This document shows, one piece after another, positions 1 to 64,000 of a stretch of DNA of 64,000 bases. A program made the position numbers and the translations under genes. The DNA comes from Polyangiaceae bacterium. Lineage in GTDB: Bacteria > Myxococcota_A > Polyangia > Polyangiales > Polyangiaceae. How positions within the stretch are numbered: the stretch's first letter is position 1; each line of letters starts with the position of its first letter. The DNA is taken from assembly GCA_016712345.1 (NCBI GenBank), contig JADJRH010000002.1, positions 200,466-264,465 of the forward strand, in the 5' to 3' direction. The notes under the pieces are model-generated. The model was not told the origin of the DNA, made no database searches, and was given only the letters and a program-made list of their open reading frames with translations.

Positions 1-2231
1 GTTGCTTTTCGAGCGAATGCCTGTTCAAAAAAACGCACGAGGTCGTCTCTGACGTTGGCATCAAACCGTTCGGCGGCGAGCACCAACTTGGCATCTGGGT
101 CAATGGCGCTTCCACCCGCAAATGTGGGGCGTGAACCGGCGATCATTTCGTGCAGGGTGACAGCGGCGCTCCAGCGATCGGCGGCAAAATCCCACCCATT
201 TCTACCCTCCGATCGAAGGTAAGGATCGCGGTAGACGGCAGTGCCCACCTGCACATTGGAAATGGGTAGACGCGAAAGCGAAAAGTCAAACAGGGTAAGG
301 TGGTCGGCCTGTTTGGTGGTTGAACCTACCCCCAGGTTGGCCGGTTTGATATCGCGATGAAGCACTTGGTGCTCTTCTAAATGTTCGATCGCTTGCAGCA
401 GGTCGTCGCCGTAGCGACTGGCTTCATCGAGCGAAACAGGCCCAAATCGAGCAATTTTTTGTTGGAGTGTCAACTCGCCGGCGAGGCTGAGCAGCAGACA
501 CTTTCTACCCTTCAGGGTAGGCTGACCGTGAAGCGCCACAATGCGCGCGTGCTTGTCGCGGTCGAGGTTTGAAAGGACAATTGCCTCGTCGGCGATGCGC
601 TCGTCATGGGTAGAGTCGAGCGCGATCTTGAGCGCAAACTCGCGCTCGTCTTTTAGCCTGCGCACGCGCAACACGCGCGCAGTCGCGCCGGTTCCAAGCA
701 GTTTGACCACCTGAAAGTCGCCGAGCCGCGCGTCTTTGGTCGCGGTGAGCGGATCGACCTCTTCAGGAGTGGACGCTTCATCAGGAGCGGTCGCCGCGTC
801 GAGCAAGATCTCCAACCACTCATCCACATCATCGGCTCGATTGACCGGTGCCACATCGGTGGCAAAGGTAAACACCTCGGCGATTTTGGGCGAAACGCCG
901 TCGTCTACCGTTCGGGGATCTAAGTAACGGGATCGTTCGAGCCGGCGATCAAGTTCTTCTGCCCGTTCAGCCGGCGCGCGGCCTGTGAACACAAAATAGG
1001 CGAGCGCTCCCAAGCTGAAAAGATCAGACTGAGTGCTGCGCGAAAGCGGGTTTTCACGCAGTTCGGGCGCTTGGTAAACCGCCCAATCTTCAAGTGCGAG
1101 AGCCGACCAGTGTTGGGTAAAGTCAACCCCTCCACCCGCTCCGAGTTGAAAATTGAAAAGGCGCGTGTCGATCTCGTTTGTATCGGGATGCCTGCGAACC
1201 AGCACCGATTGAGGCGAAACGGCGCCGTGAACAATGCTCTTTCGGTGGCAGTGAGAAAGCGCGCGCCCAACTTGCTCCACCATTGTCAACCGCTCCTCAA
1301 AGGGAAGCGTTGGGTTTTGGCGCATAAACGCGTCGAGCGGAACGCCCCCGGCAAAGTTGCCGAAAATGACAGTGGGACCGAGCGGCGCATCGCTCACATA
1401 ATCTGAAAGCTGGAGAACGTGCGGATGCTCGCGAACATCCCACAAAAGAGTGCTTTCACGTTCGGCCGCGCGACGAAGCTGCATCCGCCGATCCACACTC
1501 GCTTGTTGGGGCACGAGGTACACTCGCGCGCGGGTAGAAAAATTTTTATGACGATGGGTAGCTACGCGGTCTTGATATCCCGCTCCATCCACAAGCAGCT
1601 CCCCCAATTCATAACTGCCGGCCACGGCTCGACCCTTACGAGCGCGAATGCCCAGCGCTGAAAGGGCCTGCGCCACATCGTGCATGGTAGGTCGATCGAT
1701 CTTATCATTGCGATAGTTGTCAGGTGCACCCGGAAACTTATGAAACTGGACCGCCGCGGCGAGGTCTTTGCGAGTGACCACACGGATCATCCCATCGGCT
1801 TTCAGCCGAAGGTCGAGATCCGTGGCGCTCAAAAACACCAATGCCTCCACGTACGGGCATTTGGCCGGGTAGTTCATTTTCGACAAAAGGCGCGATTTAA
1901 GCACCTTTGCCTTGTAATTGCACAAGGACAGCGGCCCATCCATGTACACCGACCGGGCTTGACCCGGCGGTGTTCTATACCACTCGTGGTGATCACCTTC
2001 ATACCTGCCGGGGCCGCTTTTGATTTCGATCAAATACAGGGCTGAATAGCCCATGACCAACAGGTCAACTTCAAGCAGTCTACCCGTGGAAGGTTCAAGC
2101 AGCTCGGTGAGCGCCCACACATGAAAAGGATCGCTGTCGGGCAGAGCGGCGTAGGCAAATTCAAGCGCCTCGCGCTCGTGCGCATAAGGCGACTCTCCAA
2201 CAACGACTTTGCGAGCATTGGAAAGCGGCAT
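1..2231 (-). CDS. NERD-domain protein fused to a tandem pseudokinase plus Ser/Thr kinase. Partial: the C-terminus runs off the left edge.
   Basis: Manual minus-strand translation from ATG at 2231..2229 is uninterrupted down to nt 1. It is absent from the ORF track because it has no in-window stop. The N-terminus has a NERD-like block (DLLVMGYSALYLIEIKSGPG...DHHEW). Domain 1 is kinase-like but degenerate: the beta3 Lys is missing, HRD is HGA (CHRKSIVHGAVSPQSVLV), DFG is NFQ, and APE is retained (WAVYQAPEL...DLFSLGALAYFVFTG). Domain 2 is intact: GTGATARV, FALKIA, HRDIKPANL, DFS, DRWSAAVTLHEMIAG. Confidence 0.8.
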   Translation of the reverse strand, partial: MPLSNARKVVVGESPYAHEREALEFAYAALPDSDPFHVWALTELLEPSTGRLLEVDLLVMGYSALYLIEIKSGPGRYEGDHHEWYRTPPGQARSVYMDGPLSLCNYKAKVLKSRLLSKMNYPAKCPYVEALVFLSATDLDLRLKADGMIRVVTRKDLAAAVQFHKFPGAPDNYRNDKIDRPTMHDVAQALSALGIRARKGRAVAGSYELGELLVDGAGYQDRVATHRHKNFSTRARVYLVPQQASVDRRMQLRRAAERESTLLWDVREHPHVLQLSDYVSDAPLGPTVIFGNFAGGVPLDAFMRQNPTLPFEERLTMVEQVGRALSHCHRKSIVHGAVSPQSVLVRRHPDTNEIDTRLFNFQLGAGGGVDFTQHWSALALEDWAVYQAPELRENPLSRSTQSDLFSLGALAYFVFTGRAPAERAEELDRRLERSRYLDPRTVDDGVSPKIAEVFTFATDVAPVNRADDVDEWLEILLDAATAPDEASTPEEVDPLTATKDARLGDFQVVKLLGTGATARVLRVRRLKDEREFALKIALDSTHDERIADEAIVLSNLDRDKHARIVALHGQPTLKGRKCLLLSLAGELTLQQKIARFGPVSLDEASRYGDDLLQAIEHLEEHQVLHRDIKPANLGVGSTTKQADHLTLFDFSLSRLPISNVQVGTAVYRDPYLRSEGRNGWDFAADRWSAAVTLHEMIAGSRPTFAGGSAIDPDAKLVLAAERFDANVRDDLVRFFEQAFARKA

Positions 2232-2232
2232 G

Positions 2233-3012
2233 TCAGGTGGTGCCTCCCCTCGCAATCCGCGCATCTTCAGGTGCGGCGTCGTCGCTCACCAGGGCGCGTC
2301 CAATGGGAGTTTGACCTTCTACCGCGGTGCGCACGTCCGGGCTCTTGGTAAGATTTAACGCCAATGCCGACAAATAGGCGAGCTGACGATGGGAAGGTGG
2401 AGTGGCAATGACTGTGACTTGTTCGGCCCACGAAAGGCCCCCGTGAGAAGCAAACGCTTCAACAAGGGAAGCCACAGCCGAAGGGCCTGCAACCACCCAA
2501 CGGTCAATGGAAGACAGCGGACCCATGGCAACCGGGGTTAGCTTCACATCCCACGCGGCTGACCACGCTTGAAAAAGGGCCGAAATGCCGGCCGTAGCAG
2601 TAGATTCTACCGACGTTTGCCACAACTCTTCAGCATCTACAGGCAAAAGGCCCGGCCATTTGGCGCCGAACGCGTCGTCCTCGGCAACGGCTTTTTGAGC
2701 AAAGGTCGACCGCGCGCCAAACGCACCCGGCCATTCTGCATCGGCGTCGCGAAGCAAAAGGTCGAGCCGGTCGGCGGTGGTGAGGTCGCCCCGAAAGCCT
2801 GCCCAACGCGCATCTGCATCGGACCCAAAGCGACGACCGGTAGGTTTGCGCGCTTCGGCCCAATACAAGCCTGCGAGCGCAGTGCGGTAGAACGAGCGAA
2901 TTTCGTGGGTGGAAGGGGCTGCCATGGCGCGTTCGGGGCGAAGAATACACGATTCACGGCGTCTCAAGGCGCAGAATCGTCGGGGGGCGTTGCGGGGGGC
3001 GTTGCCCCTCAA
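2233..3012 (-). CDS. Hypothetical protein co-operonic with the NERD-kinase. The likely true start is the internal Met at ~2925 (MAAPSTHEIRSF...).
   Basis: The ORF's TGA stop at 2233-2235 sits 1 nt from the ATG of the downstream NERD-kinase gene. The annotated N-terminal 29 aa is Arg-rich and is translated across a 12-bp tandem repeat, so it is probably non-coding. No domain recognised. Confidence 0.5.
   Translation of the reverse strand: MRGNAPRNAPRRFCALRRRESCILRPERAMAAPSTHEIRSFYRTALAGLYWAEARKPTGRRFGSDADARWAGFRGDLTTADRLDLLLRDADAEWPGAFGARSTFAQKAVAEDDAFGAKWPGLLPVDAEELWQTSVESTATAGISALFQAWSAAWDVKLTPVAMGPLSSIDRWVVAGPSAVASLVEAFASHGGLSWAEQVTVIATPPSHRQLAYLSALALNLTKSPDVRTAVEGQTPIGRALVSDDAAPEDARIARGGTT
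2982..3005. repeat. Perfect 12-bp tandem direct repeat GGGGGGCGTTGC x2 in the promoter region of the hypothetical/NERD-kinase operon.
   Basis: Read directly: cggggggcgttgcggggggcgttgcccc. Confidence 0.7.
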
Positions 3013-3398
3013 GAACGAGTGCCCGTTTGAGGCCCTCTCTCGTGTGAGAGTTCAGCCGGACCAGACCTTCAAAGATCAAGCCACCTAGAGCACCAATCGG
3101 TTTGATTCCGTAACCAAATGGATAGTTCACATGTGTACACAAACAGGCAGAAGCAAGGCAAGAAGGCCAGGCCCGAAGCTGCTACCCGGTGACAGACACC
3201 CAGTTCGGATCGCGTGGAGGGGGGCCCGCGGCCGACTTGCTCGGAGTTGGGGGTTAGGGAGCGAGTGACCTGTGCGCGTTCGAGCGGTGCGGTTTGGGCC
3301 CCATGCGCCACTGTCGGCGGGGAAGGGGCCCCGTCCGCGGGCGCTTGGGAAAAACCGTCACCGCGAGATGTGCACAGGTCAGGAGCGACCCGTGCGGG

Positions 3399-3420
3399 GG
3401 AGGAGGCGCGAGCCTCCTCC
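3399..3420. terminator. GC-rich hairpin (9-bp stem GGAGGAGGC / GCCTCCTCC, loop GCGA) ~95 nt downstream of the minus-strand immunity gene.
   Basis: Inverted repeat seen in sequence. There is no U-tract, so terminator function is uncertain. Confidence 0.3.
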
Positions 3421-3513
3421 ACTGGGAAAAGACTAGAGCACCTGCCGATATTTCTCGGCTTTCTCAAGTCACTAATCTTCTGATTTTACTCACGATTCAA
3501 ACCAATTGGTGTT

Positions 3514-4071
3514 CTAGGGAATGGTCACTTTTTCGAACAAAGCACCTGTGCATCCGGCCTGTTCCAAGCGGTTCTTCAACTCCATAGAAACGATCATCTC
3601 AACGTAAGATCCCCACAATCTGAAACAGTGAACTGGTGGTGGAATCTGACTTGTATCTAAGACTAATTTCGTGATTGACCGGTACTGACCTGCCAGATCA
3701 GCGCGGTGATCACTGGCTGTCCATTTTGTAAATCGAGATTGATTCTCATCCACGCATCGAAGAACCCGAAGGACGTTAACTGCCATCATCTGCGCGGACT
3801 CACCTAGTACAATCGGTAGGATCTGAACGTCGTCCCCGGCGACCTCTCTAAAAATGGTCGCCAACTTAGGTGTTACAATCGGGACTCCGAAACTTGTCAG
3901 CGAAAAATCTAACCTGGCTCCCCGGTGATGTATCGGAGCTGACAATGGGGTTGTCAAATGCAAAGCAATTCCGCCCTTCAGATCAGGTTCGGCACCGTCG
4001 GAAAGAGTAACTTCGCCGATGTGCCATCGGTTCGAACTTCGCATGTCGTCGAAAACTTGAAAGTACATCAT
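3514..4071 (-). CDS. Putative immunity protein for the orphan Rhs toxin tip.
   Basis: The start ATGATG overlaps the TGA of the upstream toxin ORF in an ATGATGA arrangement. The 185-aa gene has markedly lower GC (~48%) than its surroundings. No named family recognised. Confidence 0.6.
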   Translation of the reverse strand: MMYFQVFDDMRSSNRWHIGEVTLSDGAEPDLKGGIALHLTTPLSAPIHHRGARLDFSLTSFGVPIVTPKLATIFREVAGDDVQILPIVLGESAQMMAVNVLRVLRCVDENQSRFTKWTASDHRADLAGQYRSITKLVLDTSQIPPPVHCFRLWGSYVEMIVSMELKNRLEQAGCTGALFEKVTIP

Positions 4072-5552
4072 GGTTGAGTCAGTAATTTGTTAAGATCTGA
4101 ACCAGGCGTACTTAGCTCTTTGCTCATTGCGTCGAGTTCAGATCGAAAGGCTTCCGCGTACCTATCGCCCGAAAGCCCTCGGGTTGCGCGTTCCAAACGC
4201 TGGGACACTTCGCGATGATATGCTTCCGAATGGGGCCCGCGGTGTCCTGGGACTCGCACTTTATTAATTGCGTCATCGAGAGTCATTCCGGCCTTTTCGG
4301 CCATTCTTTCGAACCGCTGCGTCCACGGACCACCGTTGGATGACGAAACACGGTTCTTGTTTGTCATGATATGGTGCACCTGTCCATCCCCACCTTTTGG
4401 CGCCGACATCCATGCGTTAATCCCCGCCAAAATGTTTCCCGCACCACCCACAACGCCGACGGTAGAAACGGCAATTGCCGGCACTCCAACTGCCGCACCT
4501 ACCCCGGTCACGGTCGCCGCCCCGCCGAAGATCTCCCCACCAAGCGACGTGGCCGTGGTGTACAAACCGCCGCCAATCATCCCAAGCGCCTTGCCGCGCT
4601 CAAAGTACACCGAACGGCGCTTTACCAAGCCTTCCGCAAGGGCCGCTTCTTCGGCCACCCCTGCACCGGGTACAATGCCCAATAGTGCCCCACTAAACCC
4701 GCCCGCGATTGTCTGAAGAACGGGATGATTATACCACGGCTCGTCTTCCGCTTCCTCGTCAGGTTCGGCGGTTATGTCTTCCGATCCCGTGCTGTCCACG
4801 TCGGTTTTCGGCTCACCTACCCCGTGTTCCGCTTCTTTCTTAGGTTTGTCTTCCGTCGGCGGCCCGGCCTTTGATCCCGGTACAGAAATCTCCACATACC
4901 CACTCGGGTCCACGGGTAGGGAAGGCTCGCGCTTAGGTTCGCCGTCAAATCCGCTTGGGTCAGTATAGGTCAGCGGATTATTGAAAACGTAACTGTAGGG
5001 GTTCCACGCCTGACTGAATGTCCAATTCTGAATGATGGGATCAGTGCTCAGAAACCTACCCAACTTGGGATCAAACATTCGCCCTTTCATGTTGACTAAA
5101 CCGATCTCCCCATCGTCTTCATGCCCCGTAAATCCAAGCGAAATCGAATCTGGAAAGCTCGCAGGTATAGGGGCGCCCCACTCGGGATTTCTCCGCCGGC
5201 CGAAGGCGTCGTAACTGCGCCGCTCGGTGACCTTCCCATCGGCGTCTGTGAGTACGTCCACCGATCCCAAATGATCCGCGTGCACATACGTTGTGCCTGG
5301 TTGATTACCTCCAAGCGTGACAATCGCGATCACGCGTTCAGGCGAGTGCACATAAAATCGCTCGGTGAGCGCGTTCGCGGCGTCTTTGACACGTTCGTAC
5401 AGGTCGGCGAAATAAAGCGTTTCGTGCGTTGCGGTTAGATCGAGAGTGAACCGCGCTTGCCTGCGCAAAACGGGCTTGCCGTGCTTTGGCTCGCCTTCCT
5501 CGGGATGGTCAGAAACCAACGCGGCACCTAACAAGGTTGCCAAGCCGCCCAA
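4068..5552 (-). CDS. Orphan Rhs C-terminal cassette: an RHS repeat-associated core fused to an alternative C-terminal toxin domain (possibly HNH/AHH-like nuclease).
   Basis: Residues ~40-260 are near-identical to the main Rhs gene's core (THETLYFADLYE...YDAFGRRRNPEWG...GHEDDGEIGLVNMKGRMFDPKLGRFLSTDPI...NPYSYVFNNPLTYTDPSGF). After that it diverges into a different tip containing ...QVHHIMTNKN...GHRGPHSEAYH.... It has its own unique 40-aa N-terminus. Confidence 0.8.
   Translation of the reverse strand: MGGLATLLGAALVSDHPEEGEPKHGKPVLRRQARFTLDLTATHETLYFADLYERVKDAANALTERFYVHSPERVIAIVTLGGNQPGTTYVHADHLGSVDVLTDADGKVTERRSYDAFGRRRNPEWGAPIPASFPDSISLGFTGHEDDGEIGLVNMKGRMFDPKLGRFLSTDPIIQNWTFSQAWNPYSYVFNNPLTYTDPSGFDGEPKREPSLPVDPSGYVEISVPGSKAGPPTEDKPKKEAEHGVGEPKTDVDSTGSEDITAEPDEEAEDEPWYNHPVLQTIAGGFSGALLGIVPGAGVAEEAALAEGLVKRRSVYFERGKALGMIGGGLYTTATSLGGEIFGGAATVTGVGAAVGVPAIAVSTVGVVGGAGNILAGINAWMSAPKGGDGQVHHIMTNKNRVSSSNGGPWTQRFERMAEKAGMTLDDAINKVRVPGHRGPHSEAYHREVSQRLERATRGLSGDRYAEAFRSELDAMSKELSTPGSDLNKLLTQP
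4925..5436. repeat. Inverted copy (~88% nt identity) of the Rhs core segment 24448-24975.
   Basis: Reverse-complement of 5341-5460 aligns base-for-base with 24451-24530 with few mismatches. Protein-level identity is ~95%. Confidence 0.75.
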
Positions 5553-5735
5553 AAATGCGCGTGGGTGATTTTGGTGGGTAGACGACCCGCGAAGATTGTG
5601 CCCTTTTCATGATGGGCGCCTCGTTCTGGGGGCGTTCACGCTTTGTGGCGAGCCAGTCAACCGTTTCGCGTTGCGCGAAGGCCACCCAAGGGCAATGATG
5701 GGTAGGTTGCGGGGGATCTACCCATGGTTGAGGGG

Positions 5736-7772
5736 CTACTTCGGCTCCGGCGGATCGTAGATTTTCTTTACGTCGGCACCGCCCACGAACGCGTACGAGC
5801 CGGCGCTTCCATACCCATAAGCGACAATTCCAAAGGGCTTGTCACCTGACAGGTTGTGGGCGCCTTCTTGGAGCGGGCAGCGACGGGTTTCATACTCCAC
5901 ACCGGCGAGGTTGCCGGCCGGTTGGGTAGAACATCCACCCGGGGAGGTGCCGTCAATGGAGACGTTGGTGCCCACTTCGGCAACGATGACGACCCAATTT
6001 TGGTTCCACGAGCCGGGGGTTAGAATAACATATTCTGTGCGGTATTGGTCAACCGGTGGGAAGACGGTGAGGGAAGGATCGCCGATGTACGCACCGTCGC
6101 AGTATTGATTGCTGACAAGGATCTGACCAATCATGACGGGGGTGTCGGAGGTGACAACCACGTCGCCCTGGGTCCAGGTGGTTTTGACTTCACCCGGTTG
6201 GAGGGTGAATTGGTTGAATGGGGCGGGGAGGGTAGTGGTGACGTTGGTGACTTCGGCGGCGCCGACAAACCGGAGGATGTCAGGTTCTTTAAAGCCGCCC
6301 GTGGAACGCACGGGGCTGCGGGGAATGACGTAGTTTTTACCGACCGATTCCACCGGGAAGAGTTGGTCTTCAAGGTGGTCAAGGCAGCAGGTGTTGTCGG
6401 TTGTCCAACCGGGTGGGGTGGGAATGTCCACAACGCCGCCGGGAGCACCTGTGCTTTCTACCCCGGAGAATACGGCCACCGGCGCGTTGGCCGTGACAAG
6501 GGTACCTGACAAGTCGGCAATGGTTTTTGGATCGTCTTGGAATGTGCCGTCGTCCGTTTCAAGGTTGAGCACGTCAAACGGGCCAATGGTAAGACTGATG
6601 TCGCCGCCGGCTGGTGTGGCTGCAACGGGGGGATTTCCCTTGATTCGCCAGCTGGGTTTTACTTTGACAACGGTGTTGGGGGTGGTGCCGACAATGGTGA
6701 CATACGAGCGATCGAGAATGTTGAACCCGCCGAATTTGACGGGGTGGCCGGCGGGCCAGCCGATTACGCGGTAATAGGTTCCAAGTGCGTTGGTGGGTAG
6801 AAGAAGCGACGCATCGTTGGAATACGCGTTTTCAAAAACGTTGAATTGGTAGACAACGATGGGCGCGCTTGACTTAATGCGGAATGCGCGCGAGGAGAGG
6901 CAGGTTCCAGGGGAGGCGTAGTCGTTGGGTTGGACGCCGCAGTCAAGTTCACGCGTGGGTAGAACAAGGGCGTACAAGGCCCCGGGGTTGACCTCGGCGT
7001 CGGCGACTTTTGAAAGCTGGAGGGGTTGCCCGGGAGCGGCTTCGTTGATCTCAATGGAGACAACGGCTTTGGTTTGGCCGGCGTTGGAAAGCGCGACACC
7101 CCACGGTGCACTGGCCGGATCGTTGAAGCCGTCTTGTTGGTCAAGGTCAACCGCCCAAAATTCACACCCAACGTTGGAAGGTTGACCTTCTGCCACAACA
7201 CATGCGCTGATGCAGGCGCCGTTGGAACACGTTAAGCCGAGGGCCGGATCGCAGGTTTCTACCGGGGTGGTGCCGATTGTACCTTGGTCGGTGCACTGGT
7301 AGACATCATTGCCGAGGCAGGTTTTTCCACCGGGGTAACAGTCCACACAACCGAGCTTGGGAGCGCACGCTTTGGGGCATGTTTCAGGTGTGCCCGGCGT
7401 GCCGTCGCTGTTGCATGGGATGTAGGAGCCGGCGTTGCAAATGTCGCAAACATCGGAGTTGCCTCCGATGCCGCCGTTGCCGCCGTTGTTGGATGAGGTG
7501 GACGCCCCCGCGCCGCCGCCGCCTGTGGTGTTATTTGGAGCGGCGGAACAACCGAATTGAGATGGCAAAAGCGCCAAGAATAAAAGGGAAGAAATGGGTA
7601 GTAGGGTACGGCTCGAACGCATGAGGGTAGAGTGCCCGAGTGCGCGTGAGAAGTCAGTACGAAACGACCGACGCAGTGCGGTAACTGAGACGTCTCGCAA
7701 CGACCTGAAACGCCTCGCGACGACCTGACATGTTGTACTAAACACGGAGGCACGGACTACACGGAGGTTCAC
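5736..7772 (-). CDS. Secreted cysteine-rich repeat protein, probably a lipoprotein. Likely start MRSSRTLLP at ~7622.
   Basis: Signal peptide/lipobox-like N-terminus (LLFLALLPSQFGC). Multiple CxxCxxGxY...C repeats of the myxobacterial cysteine-rich type, then a large beta-rich region. Confidence 0.7.
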   Translation of the reverse strand: MNLRVVRASVFSTTCQVVARRFRSLRDVSVTALRRSFRTDFSRALGHSTLMRSSRTLLPISSLLFLALLPSQFGCSAAPNNTTGGGGAGASTSSNNGGNGGIGGNSDVCDICNAGSYIPCNSDGTPGTPETCPKACAPKLGCVDCYPGGKTCLGNDVYQCTDQGTIGTTPVETCDPALGLTCSNGACISACVVAEGQPSNVGCEFWAVDLDQQDGFNDPASAPWGVALSNAGQTKAVVSIEINEAAPGQPLQLSKVADAEVNPGALYALVLPTRELDCGVQPNDYASPGTCLSSRAFRIKSSAPIVVYQFNVFENAYSNDASLLLPTNALGTYYRVIGWPAGHPVKFGGFNILDRSYVTIVGTTPNTVVKVKPSWRIKGNPPVAATPAGGDISLTIGPFDVLNLETDDGTFQDDPKTIADLSGTLVTANAPVAVFSGVESTGAPGGVVDIPTPPGWTTDNTCCLDHLEDQLFPVESVGKNYVIPRSPVRSTGGFKEPDILRFVGAAEVTNVTTTLPAPFNQFTLQPGEVKTTWTQGDVVVTSDTPVMIGQILVSNQYCDGAYIGDPSLTVFPPVDQYRTEYVILTPGSWNQNWVVIVAEVGTNVSIDGTSPGGCSTQPAGNLAGVEYETRRCPLQEGAHNLSGDKPFGIVAYGYGSAGSYAFVGGADVKKIYDPPEPK

Positions 7773-7890
7773 GGAGATTTTCTATATTTCGGGCTGCAAT
7801 GGATGTCAGAAACGTTGTTTGGAACCGCGTTCTGCGAGCCGATTGCAGCCCAACAAACAAAGAAACTCCGTGTTCCTCCGTGATTCCGTG
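7742..7890. repeat. Nested palindromic repeat element, copy A: CACGGAG x3-4 / T-rich / GGGCTGCAATGG / central hairpin / GATTGCAGCC / A-rich / CTCCGTG x3.
   Basis: Seen in sequence. A second copy with the same architecture lies at ~55146-55318. Confidence 0.7.
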
Positions 7891-7961
7891 TTGAAATGGA
7901 CGGTTCAGTTGGAGAAACGCACCAGGTTCTTGCCGGGTGGCGTCAGTTACCCAGAAGGCCC

Positions 7962-8669
7962 TTAATTGGAAGTGGCGGCGGTTTCAGAAGGAGGAGGCGA
8001 GGATGGGGAGGTGGAAGGTGTATTCAAAGCGTCATTGGAGATTTCCCAAACGAGTTGAGTGTTGCCCTGCGCTCCGGCGAAGCGAATACCAAACCACTTG
8101 GCTTTTGTGGAAATGGTGGGGCGACCCTCGGCTGTGACGCGGGGAAAACGAATGCGAAACGCCTGTCGAAACACGTTATTGTAGGGGAAATAAGTGCGTT
8201 CAATGGCGTTTGGTTTTTTAATGAGTTGAATTTCTTCAGGCGCTGTTTCGTTGCCTGTGTCGTCGATGAGCCGAACGATCCATGCGCTGTCGGGGCGGGT
8301 CAGATCGTTGTAGCGGCGCTCGCCGCCGTAGATGGCCACGAAAAACTGGTGGCGGCGTTTGGTTTCATCGAGCGCTTTTTCAAGGAGTTTTTTGCGCTCA
8401 TCAATGGTGAGGCGGTAGTCCTGAACGTAGCGGACTGTGTACGCCCAGCGAAAATCCCACGATTCAAACGTGGCTGTCGCTGTGAGGAAGTTGTCGAGTT
8501 CGCTCAGCGAAAACAGGCGTTCGGTGCGGGTCCAATGGCGAAGCACCGATTCATAATCGGTGGCGACATATTCACGCGGGCCTTCTGCGAGCGATACCAA
8601 CTGCGGTGCGCAACCGCACGCAGCAAATGCTGACACGGCGACGGTAAGCGCGGTGGAGAGGCGAAACAC
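7962..8669 (-). CDS. Hypothetical lipoprotein.
   Basis: N-terminal signal with lipobox (VSAFAACGC). No domain recognised. Confidence 0.55.
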   Translation of the reverse strand: MFRLSTALTVAVSAFAACGCAPQLVSLAEGPREYVATDYESVLRHWTRTERLFSLSELDNFLTATATFESWDFRWAYTVRYVQDYRLTIDERKKLLEKALDETKRRHQFFVAIYGGERRYNDLTRPDSAWIVRLIDDTGNETAPEEIQLIKKPNAIERTYFPYNNVFRQAFRIRFPRVTAEGRPTISTKAKWFGIRFAGAQGNTQLVWEISNDALNTPSTSPSSPPPSETAATSN

Positions 8670-8681
8670 GGCCCGACCTTA

Positions 8682-9431
8682 TCACGTGTCGTGGCCGGCT
8701 CGTTCAGCGAGTCGCACGTCGGTTTCAAGCCCGGTGAGGGCGGCTGTGTAACCGTCGCGTGCCGCTGTGCGCATTTCCATGAGAAGAGCGATTCGATGCA
8801 GGCGCGTTTCGGCGAGATCCGCCCGCGCCATCGCGTCGCGAACCACTTGAACTTGGCCTTGCCTGAGTTTGGTGGCGAGCGATCCAACGGCGATTGCCGC
8901 GATGAGGAGCACAACGAGCCCGATTCCGAGGAGGAGCGCAACGGCAAGTCCGCTGCCTTCACCTGCGAAAAGCGCTCGAAACGCGGCGATTGCGGCGAGC
9001 ACAACTCCGCCGATGAGGAGCAAAAGTGAACTGATGACACCGAGTCTTTCAGTCCACGCGGCGCGCGCGAGTTGGCGCATGGCGACGTTGCGCCAAAAGT
9101 CGGCTTCGCTGTCGAGGCGTTTGGCGAGCGATGCGAGAGCGTCGTCGGTGGACAGCTCCGGCAAGTCGGCTTGGTGAAGCAACTCAGCGGGGATGCGCGC
9201 TTCATCTCCGGCATCGGCGCTGAGCGCATCACCCACTTTTCCAAGGCCCGAACGAACGCGATTGCCAACGGCGGTCGCCACCGGCTTCACACCGGCGGCG
9301 GCCTTTTCTCCAAGTTCGGCGGCCGTGGAGCGCGCGCCTTGGAGCGCTTTTTTGGCATTGTGTACACTTGATTTTTCGTCGTCCGAGTCGGCGATTGGTG
9401 ACTTGCCCCAAGTGCTTTGTTTTTCGCTCAT
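8682..9431 (-). CDS. Hypothetical membrane protein.
   Basis: Long hydrophobic segments (LLLLIGGVVLAAIAAF..., LLLGIGLVVLLIAAIAVG). No domain recognised. Confidence 0.5.
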   Translation of the reverse strand: MSEKQSTWGKSPIADSDDEKSSVHNAKKALQGARSTAAELGEKAAAGVKPVATAVGNRVRSGLGKVGDALSADAGDEARIPAELLHQADLPELSTDDALASLAKRLDSEADFWRNVAMRQLARAAWTERLGVISSLLLLIGGVVLAAIAAFRALFAGEGSGLAVALLLGIGLVVLLIAAIAVGSLATKLRQGQVQVVRDAMARADLAETRLHRIALLMEMRTAARDGYTAALTGLETDVRLAERAGHDT

Positions 9432-9434
9432 GGA

Positions 9435-10514
9435 TTAACGCGACGAAGAGACGATTTTGGATCCTGGGGCACCTGCGCGGGCAAGCTTTTCTTCAACCAT
9501 GAGATCGGCCACGCGATACGTGGGAGTGAGTGTACTCATGCTTCGCTCGGCGATCTCGTGGATTGTGTCGTAGATCTTGAGGGTGCGGTCGCGCGAGATC
9601 GTGGCGTTGTACCCAACCACTTCTTGAGCAACGTTGATGAGGCCGCCCGCGTTGATGGCGTAATCGGGCGCGTACAAAATGCCTCGTTGATTGAGGTCGT
9701 CGCCGTGGCGAGGCTCGTGGAGCTGATTGTTGGCCGCGCCGGCCACGATTTTGGCTTTGATGCGCGGTACAGTTTCATCGTTGATGGCCGAGCCGAGCGC
9801 GCATGGGGCGAGCACGTCACATTCAATTTCAAAGATGTGGTCGAGCGGCACGATGTCGGCGCCAAACTCGCGCTGCGCGCGTTCGCTCTTGAGCGGATCC
9901 ACATCGGCCACGCTGAGCTTTGCGCCGCACGCCGCCAGCTCTTTGCAGAGGTGGTAACCCACGTGTCCAACGCCCTGAACCGCCACGTGCAGGCCTTCGA
10001 GTGAAGAGCGACCGAGTTTGAGTTGGGCGCACGCTTCAATTCCCCTTCGAACGCCGAGCGCTGTGAACGATGAGGGATCGCCCGAACCTCCATTTTTCAC
10101 ATCGACACCGGTCACGTGTTTTGTTTCGTGACGAATCAGCTCCATGTCTTCAAGGCCGGTGCCCGAGTCTTCGGCCGTGATGTACCGACCCCCAAGCGCA
10201 TCTACAAATCGCCCGAAAGCAAGGAAAAGAGCGGCCCTGTCAAACACCGGAGCGGCGGGTCGCAAGAGTACACTTTTGCCACCGCCGTGAGGTACACCTG
10301 CGAGCGCGGCCTTGTAAGTCATGCCGCGCGCGAGACGCAGCGCGTCAACCAATGCCTCCTCTTCTCGGGCGTATGCGAGGAAGCGACAACCTCCAAGCGA
10401 AGGGCCCAATCGAGTGTCGTGAATGGCAACAATGGCGCGCATTCCGCTCGCTGGATCTCGGCGAAAATGCACTTCGCCGTAATCGTAGGAGGCGAGGTGT
10501 GAAAAGACGTCCAT
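9435..10514 (-). CDS. ldh: Leucine (Glu/Leu/Phe/Val-family) dehydrogenase.
   Basis: The family signature GVPHGGGKSVL is present, with a Rossmann NAD domain (GVGHVGYHL). The likely start is MDVFSHLASYDYGEVHF, the internal Met of the ORF. Confidence 0.85.
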   Translation of the reverse strand: MDVFSHLASYDYGEVHFRRDPASGMRAIVAIHDTRLGPSLGGCRFLAYAREEEALVDALRLARGMTYKAALAGVPHGGGKSVLLRPAAPVFDRAALFLAFGRFVDALGGRYITAEDSGTGLEDMELIRHETKHVTGVDVKNGGSGDPSSFTALGVRRGIEACAQLKLGRSSLEGLHVAVQGVGHVGYHLCKELAACGAKLSVADVDPLKSERAQREFGADIVPLDHIFEIECDVLAPCALGSAINDETVPRIKAKIVAGAANNQLHEPRHGDDLNQRGILYAPDYAINAGGLINVAQEVVGYNATISRDRTLKIYDTIHEIAERSMSTLTPTYRVADLMVEEKLARAGAPGSKIVSSSR

Positions 10515-10728
10515 GGGTTTCCCTGTGCGTTGTGTGAGAGCGACTTGTTTGCGTGCCTCGTTACCACAGTGCGTCGTTTGGTGCGGTGGTTTGAGTGCGC
10601 AAAAAGTCTTTTTTTCAGGGCTCCGCGCGTCGGCGGAAGAGCAGCCGGTGATATAAGTGAACGTCATCGATCAACGCGTGGGCACTCCGCGCGGTGAGCA
10701 AAAAACTTAGAAGAAGGGTTCATCGGCG

Positions 10729-12582
10729 ATGCGGACCAAAATCATTCCGAGCGCACTGTTCCTGACCGCTCTCGCAGCGGTCGGATGCGGTGACGGCGGG
10801 GAGAGTTCCACGGGAGGAACCACCTCCACGACCCCGTCCAAACCACCCACCGTTGTCGATATTGTTGTCGACGCCAATCGCGATGGGAAACTCGATCCGG
10901 CCGATCCCGCCGATCAAGACAAAGAAAACGAATGGAGCGTCGACAGCGGCGCGTCGTTTTTGGCAAACCTCGATGACGACGACGCGGACAAGTTTCGCGA
11001 CGTAGACGACCAGATCATCAACGGGCCGGATGATGAACTCGACCTGGCGAAGATGCAGCTCGTCGCGTGGCCCGACGCTCCCGACGGTGCGCTTGGTGTA
11101 CTCCATATCGATCCGATGAGCGCCCAGAACATTCGCCTCTGGAAAAAGGGGCTCGACGGCGCTTGGTGGCTCGTCGGTGGCAACGTCGGTCCCTGCAACG
11201 AAGTGGATCCGGCGTGCACGGTGACACCCGACGTAACGTTTCCAATCGAAGAAGTGCGCGCGGGGCTCACGCTCGGGATCGAAGCGCGTTTCTTCCGTCG
11301 CTCACTTGCGCCTGAGGCGTGGACGGGCATTGTGCAGCTCGGCTATCAGGTAAACGACAAAGACGGTGCGCCGATCACCGACGACAACATTCCCGATGGG
11401 CTTGATCAGGCCAAAATTCGCGTTGCCCCGTGGATGTTGTTTGGCAACCTTTCTCCTTTTGATCGCGTTTGGTCCAACAACGTAATGCCGGCATTTGTGT
11501 CGGGTCTTTCAACGCTGTCGACGGAAGCGGGCGTTACCTACAAGAAGATCACCAACTGGCAGGATCACTGGACTCAAGACTATTTCCAAACGGGGTACAC
11601 AACGATCCCGGTTGAAAACGGCGCCGTTCAAGGCATGCGCATCGCCAACGCAAGGCCGTGGGGTCGCTGCGACTCGCCTTCGTGTTGGCCGATCAACTGG
11701 CTCAAAAAAGGGTATTTGTCGCCCGGAAACGGTGTGATCGAGATCTACAACAAGCCCAATACGGGTTCGACGTACGACTCGCATGGCAACCACGATCTGC
11801 TGCCTCCGTATGAAAACGGAGAATCAAAATATCCCTTTGGTCGCATCGCAATCGGCTCAGGTGTACTCAAAGAAACCAAAGATTTTTACGCTGCGCAGGA
11901 GGTTCAAGGCCCGCCGATCATCGTGAAAACGTCGTGGCTCTACGTGGGTCACATCGACGAAGTATTCAGTTATGTGCCCGCGAACACGCCGCGCGGGTGG
12001 AAGCTTTTGGTAGGTTCACCCAAGCTCGCAAAGTCCATGCTTGAGGCGGCTCAAGCGGCCGGACACGGCGCGGTGACCATGTTTAAAGGGCAAAAGTGGT
12101 ACACCGAAAATGGCAGTCTCATAGACGCCGAAGTTTCAATTGACGAGGTGCTCGCCAATCAAGATCTGCTTGCTGCGTCGCAAGAAGCGCAAGGCGAGAT
12201 CGACGACATGATTGCCCAACTAAAAGAAGAGGTGGGTCTGGCGGACGACGAGATCGTCGAAATGCCGTATCTGCTCCAAGACCTCTTTGGGCAGAAGGTC
12301 GCCTTTAACCCGGGCACGGCCAACATGCTTGTTGTGGCCGACCACTTGGGCATTCCCAAACCGTGGGGCCCCGTTATCGACGGTGCCGACATTTTCGAAA
12401 CCGATCTTGAAGAGCGCCTTGGAGCACCGGGCCAAAACCTCGGATCCGACGGCAACGGTCTTATCGTTCACTTCATCGACGACTGGGAGTGGTACCACGC
12501 GCTCGACGGTGAGGTGCATTGCGGCTCCAACGTGGATAGCGTGCCGCCCGCGGATCAAACTTGGTGGAAGGTGTTGAAATGA
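10729..12582 (+). CDS. Eukaryote-type protein-arginine deiminase (PADI-like) lipoprotein.
   Basis: Lipoprotein signal (LAAVGC). The C-terminal catalytic domain aligns block-by-block with human PAD4: KYPFGRIAIGSG, SWLYVGHIDEVFSYVPAN, ANMLVVADHLGIPKPWGPVIDG, and the terminal DGEVHCGSNV active-site Cys motif. The N-terminus has a WQDHWTQDYFQTGY block resembling PAD4's WMQDEMEIGY. Confidence 0.85.
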   Translation: MRTKIIPSALFLTALAAVGCGDGGESSTGGTTSTTPSKPPTVVDIVVDANRDGKLDPADPADQDKENEWSVDSGASFLANLDDDDADKFRDVDDQIINGPDDELDLAKMQLVAWPDAPDGALGVLHIDPMSAQNIRLWKKGLDGAWWLVGGNVGPCNEVDPACTVTPDVTFPIEEVRAGLTLGIEARFFRRSLAPEAWTGIVQLGYQVNDKDGAPITDDNIPDGLDQAKIRVAPWMLFGNLSPFDRVWSNNVMPAFVSGLSTLSTEAGVTYKKITNWQDHWTQDYFQTGYTTIPVENGAVQGMRIANARPWGRCDSPSCWPINWLKKGYLSPGNGVIEIYNKPNTGSTYDSHGNHDLLPPYENGESKYPFGRIAIGSGVLKETKDFYAAQEVQGPPIIVKTSWLYVGHIDEVFSYVPANTPRGWKLLVGSPKLAKSMLEAAQAAGHGAVTMFKGQKWYTENGSLIDAEVSIDEVLANQDLLAASQEAQGEIDDMIAQLKEEVGLADDEIVEMPYLLQDLFGQKVAFNPGTANMLVVADHLGIPKPWGPVIDGADIFETDLEERLGAPGQNLGSDGNGLIVHFIDDWEWYHALDGEVHCGSNVDSVPPADQTWWKVLK

Positions 12583-13511
12583 GCCGCAACAAAACGTCAC
12601 TTTGGGGTCTTGTGTTGGGAGCCGCCGTGGTTGCCCTTTCGGGTAGCGCGCGCGCCGACGGCATTGCACTCAGTGCGGCTGAACTTCCTTCACAAGTAAA
12701 GCAATCGCTCGCCAAAGATGTGGCGGCGTACAAAGCCGCGCACGCGGCCGATTTTAAGCCTGTGCGCGACGTGCAGGGCATTAAGCCCGATGTGTACAAA
12801 GCCTATCGAAACCCGCAGCCCGTTGCGGTGCTCGAGCTGAAACGCCTCGGTGCGGGCGCGCTCTTGCCCATGCTTGACGTGCTTGCTCTCGACGCCCCCG
12901 CGCTGACGTTGAGCGACAAAGAAAAAACAGCGTACATCGTCGGCCTGCTTGAAGCTTCGAGCGCGCTTCGCGATGCCCGCAGTGGGCCTGTGTACACAGC
13001 GATCTTTGAGGCGAAAAACAAGCCGAATGATGTGCTGCGTGCCGCGGCGGAGGCTCTCGGGCGCGTGTGCGGCGATGCCGAACTTGGCACCCTCAAGAAA
13101 CACACCGCCGCAGGTGATGCGTTGCGTACACATGCTATTCGCGGTCTGTCGCAGTGCCGTCGCAAAGAAGGTGTGGAGCACCTCGCAACACTTCTCGGCG
13201 CCGCATCCGATGCCGCTTCGGCTGAGCCCATCGCCGACGCTCTCGGGCTCGCGTCGTCGAGCTGGGCGTGGAAAGCCATGGGAGCCAAAAGCGCGGCGGC
13301 AGCCAAAGACGTTCAGCAAATTGCCGCGAAGGCGCTCATCACTTCGTTCGTGAAGCACAAAGACGCGCGCCCGGCGGCTCGAAAAGCCCTCAAGTTGGTT
13401 GAGTCTCCCGATGCGGTCACGCTCATCGCGGCGGCTCGAACAAGCGCCGACGCAGTCACACAGAGCGCGCTTGACGAACTCGCCAAAGCCGTCACCCCCG
13501 CTACCAAGTAG
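12579..13511 (+). CDS. Secreted alpha-helical (HEAT/ARM-like) repeat protein, translationally coupled to the PAD gene.
   Basis: Its ATG overlaps the PAD TGA (ATGA). It has a Sec signal (MSRNKTSLWGLVLGAAVVALSGSARA) and an Ala/Leu-rich helical repeat composition. Confidence 0.6.
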   Translation: MSRNKTSLWGLVLGAAVVALSGSARADGIALSAAELPSQVKQSLAKDVAAYKAAHAADFKPVRDVQGIKPDVYKAYRNPQPVAVLELKRLGAGALLPMLDVLALDAPALTLSDKEKTAYIVGLLEASSALRDARSGPVYTAIFEAKNKPNDVLRAAAEALGRVCGDAELGTLKKHTAAGDALRTHAIRGLSQCRRKEGVEHLATLLGAASDAASAEPIADALGLASSSWAWKAMGAKSAAAAKDVQQIAAKALITSFVKHKDARPAARKALKLVESPDAVTLIAAARTSADAVTQSALDELAKAVTPATK

Positions 13512-13525
13512 ATAACGGCCAATAG

Positions 13526-13553
13526 GCACAGCGCGTATTCTTTGCGCTGTGCT
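13526..13553. terminator. Hairpin (GCACAGCGC ... GCGCTGTGC, 9-bp stem) immediately after the 12579-13511 gene.
   Basis: Inverted repeat seen 15 nt past the stop. No U-tract. Confidence 0.35.
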
Positions 13554-13828
13554 CAGCCCCAATCCTGATCAGTTAAGACAAGAAAGCCTTCTCTCTGTGA
13601 GGTTTGGCGGCTCCTGCCGCCTGGTAGCTACCTGCCGACGGCCCCGCCGAATTCACGTTTTCGTCGCGGCTGCATTCGCAGGAAACACGTTATGGAGAAG
13701 GCTTTCGCGCCGCGCTTTTCGCTTTCTCGCTCGGCAGCGGGCAAGGGTGTCCGAAACGTCGCGACGACCCTGACTCCGGGCTTCGCTGAAACGTTTCGAC
13801 TGCTTAAGATCCGACCTATGAACCCGGA

Positions 13829-14830
13829 TTAGCGATCTTCGATCGTCATTGCGCTCTTGAGCGCGTCTTTGTTCGGCCGAACATCAAAGTTAAATCCAAT
13901 GTTCATTCTGCCCGCGTAATACGACTCCACGTCGCCGCGCAGCGGTGTTGTCACCGGGAACAAGAAACTCAGCGCCGGCTGAATGCGAGGCAGCATTAAT
14001 CGAATGCTCGGCGACACGGCAAATGCCGCTCGATTGTCGTCGTTGGCGAGTTCCTTTGTCACCTCGTAAACCTCCCACAACTCCACGCCGATACCGAGCC
14101 ACTCACTCAACCGGTAGCCCATGTAAAACGTGAGCCGCGCCGTGAAATTGGTAATTCGAGGATTGCTTCCCGACGGTGTACCCCCCGGGATTTCTTCGGG
14201 ACCGTTAAGGGAGATCGACCAATCAATGCCTTGTCGAAGCTGAAAAATAAGCCCTGAAACAACGTGCCGAATGTCGATCCACGGCCTAAACGTGAGCGTC
14301 AAACTGGAGAAACTCGCCAGATCCCACGGCTTCACCGTGCGCACTGTGCGCAGCACTTCGGTTTCAACAGGAGAAAGTGCGCGCGGCGTGGGGAGCACAA
14401 TGCCAAGCCCGCCGCCCGACGAAAGGCCTCGACTGGAGGACCACAAGCCTCGTCCGCTGATCTCAGGGTTTCCAAGCAAAAAAGCGGTGCCAACGCCGGG
14501 CAGAGCCGCCGCCGCAATATCGTTTGAAAGGCCTATAAACCACTGCCGCGGAACAATCGGATATTCGGCATCGGTGTGCATGAAGTACGCAAACGCATCA
14601 CCGGATCGGTCTTGATCTTTGGGCTGAATCACCGCGGCTGTCAGCTCAAAGTTAAACGTCAGATCGCGGTGAGCGAGCGCTGGCAACGTCGGCGGGGCAG
14701 GCGCATCCAACACACTTTTCAAGTCGTCCCCGGAGCCGTTGAGCGCCGACTGCGCAAGAACAGATTCTGCGCGGAGAACAACCAACAGAAACAAACCGGC
14801 CGAGAAAACCCGGCCCAACGTGGAAGTCAC
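13829..14830 (-). CDS. Hypothetical secreted/outer-membrane protein.
   Basis: Signal peptide and a beta-rich composition. Its start overlaps the rseP stop by 4 nt. Confidence 0.5.
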   Translation of the reverse strand: MTSTLGRVFSAGLFLLVVLRAESVLAQSALNGSGDDLKSVLDAPAPPTLPALAHRDLTFNFELTAAVIQPKDQDRSGDAFAYFMHTDAEYPIVPRQWFIGLSNDIAAAALPGVGTAFLLGNPEISGRGLWSSSRGLSSGGGLGIVLPTPRALSPVETEVLRTVRTVKPWDLASFSSLTLTFRPWIDIRHVVSGLIFQLRQGIDWSISLNGPEEIPGGTPSGSNPRITNFTARLTFYMGYRLSEWLGIGVELWEVYEVTKELANDDNRAAFAVSPSIRLMLPRIQPALSFLFPVTTPLRGDVESYYAGRMNIGFNFDVRPNKDALKSAMTIEDR

Positions 14831-15951
14831 TTCTTTCCGAGAATGTCGTTGAACACGGTCACATAGCCCATCAACCCGAGCAGCATGATGAGCCCAACAC
14901 CGTGAATGACAGCTTCAATACGGGGGTTGGCGCGACGCCGCGTTGCGGCTTCGTACGTGAGAAAAATGAGCCGACCGCCGTCGAGAGCCGGAAATGGAAT
15001 GAGATTAAACGCTCCCAAATAGGCCGACAAAGCAGCCAAAAACTCGATGAAATCGGCCCAACCACCTTCAGCCGCGGCGGCCGTTTGTTCAACCATCGCT
15101 TTGGGACCGCCAAGCTCTTTTACCGAGCCTTCGTGTACCCATTTTTTCAGATTGATAAACAGCTCGGCAACCACCATTGCCGGTTGCTCAAACGCCTGGA
15201 TCGCAGCCTCTTTCATGGTCATCGGGATGCGCTCTCGAAAGAGCCCAACACCGATTCGACCTTTGCCTTCTTCGTTTGCGGGGGTGACCGTGATGGTGAC
15301 GCGCTCCCCTTTTCGCATCACGTCCACGGAGATTTTTTCTGCGGGGTGTTTCGAGATGTTTTCGGCCATTTTTGACCACGTTGAAACCTCAACACCCGCA
15401 ACGTTCACCACTTGATCGCCGTCTTTGAACCCCGCGAGCATGGCAGGTTTTCCAGGCAGAACACCGATGATCGTTGACTCGCGCTCCACATGGCGCCCGA
15501 CTGCTGCGTACACACCAAAAAACACCAGCGCAGCAAACACGTAGTTGGCAAGCGGCCCCGCAAAGATCGCCGCGATCCGGCCTGTCACGCTCGCGTTTGC
15601 GTAACTGCCTTTGTCCTTTGGATCCACCTCTTCGAGTGGATTCATCCCGGCGATTTGCACGTACGCGAGGAATGGAATGGCCGCGACCTGAAACACTGTC
15701 GGCCCATGTTTTTCGGGCACGTGTTTCCACAGCCGCAGTCTCACTTTGCCCGCCGCCGTTGTGAACCAGTAATGGCCGTCTTCGGGCACAATCTTGAAGA
15801 TCGTTGGGCCGAACCCGATCGAGAACTTGATCACGCGCATGCCGTAGGCGCGGGCGGCGAAGAAGTGGCCGCCTTCGTGCACGATCATGAGCAAGGCGAG
15901 GCCGAGAGCACCGATGAGGTACTTGAACCAAGGGGGCATCGAGCGGAGCAT
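14827..15951 (-). CDS. rseP: RIP (site-2) zinc metalloprotease RseP.
   Basis: HEGGHF (HExxH) in TM1, a PDZ region, and a C-terminal LDGG motif. Confidence 0.9.
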   Translation of the reverse strand: MLRSMPPWFKYLIGALGLALLMIVHEGGHFFAARAYGMRVIKFSIGFGPTIFKIVPEDGHYWFTTAAGKVRLRLWKHVPEKHGPTVFQVAAIPFLAYVQIAGMNPLEEVDPKDKGSYANASVTGRIAAIFAGPLANYVFAALVFFGVYAAVGRHVERESTIIGVLPGKPAMLAGFKDGDQVVNVAGVEVSTWSKMAENISKHPAEKISVDVMRKGERVTITVTPANEEGKGRIGVGLFRERIPMTMKEAAIQAFEQPAMVVAELFINLKKWVHEGSVKELGGPKAMVEQTAAAAEGGWADFIEFLAALSAYLGAFNLIPFPALDGGRLIFLTYEAATRRRANPRIEAVIHGVGLIMLLGLMGYVTVFNDILGKK

Positions 15952-15983
15952 AGCATCGCCGCCCCGGCGTGGTTGTGTTTGCT

Positions 15984-16637
15984 CTACAGCATGAAACTTA
16001 CGCCGACGGTCACGAACGGAATGCCGAGGCGCATGGTGAGCGTGATCTTGTCGCGGAAGTGGAAGCGCCCACCCACCTCGAACATCGGCTCAACGAAGAT
16101 GGCGTCGTAGCCGCGATCCCCTACGAAAAACCCGTTACTGTGCGGCACAAATCCAACTTCGGCGAACACGCTCCACTTCTTGTGCAAAAAGAAGTTCCAC
16201 TGTGCGCCGATGGGAAACCAAAACGAATATTCGTCGGGATAACAATATCCGCAGTTGGTAATATCGAGCCCAAACGTGATGCCGATGGTGTTGTTGAGCT
16301 TGGGAATCACCGGGTCGACAATTTCAATCGTGGCGCGAAAACCAACGCCCGCGTTGAAGTAGTAGCGATTGAGATCGCGCCCGTATCGAAACGTATTTCC
16401 CCACGGTGACAGTGTCCCGTGCGGTTCCAACTCAACCCGGTAGTCGGGGTGGTCACTTGGATTGCGAATGATCATTTGCGCGGCGGCTTCACTCGCCGAG
16501 AACAACGCAACACCGGCGGCGGCCGACCCAAGCAGTACAGCGACTCGACGTTGGTAGGTTCGCATGAGCAATGTTCCTATCGCGACATCGCGGCGCAAAG
16601 CAACCGCGATGGTTGCCCTGATAGTGCCGGCGCGCAT
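15984..16637 (-). CDS. Hypothetical outer-membrane beta-barrel-like protein.
   Basis: Signal peptide, alternating aromatic/Gly beta-strand pattern, C-terminal F. Confidence 0.45.
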   Translation of the reverse strand: MRAGTIRATIAVALRRDVAIGTLLMRTYQRRVAVLLGSAAAGVALFSASEAAAQMIIRNPSDHPDYRVELEPHGTLSPWGNTFRYGRDLNRYYFNAGVGFRATIEIVDPVIPKLNNTIGITFGLDITNCGYCYPDEYSFWFPIGAQWNFFLHKKWSVFAEVGFVPHSNGFFVGDRGYDAIFVEPMFEVGGRFHFRDKITLTMRLGIPFVTVGVSFML

Positions 16638-16793
16638 GATTGAAAGGTCGCGAATTTGGGAGGCTTAGTTATTTGCGCACGAAAAGCGCGCGACATGCAC
16701 AGTGCTTGAACCGGGCGGCGCTACGTCTGCCCACGCAACCGCAATGTGTACACCATCTGCGAGGCGACAACGGCGGGACTTGGCTCTGTGATC

Positions 16794-17993
16794 TTATTCA
16801 ACGCGGGCACACCCATCTTGCTCAAATGCCAAAATCCGCGCCCGACCAACTATCCCGCCCTGAACTTGCCGAAAACGTTGCTCATACACCCGTTCATACA
16901 GCTTGGCTTGGCCGTCGCCTTTGAGCGGGATTGCCTTGGGAATGATCCCCGCGATTCGAAACGGGCATACCCACGTTTTTGGATTTTCTGTATTGGAAAA
17001 AACAATGCGGGCCAAAAACCCTATTTCAGTGGCCAAGTGCTCTCGATGTGTACGCATTAGAAAATTACCAATGCTATAAAAAATGGGCTTGCCTTTGTAC
17101 ACTTCAATCCCCTGCGAAAGATGGGGGTGGTGCCCAATCACCGCATCGGCCCCGGCGTCAATCGCCGCGTGGTGTAGGTCAATCGCGCGCTGAAGAGGCA
17201 CGCTCACATATTCTTCCCCTCCATGGTAACTTACCACCACGGGGGCTCCGTTGCCGGCTGTTTTAGCTGCCTTTACTGCCGAGCTGACTGCCTCTTTACC
17301 GGCCTCCGCCACGTAATCTTTGGCTGCGTGAACCTTGAGTGCGCCTTGGTTCCATATATCTGTAAACGCCAAAATGCCCAGCTTAAACCCGTTTACTTCT
17401 ACCCATGCGGGCGAATAAGCCTGCTCCCGATTTCTACCCGCTCCGGCATATTTCACCCCCGCCCGCTCCAGATTTTCAAGCGTTTCTAAAAAGGCCCGCT
17501 GCCCATAATCCCACATGTGATTGTTCGCGAGCGACACCACACCCACCTTGCCAAGTTGCAGCGCCCTCGCTCCACCGGGCGGACCTGTAAACACCAGCTT
17601 TTGGGTAGGTGATTGAGTTTCCCCTTTTTGGTCAGACAATTGACTTTCTAAATTGACAAATCTCACGTCCGCCGTGGCCAGGAGTTCTGCCACCGACTCA
17701 AACGGGTTAAAGTCGGGATTTTTTAAAATCTCCTGCCCAATCGATCTACCCATGCAAACGTCGCCGCCGAAAATAACAGAAGCCGAGGAGGCGGCCGGCG
17801 GTGCAAGGTTGCTTTCAGCGGTTGAGGAAGCCGTGGGTACAACCGCAGCGCTCGTTTCTCCACGTTGGCCATGGGTAGACAAGGCGCTCGACGACAACGT
17901 CTCAGACGTTTCATCCGTGGCAGATGAGCCCGAAGAACACCCCAGAACAAGGGCCACACCGACGGTCCAAATTCTCCAACCGGTGAAACGCAT
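16794..17993 (-). CDS. CapA/PgsA-family metallophosphoesterase (poly-gamma-glutamate/capsule synthesis-like) lipoprotein.
   Basis: Motifs IFGGDVCMGR, LANNHMWDYG and VIGHHPHLSQG are present. Lipobox LVLGC. Confidence 0.7.
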   Translation of the reverse strand: MRFTGWRIWTVGVALVLGCSSGSSATDETSETLSSSALSTHGQRGETSAAVVPTASSTAESNLAPPAASSASVIFGGDVCMGRSIGQEILKNPDFNPFESVAELLATADVRFVNLESQLSDQKGETQSPTQKLVFTGPPGGARALQLGKVGVVSLANNHMWDYGQRAFLETLENLERAGVKYAGAGRNREQAYSPAWVEVNGFKLGILAFTDIWNQGALKVHAAKDYVAEAGKEAVSSAVKAAKTAGNGAPVVVSYHGGEEYVSVPLQRAIDLHHAAIDAGADAVIGHHPHLSQGIEVYKGKPIFYSIGNFLMRTHREHLATEIGFLARIVFSNTENPKTWVCPFRIAGIIPKAIPLKGDGQAKLYERVYEQRFRQVQGGIVGRARILAFEQDGCARVE

Positions 17994-18047
17994 ACCCCAA
18001 CTCTACCACGAAATCCGTTCTGCGCCCTACGGCGTTTAACCCCGCCG

Positions 18048-19010
18048 TTACTTTGGCTCTTCGGTGGGGGCGCACGTGGAAACGCCGGCGCCAACGATGT
18101 CAAACCCCACGTTGGTATTGATGGGGGTGGTGATTTGGGAGGTGGGCTCGTATTTGTAAATGCCTGTGCCGCTCATGATGTAAAACGAACCTCCCCAAAA
18201 GGCGAAGGCCCACGACAGGCCGCTTGGAATTTGAGTGAGGTCAGAATAGGTAATGACCTTTGCGTCGGCCTTGTTGATCTCCGCGAGCCGAATGGGGACA
18301 TCTTGAAAGTACCCAAACAGCCGCGCGTCGCCCGTGCCTGTCAGTTCTGCCGCTTTGCCCGCCAAAACGTCGTAGTCGGCAATAGGAGTAAGCGTCAGGG
18401 TGGTTTGATCGATGGTTGCGAGGCCGGACGCTCCGGGTTGGTTATACGCACCCGAAACGTACAACGTTTCCATGTCAGACCCCGCCGCGTCGGAAACAAA
18501 TCCCATTCCAAACGTGCAAAATCCGGACTGGCAGGGTAGAAACCCGGTGGGTGTGCAGTTGAGCGTTTTGGTATCTACGTGGTAGATTACGCCGTTTGCA
18601 AAGAGTACCCACGCTCTTCCTTTTCTATCCACCGACATAGAAAACGTGGTGTTGAATTCTTCTCCCGGGCAGTTGAGTGTGCCCAGCACCGTGAGATCCT
18701 GAGTTTGCGGAGCAAAGCGAGCAAACTGCTTATCCTGACCCAATATGTACACACTGCCTTTGGTGTCGTTGTCGCAGTCGCCCGGGCCCGCCGCGCCGGT
18801 TCCAGAACTTACCGACAGGTCAATTCCACCGTCGCCGCCTTTTCCGGTGCTCATACTTCCCCCCAACCCGCCCGTGGGGAGACTTCCCGCCGAACCGCCG
18901 CTCCCGCCGACAGTTGGATCACCGGTCGCCGCCGTGCGCCCCGCGCTGCACGAAAGCGCACCAAAAACAGCCACAACAGTGCATACCGCCCGCAGATTAA
19001 GGTGAAGCAT
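18048..19010 (-). CDS. Hypothetical lipoprotein.
   Basis: Signal with lipobox (ALSCS) and a Gly/Ser-rich linker. No domain recognised. Confidence 0.5.
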   Translation of the reverse strand: MLHLNLRAVCTVVAVFGALSCSAGRTAATGDPTVGGSGGSAGSLPTGGLGGSMSTGKGGDGGIDLSVSSGTGAAGPGDCDNDTKGSVYILGQDKQFARFAPQTQDLTVLGTLNCPGEEFNTTFSMSVDRKGRAWVLFANGVIYHVDTKTLNCTPTGFLPCQSGFCTFGMGFVSDAAGSDMETLYVSGAYNQPGASGLATIDQTTLTLTPIADYDVLAGKAAELTGTGDARLFGYFQDVPIRLAEINKADAKVITYSDLTQIPSGLSWAFAFWGGSFYIMSGTGIYKYEPTSQITTPINTNVGFDIVGAGVSTCAPTEEPK

Positions 19011-19173
19011 GGGGGGATGTTAATCCCAAAAACAAGCGATTGGAAATGGAGTATTTCTGCTGACTACACTCCTGGGTAACTGCGTAACAAATAAAGCACA
19101 CACCCCGCATGCGAGGATCTGCACTGAACATCCGACACGGTTAACAACATCTCCAAAACGAAAGGATGCGCCA

Positions 19174-22100
19174 ATGAACGTGCGAACGTCGTTTCCTTTA
19201 GGCAGCAATCAACGCGCGGCGAACAAGCCACCCTTGCGGCTGACTTGGTTCGCGCCGTGGGTGTTTCTGATCATCCTTTCAATCACACAAGGCGCCTGCA
19301 CCTGCATCACAAGCGAGGCGCCGCCCCCGCGCGAAATCGTCGCATGTGTACCCCAACACGAAACGCGCGCTACCAAACTTCCAACCTCCCGCGCAAGTGA
19401 AACCGCCGCCGCCGGTAGCCTGCAAGGGACATTCTCTGTCACCCCTACCGGTGAAGCTTCTTTTGTCGTTCCTATACCCACGCCACCGGGTAGAGCCGGG
19501 ATAGAGCCACGGGTAGCCCTCGCCTATAACAGCGCCGAGGGCGACGGTGTAGCGGGTCAAGGCTTTTCGCTCTCGGGTTCATCGGCGATCACGCGTTGCC
19601 CTAAGAACATGGCCCAAGATGGGGAGATCTGCGCCGTCCGGTATGACGCCGAGGATAAACTCTGTTTGGATGGTCAACCGCTTGTACAAGTCGCCGAAGA
19701 AACCGGACAACTGGAATACCGGACCTTACCCGACACCTTTGTGAAAGTGGTAGGTCATGCGCCGATCGCAGGCGTTCCGCAATGGTTTGAAGTGTTCGCT
19801 CCGAATGGCGTGATCACCGAGTATGGTAGAAGCGCCTCAACAAGACCGCGCGGACCCAACAATTCTACCCGCGCTTGGTTAGCCGCCAAAACCCACGACG
19901 GCCGCGGCAATGCGTTGATCTACGGGTATTGTTTCGCCAATGCCGAAGAGTACACCGCTGAGTACGCATTGGATGAAATTCGGTATACCCAATTTGACGG
20001 GACACCCGCCCTTGAACCGACACGGGCCGTCAAGTTTGTGTACGCGCAACGCAAGCCCGACCAAACGAGGCTTTCTTTTTCGCATGGAATGGTCGTTCAA
20101 CGCTCTTTACAACTCAACGAGATCCAAATGGTCGGCCCCGGTGAAGAATTGGTCACATGGGTGGACCTGGAGTACACAAAGAGTGAAGCCACCGGCCGCA
20201 CCTTACTCACAAAAATGGAAGAATGCGCTGCGGATGGAGTCTGTAAACCCGTTACGCTTTTTTCATACTCCACCCATGAAAAAGGCTTTATCGATCAATC
20301 TACCGAACTCGATTCGCCCACGTCCCGCAAGGCAAGCCCAATGCTTGTGGACATGGACGGCGATGGGCTTGACGATGTGTTAATCCCTGACACGCATCCC
20401 GCCCTTTCTACCCCTGCAAACCCGATCACAGAATGGCGGCTTTTCCACAATGGCACCTTGCCCGGTGAAAGTGTCACCTTTTCAGATCTGACCATTCCTT
20501 ACGTTCAAGATGACGTGTTTGTGGCCGATCCCAGCGGTCCCGCCGACCCTACCCAACTACAGCCCGAACTTGGAACGGTGCTTGATTACAACCAAGACGG
20601 CCGAAAAGATATCCTTCTCCATGACATCTACCAACAGGGGGCAACATGGAAGATTTTGATCGCCAAACCCGCCCCTCAAGCCGGACCCAACACCCCCACG
20701 TTTGAGATGGTAGATACAGGGATCGCTCGCCCCTTTGGCATCGGCGCCCAACCTGTACCACCTGCGTTGTCTACCAAAAACGGCTCCATGCACTTGGCCG
20801 ACGTCGACGGCAATCGCGTGGCCGACTTGATCCAATGCACCGATCACAGTGACTCGCTCACCGGTGACCCTTCTAAACCTGAATGGAAGGTGCACCGATG
20901 GTTGCCCGCGCACGGGGGTATACCTCTTGGATTTGACCCGGAAGGAGAAGTGATCGAAGCGCTCGAATTATACCGATGCGACGTCGACCTGAAAACGGTT
21001 GACATCGACGGAGACGGAAAAACAAATCTTCTTGTCGTGCCGCTTGAAGTGGCAGGTGATGGATCTGAAATTCAGGGCGTAAATTACGAAGCGCTTTCCC
21101 GCAACGAAAACGGCACGTGGGAAATTCGCGAAACAAACCTAACCATTCCCGCCCCAGGTGGACGCGTTGTATTTCTCGATGTGAACGGGGATGGTCTACC
21201 CGATGCAGTAGAGTCAGGTTTTTCGAACGGCGGGCTTTATACACTCCTCAACACCGGCAACGGCTTTGCACCCTCGCAGCTCAGTTTGGATGGTGGCGGT
21301 TACGGCGGGCAGGATGCGCTTTTCCGCTTTGCAACCCCAATCGACGCCAACGGAGACGGCAGGCAAGATCTTTTGGTGCCCATGTTCGCCGATGGACTCG
21401 GCGCCAGTGGTGAACCGCCCGAGTGGGTGTTTCTCATCGCACAACCGGGCATCCAATCGACGGGCACGTTCACCATCGAACCATCGGGCATTCCCTTTAA
21501 GCCGCTTTTGGGTGAAGCGGTCACTCTCGCCGATCCTCACGGGCCGCGCATCGGCGATCTGAACGGCGATGGAGCTTCGGATGTTGCCATTTGGTTGAGT
21601 GGCAAGCTCCACATTTTCGAAAATCAAGCGCGCGATCAAGACCTGTTGATCGGTGTACACCAAGGAACCAACCCGCATGATCCTACCGATCCTGAATATG
21701 TGCCCGACGTGGCCATTTCGTATGGCCATCTGACAGACTCTTCTATCACGACCAACACCGATCCAGATGCTTTGTCCAATGAGAGCGCGCTCTACCTTTC
21801 GCAATGGGACAAGGCCAATGGGTGCACCTACCCGCGACGGTGCAGCGTTGGCGCGCGCCGCGTTGTTTCGGAGTATCAGACGTTCGACGGGGTAGATGCT
21901 GGGCGCCGGTATAGCTTGCGGTACCGCGATGGACGGATATTCGTTGCACAGGGCTTTTTTGGGGTTCGGTGCGCGGTTTCTGACCGACCTCGACACCGGA
22001 GCGATCACCGCTGACTTTTTTGATAACCAGTCGTTTGACGCCACGTTTCAGACCTACCCATTTGCAAAGGTCCGATCGGCCCAATGGCGATCTACACCCG

Positions 22101-25100
22101 GTTGGGAAGGGTTGCCCGATCCTCAAAAGGTAGAACTGTCGTTTCTAAACACGACACGCCTTGTCGTGCCCACGAACAACAGCAAAACCTATTTCACGCT
22201 CACCACAGAAAACCGTTTGCGCCGAGCGCAAGGCGAATTTGACGCTACGGCGCAAGGGTCGAGTTTGCTGGAGTACACCCGAAGCGTTGAAAATGGTGCG
22301 GCAAACGTCCCCATCTTGCGCGACACAACCGCCAAGGTCACCAACTTCGACGACGTTGGAAATGTGCTTTCTGAAACGTCCGCGACGGTAGATGTCAACC
22401 TGACAACCACCATCGAGCGTACGGTAAAAAACGACGTTGATACCTGGAATCTTGGCCAAGTCACGCAGCAAAAAGAGTGCAGCGCGGCGAATGGGTTGAC
22501 GCAGTGTCGATCCATCCAACGATCGTTTACCCCTTACGGGGAGGTTGCGGGCGAAACGGTACAGGATGAAGCCGATCCCACAACGCGGATTGAGGTCAGT
22601 TACGGGCGCGACCATCATGGAAATGTGACCTCCCTCAGCGCGAAAGATCCCAAAGGCGCCGAACGCACCTCCACGATTACGTACGATTCAACTGGGCTCT
22701 ACCCTCGCGAACATACCAACCCGGCCGGCCATGTCACACGCACCGAGTTTGATCCACGGCTTGGCGTCGTGACCCGAATCACTGACGCAAATGGGCTTGT
22801 GACTGAGCATCAGGTAGATGGTTTCGGGCGCCTGACATTGAAAAAGCGCCCCGATGGTACAAGTACAAGTTTCACCATTACTCGCACGAGAGACGGGGCA
22901 CACAACCAGAACGCCTGGCGCATTCGCGAACGGACGATCGAAACAGGAGGGCAGGACGAAGAGATCGAACGCGACGCTTTCGGTCGAGTGGTTCAACATT
23001 GGTGGTATGGTCCGACACCGGAAGGTCAAACCAACGCGCCGCGGATCACGCAACGATTCGAATATGATCGGTTGACGGGTAGAGTCGCCCGAAGGTCAAT
23101 CCCCATGCGCGAGGATGCCGCGCCCAACAAAGTCGAATGGGATGAGTTTGTCACCGACGGGTTAGGCCGCGAGGTCAAACGCACCACGGCTTTCGGCGCC
23201 ACCACGGAAACGGAGTTTGATGGACTGACCATCAAGACGACCGATCCGCTTGGAAACGTGAGCATCGCAGAAAACGACGCCTTGGGTAGAAAGATCGCCG
23301 TCACCGACGCCGCCAACGGCGTTACGGTGTACACCTACGGGCCCTTTGGAAAGTTAACCAAAGTCACCGGACCCGACGGTGCAACCACGCTCACCACATT
23401 CGATGCGATGGGTAGACCGGTTGAAACGGTAGACCCCGACAAGGGAGGCACTCAACAAACCTACAACGCCTTTGGTGAGCTGGTTTCATTGGTAGACGCC
23501 CTCGGAAATGAAACCACCTTTGAACGTGATCCGCTCGGTCGAGTGACGAAGCGCCTCGACGATTTGGGCGCTACCACCGAAATCACAACGTGGACATTTG
23601 ACACGGCCCCGAACGGAAAAGGGAAGATCCACCATGTAAAGAGTATCGATGCAGAAAAAACGTACACCTATGATAAATTGGGAAGGGTAGAAAGTGTCAG
23701 CCTGGAGGTGACGGGGAACGGGCCCGCGATAACAGGAAAGATCGGTTATGATCTCTTCGGCCGCGTCGAAACCCTGACCTACCCAACGGCAAAGAGCAGC
23801 GTACCTTTTGCAGTCGTCCAAGACTACGACGCGCACGGGTTTACCCGTAAGGTGCGCGACCGAAACATCGATCTCACCTATTGGCAGTTGACCGGGGTGG
23901 ACGACGCCGGCAGGTTTGCGCAGGAACAAATGGGCAATGGAGTTTCTACTACCCATCGAACCTATTTCGCCGCGCAGCAAAGGCTAAGAAACATCACCAC
24001 AGAAAACGCGGCCGGTTTGGTGCAAAGTTTGGAGTTTGAATGGGATGCTCGCCTAAACCTGAAAAGCCGCACCGATGATTTGCAGCCACAACACACCACC
24101 GAACGATTCAGGTACGACGCCCTTGAGCGGCTAACGTGCTCGTATTTCTCGACGCAAGAAGATGTTTCGGCGCCTTGCGATTGGAGTTACCAATACGCGC
24201 CGAACGGCAACTTGACATACAAGTCCGACGTGGGCACGCTGGAGTATAACGATCCTACCCATCCTCACGGTGCCACCGCGGCCGGAGGGGCAGCATACCA
24301 ATACGACGCCACCGGCAACCAAACGGCTCGCCCCGTGGGGGTGAAGGTTGCGTACACCGCGTTTGATCTACCCAGAACGATCACCCAACCGAGCGGAGTG
24401 ATCTCGTTTGGATATGACGGCGACCAAAAACGTGTACGCAAGACAACCGCAACGCACGAAACGCTTTATTTCGCCGACCTGTATGAACGGATGAAAGACG
24501 CCGCGAACGCGCTCACCGAGCGATTTTATGTGCGCTCGCCTGAACGCGTGATCGCGATTGTCACCCGCGGAGGCAATCAACCGGGCACAATGTATGTGCA
24601 CGCCGACCACTTGGGATCGGTGGATGTACTCACCGATGCCGATGGGAAGGTCACCGAGCGGCGCAGTTACGACGCCTTTGGCCAAAGGCGAAATCCCGAG
24701 TGGGGCGCCCCAATACCCGCGAGCTTTCCTGACTCGACATCGCTTGGTTATACCGGCCACGAAGATGATGGAGAGATCGGTTTAGTCAACATGAAAGGAC
24801 GGATGTTTGATCCCAAGTTGGGTAGGTTTTTGAGCACCGACCCGATTGTGCAGGATTGGACATTTAGCCAAGCGTGGAACCCTTACAGCTACGTTTTCAA
24901 TAATCCGTTGACCTATACCGATCCAAGCGGATTTGACGGCGAACCCAAGCGTGAGCCGGGCGTGGTGTACATGCCGGAGGCAAATATCAAGGTGCCAGTC
25001 CCGACGAACGGGACCGCGCCACCCAAGGAGGACAAGCCCAAAGAAGAGAAGAAACACGGCGTGGGTGAAGGCGAAAACGATGTCAACACCACCGGGTTGA

Positions 25101-25774
25101 TCACCCCATTGGTTGACGCGGACGAAGAAGGGGAAGACGATCAACCGTGGTATCACCATCCCATCGCGCATGGGATCATCGGATTTGGCGCGGGGCTTGG
25201 ACTTGGCTATGTCCCCTTTGCTGGAATAACGGAGGAAATTCTAGAAAAAGCGCACGTACTGAATCCAGTCTCCCCGACGTATCACTATGCCAAGTCGGCG
25301 GGCATGAGCATTGGAGGGCTGATCGCCATGCTCCAGGGCTTTAATGAAATTGCGGGAGCTGTGATGCTCGCTCCCGAAATCGGTCCAGGCGGAACCGTGG
25401 CCATTTCTAACATGGCATTGGCCCAAGTGTCAGGTGGTGCACTGAATGTATACGCCGGCACGCAAGCGATGATGTCCGGGCCGAACGGACGGCAGAGCGC
25501 TGGGCCGTCCGCCACTCGCGGTGAAACTCCGGCCGCGCGTGCGGGCCGCGAAGCTCACAAGAATTGGAATCCAGGAAACGGTTTTGAAAAGGAGTTTCGA
25601 TTGCCGAGCGGTAAACGACCGGATGCGGTAAACTTCGAAACGAAAGAGGTGTTGGAATTGAAACCAAACAACCCGGAGGCAATTCGAAAAGGCGAAGCTC
25701 AACTCCGGGAATATGTTGATGAGTTGAATAAGCATTTTGGCGGTGGATTCACCGGTCGCGTAGTTACGTATTAA
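19174..25774 (+). CDS. Rhs/YD-repeat polymorphic toxin (~2200 aa) with a C-terminal PD-(D/E)xK nuclease-like tip. The reading frame is broken by a 1-nt indel in a T6 run at 21955-21960.
   Basis: Track ORFs 19174..22014 and 21896..25774 overlap. Removing one T from GGGCTTTTTTGGGG joins ...RIFVAQGF to LGFGARFLTDLD... The N-terminus is SpvB/TcC-like with FG-GAP-type Ca-binding repeats (DMDGDGLDDV, DVDGNRVADL, DIDGDGKTNL, DVNGDGLPDA, DANGDGRQDL, DLNGDGASDV). These are followed by many YD repeats and an RHS core (GRMFDPKLGRFLSTDPI). The tip carries ...RPDAVNFETKEVLELK... (PD..ExK). Confidence 0.85.
24448..24975. repeat. Rhs core segment duplicated in inverted orientation at 4925-5436.
   Basis: See the paired repeat feature. 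The boundaries are where the main and orphan sequences diverge. Confidence 0.75.
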
Positions 25775-25784
25775 AGGAGGCCCC

Positions 25785-26243
25785 GTGAAATCGGATGCTG
25801 TCAGCATGGCCCTTTCAGATCTTGTGGTCGCCGCTGGGTTCGTGAGGAAGCGAGACACATGGTATCGCGCGACCGAGGATCTCATTCAAGTGCTGAATGT
25901 TCAGAAGTCCCGGTATGGTCAACAATACTATTTGAATCTTGGGATATGGCTAAAGCCCTTGGGAGAGGTGCAGTTTCCGAAAGAGAATGTATGCCATGTG
26001 CGCATTAGGGCCCGGCAACTCGACGAGGCGACCCGCGCCGAGTTTGAAAAATGTCTGGACTTGGACAGTGGTATCACCCCAGAAGAACGCGAAAACCAGA
26101 TCCGCCGATTGGTTGACGACGTTGTCCTGCCGTTTTTCGCAAGATGCGAGTCCATTGCGCAAATCCGACAAGTGTACAACTCGGGTGTGCTGAAACGAGC
26201 CGCCGTTTTGAGTACCGCACAAGAGTTTTTGACGGGTCAATGA
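25785..26243 (+). CDS. Putative immunity protein for the Rhs PD-(D/E)xK tip.
   Basis: GTG start 5 nt after a perfect SD (AAGGAGG) that overlaps the Rhs stop. Local GC is lower (~52%) than the surrounding sequence. 152 aa, no named family recognised. Confidence 0.6.
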   Translation: MKSDAVSMALSDLVVAAGFVRKRDTWYRATEDLIQVLNVQKSRYGQQYYLNLGIWLKPLGEVQFPKENVCHVRIRARQLDEATRAEFEKCLDLDSGITPEERENQIRRLVDDVVLPFFARCESIAQIRQVYNSGVLKRAAVLSTAQEFLTGQ

Positions 26244-26508
26244 GGCCCTGAGTTGAAGGTTCGCAAGTTCCAACAACCGGTGAACCAATGGGTAGAACGC
26301 ATTCGCCCGCGAGGTGAGGCACACTCTACTGGATGACTTTTCTTGGTTCATGCAACCACTCAAACTATACTAACCTGTTTGAGACAGTAGACTGTCTCGG
26401 CTCGACTTCCAAGTCAGCATCGTCGGGTTGGTTGGCCCATTTTCGAGGCGCGGTAGGAAAATGAGTAAGAGCGAGAATCATTGGTAAGTCGCTGGAATAG
26501 GCGCAGAA

Positions 26509-26982
26509 GTGAGGCGCAGAACGAGGCCGTCCAAATGGGTACTTTTCATCGCGATATTGGGGACCGTATTGCTTGTTGGGGCGGTCGAATTGTACAAGGA
26601 ATGGGGTGGCCCACCTTTGGGGGTGGGTAAGATCGGGCCAGTGTCGATCTTGATCGGCTCGGTCGTTCTACCGGGCTTGATCCTTGTGCCGGTTTTCGGG
26701 TTTGTTAAATGGCGCGCAGCGAAAGCGCACCCAGCAACTCGGTTCAGCTTACCCGACGCAACGGGCAAAGACCATTCGCTCTCGCGGCAGAGTCATATTG
26801 GTATGGGTGCTGTGTATTGGGGTCTTTATTGCGATCTATCAGATTTTTCAGCCCCAGAAAAAACGCGCACCCGCGGGCTCACCTACCCATTCGGGTGCAA
26901 CTCGCAGCAGGTAACTTTTTCCGGTAAGACCGTAAACGCACATGAGCGTCGTTCATTCGTTGCACAATCGGCGCAAACCTAA
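26509..26982 (+). CDS. Small hypothetical membrane protein, possibly frameshifted.
   Basis: The first half is TM-like. A second TM-like segment (RVILVWVLCIGVFIAIYQIF) is encoded in the +1 frame (ORF 26684..26914). An A6 run at ~26862 is nearby. Confidence 0.35.
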   Translation: MRRRTRPSKWVLFIAILGTVLLVGAVELYKEWGGPPLGVGKIGPVSILIGSVVLPGLILVPVFGFVKWRAAKAHPATRFSLPDATGKDHSLSRQSHIGMGAVYWGLYCDLSDFSAPEKTRTRGLTYPFGCNSQQVTFSGKTVNAHERRSFVAQSAQT

Positions 26983-26992
26983 TTGCGCAATT
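26981..26992. promoter_or_regulatory. Perfect 12-bp palindrome AATTGCGCAATT, ~65 bp upstream of the 27058 gene and the MoxR/VWA/MVP cluster.
   Basis: Seen in sequence. A candidate dimeric-regulator operator. Confidence 0.25.
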
Positions 26993-27057
26993 GGTGATCA
27001 CTTGCTGCGCGGGCCTCAATTCCAACGGGTCTACAGCTTCGGCACGCCGCGTGCCAT

Positions 27058-28176
27058 GTGAAGGGCATGTTCAAGAGCGCGTGGGTAGGTTTGGCGGCGG
27101 CGGCCCTTTGGGGATGTTCGAGCGGTGTGGGGTGGCTGCCTGAAAACCACGGTGGGGGAGGGCAGGGCGGTGAAGAAGGTTCAGGTACGGGAGTTCCTTC
27201 GACATCTTCGGGAAAAGGTGGCTCGCCTGAACATACAACCTCCAGTTCATCGAGCGGTCAGGGAGGTACAACCACCGGGTCCACGACCGGTTCTACTTCG
27301 TCCACGGGGGTGACAACAAGCTCCGGCACTACGAGCACGGGAACTGGAAATCAAGGCGAATCGTGCGCAGGTACGGTGCCTCAGGTTCCCGGTTGTTATT
27401 GGGAACCTGTCTGCCCAAACGCGCCTCTTGCCGACAGTGATAATTCATATTCCCAAAACATGTGGCTCTCGGCCGCTCTTGAAGCTACCAAACGCCGCTA
27501 CCCATCGGCCAACTGCCTCTTTGACATGTACGCAAGCGATGTTGGAAACTACGCTGATAAGTGGGATTTCGGGTCACTCTGCGAGTCGATGATGACCATG
27601 ATGCATGAAGAGACGCATGGGTATGATTACGAGCACGCGCTCGGAAACAACCACTTTTCGTATTTTATTACGTGTGACCTTACGCTTGAAACGCCATGGC
27701 TTGACGGTTTTCCCCGGAGCGAAATCTTACCCCTGGTAGAAGGAAATTCTACCAACTTGTACGACGGCACCTACCTCACAGGCACGCAGGGAACATACGG
27801 TTTTGTAGAACTGCTCGACGAGTGGAACGCATATCTCAATGGCATGGCTGCCATTGGCATTGTAGGCGATTACGTGCCCGCGTTTGGAATCAGTGGGACC
27901 GACGGGGCACTCGCATTGGCCTATTACGTGGAGCTTTACCTTCGCGTTGCGCGAACTTCGTACCCGTCCACCTACTCTGCCATTAAAAACGACACGGACT
28001 TTACAAATCTCCTTCGTTTGCAGTGGAATCGCATGCACTTTTTCTTGGAAATCGCCGACCAATATCCAAAGCTATCCATTCAGGCCGACAATATTCGAGA
28101 GCTTGTGTACGCACCTGACAACCAAGAAGAACTTGAATTGCTGCTTGGCCCTCTCACGGCCGACGCATGCAACTAA
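27058..28176 (+). CDS. Secreted lipoprotein with a HExxH (HEETH) zinc-metallopeptidase-like motif.
   Basis: Lipobox (ALWGCSS), a long Gly/Ser/Thr-rich linker, then MMHEETHGYDYEHALGNNH. Confidence 0.55.
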   Translation: MKGMFKSAWVGLAAAALWGCSSGVGWLPENHGGGGQGGEEGSGTGVPSTSSGKGGSPEHTTSSSSSGQGGTTTGSTTGSTSSTGVTTSSGTTSTGTGNQGESCAGTVPQVPGCYWEPVCPNAPLADSDNSYSQNMWLSAALEATKRRYPSANCLFDMYASDVGNYADKWDFGSLCESMMTMMHEETHGYDYEHALGNNHFSYFITCDLTLETPWLDGFPRSEILPLVEGNSTNLYDGTYLTGTQGTYGFVELLDEWNAYLNGMAAIGIVGDYVPAFGISGTDGALALAYYVELYLRVARTSYPSTYSAIKNDTDFTNLLRLQWNRMHFFLEIADQYPKLSIQADNIRELVYAPDNQEELELLLGPLTADACN

Positions 28177-28239
28177 ACCACATTGGGAACTCAACTTGCC
28201 CGTAGCCGTACCGAAAGCGTTGAGCTATAAGCTGGGCGA

Positions 28240-29295
28240 ATGTTGTCGCTCACCCCCACTGAACTGGTAGAACTGCTCCTGTCGCTGCCGGCTGAGCGCA
28301 CACCGTTTATTTGGGGGCCCCCCGGCATTGGCAAAAGCGCCCTCGTGCGTGAGGCGGCAGACCTGTTGGAGCTTCCGTGTGTTACCCTTTTGGGTACCCA
28401 AATCGCACCTGAAGATCTCATCGGCGTGCCCCGCATTCGCAACATGGGTGAAAGTTACGTCACCGAGTTTTGTCCACCGCGCGCCATCCTTCGGACAGAG
28501 CCGTTTTTGCTTTTTATCGATGAGCTGAACAGCGCGGTTCCAGATGTTCAAAAAGCGTTCTACTCCCTTATTCTCGACAGGAGATTGGGGGATTACGTTC
28601 TACCCACCGGCTCGCGTGTTGTGGCCGCCGGCAACCGGGTAGAAGATCGCGCGCTTGTAAGGCCCATGGCCACGGCGCTTTCCAATCGCATGGTGCATGT
28701 GGCGCTCGCGCCCGACGCAAATGCCTGGCTTTCGTGGGGTGCTACCAACGGTGTACACGCGCTCGTGCTTGCGTTTGTTCGCGCCCGGCCCGACCGTTTG
28801 TTTGAGCCTCCCCCCACCGATTCTACCCCTGCCTACCCAACTCCGCGCGCATGGCACATGCTTTCCGACGCGTTATTTGTGGTGGGTGAACACCTGTGGG
28901 CCGCGCTTGCCGCAGGATCGGTGGGTGACCGCGCCGGGGCTGAGTTTTCGGCGTTTGCCAAACGCGCACTGGAGGCCCCCTCGCTTGAATCGCTGGCGGC
29001 CGGAAAAGCCTCGGTTCCTCGCGATCCAGAACTCATTTATTTTCTCGGTGCAAGTTGCATTGCCAAACTCGCATCTTCCCATCCTTCCGATGGTGAACTC
29101 TGTGCCAAAGTGGTTTCTTTACTGGGGGCAGCCTCCAAAGAAGTAGCCGTTTGGACGGTGGACACAGCGCTGGGTAGAAAGGACAAAACGGTGGCCCTCA
29201 CCGCGTTTGAAAACTACGTCCGCACCAGCGGATCGCAGGTGCTTGTTGACGTGATTCGGCTTGGTCGCTACGCGCGTGATCCGGCGCCGCGATGA
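28240..29295 (+). CDS. MoxR/CbbQ/NorQ-type AAA+ ATPase.
   Basis: Walker A (GPPGIGKS), Walker B (LLFIDELN) and sensor (AAGN) motifs are present. The ~350 aa size is typical of the Q-type partners of VWA proteins. Confidence 0.85.
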   Translation: MLSLTPTELVELLLSLPAERTPFIWGPPGIGKSALVREAADLLELPCVTLLGTQIAPEDLIGVPRIRNMGESYVTEFCPPRAILRTEPFLLFIDELNSAVPDVQKAFYSLILDRRLGDYVLPTGSRVVAAGNRVEDRALVRPMATALSNRMVHVALAPDANAWLSWGATNGVHALVLAFVRARPDRLFEPPPTDSTPAYPTPRAWHMLSDALFVVGEHLWAALAAGSVGDRAGAEFSAFAKRALEAPSLESLAAGKASVPRDPELIYFLGASCIAKLASSHPSDGELCAKVVSLLGAASKEVAVWTVDTALGRKDKTVALTAFENYVRTSGSQVLVDVIRLGRYARDPAPR

Positions 29296-39800: not shown

Positions 39801-40826
39801 TTCTCGAAGCTCATTGTTTCGACCGACAAATGCGGCGCCGAAATTGGTGGAGGATGCGAGTGAGCCCCGCTGCTCTCCCAATATCCTCAAGATGTCATTT
39901 CCGTCGGCGCGTTCTGCCGGATCGATGGACAAAAGCGCGACCGTCAGTGCATCGAGATCCGCGGGAACATTGGGGACCACAGCACTCGGCGCAAGTGGCA
40001 CGGCGCGCTGTTTGTGAGTGGCCACGGCGTCGGCCGACACTTCAAACGGAAGTACACCCGTGAGTGACAGGTGCAACATGACTCCCACGGAGTACCAATC
40101 CGCGGACGTGCTGAGCGCCTTTCCGGCGGCCTGTTCAGGAGCCATGAAGTGCGCAGTTCCAACGACGTGTTGTTCTTCTTCGCCCAACGTGTCGTGCGCC
40201 TCGGTGACAAGTCCAAAGTCCAAAATGACAACGCGGCCTTCAGGCGTCACAAGGACGTTGGAAGGTTTGATATCGCGATGGATTCGACCCGTTGCGTGCA
40301 GCGCCAAGAGCCCGCGAGCCAAACCTGCCAATGCGGGTCGAAGCTTGTTTTCATCCAATTGCCCGGTCATCGCGGCGGGCAAACACTCTTGAGTCGACGG
40401 CGGGCGAGGGCGGATTTCTGTGTCGCGATCCGCTTGATCCAAAGGTACATCCGAAGTGCGCGCCGAGATGCCACGCACGTAGTCTACGAACGGTTGCCCC
40501 TCCACGAGTTCCATCGTGAAAAAGAGTTGACCGCTTTCTTCAAGCAGTTCACCCAGCCGCACCAGATTGGGGTGGGCCAAATCAACGAGTGATCGAAACT
40601 CGTTTTTGAAGCGAATGAGGCCGGCGGCATCCAGGCTTCGCAACGTTTTGATCGCGACTTTTGTGCGATGGGCGCGGTCGTACGCCTCGTAAACAACGCC
40701 CATTCCACCCCAACCGAGGAGCTTTCGCGCCTCAAAGCGGGTGCCGGGGAGGGCGGTAACAAGCTGTGACGGCGCGCTCATCTCAGCCGCTTGCACCATT
40801 GCACGGGGCCCCGTCGAAGTCGACAA
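36861..40826 (-). CDS. Multidomain Ser/Thr protein kinase with AAA/NB-ARC-like ATPase and TPR-like repeats (STAND-like, PknK-type).
   Basis: Kinase motifs GWGGMGVV, VAIKTL, HRDIKPSN, DFG and APE are present. They are followed by a P-loop (GESGMGKTT) and a long helical repeat region. Confidence 0.85.
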   Translation of the reverse strand: MSTSTGPRAMVQAAEMSAPSQLVTALPGTRFEARKLLGWGGMGVVYEAYDRAHRTKVAIKTLRSLDAAGLIRFKNEFRSLVDLAHPNLVRLGELLEESGQLFFTMELVEGQPFVDYVRGISARTSDVPLDQADRDTEIRPRPPSTQECLPAAMTGQLDENKLRPALAGLARGLLALHATGRIHRDIKPSNVLVTPEGRVVILDFGLVTEAHDTLGEEEQHVVGTAHFMAPEQAAGKALSTSADWYSVGVMLHLSLTGVLPFEVSADAVATHKQRAVPLAPSAVVPNVPADLDALTVALLSIDPAERADGNDILRILGEQRGSLASSTNFGAAFVGRNNELREIESAYWASLDGRARALFIEGESGMGKTTLGRRFLDKIADEALVFSARCYERESVPYKACDGLVDRLGTHLAKLPPASSSAILPKDIELLAAVFPVLAVSDPVAKRRTPLPASGAGSHLGDEDLVLDLLDEDTRPRVSPGFLSTSPIAIPPEIEPAELRARVFTAMRRLLHNLAEQKPLVIAIDDLQWADADSLAMLSEILRPDDADEIEADGKPAPLFLLASVQSDEAHSTPIDLALPASLVRRMKLSQLPTDEARALVDRLLRALAGDTPLDRIDVNALLAEGGGHPLFLDALVRYRLQNTADTSPLRLDDALWARVENLSSRARRALIALSVAGKPLSRRVLEHALSADGEEMERLLAELRAGQFSRAWGSPENETLEPYHERLRETVLSHLQAEEKRALHGHLAIALETVGDAELEDLSVHWLGAGDMARAAQYAAKAGDQAAQAFAFDSAARLYALAVSLLPAPATERASLFVRLGDAHSNGGRGREAALAYESAAALYPENTAVELYRRAAENLLRSGYIDEGMEHLRTVLAAVDIDFPLTPATTLAALLFRRAELRLRGLSFEEKTLTRISPADLRRVDVCWSASLGLGMVDALRGAYFQVRCLLFALSAGDAYRVSRALSMETAFVATAGPSARPRVNELLDAAERAATRSAHPHALALVPGVSGVALFLEGRFSEAIALLQTSENALRTKCVGVHWEAASILTFALWCQFFTGDFRALAADAPGAIREAEERGDRYLATNLCSGFTNIIWLIADEPQTAIAMAERSYGPWSRAGTHLQHFHDLVARCHSALYAGDGASAFAAIETGWKALDDSMSFRIQLVRIFCEYLRGATALSTSMTAAAPTPYFQAAVRASKRIEGERVSWALPLALTLRAGAKWREGQSQSAVLGLLEDAHRMAKSAGLMGYATAIFRAIGVVRGDEAGRAATAEADSEFIRRGVINPPRFARTLVPGFEPQSLLPRDAQSVPPPQN

Positions 40827-40856
40827 GACATCGCAGCCGCGCTATCGAATTGAGCC

Positions 40857-41867
40857 ATGAAATCAAGTTTTCTTAAAAGCCTGTATTGCGGGCTTGCCCT
40901 TGTTTTTGTCGGCTTAACCGCCGGCTGTGACGGTGGTTCTCCATCGGGACCGGCCAAATTCGGAAAGGGTGTATTCGAAGCTGACAATCCTTGGACAAAA
41001 GACGTGAGTGGAATGGAGCCAAGCAGCGATTCAACAGCCATTATCAATTGGCTCGATCAAAACGGCGGTTGGGGAACGGGAGAGTTGCGCATTGACTTTT
41101 CGATCACTGTACTTGCCGCCGACAACTCTACTGAAGTTCGCGACTTTACCCCAACGGGGGATTTTTACGAGCCGGACTGTGACTTAACCCCATTCCCCAT
41201 ACCAAGCGGCGGTGCCATTGAAGGGGAGGAAGGATATGAGTGTACACAAGATGGTGATTGTCATCTTCTTGTGGTTCAAGAAGACGAAAAGAAACTTTAC
41301 GAAATGTGGCGTGCCAACATTTCAGGCAGCGACTTTCAGGGGGGATGTGCCGCGGTTTGGGATCTGACGAAAGCCTACCCCGACACGCTTCGCGGCGACG
41401 GTTGCACCTCGGCGGATGCGGGCGGTTTCCCCATTTCGGCAATGTTGTTTTCAGTGGAAGAAATTCAGGCCGGGGCGATTGATCATGCAATTCGATTTAT
41501 TCTACCCAACGAGCGCATTCGTGAAAATGTGTACGTTCGGCCGGCTACCCATTCCACTTCAGCCACTTCGGGTGGGCCCGACGCACCGCCGTACGGGGTT
41601 CGCCTTCGCCTTCGAAAAGACTTCCCACTCGACTCGCTGCCAAGCGACGGGGCACGGGTCATCGCCAAGGCGCTACAGACCTATGGGATGATGCTCGCCG
41701 ACGGCGGAAGCATCGCGCTCACGGCCACGAGTGACCGGTTTTCAGACACAACTTGGGATGCTGTGGGAGTTGACTCGTTTGCGCTCACCTCAATTCAGGT
41801 CACCGATATGGAAGTGGTAGATATGGGTGACCCGATCGAGTGGAGCGGCGACTGCATTCGAAATTGA
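40857..41867 (+). CDS. Hypothetical lipoprotein.
   Basis: Lipobox (LTAGC). No domain recognised. Confidence 0.5.
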   Translation: MKSSFLKSLYCGLALVFVGLTAGCDGGSPSGPAKFGKGVFEADNPWTKDVSGMEPSSDSTAIINWLDQNGGWGTGELRIDFSITVLAADNSTEVRDFTPTGDFYEPDCDLTPFPIPSGGAIEGEEGYECTQDGDCHLLVVQEDEKKLYEMWRANISGSDFQGGCAAVWDLTKAYPDTLRGDGCTSADAGGFPISAMLFSVEEIQAGAIDHAIRFILPNERIRENVYVRPATHSTSATSGGPDAPPYGVRLRLRKDFPLDSLPSDGARVIAKALQTYGMMLADGGSIALTATSDRFSDTTWDAVGVDSFALTSIQVTDMEVVDMGDPIEWSGDCIRN

Positions 41868-41882
41868 TAAACCGACCCGACC

Positions 41883-44105
41883 CTACTTGGGAAGGTTGAC
41901 GGTTACCGGGGCGTAGGCATACGCCGGCGCGGGTTGCCCAACTTCATCGTGCGTATTGCGACCCCAGCAATACACTTCACCCGTCTTTTTGGCGGCGCAT
42001 ACCTGTTGGCTCCCAACTGCCAGCGATGTCACATCGGTCAACCCGGCAATCACAGCGGGATCCCATCGATACTCAAAGTCTCCCGTTCCAAGTTGACCGT
42101 AGCTGTTTTGACCCCAACACGATACGGTCGCGTCTTTGTGCAACACGCAGCGCGCTCCGCCGCCCACATGAATGGAGGCCGCGTTGGCAACGCCTTTGAC
42201 TGTGCGCACTTCAATGGGTTGTTTTTCTTTTTTATCCGCGGCGGCTTTGCGCGGGTCAACCGGTTGGGGAACCCGGTAGGTGGAGAAACACGAAACCTCG
42301 CCCGACTTGCGGACAACACACAACTCACCGCCGGAACCGCTGATGGACACCGCGTCGGTAATCCCGGGAACGTCAACGGCGGCAGCAGGTTTGACGGGCT
42401 CTTTCTTGTCAAAAGTTCGGAACCCATACCCCACGCAACCCACCTTACCCGAGCGGCGAACAGCGCAAACGGTGCCGCTCTCGCCTGAAATTCCAACGGC
42501 GTCGTTTAGACCGGTAAGGTTTTGTTTGAGAACGTTGTCAGGTTTTTCCCAATCACGTTGCCACAACATTACCTGACCGGACGGCTGAACAGCGCTCCCC
42601 GAAGATCCGCTTGTCCAGATTTGTTTGACCGCTCCAACATTCAGCTCTTTGGGTTCTTTGACGAAGGAGTATGACCCTTCACAATAGACCTTTTTGGCCT
42701 TGTTGACCACGCAGATGCCGCTGTCTTTCATAAACAAGGCATCGGGCTCACCCACGTTGGTAATTGCGCGCGGGGTGTCAGCTCGCTTGCCGGCCGTGTC
42801 TTCAGGAAAACCGGGTAGACCCCAGCAGGCAAGTTTGCCGGCGTTATCCATTGCGCATGAAAGGCTGTCGGTGGCACCTACCATTTTTGCGGTGGCACCT
42901 TTCACCAACGTGGGAGTTGTATAGTCCGATGTGGTGCCATTGCCGAGGCGACCCCGTGATGCCGAGCCCCAACATTGAATGCCGTTTCCAGCGGCGGCAC
43001 ACGATATTTCTTCACCGGCGCCCAGCGCGGTGATGCCTGACAATCCGGCCACCTCAACAAGGCCGCGCGAGCCCGGTTTGCCCGATCCCGTTTGACCTGA
43101 CCTTCCCTCGCCGAAGCAAAGGGCTTTTCCGCTTGTCCGGCGGATGCATGTGTGGTGATACCCAACGGCCACTTCGGCCGCATCTTCCACCAATTGTACA
43201 GCTACCGGACTATACCGTCGGTCGCTTGAGCCGTCGCCGAGTTCACCCGACCAGTTGGATCCCCAACAGGCAACCTGCTTGTTTCGACGGACCGCGCAGG
43301 TGTGAGTGTCCGCAACGGCGAGTTGAACGGCGTCTGTCAGGCCCTTTACCTTGGTGGGGTTTTTGGATAACTTTTCTTTTTCTTCCCATTCCATCTCGGC
43401 GGTATCCACGCCGCTTCCCGTCATTTCAACGTCACCCCAACAGGTAACCTCCCCATTTTTGTGGAGGGCGCAGGCGTGGTTGTACCCAGTACCCACCGAC
43501 ACAACGTCTTTGAGTTCAGGCACCTCGGAGGGGCGCGTTTCAGATGCGTCATACCCCAAGTCGAGCGCAATCAAAGCGCCCGATTTACGGACCACAAACA
43601 GCTTGGTTTCTCGAATGGCAATGGCCGACGCGTCTGTTACAAGCGGAATTTCACGCGCTTTACCTTCATGGAAACACACGATTTTGCCCGAGGTGCCAAC
43701 CGCACACCCGAAGACGCGGCTCACATCCACCGAAGTGGCTTGTTCAACACCGGCCATCCAAACAGGGTTCAACACGGCGCCTTTGGGGCCCGCGGCAATT
43801 GCTCCTTTGGAGTTGTCACCCCAGCATGCCACGCGGCCCGAAACCACAGCACACACCGTACCGCCTGAAACAGCGATTGTTTTGCCATGGGAAGATGCCG
43901 GTGCGGCGACCGGCTCCGTTGTGGGGGCGGCCGTAGGCGCCGCGGTGCCACTTGCGGAAGGTGGAGGTGTTCCACCCCCGGCGGGCGGATTGGCTTCAGG
44001 CGGGGGGCCACAACTGACGGCGAAAATCGAAAGCGGGAGACTCAGAAACCAGGAACGATGGAGCGACATGCGTCGCCTCATGCCGAAGCAGGGCGCGCGC
44101 TGCAA
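41883..44105 (-). CDS. RCC1 (regulator of chromosome condensation)-repeat lipoprotein.
   Basis: Repeated blades of the form hhaaG..HtCal...G.v.CWG.N..GqLG. Lipobox (FAVSCG). Confidence 0.8.
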   Translation of the reverse strand: MQRAPCFGMRRRMSLHRSWFLSLPLSIFAVSCGPPPEANPPAGGGTPPPSASGTAAPTAAPTTEPVAAPASSHGKTIAVSGGTVCAVVSGRVACWGDNSKGAIAAGPKGAVLNPVWMAGVEQATSVDVSRVFGCAVGTSGKIVCFHEGKAREIPLVTDASAIAIRETKLFVVRKSGALIALDLGYDASETRPSEVPELKDVVSVGTGYNHACALHKNGEVTCWGDVEMTGSGVDTAEMEWEEKEKLSKNPTKVKGLTDAVQLAVADTHTCAVRRNKQVACWGSNWSGELGDGSSDRRYSPVAVQLVEDAAEVAVGYHHTCIRRTSGKALCFGEGRSGQTGSGKPGSRGLVEVAGLSGITALGAGEEISCAAAGNGIQCWGSASRGRLGNGTTSDYTTPTLVKGATAKMVGATDSLSCAMDNAGKLACWGLPGFPEDTAGKRADTPRAITNVGEPDALFMKDSGICVVNKAKKVYCEGSYSFVKEPKELNVGAVKQIWTSGSSGSAVQPSGQVMLWQRDWEKPDNVLKQNLTGLNDAVGISGESGTVCAVRRSGKVGCVGYGFRTFDKKEPVKPAAAVDVPGITDAVSISGSGGELCVVRKSGEVSCFSTYRVPQPVDPRKAAADKKEKQPIEVRTVKGVANAASIHVGGGARCVLHKDATVSCWGQNSYGQLGTGDFEYRWDPAVIAGLTDVTSLAVGSQQVCAAKKTGEVYCWGRNTHDEVGQPAPAYAYAPVTVNLPK

Positions 44106-44115
44106 GGCCTATTGT

Positions 44116-45051
44116 TCAATTTTTGCCACCGTTCTGATCTTCAATCATGCCCAGTTTGTTCACCACGAACACCCACTCATTTTTGCCGGTGACAAACTTT
44201 GCTTCGATCGAGTCTTCATCCACCCGTGTGAATGAGAGTGTCGCAGTCTTCCCATTGGGGGCCACAACTTCGTAGGAGCCGGCCTGCGGAATGGGATCTT
44301 GCCACCGCACCTCCACGTTGTTGATTGCCAGTTCCCAGTCACCTTCCTCACCTTCCCAACCCCTCTCACCGTCCACTGAAAATCCTTCGATCAGGCCTCC
44401 GGAAAGCGGTTTTTGAAGCTCGTCGCCTGTCCCCTTACCCGTTCGCCCGTCGGACAGTCGTGTCCAGTTGAGTTCATGCACCACGTGGCGCGATGGGTCT
44501 TTCAGGTTCCATGTGACAGTGGCCGTTCCCGTCACTCCCACGGTTTGGTTTTTCCTGTTTTTCCAAACGTGGTCAACAACCACCTCACCCTCGTTGTTTT
44601 TGGTGACAGTGATTGAATGAATGCCTGAATACGTTTGGCCTTTGTAGGTGCAATTGCCGGGCTTTGCCCCGTATTCAACCGTGAGTGTGTTGGCCTGCAA
44701 AACGATTTCGGCACACGGCAGTTGGGATTCCACAAACGTCTTTAACTCCTCGGCGGCGGCCTCCACAGCGTCACCGATGGTGAAGTTGGTGGAGATTTCG
44801 ATGGTGCCATTTGTCAGGGCCGACGCCTGCGCTTCAATTGCAATCTCTTCAAGCGCTTTTCCCGCCTCGGCCGCCGTCATCCCATCGGCCGGGCAGCCGG
44901 CCAAAAACATAGGCGCCATTGTGACTGTAGCTGCTGTTAGAAACACCACCGGGCGCAGTTTCACGACATACCTCCAAAGGCTTTTGTGGTTGGCAATGTG
45001 TACGCATGCAATCGCCCCGACGGAGTGACCTTGCACGCGACCTAAACGCAC
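44116..45051 (-). CDS. Hypothetical lipoprotein.
   Basis: Probable internal start with lipobox (MFLAGC). No domain recognised. Confidence 0.45.
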   Translation of the reverse strand: MRLGRVQGHSVGAIACVHIANHKSLWRYVVKLRPVVFLTAATVTMAPMFLAGCPADGMTAAEAGKALEEIAIEAQASALTNGTIEISTNFTIGDAVEAAAEELKTFVESQLPCAEIVLQANTLTVEYGAKPGNCTYKGQTYSGIHSITVTKNNEGEVVVDHVWKNRKNQTVGVTGTATVTWNLKDPSRHVVHELNWTRLSDGRTGKGTGDELQKPLSGGLIEGFSVDGERGWEGEEGDWELAINNVEVRWQDPIPQAGSYEVVAPNGKTATLSFTRVDEDSIEAKFVTGKNEWVFVVNKLGMIEDQNGGKN

Positions 45052-45171
45052 TGTTCAATGGCTCTTATTGCAGGGGGCGTACCACGGCAGTCCGAGCGCT
45101 GAACGCCTACAAAAAAAGCATTTTCAGGAGGGATTGTCACGGCGACGTGAAGTTGCGTTCACGCCTGCGGG

Positions 45172-47184
45172 TTATCGAGCGCGCTTGTCGCCGGGCGGGG
45201 TCAGTAGAGCGCGGACAGGCCCAGTCACAACGGCATTTTTCTTGGGCGTCAGATCGGCCACTTTGGTGAGAAAGGCTTCGGCGGTGGCGGCTTCACCCAA
45301 GACAAGTAACACCGCTGCTTGGTCGGCCAGAGTTCCCGCAACAATGGCCTTTGTCGATGGGTCGGCCTCCCCACCTTCCGCGGTCGCGGCGAGCACGCGC
45401 GCAAGTGGCTCCGTTTGAGCAGCAAGCGCCATTTTGCGGTCGGAAGGGCCTTGGGGTTCAGGTGCGTATTCAAGCCACAATCCGCGAACAGACAAGTGTC
45501 GATGAAGGCGCTCCGGCCAGGTGGCATAGAGTTCAACAAATAGCGGGCGTGAATCGGCGAGCGTTGATAAAGCATGTTCGCTCGGGGCGCCCGTGAGTGC
45601 CATGTCACGCAGCAACAGGCTTGTTGCTTTCTCGTTGGACAAGAGCGCTTCTGTCACATTGCCTCGCCCGAGGAGCGCCGCCGGAATCACAAGAACGTCC
45701 GGCCTTTGTCCCTTGGCAATTCGCGCGGCCCAAAGGCGCCAGGCGATCGCCGGAGATTTTGCGAGCACCGCTGAATGCGCCGGCAAATTGCCATACGCCT
45801 CATCCGTCCACACTTCCGCCGCCAATTGACTGCCACGATCGGCCGCCACGGCGGCCTCTTCAGAAGTGAGAGCAATCAATGTGACGTGGAACATGACAAC
45901 CAACACGCGCGCCGGGCCGGCGAGAGGCACATTGGCTTTTTTGAGAATCAATGTGATCTCATGGACGCCCGCAGCGGAAGCCACCGCAAGCGCGGAGATT
46001 GCCAAACATCGAAGAGGGGCAAACGGATCCGCTGTCAGAAACGAGGCGAGTCGCGCCGGCATAAAAGCGTCTAAAATGACCAATGAGGCCAGTGCTGCCA
46101 CCGCGGCGCGCGTTCGCGAGCGAATCACATAAAGCACTGCTCCAAACACGGCAATGAGGAGTGACAAGAGGCCAATCTCTCGACTCCAAGCAGACAATGC
46201 CGATGTTTCAGGGGCCGGCGTGTCGAGAGCTGAAACGCTTGCCGTCGATAAGAACCTTCCCAAGTCAATCCACGCGCGGGGTGCCAACGGACGCAGCGCC
46301 ACGGGCGCCATCAGCAACAGGGCAGTTATCACCGCCGCACCGACCACAAAAATCAACGCTCTACCCTCGGGGAGCGCCGAGCGCTGAATGGGTTTTGCGG
46401 GTAGAAATGGGCGTTTCAAGAGCAACGCCACAGCGCGGTCTGCCCTTTCCAACACCGATGTTTGAATGCGGGGCAACGCGAGCGCAATTGCAACGGCAAC
46501 CGCTCCACACAACCCCGCCGCCGGGCTCTCGGCAAATGCGGCTCCCGTGAGCGCGCCCAGGAACAGCCACGATCGAACTCCCGCAGACTCCGCCGAAGCG
46601 CAATGCAAAGCCGCCGTCACCGCGCCGAGACCCGCGCACGTGGCCCACATTCCGCCGCCGCCGACGGTACCTTCGAGTTGCCAGGCGGGTGACAGACTCG
46701 CAGTCAACGCGGCAACGGCGGCGAGCAACGCGGTCAGCTTGGAACCGTTGTGTACACTTGTTTCAGCGGTGCCATTTTTCGTGGGTGTTGCCGTGCGTCG
46801 AATTGATTGTGTACTCACCTGCGGCAACGCCGAGGCGAGCACTTTCACGGCCAGTTTGTACGTGAGCCATGCGCCGAGTCCGAGCGCAAATGCCGACGCC
46901 GCAGAGGCTCGAAATGTGCGCGATCCGAGCGGCAGAAGTGACGCGAATTGCGTTGCGACGGTGGAGAGCCCTCCCCCGATTCCCACGCTGACAAACCCGA
47001 GGTCGCGCACCGCCGGAAGATCGTCGCGCCACTGCCCCGAAGTGGCCGCTCGCGACAGGGCTACACCGAACGAAACGCCGGCAACAATCCACCCAAGCGC
47101 CGCTTCAACGAACCTGTCGGTGCTCGGTGCACCCTCCTGTGGAGTTTGGCGTGGGGTGGGGGATTGGCCCTTTTCCATCGACAA
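45172..47184 (-). CDS. Large polytopic membrane protein with a C-terminal TPR-like region (DUF2723/TMEM260-like glycosyltransferase-type topology?).
   Basis: At least ten hydrophobic helices, then an Ala/Leu-rich soluble tail. The family assignment is tentative. Confidence 0.5.
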   Translation of the reverse strand: MSMEKGQSPTPRQTPQEGAPSTDRFVEAALGWIVAGVSFGVALSRAATSGQWRDDLPAVRDLGFVSVGIGGGLSTVATQFASLLPLGSRTFRASAASAFALGLGAWLTYKLAVKVLASALPQVSTQSIRRTATPTKNGTAETSVHNGSKLTALLAAVAALTASLSPAWQLEGTVGGGGMWATCAGLGAVTAALHCASAESAGVRSWLFLGALTGAAFAESPAAGLCGAVAVAIALALPRIQTSVLERADRAVALLLKRPFLPAKPIQRSALPEGRALIFVVGAAVITALLLMAPVALRPLAPRAWIDLGRFLSTASVSALDTPAPETSALSAWSREIGLLSLLIAVFGAVLYVIRSRTRAAVAALASLVILDAFMPARLASFLTADPFAPLRCLAISALAVASAAGVHEITLILKKANVPLAGPARVLVVMFHVTLIALTSEEAAVAADRGSQLAAEVWTDEAYGNLPAHSAVLAKSPAIAWRLWAARIAKGQRPDVLVIPAALLGRGNVTEALLSNEKATSLLLRDMALTGAPSEHALSTLADSRPLFVELYATWPERLHRHLSVRGLWLEYAPEPQGPSDRKMALAAQTEPLARVLAATAEGGEADPSTKAIVAGTLADQAAVLLVLGEAATAEAFLTKVADLTPKKNAVVTGPVRALLTPPGDKRAR

Positions 47185-47250
47185 CGCCGATGCCAGAAGG
47201 GTAGGCGTGGGGCCAAGTTTCCAGCGGCCCCGGAGAGCTTGTTGTTTTGA

Positions 47251-48480
47251 TTACACGTTGTCTACGGCATCACCCAACTCTTGCTTTAGGTAGATGCGTA
47301 GTTTGTGGGCGAGTCGAGCTTCAAGTTGGCGAACGCGTTCGCGTGAAACACCGAATTCATCGCCGAGTTCCTGCAATGTGAGCGGCTCGTCGGCGACCAT
47401 TCGCTTTTCAAAAATGATGATGTCTTTGCCCTTGAGTGTTTTTTTGAACTCGTCGAGGCGCTCTTTTACGAGCTTACCCATCTCTTCGTGTTCAAACGCC
47501 GCGTCGGGGCCGCTCAAATGCGATGCCATCATGTCGAGTCGCGACACCGACCGGCCGTCCGAATCGCCCACGGGAGCGTCGAGCGACGCCTCTCCCGACG
47601 AAAGGCGCCGATCCATGTCGATGACTTCTTTTTCTTCAACGCCGAGGCGCTTGGCGATTTCCGCCGCCTCGGGCTCAATTCCCAGGGCGCTGAGTTTTGC
47701 TTTCTCTTTGTTGAGATTGAAAAAGAGCTTTCGCTGCGCCTGCGTTGTGCCGAGTTTCACAAGGCGCCAGTTGTTTAAAATAAACCGCAAAATGTAGGCT
47801 CTAATCCACCACGCGGCATACGAAGACAACTTCACACCGCGGTAGGGATCATAACGTTTTACGGCCTGCATCAAGCCGATGTTCCCCTCCTGGATCAGGT
47901 CCATAATGTTCTTGTACGCACGCCGATATTCGTAGGCGAGCTTGACCACGAGACGCAGGTTGGCGGTTACCAAACGAGCCGCCGTCCGCGCATCCTGTGT
48001 GGTAGCGAACTTTGTTGTGAGTTCTTTCTCTTCGTCGGGCGTGAGCAGTTTGTGGCGCTGCACTTCACGCAGGTACGCCTGAAGTGGATCGGTGCGAGAC
48101 AGTGCCGCCGACTCTTCTCGTTCGGGGCGGTCGCTTCGCAGGCTTCGCTCAACAACTTTGGGGGAGTCACCATCGACACTTTCTTCGTCGATGATCTCCG
48201 CGGCCACATCAATAACTTCACCATCGACGGCTTCGGGATCGTCGAGATCGTCGCGACCCTCGTCTTCGTCTTCGTCCTCGTCTTCTTTTTTCGTCGCTTC
48301 GCTTTGAGCCTCCGCGGGTTTGGCCTGCCGCGCAGCGGTCGCGTTTTTTCCGCGTTTTGGAGTGCTTTTCAGCTCGCTCTCGCCGCGGCTGTCGATCGCG
48401 TCTTTGTCGATCGCAAGTTCATCGTCGTCCGTGTCTGGGGTGGATCGTTTCAACCGTCCCCCGCCTTTGTCGTTTGCCAA
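47251..48480 (-). CDS. RpoH-family (sigma-32-like) sigma-70 factor with an acidic N-terminal extension.
   Basis: Regions 2-4 are present and the RpoH box (QRKLFFNL) is seen. N-terminal EDEDEDEDEGRDDLDD stretch. Confidence 0.8.
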   Translation of the reverse strand: MANDKGGGRLKRSTPDTDDDELAIDKDAIDSRGESELKSTPKRGKNATAARQAKPAEAQSEATKKEDEDEDEDEGRDDLDDPEAVDGEVIDVAAEIIDEESVDGDSPKVVERSLRSDRPEREESAALSRTDPLQAYLREVQRHKLLTPDEEKELTTKFATTQDARTAARLVTANLRLVVKLAYEYRRAYKNIMDLIQEGNIGLMQAVKRYDPYRGVKLSSYAAWWIRAYILRFILNNWRLVKLGTTQAQRKLFFNLNKEKAKLSALGIEPEAAEIAKRLGVEEKEVIDMDRRLSSGEASLDAPVGDSDGRSVSRLDMMASHLSGPDAAFEHEEMGKLVKERLDEFKKTLKGKDIIIFEKRMVADEPLTLQELGDEFGVSRERVRQLEARLAHKLRIYLKQELGDAVDNV

Positions 48481-48598
48481 GGTGACCTCGTCGGAACCGC
48501 TTTTCTATACCAACTTCGTGCGCGCGGCACGGAGGACTTGGTTCTCTTCAAGGTGGCTTCTACGCGACGAGCGCGGAACGTGCTAAGCCCCGTCCAAC

Positions 48599-49255
48599 GT
48601 GGACTCAGAACGGCCCGCACCCCCCACCCAAGAACGGCGTGTACACCGCCCGTTTTATCTCGTCGCGGCGATGGTCCTCGTATGGATCGCCGGCGTTGAA
48701 ATATTTCTCGACGCGGCCAAAATCGCGACGGTGCTTCGGAGCGGGGCGCTCCCGGATGTGGAGACCGTTGTTCGAGCGGGCGGTGTCGACAGTTATTCGC
48801 TCGTGGGCCAGGTGCTCATGGCTGCGCGGCTCACCGTCATGGGATCGGTGCCACACCTGGCTTTTCCGCTCGCCGTGGCCCGCGCCATTCTCGCGTGTAC
48901 ACTTATTTTCGCGAGCACAACGGTGCTTTTGGGCAGGCCCACAGCGCGCGTGTTTGCCCTTCAGTCTCTCGGCGCAAACGCTATTTTTGCAATTATTGAA
49001 TACGCGTTGTTAAAGCAGGTCCGAGGAACGTACATTGACATGGCGGCGCGCGGTGCGGCGTTGATCAACGATCCAACATCATCTTTGAGTCTGCCCGAAT
49101 TTGCGCATCTCATCGGCTATTGGCTTGAACGTGTGATTTTCGCCGCCCGCCTGGGTGTACCCTTTGCGGCGGCACTCGCGCTCACCACGCAGCGTACAAA
49201 GGTCTTTTTTGCGGAGGCGGCCGCCGCCGCGGAAAGCGCCGAAGAAGAACCGTAA
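48599..49255 (+). CDS. Hypothetical membrane protein.
   Basis: Several hydrophobic helices. Divergent from the sigma gene. Confidence 0.45.
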   Translation: MDSERPAPPTQERRVHRPFYLVAAMVLVWIAGVEIFLDAAKIATVLRSGALPDVETVVRAGGVDSYSLVGQVLMAARLTVMGSVPHLAFPLAVARAILACTLIFASTTVLLGRPTARVFALQSLGANAIFAIIEYALLKQVRGTYIDMAARGAALINDPTSSLSLPEFAHLIGYWLERVIFAARLGVPFAAALALTTQRTKVFFAEAAAAAESAEEEP

Positions 49256-49262
49256 GGTACAC

Positions 49263-51173
49263 ATGGCCACGTCCGGTCCGATGAAGGCGCAACCCACGCG
49301 CCGAAAGATCCATGTTTTGCCGGACGATCTCGCAAATCAGATCGCCGCGGGTGAAGTGGTTGAACGGCCGTCGAGCATCATCAAAGAGCTGGTTGAAAAT
49401 TCGCTCGACGCGGGCGCTCGCAAAGTGCGCGTTGACATAGAGGGCGGTGGGATCTCGCTCGCGCGTGTTGCGGACGACGGCTCGGGCATGGATCGTCGGG
49501 ACGCGGAGCTTTGTTTGTTGCGACACGCCACGAGCAAAATCGAAACGCTCGCCGATCTCGCGGGTGTACAGAGTTTTGGTTTCAGGGGCGAGGCGTTGCC
49601 GAGCATTGCATCGGTTTCGCGCCTCGTGCTGCAAACCAGACGTGAGAGTGATCCCGAAGGCACCGAAGTTCGAGTTGAAGGCGGCGGTGAGCGCGTGACA
49701 TTGCCGTGCGGTGTTTCGGTGGGCACCGTTGTGGAGGTGCGCGATCTGTTTTTCAACGTTCCCGCGCGTCGAAAATTTTTGCGAGCCGCCGCCACTGAAA
49801 GCGCTCACGTCACCGATGTTGTGCAGGCGATGGCGCTTGGCGCACCGGCCACATCGATCGTGCTTTCGCGCGACGGTCGCGTGGCTCGTGAATGGCTTCG
49901 CACCACATCGCGTGAAGAGCGCGCACGCCAAATATTGAGCGGTGAAGAACTCGCGGCGTGTCGCGGCGCCCGCGGTCCGCTCAGTGTTGAAGCCTTCTTG
50001 TCGAGGCCCGAACGAGCACGTTCCGGCGCTGTGGGTCTCACGCTTCTCGTGAACGGTCGCGTTGTGAAAGATCGAAGCCTCGCGCGATCGGTGGCGCTCG
50101 CGTACGGCAGCGTTTTGGAACCGGGGCGCTACCCGATTGGGGTTGTGTACATCGATCTCCCGCCCGAGTTGGTTGACGTGAATGTACACCCGCAAAAAGC
50201 CGAGGTGCGTTTTGCCGATGGGCGCGCCGCGTCCGACGCTGTGTATCGCATCTTGGCCGATGCGCTCACGCATGCTTTTGGACTGCCGATCTCGCGGTTG
50301 CCGGGCGCTCACCACCACAAGCCCAAAACCGCCGAACTGGCACCCTCAGAGTCGTGGTCATGGGAGTCGGGCGCAGCTGTCGGGCCCACTGTCACCCCTC
50401 CGTCGGTTGAAAACAGGCAATATTCAGGTCCGCCGATTGACGCTCCCGAAGTGGCAGACTTGCACTTGGAAAAGAGCGGTTCTTTTGACGGTGGGCCGGA
50501 AGCGCCGATGCGGGTTCAACCGGTGCCGTATCTACCCATTCAGGTGCCTGAGCCGCACCCCATTGAGGTTGTAAACACCGTCGATCAGCGCACTCCATTT
50601 GATGCGCTCAACTACCTGGGTCAACTGCGGGCAACGTTTCTGCTTTGCGAGGGGCCCGACGGCCTCTACATCCTTGACCAACACGCGGCGGCGGAAAGGG
50701 TAACCTACCATCGACTTCGAACGGCCTACAACCAAAAGGCGGTGGCCACTCAGAAGCTGCTTTTCCCGGTGATCGTTGGCGTTTCGGCGCGTGAAGTGGC
50801 CCTTGTTGAAGAAGGCGAAGAAGCTGTCCGAGCCGCCGGATTTGACCTGCGTCCGGCCGGACCTACCCATGTGGCCGTTCATTCAATTCCCCAACTGCTT
50901 GTGCGTGCGTCGCCTGAAAAATTGGTTCGCGACCTTCTCGCCGAAGTGAGCCACGAAGGCCAACGTGCCTTTTCAGGTGCCATTGATTTGGCGCTCGCAA
51001 CAATGGCTTGTCACGGCTCTATTCGGGCGGGAGAGCGGGTGTCTCCCGACGAAGCGAAAGCCCTGTTGAGAGCGCTTGATGAGGTGGATTTTGCGGGTCA
51101 CTGTCCTCACGGAAGGCCCGTTGTTCACCGGGTCAGCTACGGTGAGTTGGAATTGCGTGTTGGGCGCAGGTAG
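49263..51173 (+). CDS. mutL: DNA mismatch repair protein MutL.
   Basis: GHKL ATPase N-terminus (IAAGEVVERPSSIIKELVENSLDAGA, DDGSGM, GFRGEAL) and a C-terminal dimerization domain. The start is the internal Met of track ORF 49155..51173. Confidence 0.9.
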   Translation: MATSGPMKAQPTRRKIHVLPDDLANQIAAGEVVERPSSIIKELVENSLDAGARKVRVDIEGGGISLARVADDGSGMDRRDAELCLLRHATSKIETLADLAGVQSFGFRGEALPSIASVSRLVLQTRRESDPEGTEVRVEGGGERVTLPCGVSVGTVVEVRDLFFNVPARRKFLRAAATESAHVTDVVQAMALGAPATSIVLSRDGRVAREWLRTTSREERARQILSGEELAACRGARGPLSVEAFLSRPERARSGAVGLTLLVNGRVVKDRSLARSVALAYGSVLEPGRYPIGVVYIDLPPELVDVNVHPQKAEVRFADGRAASDAVYRILADALTHAFGLPISRLPGAHHHKPKTAELAPSESWSWESGAAVGPTVTPPSVENRQYSGPPIDAPEVADLHLEKSGSFDGGPEAPMRVQPVPYLPIQVPEPHPIEVVNTVDQRTPFDALNYLGQLRATFLLCEGPDGLYILDQHAAAERVTYHRLRTAYNQKAVATQKLLFPVIVGVSAREVALVEEGEEAVRAAGFDLRPAGPTHVAVHSIPQLLVRASPEKLVRDLLAEVSHEGQRAFSGAIDLALATMACHGSIRAGERVSPDEAKALLRALDEVDFAGHCPHGRPVVHRVSYGELELRVGRR

Positions 51174-51240
51174 AGCTGTCGAGCACATTTGCCAACGTGG
51201 GGAACGAAACGCGCGCCGTTCAGGTTTGTTACGTGCCGTT

Positions 51241-52086
51241 TCAGATTTTTACGTAGTGGATGGGTAGATCGCGAATCCACGTGCGCTGTCGGCGAACAAA
51301 TACCCGCGTTGCGCGCACAATGGTAGGTGCCAATTCGCTCTCGGGGATTTGACCGCGTATGTAACTCAGCACTTCACGGTAGCCCACGGACTGCATGGCT
51401 CTCGTGTTTTCATAACCCAGATCAACAAGGTGTTTCACCTCATCGATCCAGCCTGTTTGAAGCCAATGGGTGGTTCGTTTGGCAATGCGCTCGTCGAGTT
51501 CTGCGTCGGCCCTGTCGGCGGCGATAAAGCGCGCTTTGTACTTTTGCTCCCGAAACCCGTGCTCGCTTTGCAACTCCGTCATTGTTTTGCCCGACACGGC
51601 AAACACTTCTAGAGCGCGACTGACGCGCACAAAATCGTTGGGCGACAAGCGTGCTGCGGCCACGGGGTCGATCAACTGGAGTTGGGCGTGCAACGCTGCG
51701 CGCCCCTGAGACTCGGCAATGAGAGTGTGCTCGGCCCGCACGGCGGGGTTTGCTCCGGGCATGGGGGCGAGCCCCCACACAAGGGCTTTGACCCACAAGA
51801 AAGAACCGCCGCATACAATAGGTATTCTGTTGCGACCGCGAATATCGGAGACCGCCTGTTCTGCCATTTCAGCGTAGCGGCTCGCTTCAAGCTGAACGCT
51901 CGGGTCAACGACACTCAGCAGATGATGAGGCGCGCGGGCGAGTTCTTCGCCGGTTGGTTTTCCTGAGCCGATGTCAAAGTGCGTGTACACCTGCACGCTG
52001 TCGGCATTAACGATTTCTCCACCGAACTTTTGCGCCAACAAGATGGCCAGTTCTGTTTTGCCGCTCGCTGTTGGCCCCACAACCAC
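51241..52086 (-). CDS. miaA: tRNA dimethylallyltransferase MiaA.
   Basis: P-loop GPTASGKT, DSVQVY and HHLLSVVDP are present. GTG start. Confidence 0.85.
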   Translation of the reverse strand: MVVGPTASGKTELAILLAQKFGGEIVNADSVQVYTHFDIGSGKPTGEELARAPHHLLSVVDPSVQLEASRYAEMAEQAVSDIRGRNRIPIVCGGSFLWVKALVWGLAPMPGANPAVRAEHTLIAESQGRAALHAQLQLIDPVAAARLSPNDFVRVSRALEVFAVSGKTMTELQSEHGFREQKYKARFIAADRADAELDERIAKRTTHWLQTGWIDEVKHLVDLGYENTRAMQSVGYREVLSYIRGQIPESELAPTIVRATRVFVRRQRTWIRDLPIHYVKI

Positions 52087-52198
52087 AAGGAGTTCATCGG
52101 GCTCGGGAGGGTCAGCTCATTCCAGAGGATGATTGGCCCGACCTGATTTCGAGGTCGAATCTGACTGCGGGGCGGGGGCATTCAAACCAATCGCTGCT

Positions 52199-54244
52199 TT
52201 AGGGCAAGAGGCCGAGGCTGCGGAAGAATGAATACCCGCTCACAACAAGCGCCCTTGAGTCTTCAAACGTGCCTTGTTGCACCTCAACGGTGAGGCCAAC
52301 TTTGCTGCCGGTGCTGGTTTCAGCCCCGGTGCCGGTGACAAAAATGGGCGTTTTACCCTTGTTTGGAAGAGCTGTGAGAGCACTTGTCAGTTGTTTGAGT
52401 TCTGATGGAGTGCCCGATTCATCCATTTGCTCAAGTGCTTGAATGCTTGTGGCGATGCCGTTTGTAATCATGCCGGCGGAAAAAAATCCACCAAACATCT
52501 GCTTGCCGGTGCGAAGACTTTCAAGGTCGCTCCGACTGGCAAGTTGGTCTTTGTCGGATGCGCCGACCTTTGTTGTTTGAAGGCGTTTCACAAGTTCATC
52601 TTTGGCCGCACCAATGGCAAGCCACGTGTTGTCCCCGTCCAGCATTAAGAATACATATAGTTTTAGCGACATTGTCGCAGGCTTTTTGGTGGCCGCATCA
52701 CCGGGATTGGGAGCTTCCACGTTGGGGATCGTGATCTCCAGCCCTTCACTCCCCGCACCCAGTGCCGCGGGGGCCGGGATTGATTTGACGGTGGGTAGAT
52801 GTTTGGAGTCGCTCCCCAACATTTTCTTGAAACCGGTTTGGATACCGGGCGCTTTGTATGCCTCAATGAAGTCTTTCAGCTGCTTTTTCAGCGCGGCCGG
52901 GCCCTCATCCATTCCAAACAGGTTCCACCCAGCCAAACTTGTAAAGCCGGCTTCAACAAGCTTTTTGCCCTCATCTTTGGAGCCTTTTTGGGGGAAAGAT
53001 GCCGGCAACGTTCCATGCGCCCATACCATGTTTGTGTTTTTGCCGTACGGCGCACTAATCAGATCTGTCAGGCGCTTTCGGTCGGCCGCGTTCACACCCT
53101 CGGCCGCCAATACTCCGTCGAAAAGGCCTCGAAACTGTGCGATCATGTTCGTATACAACGCAGGATCGGCGCCGCGTCCGTACATGGCGCTGTCGGCATC
53201 TTTGGGCGCGCGCCAATAAATGCTCGGCGGCGCGGCGGCGCGATCGAGCCTATCGGTCATGGCCTGCGCAAACCAAGACGTTTTGGTTGCAAACTCAAAC
53301 TCTGTGTTGCTGCGAAGACAAGTTCCACTCCGATTTGTGGTTACCTCAGACACAATGTTTTGAGTGTCGGCAAGAATCTTGGGAATGTCTTCTTGGACGG
53401 ATGTTGCCATGTTGAACAAGGCTTGATCCACACGCGCGTCACCACTGCCCACTTCTGCAACAACAGTGTCGGGCAACACCCGCAACATGTTTTTGAATGT
53501 TTGACCGTACCGTTTTTGGGCGACGTTCATACGCGCTTCCACGTGAATGTCGGGACCGCCCCAGTCTTTCAGCGGTGCGCTGCGCGTTAAATAAGGGCCC
53601 AGCGCGTTGAGCGATTTTGCATTGTGCGAACACACGAGTCGGGCCGGTGACGGACCCACGGCTGTCGAAATCCAACACACAGCCCCACGCGCGTTTTTGA
53701 GTTGCCACGTTCCGGGCGACACTTCTGTCATTTTGCCTTCCGGATCCACGGCGGCGCGCGCTCCGTCGAGGGATGAAAGGCCCGCCGCCACGGCAAACAG
53801 AGGTGGACGCGGTCTCTCTTCAGGGTCGAGCGTTACAATCATGTCAACCGGCGCGTCCACCGCAATGACGCCCGCGAGTTTGCGTGTGTCCACACCGCCC
53901 CCTCGAATGAACTCGCGCAGAACCTCGCTCACCATGAGGCGCGCATTGACCTCGACAAGAACGGGTGCAACACCACCGCACGACGCCAGGTTCGAAACGC
54001 TTTGGAGCGGGTTGCGCCAACGAGCGATGCCGACAACATCGGTGGGATCGGCGATCGGCGCGGCCTCAACGGCTTCGGTTGCGGAGGCCGAAGCTGTCGT
54101 CGGCGGCGCAACTTCTACCGGCGCTGTTTGGACAGTCGGCGTCACAACGGCCGGCCCACATGCTGAAAGACCCGCGAAAAGAACAGAAACCGCGCCGAAT
54201 TGGGCTCTACGCATGATGGGCTTATATTGTGCGATCCAGCTCAT
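52199..54244 (-). CDS. Large hypothetical secreted lipoprotein.
   Basis: Lipobox (LSACG) and an Ala/Pro/Thr linker. No domain recognised. Confidence 0.5.
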   Translation of the reverse strand: MSWIAQYKPIMRRAQFGAVSVLFAGLSACGPAVVTPTVQTAPVEVAPPTTASASATEAVEAAPIADPTDVVGIARWRNPLQSVSNLASCGGVAPVLVEVNARLMVSEVLREFIRGGGVDTRKLAGVIAVDAPVDMIVTLDPEERPRPPLFAVAAGLSSLDGARAAVDPEGKMTEVSPGTWQLKNARGAVCWISTAVGPSPARLVCSHNAKSLNALGPYLTRSAPLKDWGGPDIHVEARMNVAQKRYGQTFKNMLRVLPDTVVAEVGSGDARVDQALFNMATSVQEDIPKILADTQNIVSEVTTNRSGTCLRSNTEFEFATKTSWFAQAMTDRLDRAAAPPSIYWRAPKDADSAMYGRGADPALYTNMIAQFRGLFDGVLAAEGVNAADRKRLTDLISAPYGKNTNMVWAHGTLPASFPQKGSKDEGKKLVEAGFTSLAGWNLFGMDEGPAALKKQLKDFIEAYKAPGIQTGFKKMLGSDSKHLPTVKSIPAPAALGAGSEGLEITIPNVEAPNPGDAATKKPATMSLKLYVFLMLDGDNTWLAIGAAKDELVKRLQTTKVGASDKDQLASRSDLESLRTGKQMFGGFFSAGMITNGIATSIQALEQMDESGTPSELKQLTSALTALPNKGKTPIFVTGTGAETSTGSKVGLTVEVQQGTFEDSRALVVSGYSFFRSLGLLP

Positions 54245-54330
54245 GTCATGCTCAAAGCACGAGACATTAGAGCTACGCTTGGGTCGTCACGCGTCTTTCA
54301 TTTTGTTCCGTTCTGAGGCACGAAAGCACC

Positions 54331-55050
54331 ATGCACACAACCACACGATGGCTTTCGTTCTGCGCTCTGTTTTCCCTTGCGCCGCTGGCCGCGGTGGCGT
54401 GCGGAGACGGTACGCCGGACGCAAACACTCCACCCCAACCAACGGCTGAACCCACGGCGAGTGCGTCGGCCGGTCCCACAGCGGCGCCCACCGCTGTTCC
54501 CACGGCGGAGCCCACGGCCACGCCAACCGCCGAGCCAACAGCGTCCGCAAGTGCGTCGGCACCTGTCGACAAGCCCAAGTCGGGTCGCCCGCCGGTGCTC
54601 CTGGCAGATGCCAAGTCCATCACCGACACATTCGGTTTTTCGCCGGGTGCCAAGCTTGAACTTGGTGACAAAGAAATTGCCACTCTTCGCATTCCCGAAG
54701 GGGCTCTTTCGCAAGCCACTGTTGTCACATTCGCTATCGACACCAAGTGCAAAACCACAGGTGTCGTTACCGGCAAACTCTACAAGATCACACCTACCAT
54801 CCCACCCGCAGCAACTCCCGCGTCGGTTCCTTCAAACAACGGCGCCCCGTACACGCTGATCCTCCCCGGAGTTAAAAAGCGTGATTTGAACCTGGCAATT
54901 GGCACGTACGCCAAAGATGCAAAAGGAAACGAGGCAATTGTTTGGAAGATTCTCGGGCCCGCCAAAGTAGACGAGTCGGGGATTTTTGAATTTCACCTCG
55001 ATACTCTCCCGGACGGTTGTGTACACCTGACAAACAAGCCGCCCACCTGA
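54331..55050 (+). CDS. Hypothetical lipoprotein with an (A/P/T)-rich repeat linker.
   Basis: Lipobox (AAVACG). The linker repeats AEPTA/AAPTA units. Confidence 0.5.
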   Translation: MHTTTRWLSFCALFSLAPLAAVACGDGTPDANTPPQPTAEPTASASAGPTAAPTAVPTAEPTATPTAEPTASASASAPVDKPKSGRPPVLLADAKSITDTFGFSPGAKLELGDKEIATLRIPEGALSQATVVTFAIDTKCKTTGVVTGKLYKITPTIPPAATPASVPSNNGAPYTLILPGVKKRDLNLAIGTYAKDAKGNEAIVWKILGPAKVDESGIFEFHLDTLPDGCVHLTNKPPT

Positions 55051-55145
55051 CCTCCTGGGTCTCGTGGGTAGCTGGCAGCCCCAGAGCGACGGCTGAAGCG
55101 TCACGCCAAGACCTGAAGCGCCTGGATGCCTGTGACGTCTCTTTC

Positions 55146-55318
55146 ACCACGGAATCACGGAGAACACAGAACACACGGAGTTTTTTTGTTTCTTGGGCTG
55201 CAATGGGTACACATCATCCGTGATCCCAACCTGACAGGGGATCGGTCAGGTGGTGCGAGACGATTGCAGCCTAAAATACAAAAAACTCCGTGGATCTCCG
55301 TGATCTCCGTGCCTCTGT
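55146..55318. repeat. Nested palindromic repeat element, copy B (same architecture as 7742-7890).
   Basis: CACGGA(G) x3 / T7 / GGGCTGCAATGG / inner hairpin CCTGAC..GTCAGG / GATTGCAGCC / A-rich / CTCCGTG x3. Confidence 0.7.
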
Positions 55319-55419
55319 GTTGATTACGAAGTATCAGGAATCGAGACGTCACAGGTCATTGTGGGCGAGCTTAGCGCTGCGGAGCGCGTTTCCCGGCCGC
55401 TTTGTGAGATGCTTGGCGC

Positions 55420-56856
55420 ATGCGTTGTTGTTTTACCCCTTTCTCTCGGATGATCGCGGCGGCGGCTTTTGGAACGCTCTTGTTTGGCAGCAATGAGGCG
55501 TCGGCTCAAAAGCTGCTCGGCGCAAATGTACACCAGTCGATCGATGTGGGGCATGACGCAACCGAAGCGGCTTCGCTCGGTTGGGTACGCATTGACCTGA
55601 ATTGGTTTCAATGTGAACCCACTCAGGGAAACTACGATTTCGCTTTGCTTGACCAAGTGGTGGACGCCGCCGTCGCCCGAAATTTAAAGGTGTTGGCGGT
55701 GATTGGATATGGGCCGTCATGGGCCTCGTCCGCCGACCCGATGGGCGACGGTTCGATCAACGATGTTCCCATCGACGGCACGTATCCGGCGTTTGTGACA
55801 GCGGTGGTAAACCACTTTCAGGATCGCGTTTCTCACTACGAGTTGTGGAACGAGCCCAACTTGGAACAATTTTTTGAGGGGTCGATCAGCGACTACACAA
55901 CTCGAATCTTGGTGCCGGGCGCGGCGGCCGTTCATTCGGCGTGCCCTTCATGCAAAGTGGTAGCACCGGGCTTGGCGTCCATTGGTTCAGAATACGATCA
56001 GTGGCTTGATGCGTCCCTCGCGGCTGCCAAAGATCAAATTGATATCGTCAGCGGTCACATTTACGCGGGATTTCCTGTGGATTCTCCAGGTTCAGGGTCC
56101 ACGAGTGACAGCTTCTTTAACAAACTCGACAGCCACCGCATTCTCGAAACGGGGGGCACGGTTGTCTACGAAGGCCCGCTTTCGTTTCGAGAAGTGATGG
56201 ACAAACACGGCGTCAATAAGCCGTTTTGGCTCACCGAAACGGGACGTGAAGCCACGCTTGGCAATGCCGAAGAAGAAGCGGCGCAGACGCTCTATTACCG
56301 GCGTGTGATTGAGGCCATGCTCGTTCGAGATTGGTGGGAGCAAACCATCTTTTATGAGGCATTCGATGAGCCGAACACCGGATATGAGTGGGGCCTTGTG
56401 TTGCACGATCCGGCGGCCCCGAACGGTTACCAAGCCAAACCGGTTGTGGGGTTTTTGAAAAACGCTGTGGCTGTGGTGCCGGGTTTGGGAGGAAAAGGCC
56501 CGGCCTGCAATGACGGGCTCGACGACGACGGCGACGGGTTGAGTGATTACCCGGAAGATCCTGATTGCACGAGCGTGCTCGACCCGGATGAAAGTGGACC
56601 CCTCGGTCGCGGCACAGGGGGCAGCGGGGGTGCAGGCGGCGGCGGTTCAGGAGGAAGCACCGGCGGAGCGGCGGGCGGCGGAAGCGGCGGTTTCGCCGGC
56701 AACCCGGAAAAGCCTGCCGATTGTTCCTGTGGTGTGTACGCAAGCCACAATGAAGACTTCACGTGGATCGGCGGCGTGGGTGTCTTGGCGGCTGCTTTTG
56801 GATCCAGGCTTCGACGAAAGCGTACACAAAAGATGTGTACGCAAAACGGGCGTTAA
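55420..56856 (+). CDS. Clan GH-A (GH5-like) glycoside hydrolase with a C-terminal MYXO-CTERM sorting domain.
   Basis: Signal peptide, acid/base motif YELWNEPN, nucleophile motif FWLTETG, a Gly-rich linker, then CSCGV...WIGGVGVLAAAFGSRLRRKR. Confidence 0.7.
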   Translation: MRCCFTPFSRMIAAAAFGTLLFGSNEASAQKLLGANVHQSIDVGHDATEAASLGWVRIDLNWFQCEPTQGNYDFALLDQVVDAAVARNLKVLAVIGYGPSWASSADPMGDGSINDVPIDGTYPAFVTAVVNHFQDRVSHYELWNEPNLEQFFEGSISDYTTRILVPGAAAVHSACPSCKVVAPGLASIGSEYDQWLDASLAAAKDQIDIVSGHIYAGFPVDSPGSGSTSDSFFNKLDSHRILETGGTVVYEGPLSFREVMDKHGVNKPFWLTETGREATLGNAEEEAAQTLYYRRVIEAMLVRDWWEQTIFYEAFDEPNTGYEWGLVLHDPAAPNGYQAKPVVGFLKNAVAVVPGLGGKGPACNDGLDDDGDGLSDYPEDPDCTSVLDPDESGPLGRGTGGSGGAGGGGSGGSTGGAAGGGSGGFAGNPEKPADCSCGVYASHNEDFTWIGGVGVLAAAFGSRLRRKRTQKMCTQNGR

Positions 56857-56960
56857 CAGTGAAAGCGGTCGCCGGTGTACACGCGGTAAAACAGGTCGGA
56901 GCGCACAGGCAAAACACGTCGTCTCGGACGCGGTAAAACAAGTCGGCGCTGTTGTGTACG
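56820..56960. repeat. Array of ~3.5 degenerate ~40-bp direct repeats (GTGTAC[AG]C...GCGGTAAAACA[AG]GTCGG) spanning the GH5 stop and the 3' intergenic region.
   Basis: Seen in sequence between convergent genes. GCGGTAAAACAGGTCGG and GCGGTAAAACAAGTCGG are 46 nt apart. Confidence 0.55.
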
Positions 56961-56976
56961 CAACGCCCTCGCTCGT

Positions 56977-57831
56977 TCAAATCCCCTTTTGTTTTGCTTC
57001 TTCCCAGTACGAATCGAGTTCTTCCAAACTCAAGCGATCGTCGGTGGAAGATTTGGGCCAACCGCCGTGAACGGTGCGCACGCGCTCTTCCACGTGATCA
57101 AAGCGCTTGGTGAACTTGTCGATGGTGCGGCGGAGCGATCCTTCGGCATCCAGGTGCAAATGCCGAGATAGGTTCACCAGGGCAAAGAGTACATCGCCGA
57201 GTTCAGCCTCCATGCGATCGCGATCGCCCGACTCAATCGCCTGATCCAACTCGGCCATTTCTTCGTTCACTTTGCTGCGTGAGCCGCGCGCATCGGGCCA
57301 ATCAAACCCCACGCGGGCGACCTTCTCACCAATGCGCTGCGCGCGCGTGAGGGCCGGCAGACTTTTGGCGACGCCGCCGAGAACGCCTTTGTCTTCACCG
57401 CCCTGAGCTGCACGTTCCGCAGCTTTGATGCGCTCCCAATTCTGAAGGACTTCTTTGGATCCACCTTCCACGGTGACGTCGGCAAACACGTGCGGATGGC
57501 GGCGAACGAGTTTGTTGCAGATGGCCGCAACCACGTCATCGGGGCCGAACGAACCTTCAGCGCGCGCAAGTTCAGCCTGGAAAACCACCTGAAATAAGAG
57601 ATCTCCCAATTCACCGCACAGCTCTTTGCGGTCGCCGTTTTCGATGGCGTCGATCACTTCGCACGCTTCTTCGAGAACGAAGCGACGCAGCGTTTCAAAG
57701 TTTTGCTCGCGATCCCAAGGGCAGCCGTCGGGCGCGAGCAAACGCTGCATGAGTTCAACAGCGCGGGTGAATGTCTGGCCTTGTTGTTCGGCGAGGGGAG
57801 GGACAACGACGGGATCAAAAGGGCGAGCCAC
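56977..57831 (-). CDS. mazG: Nucleoside triphosphate pyrophosphohydrolase MazG.
   Basis: Tandem MazG EExxE motifs (LEEACEVIDAIE, EMAELDQAIE). Confidence 0.85.
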   Translation of the reverse strand: MARPFDPVVVPPLAEQQGQTFTRAVELMQRLLAPDGCPWDREQNFETLRRFVLEEACEVIDAIENGDRKELCGELGDLLFQVVFQAELARAEGSFGPDDVVAAICNKLVRRHPHVFADVTVEGGSKEVLQNWERIKAAERAAQGGEDKGVLGGVAKSLPALTRAQRIGEKVARVGFDWPDARGSRSKVNEEMAELDQAIESGDRDRMEAELGDVLFALVNLSRHLHLDAEGSLRRTIDKFTKRFDHVEERVRTVHGGWPKSSTDDRLSLEELDSYWEEAKQKGI

Positions 57832-57909
57832 GCGCGGGGCATGCCCTTAATTTTTCAACAACGCAAACGCGAAATTGGAGGGCTGTTGAGTACACAAAGC
57901 GCAAATCGC

Positions 57910-64000: not shown

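Follow-up and report, generated by a model that had tools for sequence, protein, structure and literature searches.

BREX type 2 PglW in a Polyangiaceae genome: the N-terminal half of the protein and a conserved upstream gene that is probably coupled to it

PglW, the anti-phage kinase/nuclease of BREX type 2 (Pgl) systems, has been described in Streptomyces coelicolor as a protein with a NERD domain (residues 12–130), an atypical kinase domain that lacks an ATP site (195–490), and a Ser/Thr protein kinase (STPK) domain (PMC4365076). The active kinase autophosphorylates, and the K677A substitution of its catalytic-loop lysine abolishes both autophosphorylation and phage resistance (PMC4365076). 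Over-expression of PglW is toxic in S. coelicolor (PMC4365076), and a suicidal role, as a back-up effector, has been proposed for the NERD domain (PMC4365076; PMC12839542). The N-terminal part has also been summarized as a NERD-REase, an inactive pseudokinase, and an active S/T/Y kinase (PMC12839542). By the family criterion, the C-terminal half consists of an RNAP alpha-CTD-like domain, three wHTH modules, and an inactive STAND domain. A similar N-terminal “grammar” of NERD, inactive kinase, and active kinase is found in MAD6 of MADS, in some MkoA proteins of Mokosh, and in a subset of DndF (PMC12839542 sec. 22), all of which differ from PglW in their C-terminal modules and partner genes. In a census of type 2 BREX systems, 1039 of the 1309 taxa were actinomycetes (PMC12839542).

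The window analyzed here is a stretch of 64,000 nucleotides from a Polyangiaceae bacterium (Myxococcota). An ORF on its minus strand runs off the window edge, and a second gene lies immediately upstream. Their features are as follows.

1 to 2231, minus strand: pglW, N-terminal 743 codons (stop-free translation; PADLOC and NCBIfam PglW profiles)
1830 to 2156, minus strand: NERD domain (PD-(D/E)xK-type nuclease-related), aa 26–134 (Pfam PF08378)
762 to 1619, minus strand: degenerate kinase-like (pseudokinase) domain, about aa 205–490 (kinase-model matches over aa 200–490)
3 to 734, minus strand: active Hanks-type Ser/Thr kinase domain, aa 500–743, cut near the C-lobe by the window edge (Pfam Pkinase)
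2233 to 2925, minus strand: conserved gene of 230 aa, first of the operon and coupled to pglW, function uncharacterized
2243 to 2247, minus strand: GGAGG, a Shine-Dalgarno-like element that may serve pglW (sequence reading)

Translation of the minus strand from 2231 to 1 yielded 743 codons with zero stops, and the ORF remains open past window position 1. The ATG at 2231–2229 was taken as the start codon because homologues align from residues 1–3. The product matched the PADLOC PglW profile (PDLC02512; E = 6.3e-217, 721.5 bits) with aa 6–742 aligned collinearly to profile positions 4–754 of 1403, and the NCBIfam BREX_PglW profile (NF033442; E = 2.5e-201) with aa 11–742 aligned to positions 6–751 of 1391. 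The latter score of 671.7 bits comes from the 53% of PglW that lies within the window, about half of a protein of approximately 1450 aa, and is below the equivalog cutoff of 990 bits, which refers to the whole protein. An E-value of 6e-217 to a curated PglW profile places the ORF far beyond chance, and homologues on plasmids carry the annotation “BREX system serine/threonine kinase PglW.” We are highly confident that the edge-truncated ORF encodes the enzymatic N-terminal half of PglW, the anti-phage kinase/nuclease of BREX type 2 (Pgl), from a member of the Polyangiaceae (Myxococcota).

A different assignment, to one of the other families that combine NERD with tandem kinase domains (MADS MAD6, Mokosh MkoA-like proteins, or the DndF subset) and not to BREX-2, would account for the matches of this ORF to the MAD6, MkoA, and PD-T4-6 models (NCBIfam MADS6, 264.1 bits; PADLOC mad6, 158; MkoA, 77–90). 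However, the collinear PglW matches, which begin at profile position 4, score about 2.5–5 times as many bits as those of the MAD6 models, and 264.1 bits falls below the MADS6 (NF047741) cutoff of 460. Moreover, orthologues with 47–76% identity to the window protein lie in pglW-pglX-pglY operons, as in Pgl/BREX type 2. This assignment is therefore extremely improbable.

The order of domains is that of S. coelicolor PglW, namely NERD, a kinase-like domain devoid of an ATP site, and a Hanks kinase. The NERD match to PF08378 (E = 1.5e-7) reaches 32.4 bits against a gathering cutoff of 22.1, and residues D56, E69, and K71 (D...E-x-K) are kept in PglW proteins from Myxococcota, Polaromonas, and Streptomyces, which represent three phyla. 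In the first kinase-like domain, the beta3 lysine is missing from the RARVYLV segment, H335-G336-A337 replaces HRD, and N360-F361-Q362 replaces DFG, while the alphaC glutamate (E259) and the APE motif (388–390) are retained. A motif alignment of 12 PglW proteins revealed the same losses throughout the family; as judged from this alignment, the degeneration of domain 1 is ancestral to the PglW family and not a local event. The second domain keeps K535, E549, H625-R626-D627-I-K629-P-A-N632, and D649-F-S651, and its catalytic motifs are present in all PglW proteins of the same alignment. The Pfam Pkinase model matched in two stretches, of which the best (aa 506–704; E = 7.8e-39) maps onto profile positions 1–198 of 263. 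At the sequence level, the catalytic residues of NERD and of the second kinase are intact. Features common to PglW of BREX type 2 and the window protein include D...ExK in NERD, HRA/HGA and N/D-x-Q in domain 1, and ALK, HRDxKPxN, and DFS in domain 2. Overall identity is about 31% to PglW of a Streptomyces plasmid and 34–35% to proteobacterial PglW proteins. The window protein falls in a clade centered on Myxococcota, in contrast to the predominantly actinobacterial origin of the type 2 systems known so far (PMC12839542).

A sequence-only reading of this DNA had already described an uninterrupted ORF at the edge that encodes a NERD domain, a pseudokinase, and an intact second kinase, and had suggested a role in defense; these points all hold, and the PglW profiles give the defense role its name, BREX type 2. 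The same reading regarded the architecture as rare in bacteria, which is mistaken, since this is the published, defining N-terminal half of PglW (PMC4365076; PMC12839542 sec. 22) and recurs in MAD6, in certain MkoA proteins, and in part of the DndF family. Finding pglW is in itself ordinary, as both its architecture and its role in defense are already covered by the literature, PADLOC, and NCBIfam.

A search of genome contigs recovered relatives with at most 74% identity. The operon order in relatives is the uncharacterized gene, PglW (1437–1473 aa), PglX (BREX_2_MTaseX, 1143 bits), and PglY (PADLOC BrxC-PglY, 1124 bits), and wherever the sequence of a relative extends far enough, pglX follows the pair formed by the uncharacterized gene and pglW. 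Full-length relatives scored 1033.4, 1019.2, and 967.8 bits against NF033442 (cutoff 990) and covered the model end to end. On the 1403-position PADLOC profile, relatives extend to position 1398, and they carry PF03118. By criterion, the BREX-2 set comprises pglX, pglY, and pglZ plus brxD and brxHI, and the flanks examined in the relatives reach pglX and pglY. No other BREX genes were found among the large ORFs elsewhere in the window.

Several observations fit a decaying or disrupted pglW, either a pseudogene or a gene frameshifted in assembly, in which the 743 codons would be what is left of the 5′ part, in a BREX-2 locus that no longer functions. The protein database holds neighbors from the same metagenome-assembled genome (MBK8255149, 152, 154, and 159) and no PglW above 76% identity, a gap to be expected if the deposit had annotated the gene as a pseudogene. 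Among the relatives, one PglW frame is interrupted at about aa 831 (L002), and two others (L093 and L094) have a PglW of 1234–1286 aa plus a separate ORF of 183–216 aa. However, the reading frame stays open across all 743 codons, and none of the catalytic or structural motifs has been lost. In addition, a missing database entry counts as indirect evidence, and frameshifts in metagenome-assembled genomes are often sequencing errors. We consider disruption rather unlikely.

The gene upstream of pglW begins with the ATG at 2925, and its 230-aa product is identical to the deposited protein P0051 (MBK8255149.1; locus tag IPK82_21115). Its TGA stop codon (2235–2233) is separated from the pglW ATG at 2231 by the single base 2232, and the GGAGG element, 11 nt before that ATG, lies within the 3′ end of the upstream gene. 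In the region from 2150 to 3600, a scan for sigma-70 promoters found none, and the four terminator-like matches are within chance expectation (2.0 ± 1.6). Homologues of the upstream gene adjoin pglW in 66 of 80 loci, no more than 11 nt separate the two genes in 60 of 73 loci (with 17 overlaps), and the upstream protein co-diverges with PglW (r = 0.80). The family comprises 335 representatives at 50% identity, is unannotated, and is linked almost without exception to this clade of PglW. An exhaustive profile search returned almost only standalone proteins of about 225–255 aa, and the idea that this domain is a fused part of larger proteins was rejected on this basis. The loci examined from Streptomyces (L012) and Polaromonas (L011) lack the gene. 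On the Polaromonas plasmid pPNAP01, a small gene occupies the same slot, with its end overlapping the pglW start; this gene (PNAP_RS21310) encodes 73 aa, is annotated as a helix-turn-helix regulator, and shows no similarity to the 230-aa family. Based on adjacency and co-divergence, the upstream gene is co-inherited with the Myxococcota-centered PglW clade. We judge it likely to be a conserved, unannotated, PglW-coupled gene, and the two are co-transcribed and probably translationally coupled.

The one-base spacing and functional link between these genes had been pointed out in the sequence-only reading, and the single base at 2232 together with the recurrent adjacency bears this out. That reading went further and likened the pair to defense or abortive-infection kinase modules, with which it found a nearby toxin/immunity island consistent; in its strongest form this would be a novel, self-contained two-gene abortive-infection module comparable to the tandem-kinase receptors of plants. 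The tight coupling of the two genes agrees with such a module, as do the toxicity of over-expressed PglW and the proposed suicidal role of NERD (PMC4365076; PMC12839542). However, the window protein is only half of a PglW of about 1450 aa that belongs to a multi-gene BREX system, pglX comes next in relatives with enough sequence, and the architecture has already been described. The neighboring RHS-AHH and Imm11 genes are an interbacterial polymorphic-toxin cassette that is not conserved beside PglW in the relatives, and upstream neighbors differ in every locus examined. The proposed link between PglW and this cassette was rejected, and a two-gene module is contradicted by the operons of the relatives and very hard to credit.

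The upstream protein had no match in searches against Pfam, PADLOC, NCBIfam, and PHROGs or in a PDB sequence-profile search. Its predicted fold combines a helical bundle with half a Rossmann fold (about four strands), an arrangement that recalls the N-terminal region of methyltransferases of the PglX/HsdM type (best Foldseek E about 0.02). Compared with PglX (BrxX), HsdM, and MmeI, the protein has only 230 aa, half a Rossmann fold, and neither the SAM loop nor NPPY. Among 55 family members, Pfam models (including N6_Mtase, HsdM_N, and MmeI_Mtase) gave zero matches at E ≤ 1. The family alignment lacks the SAM-binding motif I (FxGxG or the DPxxGxG loop) and NPPY, the nearest segments being AGPSA and ATPPxHRQ. 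By motifs and profiles, the protein does not appear to be a gamma-class N6-adenine DNA methyltransferase. The notion of a PglX paralogue stays at the level of fold because a profile-profile comparison (hhalign) between the family and the N-termini of the PglX proteins encoded in the same operons gave no similarity (probability 0.17). The alternative that the gene is a detached N-terminus of PglX was also rejected, as the co-encoded PglX is complete (profile positions 4–1188 of 1189) and keeps DPxCGSG and NPPY. The upstream protein is most likely an accessory subunit that has no catalytic role.

In the proposed mechanism, the off-window C-terminal half of PglW, with its DNA-binding and iSTAND modules, would sense infection or unmodified DNA. 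The adjacent pseudokinase probably controls the active kinase allosterically, and the kinase would then phosphorylate itself or partner Pgl proteins and thereby switch the PglX/PglZ machinery. The NERD nuclease may serve as a back-up effector. A probable role of the upstream protein is to bind PglW or one of the other Pgl proteins through an interface of the kind that the N-terminal bundle of PglX is thought to provide. A bolder proposal is that the upstream gene is an undescribed seventh component of a Myxococcota-centered BREX type 2 variant. It would encode a catalytically dead “half-methyltransferase” that imitates the interface at the N-terminus of PglX and either regulates PglW, such that the toxic NERD/kinase is restrained until infection, or acts as a decoy that reports phage anti-BREX attack on PglX. 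We put this forward tentatively and hold it to be improbable as a whole; the mimic or regulator mechanism is speculative.

Taken together, these findings document BREX type 2 among Myxococcota, in Polyangiaceae and beyond; the main text of the type 2 census does not mention this phylum (PMC12839542). For the mechanism of type 2 BREX, and in particular the regulation and toxicity of PglW, the upstream protein as a dedicated partner would provide a concrete experimental handle.

The long minus-strand ORF at the window edge starts with an ATG at position 2231 and translates into 743 stop-free codons that are still open at position 1. As the sequence-only reading had recognized, it is missing from the ORF list because it runs off the window edge. 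The domains proposed in that reading were recovered by Pfam, with one NERD domain (aa 26-134; 32.4 bits, above the cutoff of 22.1) and two stretches of Pkinase (E=7.8e-39). The PADLOC PglW model PDLC02512 matches aa 6-742 over profile positions 4-754 of 1403 (E=6.3e-217), and the NCBIfam BREX_PglW equivalog NF033442 matches aa 11-742 over positions 6-751 of 1391 with 671.7 bits; its cutoff of 990 bits applies to the whole protein and is out of reach for half a protein such as this one. Full-length PglW relatives cover NF033442 end to end at 1033, 1019, and 968 bits. These PDLC02512 and NF033442 matches identify the ORF as the N-terminal half of a PglW protein. PglW kinases are specific to phage defense by BREX type 2 (Pgl), and this one is a new member of an already known family. 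The earlier suggestion of a defense system was right. MAD6 and MkoA have a similar N-terminal layout, but their scores for this ORF (264 bits, where the cutoff is 460, and 77-90 bits, respectively) are far below that of PglW. Furthermore, plasmid homologs with 31-35% identity carry the annotation 'BREX system serine/threonine kinase PglW' and adjoin 'BREX-2 system adenine-specific DNA-methyltransferase PglX'.

The loss of the beta3 Lys, HRD Asp, and DFG Asp from the first kinase domain and the intactness of the second, both noted previously, hold up in an alignment of 12 PglW proteins from Myxococcota, Polaromonas, and Streptomyces:

NERD: D56, E69, and K71, kept in 12 of 12
Domain 1, beta3: RARVYLV, without Lys; R-x-R-[VIT]-Y in 11 of 12, Lys at this position in 0 of 12
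Domain 1, HRD site: H335-G336-A337 (HGA) in the window protein; H-R-A in Polaromonas and Streptomyces
Domain 1, DFG site: N360-F361-Q362 (NFQ); N/D-[FW]-Q in 11 of 12, D-W-A in the database protein P0046
Domain 1, other sites: alphaC Glu (E259) and APE (388-390), kept across the aligned PglW
Domain 2: K535, E549, HRDIKPAN (625-632), and DFS (649-651), kept across the aligned PglW

Judging from this alignment, the degeneration of domain 1 is real but ancestral to PglW, and no peculiarity of the window gene. Hoskisson et al. (2015; PMC4365076) described PglW as NERD (12-130), an atypical kinase without an ATP site (195-490), and a Hanks kinase; they also showed its autophosphorylation, the loss of resistance in K677A, and its toxicity in E. 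coli. The same triad of NERD, inactive kinase, and active kinase is also present in some DndF proteins, according to section 22 of a 2026 survey (PMC12839542). Because the architecture has already been published, the claim that a tandem pseudokinase-kinase is rare or new in bacteria is unsupported.

The only part of the locus without a ready explanation is the gene directly upstream. From an ATG at 2925 (minus strand), it encodes a 230-aa product identical to the deposited hypothetical protein P0051 (MBK8255149.1; IPK82_21115) from a 738-kb contig of a Polyangiaceae MAG. Its stop codon (TGA, 2235-2233) and the pglW ATG are separated by one base, as first reported, with a GGAGG 11 nt before this ATG. 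Searches of Pfam, PADLOC, NCBIfam, PHROGs, and PDB sequences found no match to the protein, and scanning 55 family members did not change this; its 426 homologs in a set of 5.8 billion proteins are all 'hypothetical'. Among 1.84 billion proteins, 335 represent the family (E<=0.001), and almost all of these stand alone, with lengths of about 225-255 aa. Among 80 metagenomic loci with a family member, the PglW N-terminus begins immediately downstream on the same strand in 66; the other 14 have <=57 bp of contig remaining (11 loci) or partial gene matches only (three). All genome and long-contig loci with upstream sequence have the family gene directly before pglW. The stop-to-start distance is <=11 nt in 60 of 73 loci, including overlaps in 17 and the 1-nt spacer of the window in 16. 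In addition, the identities of PglW and the upstream protein to the window copies co-vary (Pearson 0.80, Spearman 0.69, n=48). In contrast, the 230-aa gene is absent upstream of pglW in a Streptomyces plasmid (L012), and a 73-aa HTH regulator that overlaps the pglW start occupies its slot in a Polaromonas plasmid (L011). The 230-aa gene is therefore clade-specific, and the named clade members are mostly Myxococcota. The type-2-specific components listed in the 2026 survey (PMC12839542) are PglW, BrxHI, and BrxD, and no gene of this kind is mentioned in the sections of that survey covered here.

The closest genomes with a matching locus are Myxococcota (47-74% identical). The homologous loci compared, with the modules upstream of the operon, are as follows:

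L005, Enhygromyxa salina DSM 15201; upstream (1963-9264), Mokosh-like genes (an MkoA-like helicase and a DrmC/MkoB-like PLD protein) and an RtcR-like CARF-AAA regulator
L006, MAG; upstream (2713-9126), a complete ZacABC set
L008, Sorangium sp. So ce590; upstream, an SNF2-type helicase
L009, metagenomic contig; upstream, an AAA_13/SMC ATPase and an EVE/ASCH protein
L010, metagenomic contig
L094, upstream (5366-8272), an SNF2-type helicase

The order of the ~230-aa gene, PglW (1437-1473 aa), and PglX is common to L005, L006, L008, L009, and L010 (5/5). PglY/BrxC follows PglX in L005 and L009; in L010, the genes after PglX encode 321 aa and 1337 aa, in this order, the latter unannotated; and no PglY-sized ORF was found after PglX in L006. 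The L005 proteins reach 1143 bits (PglX, on BREX_2_MTaseX) and 1124 bits (PglY, on PADLOC BrxC-PglY). The fetched flanks of these relatives ended before any pglZ, brxD, or brxHI position. The other large ORFs of the 64-kb window include no BREX components, and the remaining BREX genes of the source genome must sit left of window position 1. Extra genes were also observed in some operons. A DarT (PF14487) and Macro-domain pair, which is a DarTG-like toxin-antitoxin/defense module, is inserted into the BREX-2 operon of Sorangium sp. So ce590 (CP150346.1; 18776-20456 of L008), where it immediately follows pglX. In the BREX-2 loci from outside the myxobacteria, the additional genes lie between pglW and pglX: Polaromonas naphthalenivorans pPNAP01 (L011, 11783-22527) has an ATPase gene, and the Streptomyces plasmid (L012, 16529-19943) has two hypothetical proteins with an AAA ATPase between them.

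The PglW of the source MAG is missing from the 5.8-billion-protein set (best PglW match 76% identical), whereas the proteins encoded on either side are present under IPK82 locus tags. This pattern would be expected from, and suggests, a pseudogene annotation of pglW in the deposited record. Broken or split frames also occur in relatives: the PglW frame is interrupted near aa 831 in L002 (131-2626), the frame in L003 (1944-8147) stays open for ~630 codons beyond the PglW profile match, and in L093 (13782-14333) and L094 (13716-14366) a shortened PglW (1234-1286 aa) precedes a small ORF of its own (183-216 aa) that may be a split-off C-terminal iSTAND. Assembly errors, decay, or genuine variation could account for these irregularities. 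Within the window, pglW is intact and fully conserved, and its disruption beyond the window is considered unlikely.

Upstream of the operon, a 588-bp gap (2926-3513) without a convincing ORF precedes the Imm11 gene. This gap presumably holds the pglW operon promoter; no sigma-70-like site was predicted in it. The next genes, assigned by Pfam, are:

3514-4071, minus strand, Imm11 immunity gene
4068-5552, minus strand, 494-aa RHS-remnant/AHH nuclease toxin

The Imm11 gene overlaps the end of the 494-aa ORF by 4 nt. Apart from an AHH (HNH/EndoVII) nuclease domain at its C-terminus, this ORF shows nothing more than remnants of RHS repeats. The pair is an interbacterial polymorphic-toxin cassette; with the long RHS shell missing, it resembles an orphaned or displaced RHS C-terminal toxin and its immunity gene. 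The corresponding position in relatives holds unrelated modules, and those of L005, L006, and L094 are defense-island contexts. PglW thus sits in variable, often defense-rich regions, and its toxin neighbor in the window is incidental. Taken together, every detail of the original sequence description is confirmed, and the domains and defense role proposed from sequence alone stand, but the novelty, rarity, and toxin-island link do not. Elsewhere in the window, the N-terminal ~330 aa of a 1321-aa protein (36861-40826, minus strand) match PD-T4-6 and mad6 kinase models (E about 1e-55); it is probably an ordinary myxobacterial Ser/Thr kinase, one of many, rather than a defense gene. A 770-aa AAA+-type ATPase (57910-60222, minus strand) matches the candidate defense models PDC-M37B (E=2e-37) and DolB (E=1e-28).

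A confident AF2 model of the 230-aa protein (55-sequence alignment; pLDDT 92.3, pTM 0.90) predicts N-terminal helices over aa 6-125 and a beta-alpha-beta region of ~4 strands over aa 143-230. Foldseek searches of the PDB and a viral library ranked HsdM and N6-adenine methyltransferases at the top, albeit weakly (E about 0.02). Sequence similarity between this family and PglX of the same operons is undetectable (hhalign probability 0.17), and the FxGxG and NPPY motifs are absent from the family alignment. The conserved segments 'AGPSA' and 'ATPPxHRQ', located after strands 1 and 2, may derive from methyltransferase motifs I and IV by degeneration. A split piece of PglX was ruled out, because the co-encoded PglX is complete; the gene is therefore an extra module. 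The best-conserved residues lie in the helical half (E24, R31, R32, F33, D38, W41, R53, R59, D60, W65, P66, R72, D83, F86, E99, and W102). The N-terminal bundle of PglX is argued, in the part of the 2026 survey that treats it (PMC12839542), to be an interface for other BREX proteins. The 230-aa protein is probably a non-catalytic accessory subunit that would engage PglW or another Pgl protein through an interface of this type. A role as a regulator or antitoxin-like partner of the toxic PglW, or as a PglX-mimicking decoy, is possible. As a conserved partner of PglW, this upstream gene may be the hallmark of a clade-specific BREX type 2 variant.

Follow-up and report, generated by a model that had tools for sequence, protein, structure and literature searches.

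The window, as we call the whole 64-kb stretch of Polyangiaceae DNA analysed here, contains two long palindromes, copy A and copy B, which lie in spacers between protein-coding genes (Table 1). Copy A is flanked by two lipoprotein genes. The product of the downstream one has a signal peptide and lipobox after the methionine encoded at 7622 and is 100% identical to a protein of a Polyangiaceae MAG. The preliminary description had placed both palindromes in the 5' intergenic regions of secreted-protein genes. Such genes do flank them, but each copy is located between two co-directional genes and not only 5' of one of them.

Table 1. Genes flanking the two palindromes and component parts of copies A and B (positions in the window).
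Feature	Position	Strand	Remarks
IgGFc-binding-domain lipoprotein gene	5736..7622	-	downstream of copy A, outside the element; Pfam PF17517, E = 6e-61
Copy A, whole	about 7685-7948		extent of similarity and palindromy
Copy A, left outer module	7685..7742		three ~20-bp units: CTGAGACGTCTCGCAACGAC / CTGAAACGCCTCGCGACGAC / CTGACATGTTGTACTAAA; ends in CTAAA in place of the family TTCAC
Copy A, left heptamer array	7743..7776	+	CACGGAG 7743, CACGGAC 7751, CACGGAG 7760, CACGGAG 7770; spacers of 1, 2 and 3 nt
Copy A, inner part	7777..7865		T-rich tract 7777-7790; GGGCTGCAATGG 7791-7802; 37-nt centre; CGATTGCAGCCC 7840-7851; A-rich tract 7852-7865
Copy A, right heptamer array	7866..7895	-	CTCCGTG 7866, CTCCGTG 7876, TTCCGTG 7884, then TTGAA at the position of the family GTGAA
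Copy A, right outer arm	7896..7955		degenerate
Lipoprotein gene	7962..8669	-	upstream of copy A; orthologue of the 222-aa gene of L001
Lipoprotein gene with Pro/Thr-rich linker	54331..55050	+	upstream of copy B
Copy B, whole	about 55093-55375		extent of similarity and palindromy
Copy B, left outer module	55093..55147		three CTGWRRCG units; TTCAC end at 55143-55147
Copy B, left heptamer array	55148..55180	+	CACGGAA 55148, CACGGAG 55156, CACAGAA 55165, CACGGAG 55174
Copy B, inner part	55181..55285		T-rich tract; GGGCTGCAATGG 55195-55206; 54-nt centre; CGATTGCAGCCT 55261-55272; A-rich tract
Copy B, right heptamer array	55286..55324	-	CTCCGTG 55286, 55296, 55305; CTCTGTG 55313; then TTGAT
Copy B, right outer module	55325..55375		includes GAGACGTCACAGG, mirror of the left-arm CCTGTGACGTCTC
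Glycoside-hydrolase-like gene with MYXO-CTERM-like tail	55420..56856	+	downstream of copy B

Inspection of the sequence located both palindromes where the preliminary description had put them and with the layout that it had claimed. The element size of ~160 bp given there is too small: palindromy and similarity run 55–65 bp further outward, and each copy measures about 265–285 bp. From the outside to the centre, an arm of A or B consists of three ~19-bp units, TTCA(A/C), three or four heptamers of the CACGGAG type with a period of 8–10 nt, a T-rich tract, and GGGCTGCAATSG. The outer part of each arm is made of three ~17–21-bp 'CTGNNNCGYC' units. Heptamer arrays, T/A tracts, the GGGCTGCAATSG core and outer CTGNNNCG units together form the composite found in the window. 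The 54-nt centre of copy B contains an internal CCTGAC/GTCAGG hairpin.

The outer modules belong to the elements. Local alignment of copy A against copy B starts at 7685, and TRF detects a repeat of period 20 with 2.2 copies at 7685–7728. The left outer modules of A and B align with a similarity score of 32, and the two outer modules of B with a score of 27; neither value was reached by any of 500 shuffles in the respective comparison. All outer arms show significant similarity except the right one of A, which resembles the remaining three weakly or not at all. A weak inverted repeat can be noted at the ends of copy A (GGTAACTGA at 7680–7688 and TCAGTTACC at 7946–7954), and it is paired in the predicted fold.

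The arm pairs of A and B rank among the longest repeats in the window, and 10 of its 16 exact CACGGAG/CTCCGTG sites are within two ~150-bp stretches of these copies. The folding into one long stem-loop suggested earlier was borne out by calculation. Both copies fold, as DNA, into long hairpins far better than shuffled sequences do (z = -5.0 for A and -7.9 for B, none of 200 shuffles folding equally well). The identity of arms is 0.73–0.88 between the elements and 0.77–0.81 within an element; thus, the arm sequence itself is conserved, and not merely its complementarity. The same comparison gave no sign of element-specific compensatory changes between A and B.

The spacer containing copy A has a length of 339 bp in the window, whereas the orthologous spacer is 95 bp long in the relatives L001 and L002 and 145 bp long in L003. 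These relatives have no copy A there, and conserved spacer bases are found on either side of the palindrome. Copy A therefore has the setting of an insertion, being located in a co-oriented spacer and absent in relatives. Copy B also lies between two co-oriented genes; no empty site was found for it among the relatives, whose glycoside hydrolase orthologues occur in non-syntenic contexts.

A search with the pattern of three consecutive CACGGAG heptamers revealed similar arrays in metagenome and IMG/VR contigs, at least 120 of each. The number of IMG/VR matches expected for this pattern is about 0.08–0.1, as scaled from a 16-base control pattern with 38 IMG/VR matches. Among the loci listed, 120 from each collection, a convergent partner array, (CTCCGTG)n-GTGAA, is present 10–260 bp downstream in 64 from the metagenomes and 38 from IMG/VR. 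The consensus of 155 arrays comprises an A-rich patch, TTCAC and CACGGAG-R-CACGGAG-R(R)-CACGGAG. Judged from the sequences, the signature of the family is TTCAC-(CACRRAR-N1-3)x3, a variable loop and (YTYYGTG-N1-3)x3-GTGAA. The carriers have a G+C content of 31–74%, belong to many phyla, and have unrelated genes next to the arrays. Strings of units were found in two contigs (L158, L159), and in a third one (L185), an element is nested in the loop of another.

Both window copies have this architecture. At least three CACRRAR heptamers are needed for a family arm; the arms of A carry four and three heptamers, and those of B four and four. The spacers within the window arms grow from 1 to 2 to 3 nt inward, matching the family consensus, and the outer pentamers are CTAAA, TTCAA, TTCAC and ATCAA. 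The loop between the innermost heptamers is 89 nt in A and 105 nt in B, while in the family it varies from 10 to 260 bp, or is about 400 bp if coding. The sequence shared by A and B reaches about 60 bp beyond the TTCAC/GTGAA boundary of the family, and therefore the unit that moved in this lineage is larger than the canonical element.

The preliminary description had called for a covariation analysis across copies, and this analysis supports the pairing of the arms. In the family, 95% of the cells in the arms are paired, and 20 of the 26 pairs change on both sides (8.8 +/- 1.5 in shuffles; 0/500). The set takes in the outer 5 bp, which are independent of the selection of the elements. Of 19 family elements, 18 have spacer lengths that mirror each other between the arms (5.1 +/- 1.8 in shuffles).

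The GGGCTGCAATSG core and the outer modules of A and B were found nowhere else in the collections scanned, which leave out the source genome. The same scope holds for narrower patterns: two heptamers with the core gave no matches in the genome contigs, a heptamer with the T tract and the core gave none in the metagenome contigs, and no further GGGCTGCAATGG...GATTGCAGCC cores were detected in these collections, the source genome being outside them. A loose 16-base pattern returned single, taxonomically random matches, none of which was upheld by the arm HMM. The copies known in this Polyangiaceae lineage are two, both within the 64-kb window. No description of a heptamer-array element was found in Rfam or the searchable literature. 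The heptamer-array hairpin family is very widespread and apparently undescribed.

The loops of 15–261 bp in 52 clean metagenome array pairs carry no ORF, whereas all four metagenome loops of 390–445 bp encode a GxxExxY protein of ~125 aa (TIGR04256, E = 2e-42; PF13366, E = 2e-41). One of these four loops lies between variant CACGGGG/CCCCGTG arrays, which the search pattern did not select. GxxExxY is a stand-alone PD-(D/E)XK nuclease with invariant catalytic D...ExK residues. The protein family is very large: 7,999 of the 8,000 candidates scored in one search had E <= 1e-10, and a single Bacteroides cluster of GxxExxY is present on at least 1000 contigs. PADLOC and PHROGs returned nothing useful for GxxExxY, and no sequence relative of it was found in the PDB.

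When the search was performed from the protein side, the canonical array architecture was found around GxxExxY genes in six phyla or candidate phyla, the carriers being Bacteroides, Bernardetia, Sphingomonas, Gemmatirosa, a Planctomycetota MAG, an Acidobacteria MAG and a viral contig. The heptamers co-vary among the carriers (CACAGAG, CGCAGAG, CGCGAAG, CACAAAG). The cassettes sit in very short gaps, of a few bases, between host genes of the same orientation, and filled and empty sites can be compared in related species: fabD-[464 bp]-fabG against fabD-32 bp-fabG, and radA-[cassette]-FAD gene against radA-13 bp-FAD gene. At the loci examined, the GxxExxY gene is always co-oriented with its neighbours, which implies read-through transcription. 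Four contigs (L179, L265, L287, L290) contain gene-carrying and gene-less copies that share termini or a heptamer variant, and in L290 the gene-less copy retains the last ~15 nt of the GxxExxY gene and the 3' UTR. In the sample drawn from the protein side, about 40% of the GxxExxY genes are flanked otherwise, by direct repeats or by 7-mers of another kind (Prevotella, Fusobacteria, Persicobacter, L279). An inner GCAATSG..CSATTGC hairpin was considered as a general 3' UTR hairpin of the cassette and rejected, only 3 of 29 such hairpins being located near arrays.

Of the roles proposed in the preliminary description, a MITE with heptamer-array terminal inverted repeats is the closest. Copies A and B have terminal inverted repeats, a small size and no coding capacity, and the family is dispersed: some members carry the gene and others do not, both occupied and empty sites are known, and one copy is a deletion derivative. 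Like the bacterial MITEs Correia/CREE, ERIC/IRU, RUP and Nezha, its gene-less members are short, non-coding and intergenic; internal deletion of a coding element is a further likeness, as are transcripts that can form RNase III-sensitive hairpins. Unlike in MITEs, the 'TIR' is a phased heptamer array, the parent has a length of only about 0.45 kb, and neither a DDE transposase parent nor a target-site duplication was detected. No transposase gene is present in the window, and the sole gene found between family ends is that of the 125-aa PD-(D/E)XK nuclease. No direct repeat was enriched at any offset across 66 family members, the boundaries of which are uncertain; at A and B, with boundaries equally uncertain, no duplication is evident.

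The REP/BIME-like role holds as an analogy. As in REPtrons (REP/BIME with RAYT, tnpA-REP), a small gene lies between inverted repeats, many gene-less palindromes are scattered in intergenic regions, and the sequence of the repeat changes along with the lineage. The features that define REP are lacking, and membership was rejected on arm anatomy: REP is a single GC-rich hairpin of 20–40 nt with a GTAG or CGTC head, whereas the arrays have at least three 7-mers per arm. REPtrons encode an HUH/Y1 transposase and not a PD-(D/E)XK nuclease (PF13366), and unlike them, GxxExxY genes are often multi-copy and inserted inside operons.

Several other systems share individual features with the family. Intervening sequences of 23S rRNA with an ORF (S23p of Leptospira and Coxiella) have a long stem, a small ORF in the loop and ORF-less variants; they are sited in rRNA helices, their ORF encodes a four-helix bundle (PF05635), and excision of the stem makes them tolerable within an essential transcript. 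The array cassette resembles them in these parts but is located in mRNA spacers, and to our knowledge, the rRNA intervening sequences have no heptamer arrays. Free-standing PD-(D/E)XK homing endonucleases such as I-Ssp6803I are small; they cut sites that are empty and thereby spread their own gene. GxxExxY is likewise a small stand-alone PD-(D/E)XK protein, but we know of no such homing endonuclease with flanking inverted repeat arrays or gene-less derivatives, and the targets known to us are specific gene sequences. Integron cassettes and attC sites are similar in being imperfect palindromes of conserved architecture and variable sequence, in having promoter-less genes co-oriented with their neighbours, and in the strings of units mentioned above; unlike them, the array family has neither an integrase nor an R/L box signature and occurs as dispersed single insertions. 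Eukaryotic foldback elements also have long inverted arms built of short tandem repeats, but they differ in the domain of life, scale and transposition machinery.

Other classes of element and signal were considered and rejected. A bidirectional intrinsic terminator would have a GC-rich hairpin with a U tract behind it on the transcribed strand. It does not fit, as the T tract lies before the inner hairpin and the A tract behind it, whichever strand is read. The terminator scan gave no match inside A or B; its sole match, at 7514–7530, is in the coding sequence of the IgGFc-binding gene and at chance level. The sigma-70 promoter scan found nothing inside either copy, and the reading of TGCGAGNCGATTGCA as a sigma-54 promoter fails by eye on the missing -24 GG. 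A retron msr/msd has no reverse transcriptase here, the neighbours being lipoprotein and glycoside hydrolase genes, and in the case of a CsrA sponge, the ANGGA motifs are all paired.

Copies A and B are most likely non-autonomous, MITE-like selfish insertions between host genes, derived from the GxxExxY cassette family, although the window itself contains no GxxExxY gene. That they are gene-less members of a widespread palindromic insertion family, the full-length members of which carry GxxExxY in the loop, has in our estimation an even chance of being correct. A broader proposal is that GxxExxY proteins are nucleases of an unrecognised class of minimal mobile elements that insert between the genes of operons in many bacterial phyla and spawn far commoner gene-less hairpins, with A and B as a lineage-specific composite of such copies; this we find plausible, at slightly below an even chance.

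A different explanation is that the array hairpin is an independent REP- or MITE-like repeat, spread through another enzyme or through the replication and repair of the host, and that GxxExxY is a separate selfish gene that lands or survives preferentially in such loops; A and B would then have no relation to the nuclease. The abundance of the arrays speaks for it. No GxxExxY gene was found among the 120 IMG/VR array loci listed (1.06 Mb), and four were found in the 120 metagenome loci listed; thus, arrays are far more numerous than the gene, which may itself be a passenger. GxxExxY genes also occur between other kinds of repeat, and the nested element of L185 shows that the loops are prone to insertion. 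However, arrays and gene are jointly absent at the two empty sites, the gene-less copy of L290 derives from a gene-carrying one, both types of copy have the heptamer variant and outer termini in common within a contig, and no other candidate enzyme was seen beside the arrays. We consider this explanation rather unlikely. That the copies resemble each other by chance or through local segmental duplication could be suggested by there being two known copies, 47 kb apart, but this is effectively refuted: the repeat search of the window and local alignment found no sequence common to the two sites beyond the elements, the flanking contexts are unrelated, and the arms belong to a family present in hundreds of contigs.

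The remaining alternatives attribute a function to the palindromes. As mRNA stem-loops, cut by RNase III or stabilising or insulating cistrons, they would be kept for their effect on the secreted-protein genes. The position of both copies between co-directional genes, the very stable stems, the pairing kept through compensatory changes and mirrored spacer lengths, and the co-orientation of GxxExxY with its neighbours are all consistent with such a role. Nevertheless, A and B have opposite orientations relative to transcription, spacer bases pair no better than by chance, no terminator or promoter signal is present, and the relatives do without the element at the copy A spacer, so that we regard this role as improbable. 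For the small structured RNA proposed previously, arm pairing is strongly supported by covariation, but a DNA palindrome predicts the same, and Rfam 15 gave no match for A or B at E <= 1, none in the window at the gathering score, and only tRNA in 20 canonical family loci. The arrays could also be clustered operators, at which a host transcription factor recognising CACGGAG would co-regulate secreted-protein genes, as was also proposed previously; repeated 7-mers with an 8–10 bp period upstream of two lipoprotein or secreted-protein genes would suit it. This is very improbable, since the same architecture surrounds a mobile nuclease gene and unrelated genes across many phyla and the whole range of G+C content, the heptamers change jointly on both arms between lineages, and orthologous genes in relatives have no arrays; moreover, an 8–9 bp period puts the sites off a single face of B-DNA.

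If GxxExxY and the arrays do constitute one mobile element, its unit would be a cassette of ~0.45 kb in which phased heptamers, in inverted arrays, flank the nuclease gene. Most copies would have lost the gene by internal deletion, leaving hairpin-forming repeats of 60–300 bp, and a composite version in this Polyangiaceae lineage would have spread to at least two spacers. The nuclease may come in trans from a full-length copy at another place in the genome and may recognise the arrayed arms, either as a duplex or as an extruded hairpin or cruciform. The break that it makes would open the way for copying the element to another spacer, by a homing-like or repair-templated route. In transcripts, the arms would pair into a long stem and sequester the insert, and this sequestration may make insertion inside operons tolerable.

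For the window itself, the consequence is modest: two lipoprotein-gene spacers hold insertions that, if transcribed, would form stems of ~130 bp. A and B are probably neutral passengers for the host, and any influence on the flanking lipoprotein genes would arise incidentally, through the RNA hairpin. For the family, the proposal would mean more. It would give a testable role to the huge 'unknown function' family TIGR04256/PF13366, as enzymes of a selfish hairpin cassette, and a candidate DNA or RNA substrate of GxxExxY, the heptamer arrays, which can be read from the flanks of the gene. It would also name a pan-phylum intergenic repeat that annotation pipelines now leave blank, and would explain oddly long spacers between co-transcribed genes.

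The layout given in the preliminary description for the two palindromic elements of the window, copies A and B, was confirmed by reading both stretches; their size, put there at ~160 bp, had to be revised, both elements being larger. Exact CACGGAG/CTCCGTG heptamers occur at 16 sites in the window, 10 of them within the two ~150-bp segments, and few direct or inverted repeats in the window are as long as the A and B arm pairs. Outside the heptamers, four-arm alignment, local alignments and Tandem Repeats Finder revealed three more units of ~17-21 bp (CTGNNNCGYC...), with significant similarity in A-left, B-left and B-right and weak similarity in A-right. A single long hairpin is predicted for each copy, far better than for shuffled sequence (DNA-fold z-score −5.0 for A and −7.9 for B, equalled by 0 of 200 shuffles). 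Arms of one element (identity 0.77 and 0.81) are no more alike than arms of different elements (0.73-0.88), so between A and B the arm sequence itself is conserved, beyond complementarity. The first heptamer is preceded by TTCAC, TTCAA or ATCAA, the heptamers are CACGGAR/CACAGAR variants, and their spacers lengthen inward (1, 2, 3 nt). Judged by sequence, these arms fit the signature TTCAC-(heptamer)x3, variable loop, (complementary heptamer)x3-GTGAA described below. The outer units and the inner GGGCTGCAATSG palindrome would have moved together as a single composite.

Genes of the surrounding region (mutL, miaA, clpA/B-like, a sigma factor, rhs toxins) are those of ordinary chromosome, and no transposase was found in the 64-kb window. 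Relative to transcription, A is oriented opposite to B. Gene order near A (PAD, Glu/Leu/Phe/Val dehydrogenase, 222-aa gene, IgGFc gene) is kept in the closest available relatives. The orthologous spacer there is 95 bp (loci L001/L002) or 145 bp (L003) long vs 339 bp in the window; it lacks the palindrome and has recognisably conserved bases beside the stop codon and beside the start codon. This indicates that some 250-280 bp were inserted here as copy A. Around B, synteny with the relatives is lacking; their orthologous gene has a spacer of 71-81 bp on its 5' side. The L003 spacer has its own tandem repeat, which suggests that this spacer is filled by differing repeats in differing lineages.

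Several other features of the window and of related loci were recorded. The 513-nt inverted repeat joins two RHS ORFs and has the appearance of an orphan rhs toxin tip with shared core-end sequence. The three-gene set at 28240-33244 includes a bacterial vault-protein homologue, which has the shoulder and repeat domains of the major vault protein (PF11978, E = 5.5e-30). The tail of the glycoside-hydrolase-like protein is a MYXO-CTERM-type sorting signal, and its homologues are named so in the sources.

Positions of copies A and B and of other features in the window and in compared loci
Sequence	Position	Strand	Feature
Window	about 7685-7948		Copy A, between two lipoprotein genes, both on the − strand
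Window	about 55093-55375		Copy B, between two + strand genes (lipoprotein; glycoside-hydrolase-like with MYXO-CTERM-like tail)
Window	7791 and 55195		Only exact matches of GGGCTGCAATGG in the window, each with a near-perfect inverted partner
Window	4924-5436 and 24445-24957		513-nt inverted repeat, 89% complementary
Window	4068-5552	−	RHS/AHH-nuclease ORF
Window	21896-25774	+	Large RHS/Tox-REase-9 gene
Window	28240-33244		MoxR-like AAA ATPase, DUF2201/VWA protein, then 847-aa vault-domain protein
Window	51215-51254		Tandem repeat 20 bp x 2, mutL-miaA spacer
Window	55420-56856	+	Glycoside-hydrolase-like protein; C-terminal Gly/Ser-rich linker, Cys-containing hydrophobic tail, Arg cluster
Window	56880-56946		Intergenic tandem repeat 23 bp x 2.8, directly past the GH gene stop
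L003 (12.8-Mb relative)	9855-9950		Spacer orthologous to that of A, with 24-bp tandem repeat x4, GCTGACCGTCCGGCAATCGCTCCC
L185	1743-2051		(CACGGAA)3...(TTCCGTG)3 element inside the loop of a (CACGGAG)3...(CTCCGTG)3 element
L158	999-1582		Head-to-tail arrays (right array, ~27-54 bp, left array, ...), GxxExxY gene between array units
L159	7953-8250		Head-to-tail arrays, same layout
L286 (Phocaeicola massiliensis)	560-1260		radA-FAD gene spacer with ~215-aa Cys-rich ORF, without heptamer arrays
L290	9816-10480		Gene-less copy: hairpin ATCCAATCGG...CCGATTGGAT, then AAAATAC, before the right array
L357 (IMG/VR contig)	4741-5978		ORF (MYAIIFDLDQETLKQTYG...) between two arrays 1.2 kb apart

Patterns with the GGGCTGCAAT core had no matches in 185,579 species-representative genomes and JGI metagenomes, and a looser 16-base pattern gave chance matches only. 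The heptamer-only pattern CACGGAG-N1-3-CACGGAG-N1-3-CACGGAG (21 specified bases) found matches on at least 120 contigs each in the metagenomes and in IMG/VR, while about 0.08 IMG/VR matches are expected, as scaled from the 38 of the 16-base pattern. The G+C content of these contigs ranges from 31 to 74%. The arm consensus (n=155 arrays) consists of an A-rich patch, TTCAC and CACGGAG-R-CACGGAG-R(R)-CACGGAG; among the matches listed, a convergent (CTCCGTG)n-GTGAA array lies 10-260 bp downstream in 64/120 metagenome and 38/120 IMG/VR loci. On some contigs, three to five copies lie within 14-20 kb (L273, L287). An HMM of the window arms matches other loci across the heptamer part only, and with it the core and outer units of the window were found at none of the other array loci. 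A and B are members of a widespread family of heptamer-array palindromes; a purely local duplication as their common origin is very unlikely. The nested element of L185 suggests that hairpin loops receive further copies as insertions. The strings of arrays in L158 and L159 are reminiscent of a cassette array.

Covariation, proposed earlier as a check, supports pairing of the arms. In the alignment of 62 elements, which takes in the outer pentamer and three heptamers of each arm, standard pairs make up 95% of cells. Changes on both sides were found in 20 of 26 pairs (8.8 ± 1.5 in shuffles, 0/500 reaching that value), and compensatory cells number 93 vs 23 ± 4 in shuffles. The heptamer columns were partly chosen for complementarity; the outer five pairs are free of that selection and co-vary too (TTCAC/GTGAA, TTAAC/GTTAA, ATCAA/TTGAT, CGGGC/GCCCG and others). 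Spacer lengths are mirrored in 18/19 elements with exact 3+3 arrays, vs 5.1 ± 1.8 (maximum 11 in 2000) with shuffled partners, and the spacer bases pair at chance level, with purines on the 5' arm and pyrimidines on the 3' arm. This shows, at the level of sequence comparison, that the palindrome is maintained; an RNA hairpin, a DNA hairpin and symmetric recognition of duplex arms would all be compatible with it.

Full-length members of the family carry a gene in the loop. In the first metagenome tally of 52 clean convergent pairs, loops of 15-261 bp lack a credible ORF, and four loops of 390-445 bp (L179, L265, L158, L267) each encode a protein of ~125 aa matching TIGR04256 'GxxExxY protein' (E = 2e-42 and 4e-43) and PF13366 PDDEXK_3 (E = 2e-41 and 9e-41). 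The L267 gene lies between CACGGGG/CCCCGTG arrays, outside the reach of the search pattern. Starting from the protein, GxxExxY genes with the same architecture and lineage-specific heptamers were found in Bacteroides finegoldii (left CACAGAG, CGCAGAG, CACGGAG; right CTCTGTG x3 + GTGAA), Bernardetia (CACAGAG/CTCTGTG), Sphingomonas parapaucimobilis (CGCGAAG/CTTCGCG), Gemmatirosa (CGCAGAG/CTCTGCG), an IMG/VR contig (CACAAAG/CTTTGTG), an Acidobacteria MAG and, between thiS and thiF, a Planctomycetota MAG (TTCAC-(CACAGAG)3-gene-(CTCTGTG/CTCCGTG)3-GTGAA). Roughly 40% of the GxxExxY genes sampled are flanked differently, by direct repeats or other 7-mers (Prevotella, a Fusobacteria bacterium, Persicobacter, L279) or by a single inverted repeat (Treponema). 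Wherever annotation was available, both neighbours have the orientation of the gene, which occupies a very short spacer. The protein family is very large (7,999 of 8,000 scored candidates at E <= 1e-10 in one search), with source names including Bacteroides, Planctomycetota, Acidobacteria and an archaeon. Residues E29, D69, E79 and K81 are invariant, so the protein is likely an active nuclease. Searches of PADLOC, PHROGs and PDB sequences added nothing; in the source paper of Pfam, PF13366 is listed among families of unknown function and credited with multiple horizontal transfers (PMC3424549). The L357 ORF, VapD/Cas2-type endoribonuclease-like as judged by eye only, may be a different cargo or a coincidence.

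Comparison of related species shows cassettes to be gained or missing at exact positions between genes. The S. parapaucimobilis fabD and fabG genes are separated by 464 bp including the cassette, vs 32 bp in S. paeninsulae; the B. finegoldii cassette lies between radA and a FAD gene that are 13 bp apart in Parabacteroides distasonis. Compared with this cassette, the L286 ORF suggests that the radA-FAD gene spacer was struck by differing insertions. Gene-less copies can arise from gene-carrying ones: the L290 gene-less element, which retains the final ~15 nt of a GxxExxY gene along with the same 3' UTR hairpin and the right array, is a plain internal-deletion derivative. Its hairpin with AAAATAC resembles GCAATCG...CGATTGC + AAAATAC of copy B; the likeness is not a general feature, as just 3 of the 29 hairpins of this kind in 1.7 Mb are close to arrays. 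Within one contig, gene-less copies have the same heptamer variant as gene-carrying ones, and in L179 they also share about 20 nt past the arrays on both sides, a parallel to the outer modules common to A and B. No target-site duplication was detectable across 66 elements. No GxxExxY gene was found in 1.06 Mb of array-bearing IMG/VR loci, and gene-less copies are therefore many times more numerous than the gene.

Other identities for A and B fared poorly. Rfam gave no match to either copy, even at E <= 1, and no Rfam family was found for the array elements. Scanning for sigma-70 promoter and terminator patterns found none inside A or B, the sole terminator-like match falling in the coding sequence of a neighbouring gene. 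The T tract 5' and A tract 3' of the inner hairpin on both strands are in the reverse order for an intrinsic terminator, and a retron is excluded by the lack of a reverse transcriptase. The clustered heptamers had also suggested binding sites of a host regulator, which is very unlikely for arrays found on contigs so diverse. We suggest that the nuclease would be the agent spreading the cassette and, in trans, its gene-less copies, with the arms acting as its recognition site or as a structure rendering insertion into operons harmless. In the main rival, the hairpin repeat would have another way of spreading, with the nuclease gene as a frequent passenger of the loop.

Closest in working to the array family are the REPtron, a RAYT gene between inverted REPs accompanied by many REPs, and an IS with its MITEs; however, the family has no HUH/DDE enzyme, REP head or target duplication, by which these are defined. 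It also recalls ORF-bearing rRNA intervening sequences and free-standing PD-(D/E)XK homing endonucleases. No literature on the repeats or their link to GxxExxY was found, with incomplete coverage and a family-database curator's note being possible; the family is therefore treated as a variant on a known kind, that of selfish genes accompanied by non-autonomous palindromic derivatives. The whole family stands a fair chance of being an unrecognised class of minimal mobile element.

What the first reader, a model, noticed from the sequence alone, without database searches (positions are those of the whole stretch)
10729..13511. Eukaryote-type protein-arginine deiminase (PADI) as a secreted lipoprotein, coupled to a secreted helical-repeat partner
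The catalytic domain matches PAD4 block-for-block, including the terminal GEVHCG(S/T)NV cysteine, so this is a PADI-type citrullinating enzyme rather than an agmatine or Porphyromonas-type deiminase. It has a lipoprotein signal, so it acts outside the cytoplasm. Its stop overlaps (ATGA) the start of a Sec-secreted HEAT-like protein, which may be a substrate, chaperone or inhibitor. Bacterial PADI homologs are rare and bear on the proposed horizontal origin of animal PADIs.
Basis: partly seen in the sequence, partly recalled or inferred. Interest (0 to 1): 0.65.

Follow-up and report, generated by a model that had tools for sequence, protein, structure and literature searches.

The report
Exported myxobacterial arginine deiminase with partner
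This is a real PADI-type protein-citrullinating enzyme made as a membrane-anchored exported lipoprotein, always encoded next to its own exported helical-repeat partner protein; this two-gene module is common in myxobacteria but has not been described or functionally studied.

Summary
ORF 10729-12582 (+) encodes a 617-aa PF03068 protein-arginine deiminase (260 bits). Its predicted fold matches human PAD1/3/4 (TM 0.76-0.78). The catalytic Asp-His-Asp-Cys tetrad and the calcium ligands of sites 3-5 are intact. There is no PAD_N domain.

It starts with a lipoprotein signal (Cys20). Its stop overlaps (ATGA) the start of a 310-aa Sec-exported, basic, all-helical HEAT-like protein.

The new result is how conserved the arrangement is:
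- In 80 related loci, all Myxococcota, the partner is present in 76 and directly downstream in 72.
- About 61 of 77 pairs have the same 4-nt overlap.
- Nearly every PADI carries a lipobox.
- No other neighbouring gene is conserved.
- Three partner homologs traced back to their contigs each had a large gene directly upstream with the 4-nt overlap: a Pfam PAD protein in two, and a 624-aa gene with no Pfam hit on record in the third.

Bacterial PADIs are not rare here: at least 573 hits in GTDB species representatives.

Distance trees put this protein's clade on the animal/cyanobacterial side of the deepest PADI split. The published M. xanthus PADI falls on the actinobacterial/fungal side.

Substrate and partner role remain inferred. 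The best guess is that the partner is a stoichiometric regulatory or escort subunit.

The parts
10729..12582 (+). PADI gene: 617-aa two-domain (PAD_M + PAD_C) protein-arginine deiminase, made as a lipoprotein precursor
   Evidence: ORF. Pfam PF03068, 259.8 bits. PDB PAD3/PAD4 E 8e-52 / 4e-47. AF2 pLDDT 86.3; Foldseek TMq 0.76-0.78 to PAD1/3/4.
10729..10788 (+). Signal peptide with lipobox LAAVG-C; the Cys20 codon (10786-10788) is the predicted lipidation site
   Evidence: Sequence. Cys20 invariant in A1. Lipobox in 70 of 77 related N-termini by regex, plus five near-lipoboxes. No Lys at +2 in any of them; +2 Lys is enriched among M. xanthus inner-membrane lipoproteins (8 of 12) but did not retain FibA in the inner membrane when introduced (PMC3222651).
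10789..10860 (+). Gly/Ser/Thr/Pro-rich tether between the lipid anchor and the folded enzyme (residues 21-44)
   Evidence: pLDDT below 50 for residues 1-35. Variable low-complexity region in the family alignment.
10861..11403 (+). PAD_M-like Ig-type middle domain. Calcium site 3-5 ligands N80, D82, D84, D91, D102, D105 correspond to PAD4 N153, D155, D157, D165, D176, D179. Cys156/Cys163 form a likely disulfide pair.
   Evidence: Family profile aligns to PAD4 from residue ~113 onwards. Ligands conserved in 78-79 of 79 sequences. PF08527 hit in 9 of 21 family members. Beta-rich model. Cys156 and Cys163 strictly co-occur: 25 sequences have both, 56 have neither.
11404..12570 (+). PAD_C catalytic domain. 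Catalytic D284, H408, D410, C598 correspond to PAD4 D350, H471, D473, C645. Calcium site 1 equivalents are Q283, Q287, D356. Gly333 replaces PAD4 Asp388.
   Evidence: Pfam match to residues 226-614. Residue mapping. Tetrad D-H-D-C present in all 80 sequences that cover these positions.
12566..12582 (+). Translational-coupling junction: GGAAGG Shine-Dalgarno-like site (12566-71), 7-nt spacer, then ATGA where the partner start overlaps the PADI stop (12579-82)
   Evidence: Sequence. The same NTGA overlap occurs in about 61 of 77 pairs and in three loci reached from the partner side.
12579..13511 (+). Partner gene: 310-aa exported HEAT-like alpha-solenoid. Sec signal is residues 1-26 (12579-12656); the mature protein is basic (pI 9.4).

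Best explanation
The two genes form a conserved, Myxococcota-specific, extracytoplasmic citrullination module.

Gene 1 encodes a calcium-binding peptidyl-arginine deiminase. It is exported, lipid-anchored at Cys20, and probably sent to the outer membrane, hanging on a flexible tether of about 25 residues. There it converts arginine side chains of envelope, extracellular or foreign proteins or peptides to citrulline, using the standard Cys598/His408/Asp284/Asp410 mechanism.

Gene 2 is translated by coupling from the same mRNA, giving roughly 1:1 production. It encodes a basic periplasmic HEAT-like solenoid that most likely binds the very acidic enzyme as a dedicated regulatory or escort subunit. 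Calcium outside the cytoplasm is not limiting, so the calcium control used by cytosolic animal PADIs is not available. A protein partner that masks or guides the enzyme until it reaches its site of action is a plausible substitute.

Shown: enzyme family, fold, catalytic and calcium-site residues, export signals, operon structure, and co-conservation of the pair.
Inferred: enzymatic activity, final location, physical binding of the partner, and the substrates.
For: Enzyme identity: Pfam PAD 259.8 bits. The family profile matches PAD4 at E 2e-84 over PAD_M and PAD_C. The AF2 model matches PAD structures at TMq 0.76-0.78. The catalytic tetrad is present in 80 of 80 sequences and the site 3-5 calcium ligands in about 79 of 79.

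Export: the lipobox Cys is invariant or near-universal. Cysteine pairs strictly co-occur, and most family members have an odd number of mature cysteines, as expected for disulfides plus one catalytic Cys. The partner has a Sec signal in nearly all loci.

Module:
- The partner is present in 76 of 80 loci, on the same strand, and directly downstream in 72.
- About 61 of 77 pairs have a 4-nt NTGA overlap.
- No other neighbour is conserved.
- The reciprocal check from three partner homologs found a large gene directly upstream with the overlap each time: a Pfam PAD protein in two, and a 624-aa gene with no Pfam hit on record in the third.
- PADI paralogs on one contig each keep their own partner (L053/L063).
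- Pairwise identities of enzyme and partner co-vary, r = 0.81.
- Charges are complementary: enzyme pI 4.1-5.0, partner pI above 8 in 66 of 67.
- The partner is a discrete family of about 310 aa, with 318 clusters at E<=1e-30, clearly separated from generic HEAT proteins.
Against: There is no direct evidence of binding.

Three PADIs with an intact catalytic tetrad (L031, L035, L072) have no adjacent partner, so the partner is not strictly required at the locus.

This particular protein has Gly at the PAD4 Asp388 'calcium switch' position and lacks site 2, so its calcium dependence may differ from that of animal PADs.

Nothing identifies a substrate. Lipoprotein sorting rules in Polyangia are not established, so an inner-membrane or periplasm-facing location is not excluded.
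Confidence: 0.6

Rival explanations
1. Effector-immunity reading. The lipoprotein PADI is a predation or competition effector, delivered on the cell surface, in outer-membrane vesicles, or by outer-membrane exchange, that citrullinates arginines of prey or competitor envelope proteins or cationic peptides. The HEAT partner is a periplasmic inhibitor ('immunity' protein) that protects the producer.
Against: The pair is single-copy and co-diverges across two classes of Myxococcota, with no sign of the polymorphism, orphan immunity genes or patchiness typical of arms-race systems. Catalytically intact PADIs exist without an adjacent partner (L031, L035, L072). Local synteny with housekeeping genes (Leu/Phe/Val dehydrogenase) is kept in a relative, L081. 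There are no PADLOC or toxin-family hits.
Confidence: 0.17
2. The partner is the enzyme's main substrate, or a substrate-presenting adaptor. Citrullination of the partner, or of proteins it holds, changes its charge and function in the envelope or matrix.
For: The partner is basic, with a median of 9% Arg. It is made in step with the enzyme. HEAT solenoids are classical scaffolds.
Against: The conserved arginines sit in the repeat motifs typical of PBS-type HEAT repeats and look structural. The one loop arginine I examined (R77) is not invariant in the closer alignment. A 1:1 enzyme-to-substrate ratio is uneconomical for a catalyst.
Confidence: 0.1
3. The enzyme does not act on proteins. It deiminates free arginine, small peptides or another guanidino compound in the periplasm for nitrogen or ammonia metabolism, and the partner is an unrelated periplasmic protein that merely shares the operon.
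For: Activity and substrate were not tested. Myxobacteria live on amino acids and peptides. An asparaginase-domain gene lies nearby in some relatives (L082-L084).
Against: The fold and active-site residues are those of peptidyl-arginine deiminases, not of free-arginine or agmatine deiminases. The PAD_M calcium domain is retained. Related bacterial PF03068 enzymes act on peptides or proteins: the actinobacterial PAD on a lasso peptide (10.1101/2020.07.16.207027) and the cyanobacterial PADI on proteins (PMC8826395). Partner co-conservation in 76 of 80 loci, with start/stop overlap, is far beyond chance operon sharing.
Confidence: 0.05

Closest known systems
Vertebrate PADI1-4 (e.g. human PAD4, PDB 1WD8/1WDA; PAD3, 7D4Y)
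   Same: Same PF03068 catalytic domain and PAD_M middle domain. Foldseek TMq is 0.76-0.78 over about 600 columns. The catalytic Asp/His/Asp/Cys and the calcium site 3-5 ligands are identical, and site 1 is conservatively kept as Q, Q, D. The 'RVAPW' strand linking the two domains is shared.
   Different: It has no PAD_N domain. It is exported and lipid-anchored rather than cytosolic or nuclear. Site 2 ligands are absent and Asp388 is Gly in this protein. A family-specific loop of about 12 residues (GMRxANxRPWGR) sits next to the site-2 region. It has likely disulfides and a dedicated partner gene.
Three-domain cyanobacterial PADI (SPM/NX clade; Cummings et al. 2021, PMC8826395), shown to be active on eukaryotic proteins
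   Same: Bacterial PF03068 enzyme. In my NJ trees it lies on the same side of the deepest split as the window clade (96-98% bootstrap). It shares the RVAPW motif.
   Different: The cyanobacterial enzymes have a degenerate PAD_N, calcium sites 2 and 4, and Asp389, and the aligned sequences show no lipobox. I could not check their neighbouring genes for a HEAT partner.
Two-domain actinobacterial/fungal PADs (e.g. the Streptomyces albulus PAD that makes citrulassin; 10.1101/2020.07.16.207027)
   Same: Two-domain PAD_M + PAD_C architecture, with catalytic and site 3-5 residues conserved. A bacterial PF03068 PAD with a demonstrated peptide substrate.
   Different: Actinobacterial and fungal enzymes carry the T/L-HHH motif where this protein has W-MLFGN. 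The Streptomyces plasmid example has no lipobox and no HEAT neighbour. Their genomic contexts are reported as 'highly diverse', whereas here the partner is fixed.
Porphyromonas gingivalis PPAD (PF04371)
   Same: Functional analogy only: a bacterial citrullinating enzyme that works outside the cytoplasm, attached to the cell surface and vesicles (my own knowledge, and the introduction of 10.1101/2020.07.16.207027).
   Different: A different family within the guanidino-modifying superfamily. It is calcium-independent, exported by the type IX system rather than as a lipoprotein, and has no PAD_M domain. This protein gave no Pfam PF04371 hit.
PBS-type HEAT repeat proteins (alphaRep designs, E. coli YibA 1OYZ, phycocyanobilin lyase CpcE/F 5N3U)
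   Different: These relatives are cytoplasmic. The partner has a Sec signal, is a discrete ~310-aa family with its own motifs (PMLxALA, SSWAWK), scores below Pfam's HEAT_2 cut-off, and was found only next to PADI genes.

Membership tests
PADI / PF03068 protein-arginine deiminase | Full-length match to the PAD catalytic-domain model above the curated cut-off | tested here: met
   259.8 bits against a cut-off of 25, covering profile positions 5-395 of 395. All 21 family members tested match.
PADI / PF03068 protein-arginine deiminase | Catalytic tetrad Asp350, His471, Asp473, Cys645 (PAD4 numbering) | tested here: met
   D284, H408, D410, C598. D-H-D-C is present in all 80 related sequences that cover these positions.
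PADI / PF03068 protein-arginine deiminase | PAD_M middle domain with calcium site 3-5 ligands (N153, D155, D157, D165, D176, D179) | tested here: met
   The family profile aligns to PAD4 residues ~113-293. N80, D82, D84, D91, D102, D105 are conserved in 78-79 of 79 sequences. PF08527 hits 9 of 21 members, though not this protein on its own. The structural match covers about 600 columns.
PADI / PF03068 protein-arginine deiminase | Peptidyl-arginine to citrulline activity, dependent on calcium | not testable with these tools
   Needs an enzyme assay.
Three-domain (animal / late cyanobacterial) PADI type of Cummings et al. 2021 | PAD_N cupredoxin-like N-terminal domain | tested here: not met
   The mature protein starts about 25 residues before PAD_M. 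The family-profile match begins at PAD4 chain position 79-113, depending on the entry; there the profile's signal-peptide and tether positions align poorly to the end of PAD_N, and the conserved match starts at PAD_M (~113). Residues 1-35 are disordered in the model.
Three-domain (animal / late cyanobacterial) PADI type of Cummings et al. 2021 | Calcium site 2 (E351, D369, S370, N373) and the calcium-switch Asp388/389 | tested here: not met
   E351 is replaced by Tyr here, and by Phe/Tyr/Trp across the family. The DSPR loop is replaced. Asp388 is Gly in this protein, although it is Asp in 73 of 81 family members.
Actinobacterial/fungal two-domain PADI type | Triple-His motif at PADI2 positions 300-302, after the (R)xAPV strand | tested here: not met
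   The window has RVAPWMLFGN. The Streptomyces and fungal references have APVLTHHH or APVLLHHH.
PPAD / agmatine deiminase (PF04371) | Match to the PAD_porph model | tested here: not met
   No such hit at E<=0.01.
Bacterial lipoprotein | Signal peptide ending in a lipobox with an invariant Cys at +1 | tested here: met
   LAAVG-C20. Invariant in A1. Found in 70 of 77 N-termini by regex.
Bacterial lipoprotein | Actual lipidation and membrane localisation | not testable with these tools
   Needs globomycin or palmitate labelling and cell fractionation.
HEAT repeat proteins (Pfam HEAT_2, PF13646) | Sequence match above the gathering score | tested here: inconclusive
   21.6 bits against a cut-off of 27.7 for the window protein. 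Some homologs carry PF13646 hits.
HEAT repeat proteins (fold level) | Alpha-solenoid of stacked helical hairpins | tested here: met
Polymorphic toxin-immunity pair | Variable toxin modules, patchy distribution, and an immunity gene that is indispensable next to an active toxin | tested here: not met
   The pair co-diverges as a unit (r = 0.81) and the architecture is uniform. Three catalytically intact PADIs lack an adjacent partner. No PADLOC hit.

The most novel reading that the evidence does not exclude
Myxococcota may be the ancestral home of the whole PADI family, in the form of an exported lipoprotein with a HEAT-like partner. The partner-bearing lipoprotein PADIs fall on both sides of the deepest split in my trees. 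The window clade and the L027 group sit with Lysobacter, cyanobacteria and animals. The Labilithrix, Polyangium and Myxococcaceae types sit with actinobacteria and fungi. If that topology and a root near that split are right, the cytosolic PADIs of cyanobacteria and animals, and those of actinobacteria and fungi, would be two separate offshoots that lost the lipid anchor and the partner. The partner would then be an ancient protein regulator or inhibitor of PADI, and so a natural PAD-binding scaffold.
Probability: 0.2. Interest if true: 0.8.

Novelty: new variant of a known kind. Interest (0 to 1): 0.55.

Why it matters
Citrullination is studied almost entirely as an intracellular, calcium-gated animal process. 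The only well-known extracellular bacterial citrullinating enzyme, Porphyromonas PPAD, belongs to a different family.

A large, conserved clade of true PADI-family enzymes that are exported, lipid-anchored and always paired with a dedicated binding-type protein would show three things:
(i) PADI chemistry is used in the bacterial envelope or in the surroundings of predatory soil and freshwater bacteria.
(ii) There is a natural protein partner, possibly an inhibitor or escort, for a PADI. That is of interest because PAD inhibitors are drug targets.
(iii) There are lineages not sampled in the published alignment and trees I could search that sit close to the branch leading to cyanobacterial and animal PADIs. 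This allows a sharper test of the horizontal-transfer story.

Cultivated carriers exist, including Labilithrix luteola DSM 27648 and Polyangium fumosum DSM 14668 (Minicystis rosea has the PADI, but its neighbouring genes were not checked here), so the question can be tested directly.

Tried and rejected
1. Co-folding the enzyme and partner as one linker-joined chain with a paired alignment (A3).
2. Foldseek of the partner against afdb50. The library was unavailable.
3. NCBIfam and PADLOC scans of both proteins: no hits.
4. Promoter and terminator scan of 10400-14000: nothing above the shuffled background.
5. Search for further conserved neighbours. Only PADI and partner recur; the next real family is present in 12 of 81 loci and is not in the window. 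Pfam on those extra genes was uninformative.
6. Literature search for myxobacterial PADI, for a locus tag of the M. xanthus gene, or for proteomic detection: nothing found.
7. A possible partner-PADI fusion (P0269, 801 aa) as 'Rosetta stone' evidence. Rejected as ambiguous, because the PADI part keeps its own internal Met, signal peptide and lipobox, so it looks like a read-through gene call in a partner-upstream arrangement.
8. An invariant loop arginine (R77) in the partner as a pseudo-substrate. It is invariant in alignment A4 but not in A2, so I dropped the idea.
9. Pfam PAD_M on the window's N-terminal domain alone: no hit. Homology was established through the family profile and the fold instead.
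10. Maximum-likelihood phylogeny. No ML program was available, so only NJ with Kimura or gamma distances and bootstrapping was run. Long-branch attraction therefore cannot be excluded.
Full report
**What is there**

The + strand carries two overlapping ORFs: 10729..12582 (617 aa) and 12579..13511 (310 aa, counted from the ATG).

The first ORF matches Pfam PF03068 (PAD) at 259.8 bits, E 5.4e-77, over the whole model. It matches human PAD3 and PAD4 chains at E 8e-52 and 4e-47. There is no hit to the Porphyromonas/agmatine-deiminase family. An AlphaFold2 model built from 21 homologs (pLDDT 86.3, pTM 0.85) superposes on PAD4, PAD1 and PAD3 crystal structures with TM 0.76-0.78 over about 600 columns.

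A profile of the family aligns to PAD4 from the start of PAD_M to the C-terminus at E 2e-84. That alignment gives the following residue map, checked across 81 family members.

| Feature | PAD4 residues | This protein | Conservation in the family |
|---|---|---|---|
| Catalytic tetrad | D350, H471, D473, C645 | D284, H408, D410, C598 | D-H-D-C in all 80 sequences covering the positions |
| Calcium sites 3-5 | N153, D155, D157, D165, D176, D179 | N80, D82, D84, D91, D102, D105 | 78-79 of 79 |
| Calcium site 1 | Q349, E353, E411 | Q283, Q287, D356 | Q/E, E/Q and E/D across the family |
| Calcium site 2 | E351, D369, S370, N373 | E351 position is Tyr; the 369-373 loop is replaced | not conserved |
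| Calcium switch | D388 | Gly | Asp in 73 of 81, Asn in 5, Gly in 3 |

There is no PAD_N domain. The mature chain begins with a disordered Gly/Ser/Thr/Pro tether of about 25 residues. This is therefore a two-domain bacterial PADI, not the three-domain animal/cyanobacterial type defined by Cummings et al. (PMC8826395).

**Export**

The N-terminus MRTKIIPSALFLTALAAVGC|GDGG is a lipoprotein signal.
- Cys20 is invariant in the 21-member alignment.
- Among 77 related loci whose N-terminus is available, 70 have a regex-detectable lipobox and five more have near-lipoboxes. The remaining two (L057, L058) start at a contig end, and a few of the 70 regex picks look doubtful.
- None has Lys at +2. In M. 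xanthus, Lys at +2 is enriched among inner-membrane lipoproteins (8 of 12), although putting it into FibA did not keep that protein in the inner membrane (PMC3222651). Outer-membrane targeting is therefore the default inference.
- Cys156 and Cys163 strictly co-occur (25 sequences have both, 56 have neither), as do Cys314 and Cys319. Most family members have an odd number of mature cysteines, which fits disulfide pairs plus the catalytic Cys in an oxidising compartment.

**The partner**

**Conservation of the pair (the main new result)**

A scan of GTDB species representatives with the PADI alignment found at least 573 relatives. The best 80 loci are all Myxococcota: Polyangiaceae, Labilithrix, Polyangium fumosum, Myxococcaceae, Archangium and Pyxidicoccus. 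The nearest is Polyangiaceae MAG ABC1.6, at 78% identity.

A partner HMM finds the partner in 76 of the 80 loci, always on the same strand:
- directly downstream in 72;
- directly upstream in three (L064, L069, L070);
- after a second, tandem PADI in one (L061);
- absent in L031, L035 and L072;
- not testable in L067, where the contig ends.

The stop/start overlap NTGA occurs in about 61 of 77 pairs. Clustering all neighbouring ORFs shows that no other gene is conserved.

Traced back from the partner side, three partner homologs (P0134, P0157, P0152) each sit 4 nt inside the end of a large upstream gene. Two of these upstream genes are Pfam PAD proteins. The third is a 624-aa gene with no Pfam hit on record, of PADI size and in the same neighbourhood as the window's PADI.

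Further properties of the pair:
- The partner is a discrete family of about 310 aa, with 318 clusters at E<=1e-30 among 1.84 billion representatives, sharply separated from generic HEAT proteins.
- Pairwise identities of enzyme and partner co-vary (r = 0.81 over 2211 comparisons). The partner evolves faster (32% vs 41% mean identity).
- The enzyme is very acidic (pI 4.1-5.0; net charge -45 here). The partner is basic in 66 of 67 cases (median pI 9.6).
- Two PADI paralogs 11 kb apart on one contig each keep their own partner (L053/L063).

**Mechanism**

I infer an envelope-anchored peptidyl-arginine deiminase that is co-produced about 1:1 with a periplasmic solenoid that binds it. Calcium is not limiting outside the cytoplasm, so the calcium gating used by animal PADIs cannot restrain the enzyme. 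A protein partner that masks or escorts it is a reasonable substitute.

An effector-immunity reading is attractive for a predator. However, three observations count against it: the pair co-diverges as a single unit, the architecture is uniform, and three catalytically intact PADIs have no adjacent partner.

Substrates are unknown. I found no paper on a myxobacterial PADI or on this partner. Harris et al. surveyed 837 bacterial PF03068 PADs and described their genomic contexts as highly diverse. A Streptomyces plasmid PAD that I inspected has the actinobacterial THHH motif, no lipobox and no HEAT neighbour.

**Phylogeny**

The published trees already contain M. xanthus DK1622 and 'Chondromyces apiculatus DSM 436'. 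With S. mobaraensis, these are placed as sister to the cyanobacteria + animals + Lysobacter/Thalassospira clade.

I took 10 reference sequences from that paper's alignment and combined them with 34 sequences from this family and one Streptomyces plasmid PAD. NJ trees were built on 533 columns.

| Bipartition or hypothesis | NJ bootstrap support |
|---|---|
| {animals, three-domain cyanobacteria, Limnoraphis, Lysobacter, window clade, L027 group} versus {Labilithrix/Polyangium/Myxococcaceae paired types, M. xanthus DK1622 + L035 + L072, actinobacteria, fungus}; Kimura or gamma distances | 96-98% |
| Same bipartition, PAD_C columns only | 88% |
| Same bipartition, PAD_M columns only | 51% |
| Monophyly of all Myxococcota PADIs | 3% or less with all groups included; 18% with the L027 group removed |

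Motifs agree with this split:
- The Trp of 'RVAPW' is shared only by animals, cyanobacteria, Lysobacter and the window clade.
- The other myxobacterial types share (F/L)HH with actinobacteria and fungi.
- The L027 group shares DSFGNLEV and GPDFG(W/Y)V with animals.

The partner and the lipobox occur on both sides of the split. The partner-less L035 and L072 group with M. xanthus DK1622 (61% support). That may explain why the pairing has not been noticed in the model organism.

Caveats:
- The trees are distance-based only.
- Raw identities to the animal/cyanobacterial group are flat, at 28-32% for all other groups, so long-branch attraction is a real risk.
- The root is unknown.

**Verdict**

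It needs three corrections: the protein is a two-domain PADI, not the animal three-domain type; PADIs are common in Myxococcota, not rare; and the family is already represented in published PADI phylogenies.

What appears to be new is the family-wide lipoprotein export, the dedicated, translationally coupled HEAT-like partner, and the position of this clade relative to the cyanobacterial/animal lineage.

Noticed in passing
window 19174-25774 (+): SpvB + FG-GAP protein (19174..22014), followed by an overlapping 1292-aa RHS-repeat protein with a C-terminal Tox-REase-9 nuclease domain (21896..25774). This is an Rhs/Tc-like polymorphic toxin locus.
   Followed up: no
window 4068-7772 (-): A 494-aa protein with a C-terminal AHH (HNH/EndoVII) nuclease toxin domain (4068..5552), next to a 678-aa IgGFc_binding-domain protein (5736..7772).
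   Followed up: no
window 28240-33244 (+): Three-gene run: an AAA_5 (MoxR-like) ATPase, a DUF2201 VWA/metallopeptidase protein, and an 847-aa protein with a major-vault-protein 'shoulder' domain (PF11978, 104 bits). A bacterial MVP-shoulder protein coupled to MoxR/VWA is unusual.
   Followed up: no
window 9435-10667 (-) and 13829-15951 (-); locus L081: The flanking genes are a Leu/Phe/Val dehydrogenase, a 333-aa signal-peptide protein of unknown family, and an RseP-like M50 protease. All three are also near the PADI pair in a relative whose partner protein is 66% identical, although rearranged. This argues for chromosomal, vertically inherited context rather than a mobile island.
   Followed up: partly
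L061 2982-8041; L053 and L063 (same contig JALHOS010000008.1): PADI duplications. L061 has two tandem PADI-like ORFs (619 and 742 aa) followed by a single partner. One Myxococcaceae contig carries two complete PADI-partner pairs about 11 kb apart.
   Followed up: partly
protein P0269 (801 aa, metagenomic): A gene call that runs from a complete partner (with its own signal peptide) straight into a PADI that still has its own Met, signal peptide and lipobox. It is either a lost stop codon in a partner-upstream arrangement or a sequencing or gene-calling artefact.
   Followed up: partly
L035 (Myxococcaceae bacterium GXIMD 01537, CP120527), L072 (Pyxidicoccus caerfyrddinensis), and M. xanthus DK1622 PADI from PMC8826395 supplement file 9: This subgroup has no adjacent partner in L035 and L072 (the M. 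xanthus locus was not available to check) and has drifted motifs around the catalytic Cys (GNVHC / GQVHCATQ). M. xanthus also has VDH instead of VGH before the catalytic His. The published M. xanthus sequence starts at 'MVDLRADVNRNG', i.e. without a signal peptide, which may reflect a mis-called start.
   Followed up: partly
plasmid NZ_CP007513.1 (Bacillus bombysepticus) 539826-540643: An unannotated stretch with 37% identity to 69% of the PADI catalytic domain. A PF03068-like sequence in a Bacillus plasmid is unexpected, because Firmicutes are reported to have very few.
   Followed up: no
L082-L084 (metagenomic relatives), about 1.7-2.3 kb in locus coordinates: In one subclade a short asparaginase-domain gene (PF00710, 173-176 aa) and a giant CLIPPER/LTD surface protein lie just upstream of the PADI-partner pair.
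   Followed up: no
PMC3222651, Table 5: [quoted passage not shown] I could not determine whether it is related to the PADI partner family.
   Followed up: no

Follow-up and report, generated by a model that had tools for sequence, protein, structure and literature searches.

Exchange of C-terminal toxin/immunity cassettes is how Rhs and related polymorphic toxins diversify, and Salmonella provides one experimentally dissected case. In Salmonella Typhimurium LT2, the main and orphan genes share 522 bp at 95% identity and recombine under selection (Koskiniemi et al. 2014, PMC3967940). Recombination in this core stretch produces a chimeric full-length gene with the orphan toxin, and rhsI-main is deleted unless the locus has been duplicated beforehand (PMC3967940). 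Without duplication the cell would be open to suicide, since its resident immunity gene is lost in the crossover. The model in which rhs genes evolve by C-terminal displacement (Jackson et al. 2009, PMC2935791) and the RHS-core homologous recombination put forward for replacement of the TcC hypervariable region (Song et al. 2021, PMC7861908) both hold that new tips join the scaffold via the hyperconserved core end and that old tips persist as core-end-plus-tip fragments. Inversion is mentioned in neither text. A literature search for inversion-mediated switching of Rhs or other polymorphic toxins found none, and the key papers contain no word beginning with "inver".

Shufflons invert frequently, by means of a dedicated tyrosine recombinase (Rci in R64) and sfx sites that are short (~19 bp). 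In Campylobacter fetus, the sap inversion reportedly works through conserved segments of ~600 bp and oppositely oriented cassettes and is largely recA-dependent (as said to be described by Dworkin & Blaser 1997). It is said to be frequent and experimentally shown, and to pair one expression unit anew with an alternative cassette. This inversion is also mentioned in PMC5634654.

The locus described here lies in a window of 64 kb (the whole stretch of DNA that was analysed, 64,000 nucleotides) from a Polyangiaceae bacterium. It is a main/orphan Rhs system of the ordinary kind, unusual in that its layout is inverted and dispersed, and it extends the main/orphan architecture to the SpvB/FG-GAP/RHS ("BC-type") toxins of Polyangiaceae (Myxococcota). 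Its features are as follows.

3514 to 4071, minus strand: Imm11 immunity-family gene (Imm11 E 2e-10); its ATG overlaps the orphan toxin stop codon by 4 nt.
4068 to 4923, minus strand: orphan tip, with an O-type linker, a Gly-rich (glycine-zipper-like) segment and an AHH (HNH/EndoVII superfamily) nuclease domain.
4924 to 5436, minus strand: left arm of the inverted repeat, a 171-codon core end; the 5'-truncated fragment that heads the orphan cassette.
5437 to 5610, minus strand: upstream leader of the orphan, inside the invertible segment, with an ATG at 5610 and a T5 run at 5551-5555.
5437 to 24444, no strand: segment between the arms, 19,008 bp, the part that would invert.
19174 to 25774, plus strand: main polymorphic toxin gene, in two ORFs (19174-22014 and 21896-25774) with a 1-nt frameshift between them.
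21955 to 21960, plus strand: T6 run at the frame change of the main gene, where the TcB-type motif GRGFLGF is split between two frames.
24445 to 24957, plus strand: right arm of the inverted repeat, the last 171 codons of the main toxin's Rhs/YD core (TATHETLYF...DPSGFDGEPKREP), with DPKLGRF and DPSGF motifs.
24958 to 25774, plus strand: main tip, with an M-type linker, a divergent Gly-rich segment and a Tox-REase-9 (PD-(D/E)xK fold) toxin domain.
25785 to 26243, plus strand: DUF4304 gene (DUF4304 E 6e-22), 10 nt 3' of the main toxin stop codon.

The two arms form the sole long inverted pair found by the repeat search. They are 513 nt long and 19,008 nt apart, and match without gaps at 458 of 513 positions (89.3% DNA identity) and at 162 of 171 residues (95%). 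No other repeat in the whole 64-kb window, inverted pairs included, exceeds 37 nt. Because a tblastn search of one gene against the other locus gave E = 6e-129, a chance origin of the repeat is excluded. The inverted pair that the original prediction reported is thus real, and its Rhs core label is apt, since each arm is the 3' end of an Rhs core. The prediction had placed the copies at 24448-24975 and 5436-4925 with ~88% identity; this was broadly accurate, except that the start was set 3 nt late and the end ~18 nt too far. The 5' edge (24445/5436) is razor sharp, with identity falling to background over a single base. At the 3' edge, identity fades right behind the codons for ...DPSGFDGEPKREP, which mark the core/tip boundary. 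Both arms terminate in the core border motif ...NNPLTYTDPSGFDGEPKREP, right after which the similarity collapses. Weaker homology runs through the tips beyond the arms, giving 55% protein identity over 452 aa, core included. The border motif in both arms is the variant DPSGF, where a PxxxxDPxGL-type motif (DPxGL) is expected.

The main gene encodes, in order, a signal/lipoprotein-like N-terminus, SpvB, TcdB_midN, an FG-GAP propeller, an RHS-repeat shell, the core end, the linker, the Gly-rich segment and Tox-REase-9. Pfam placed SpvB, FG-GAP and TcdB_midN on the upstream ORF, and RHS_repeat (PF05593, E 6e-35) on ORF 21896-25774; homologues bear a TEN_YD-shell annotation. The PD-(D/E)xK tip foreseen on the main Rhs gene is indeed a restriction-endonuclease-fold Tox-REase-9 domain (E 6e-26), and it sits on the shell-bearing gene. 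The delivery scaffold, called full-length in the original prediction, is not an intact Rhs protein of 1,292 aa; it is an SpvB/FG-GAP/RHS gene of ~2,199 aa, frameshifted as assembled. The DUF4304 gene is presumed, by position only, to be the cognate immunity gene of the main toxin.

Busby et al. 2013 reportedly described the BC subunits of Tc toxins, in which TcB and TcC form a cocoon. The main toxin resembles Tc BC in that a single polypeptide holds SpvB, TcdB_midN, the FG-GAP propeller, the RHS shell, a core end with aspartyl-protease motifs and a variable toxin. No TcA-like ORF was found in the 64-kb window, where the largest other ORF encodes a Ser/Thr kinase. Unlike the insecticidal Tc toxins, this locus combines nuclease tips with immunity-family genes, as interbacterial polymorphic toxins typically do. 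The scaffold, a Sec-signal-bearing SpvB/FG-GAP/RHS fusion in a myxobacterium, also differs from the Rhs proteins of Salmonella LT2, which are T6SS PAAR/VgrG-linked.

The two ORFs of the main gene appear to be one gene of ~2,199 aa broken by a 1-nt frameshift as assembled. Deletion of one T from the T6 run yields a single ORF of 2,199 aa. The closest complete homologues have 2,140-2,235 aa and read straight through this position, the homologue alignment with the first ORF ends at residue ~931, at the T6 run, and the homologue P0162 spans the repaired junction at 50% identity. In a survey of homopolymers, only one of 284 runs, the T6 run of the main gene, clearly splits a large gene. A systematic homopolymer error was considered for the frameshifts at both T runs and, given this count, is no more than a possible cause. 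If the frameshift is real, a tip swap would affect the phenotype only after restoration of the frame.

Assemblies often break or are mis-joined at Rhs cores, and the homopolymer frameshift indicates that the sequence is not free of errors. Contig mis-joining at a repeated Rhs core might account for the inverted copy or for the inversion itself. However, 55 of 513 positions differ between the arms, the differences follow codon structure, and each arm leads into a tip and an immunity gene unique to it, so that the arms are two distinct loci and not a collapsed or duplicated repeat; homopolymer runs that split a large gene are, in addition, as rare as given above. We consider such an artefact extremely unlikely.

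The left copy reads as a 5'-truncated orphan, consisting of a core end, a tip and an immunity gene, without a shell. A tblastn search found no shell sequence in the window outside the main gene, and the upstream neighbours of the orphan are the 174-nt leader and then an unrelated IgGFc_binding gene. The predicted orphan tip with its immunity gene is borne out as an AHH nuclease tip (Pfam, E 3e-17) with an Imm11 gene on a 5'-truncated core. The Pfam matches give two candidate toxin/immunity pairs, Tox-REase-9 with DUF4304 (adjacent) and AHH with Imm11 (overlapping). The GC content of the Imm11 gene is 48.9% versus 57.4% for the window.

The orphan could be expressed as a gene in its own right and play no part in recombination. 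As such it would encode a short protein, made up of its own leader, a core-end plug with autoproteolysis motifs and the AHH toxin, and would act with Imm11 as a toxin–antitoxin-like or separately exported module. Removal of one T from the T5 run brings the ATG at 5610 and a signal-peptide-like hydrophobic stretch into frame and gives an orphan ORF of 513 aa that starts MKRAQSSRVVYPPKSPTRILGGLATLLGAALVSD. The overlap of the Imm11 start with the toxin stop suggests translational coupling. The core fragment of the orphan has not decayed, as shown by its very low dN/dS (0.046) and by a count of private amino-acid changes that is the same in both arms; this fits recent orphaning as well as a translated orphan. 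In Salmonella, internal promoters drive the expression of orphan Rhs-CT modules, which act as TA modules (PMC7043789). However, the ATG is out of frame as assembled, and the only in-frame start available is the TTG at 5552. A promoter/terminator scan of 3300-8000 gave fewer matches than shuffled sequences and is uninformative; the empty upstream region counts against the stand-alone gene, in a test that is weak for a myxobacterium. To our knowledge of Rhs/TcBC structures, a 171-residue core end that lacks the shell cannot form an encapsulating cocoon. Independent expression is also compatible with rare crossover. We regard a purely stand-alone role as unlikely.

The reading that we favour, and hold to be probable, is that the repeat is the conserved Rhs core end, that the orphan is a reserve cassette, and that exchange between the two is a rare, unprogrammed event of the RecA type. 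The arms would owe their similarity to common descent and strong purifying selection on the core protein, and not to ongoing homogenisation. The orphan would be a reserve of toxin and immunity, of which the Imm11 gene could already protect the cell. Its toxin would be mobilised only if a rare crossover of the RecA type, within the 513 bp of homology, joined it to the scaffold. As the two copies sit in opposite orientation on a single replicon, such a crossover would necessarily invert the 19-kb segment. Both immunity genes would be spared, and the event could be undone. The timescale would be evolutionary and dependent on selection, as for the main and orphan rhs genes of Salmonella, and not that of a programmed switch driven by a recombinase.

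The geometry of this event was correctly anticipated in the original prediction. With a crossover between the arms, 5437-24444 would be inverted, AHH/Imm11 would come to lie behind the scaffold and REase-9/DUF4304 would be left orphaned; no gene would be lost and, as had been proposed, the event would be reversible. The locus resembles that of Salmonella LT2 in combining a full-length Rhs gene with a 5'-truncated orphan that has a core end (522 bp in LT2 and 513 bp here), a different tip and its own immunity gene. The LT2 orphan, however, is adjacent, in direct orientation and 95% identical, whereas the orphan here is inverted, 19 kb away and 89% identical. It lies 19,008 bp from the main gene, on its 5' side, and not directly downstream in the same orientation. 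A crossover would thus invert and not delete, and both immunity genes would be kept. The arrangement also departs from both displacement models, in which the displaced tips lie just downstream and share the orientation of the gene, or sit between direct core repeats; this cassette is upstream, inverted and beyond housekeeping genes. Recombination was demonstrated in Salmonella LT2, whereas here it is inferred from sequence. An inverted orphan would lift the constraint of prior duplication, since nothing is lost in an inversion and the change can be reversed. If such inversions were shown to occur and to be selected, they would represent a second simple route to re-arm a toxin scaffold, and dispersed inverted orphans would be worth cataloguing.

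The divergence of the arms bears on how often they could recombine. Mismatches at codon positions 1, 2 and 3 number 7, 6 and 42, with dS 0.555 and dN 0.026. Patchy repeat identity had been named in advance as evidence against exchange; the tests for patchiness or conversion tracts were not significant. The longest perfect tract between the arms, 41 nt, equals the expectation for random placement (P = 0.33), and no significantly mismatch-poor window was found in the arms (P = 0.07). The arms show no near-identity or homogenisation; the mismatch distribution is indistinguishable from random. They are old, protein-constrained copies without conversion tracts. Because a dS of 0.56 is accompanied by randomly spread mismatches, frequent exchange is disfavoured. 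Given what RecA requires of minimal efficiently processed segments and in homeologous recombination, 89% identity, tracts of at most 41 nt and a mismatch-repair gene predict a low rate. The window carries a MutL gene.

A programmed, reversible switch of tips would predict that the 19 kb flips often, in the style of a shufflon or of Campylobacter fetus sap, so that a mixed population deploys either REase-9 or AHH and keeps both immunities. The geometry is exactly right for it, and inversion retains both immunity genes. A hybrid core should work, as the arms are 95% identical in protein, and they share six perfect tracts of at least 25 nt. The association of scaffold and cassette is also swapped in a sister metagenome-assembled genome (MAG). 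However, repeated crossovers should leave conversion tracts, and none are seen. No integrase, invertase or transposase was found by Pfam, in the ORFs at 920-2045, 2233-3467 and 5736-19010, or among the large ORFs (220 aa or longer) between 26 and 54 kb. No short crossover sites bound the segment; its sole bounding inverted repeat is the 513-bp coding homology at 89%. The segment holds fourteen kb of unrelated housekeeping genes, including an IgGFc_binding-domain gene, a Glu/Leu dehydrogenase, PAD, an M50 peptidase, PGA_cap and other ordinary chromosomal genes, and also the promoter-proximal 5.3 kb of the main toxin gene. The scaffold is frameshifted as assembled, and the main Rhs-orphan papers checked do not mention inversion. 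A programmed switch is, in our judgement, very improbable.

The comparison with a shufflon made in the original prediction consequently fails as to manner: there is neither a recombinase gene nor a set of short crossover sites, and the diverged arms argue against frequent exchange. In concept, the locus is like the R64 shufflon, as DNA inversion would bring alternative C-terminal segments behind a constant N-terminal gene. It is unlike R64 in its lack of a recombinase gene and in its "sites", which are 513 bp of diverged coding homology. The nearest mechanistic analogue of the proposed event is C. fetus sap, with inverted conserved segments, here of 513 bp. The sap segments, however, are at the 5' end, nearly identical and flank a compact invertible promoter segment, whereas the repeats here are at the 3' core end, 11% diverged and 19 kb apart. 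The lack of conversion tracts, the lack of a nearby recombinase gene and the presence of MutL together suggest a substrate for rare RecA-mediated exchange and not a shufflon.

The closest relative, the MAG IPK82, has two further cassettes, P0001 (IPK82_27755) and P0186 (IPK82_22435). The core is 90-96% identical among the four cassettes (main, orphan, P0001 and P0186). The linkers fall into pairs, with 85% identity for main/P0001, 85% for orphan/P0186 and 42-45% for the cross pairs. The Gly-rich segments of orphan and P0186 are 96% identical, and the toxin domains differ (REase-9, AHH and two LHH). Relative to the window, the association of scaffold and cassette is swapped in IPK82, with the breakpoint at the 3' edge of the arm: the shell-bearing gene carries the O-type (orphan-type) module and the orphan-like gene has the M-type linker. 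As in the displacement model, the window orphan thus carries a module found on a shell-bearing gene in a sister MAG. The pattern suggests that cassette exchange at the core/tip boundary has happened in this lineage. It could equally stem from horizontal import of a cassette (C-terminal displacement) and not from intrachromosomal inversion. P0186 lacks main residues 1-751 and 946-1292 and may be a paralogue of the main gene, not an orthologue, which is a caveat on the swap as evidence of exchange.

The inverted, dispersed placement of the orphan might even be no accident. A single RecA crossover that flips 19 kb would then serve as a non-destructive, reversible exchange of tips, in which the outgoing tip gains the signal-peptide leader of the orphan, both immunity genes are kept and the sister MAG represents the other state of the switch. 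We find this idea distinctly doubtful.

A genome collection was scanned with the mid-segment M50 peptidase as the query, chosen so that the 10-kb flanks reach both arms. The only relative found, L001 (84% protein identity), shares ~2.7 kb of synteny with the window and has no Rhs at that position, so it gives no information on orientation. An Rfam scan of the window matched no family. Metagenome scans with the post-core protein of the orphan and with a degenerate DNA pattern for ADGKVTERRSYDAFG returned no match. The suggestion that orphans are the rule in this clade, as most homologues are short, was rejected; many of the short matches stem from short or low-coverage contigs or from split genes. 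Among the relatives' loci L005, L006 and L007 there is no inverted orphan, and each core end is joined to shell sequence. L007 holds two copies of the core at one locus, in direct orientation. The locus also documents modular shuffling at three junctions: core-linker, linker-Gly-rich and Gly-rich-toxin.

A repeat search of positions 1–32,000 returned one inverted pair, 4924–5436 and 24445–24957, with arms of 513 nt that are 89% complementary and 19,008 nt apart. In ungapped register the arms match at 458 of 513 positions (89.3%). The same search over the whole 64-kb window gave no other repeat longer than 37 nt. The inverted repeat is real, and the original prediction, which had given its coordinates and an identity of about 88%, was essentially right. 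The 5' edge is sharp, with identity at background immediately upstream of 24445/5436. At the 3' edge, identity fades right past the codons for DPSGFDGEPKREP. Beyond the arms, weaker homology runs through the toxin tips: in a tblastn comparison, the main protein matches the orphan locus over 452 aa at 55% identity (E 6e-129). The features concerned are as follows.

3514–4071, reverse strand: Imm11-family gene, whose ATG overlaps the stop codon of the orphan toxin
4068–5552, reverse strand: orphan ORF headed by the left arm, AHH nuclease (E 3e-17)
5437–24444: interval genes, including Glu/Leu dehydrogenase, PAD-family deiminase, M50 peptidase and PGA_cap
19174–22014, forward strand: upstream ORF with SpvB, TcdB_midN and FG-GAP domains
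21896–25774, forward strand: ORF with the right arm, RHS_repeat (E 6e-35) and Tox-REase-9 (E 6e-26)
25785–26243, forward strand: DUF4304 gene, starting 10 nt past the preceding ORF

The upstream ORF and the Rhs ORF share 119 nt in different frames, and the TcB-type motif GRGFLGF, read in both frames, is divided between them at a T6 run (21955–21960). In an exhaustive search, the closest complete relatives of the upstream ORF were single proteins of 2,140–2,235 aa, whose alignment with it ends at query residue ~931, the T run. Removal of one T from this run gives a single ORF of 2,199 aa, and a homologous protein of 2,224 aa (P0162) aligns unbroken over the repaired junction. Hence the scaffold is a single SpvB/FG-GAP/RHS "BC-type" toxin gene, frameshifted as assembled. 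The "full-length Rhs" scaffold of the original prediction is thus broken in the assembly, and the ORF upstream belongs to the same ~2,199-aa gene, with a signal/lipoprotein-like N-terminus. Of the 284 homopolymer runs in the window that reach 5 nt or more, only the T6 run clearly splits a large gene, so the frameshift may be real rather than a sign of poor assembly. True inactivation, a slippage-prone site and an isolated assembly error are the options.

By its defining features, the locus is an Rhs main/orphan system. It has the RHS shell, the hyperconserved core end beside a variable toxin, an adjoining immunity-family gene and a 5'-truncated orphan; its orientation and distance differ from the usual layout. 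The domain order also resembles that of Tc BC subunits, but TcA-like genes are absent from the 64-kb window, as are T6SS genes.

The main gene runs rightward into the right arm and the orphan leftward from the left arm, so that both tips lie outside the segment. The interval holds ordinary chromosomal genes and the 5'-most 5.3 kb of the toxin gene. Reciprocal crossing-over between the two arms would invert 5437–24444. The scaffold would then lead through a hybrid core into the AHH tip and Imm11, and the orphan leader and IgGFc_binding gene would come before the REase-9 tip and DUF4304. Nothing would be deleted, and a second crossover would return the original order. The predicted reversible tip exchange follows from the coordinates alone; its attractive property is that both immunity genes would be kept.

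The nearest mechanistic analogue of the proposed event is the sap locus of Campylobacter fetus, in which recA-dependent inversion occurs between conserved segments of oppositely oriented cassettes. Those segments are nearly identical and switching is frequent, whereas the arms here are 11% diverged. The comparison with a shufflon did not hold: a recombinase and short crossover sites were looked for near the arms and none was found, nor was any integrase, invertase or transposase present among the ORFs scanned flanking either side of the arms. In Salmonella LT2, main and orphan lie in direct orientation with 522 bp in common (95%), and a crossover keeps rhsI-main only if duplication comes first (PMC3967940). 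Here, in contrast, the arms are inverted and no gene would be lost. Inversion is not mentioned in the principal Rhs-orphan literature examined.

Mismatches between the arms fall at codon positions 1, 2 and 3 in the ratio 7/6/42, and 162 of 171 residues are identical in the encoded proteins. The Nei–Gojobori dS is 0.555 and dN is 0.026 (dN/dS 0.046). No perfect tract exceeds 41 nt, the length expected when the same mismatches are placed at random (P = 0.33), and the 120-nt stretch with the fewest mismatches does not reach significance (P = 0.07). These two tests gave no trace of recent gene conversion. Because of the high dS, low dN/dS and randomly placed mismatches, the arms are taken to be long-diverged copies whose likeness is maintained by selection at the protein level. 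Perfect tracts of 25 nt or more number six, enough for initiation when judged by the minimal processing segments of RecA. A divergence of 11% in a mismatch-repair-proficient background should lower the recombination rate by orders of magnitude. The same principle has been stated for TcC (PMC7861908). A MutL gene lies within the window.

No shell sequence was found 5' of the orphan core fragment by tblastn and domain scan; a 174-nt leader is followed by an unrelated IgGFc_binding-domain gene. As assembled, the only in-frame start is TTG at 5552. An ATG at 5610 (reverse strand), followed by signal-peptide-like sequence, is out of frame; removal of one T from a T5 run (5551–5555) joins it to the orphan in a 513-aa ORF. 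This offset is of the same +1 T kind as that of the main gene. Orphan modules elsewhere can be internally expressed as toxin–antitoxin pairs, with no need for rearrangement (PMC7043789), and this is a live alternative here, favored by the possible leader and the low dN/dS of the arms. The GC content of the putative immunity genes (48.9% for 3514–4071, 52.3% for 25785–26243; window 57.4%) is consistent with horizontally circulating cassettes. Overall, the orphan is probably a normal reserve Rhs cassette that is unusual in its inverted and dispersed placement, and that rare homologous recombination could bring into use. A reversible switch is an unlikely reading, and a programmed or frequent one is not supported.

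Homologues assign the window to Polyangiaceae, Myxococcota. A single MAG (locus-tag prefix IPK82) supplies the nearest relatives of the two arms and the shell: the shell-bearing P0186 (IPK82_22435; 1,099 aa, shell 90% identical) and, on another contig, the orphan-like P0001 (466 aa). We aligned both with the window main and orphan proteins. All pairs are 90–96% identical in the core. In the linker, main/P0001 and orphan/P0186 are each 85% identical and cross pairs 42–45%; in the Gly-rich segment, orphan/P0186 reach 96% and the window main 33–36% against all others. The four toxin domains differ (REase-9, AHH and two LHH). The window-orphan module thus sits on a shell-bearing gene in the sister genome, with the linker association reversed too, and the breakpoint coincides exactly with the end of the window repeat. 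P0001 is a mosaic of a linker like that of the window main and an orphan-like Gly-rich segment. The alignment shows exchange of cassettes within the lineage, at the core end and two further junctions. The route need not have been inversion, since the same pattern would result if a foreign cassette had been brought in (C-terminal displacement, PMC2935791). P0186 begins at a position matching main residue 752 and may be a paralogue, because main residues 1–751 and 946–1292 are absent. Its scaffold also looks truncated or deleted, through locus decay or MAG assembly problems.

Nearly all Polyangiaceae relatives (P0002–P0018 and others) share two segments between core end and toxin domain (24958–25400 and 4400–4922 in the window): a "DV.TTG ... 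PW..P" linker and a ~110-aa glycine-zipper-like hydrophobic stretch with a conserved terminal motif, NAWMS in the window orphan and its closest relatives. Both serve as further conserved junctions for module shuffling, and possibly as a membrane-entry domain.

Within the interval, a 617-aa ORF (10729–12582, forward strand) matches PF03068, the protein-arginine deiminase family, strongly and at full length (E 5e-77); the family is best known from animals, and the enzyme is hence unusual on a bacterial chromosome. An apparent operon at 28240–33244 (forward strand) encodes a MoxR-type AAA ATPase, a DUF2201 metallopeptidase/VWA protein and a further product of 847 aa that carries the shoulder and repeat domains of the major vault protein (MVP_shoulder E 6e-30). 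The MutL and sigma-70 gene pair of the window (47251–51173) recurs in another Polyangiaceae MAG (GCA_016715885.1, locus L005, 964–12091), ~5 kb or less from an Rhs fragment; the placement of Rhs loci with respect to this pair thus varies among relatives. An intergenic imperfect palindrome of ~140 nt occurs in two copies ~80% identical (7742–7888 and 55145–55290), with CACGGAG repeats in one arm, CTCCGTG in the other and an inner stem of GGGCTGCAATGG/CGATTGCAGCC. It matched no Rfam family. For the copy at 7742–7888 the folding energy is −65 kcal/mol (z = −6.8 relative to shuffles), and the element may be REP/MITE-like or a structured RNA.
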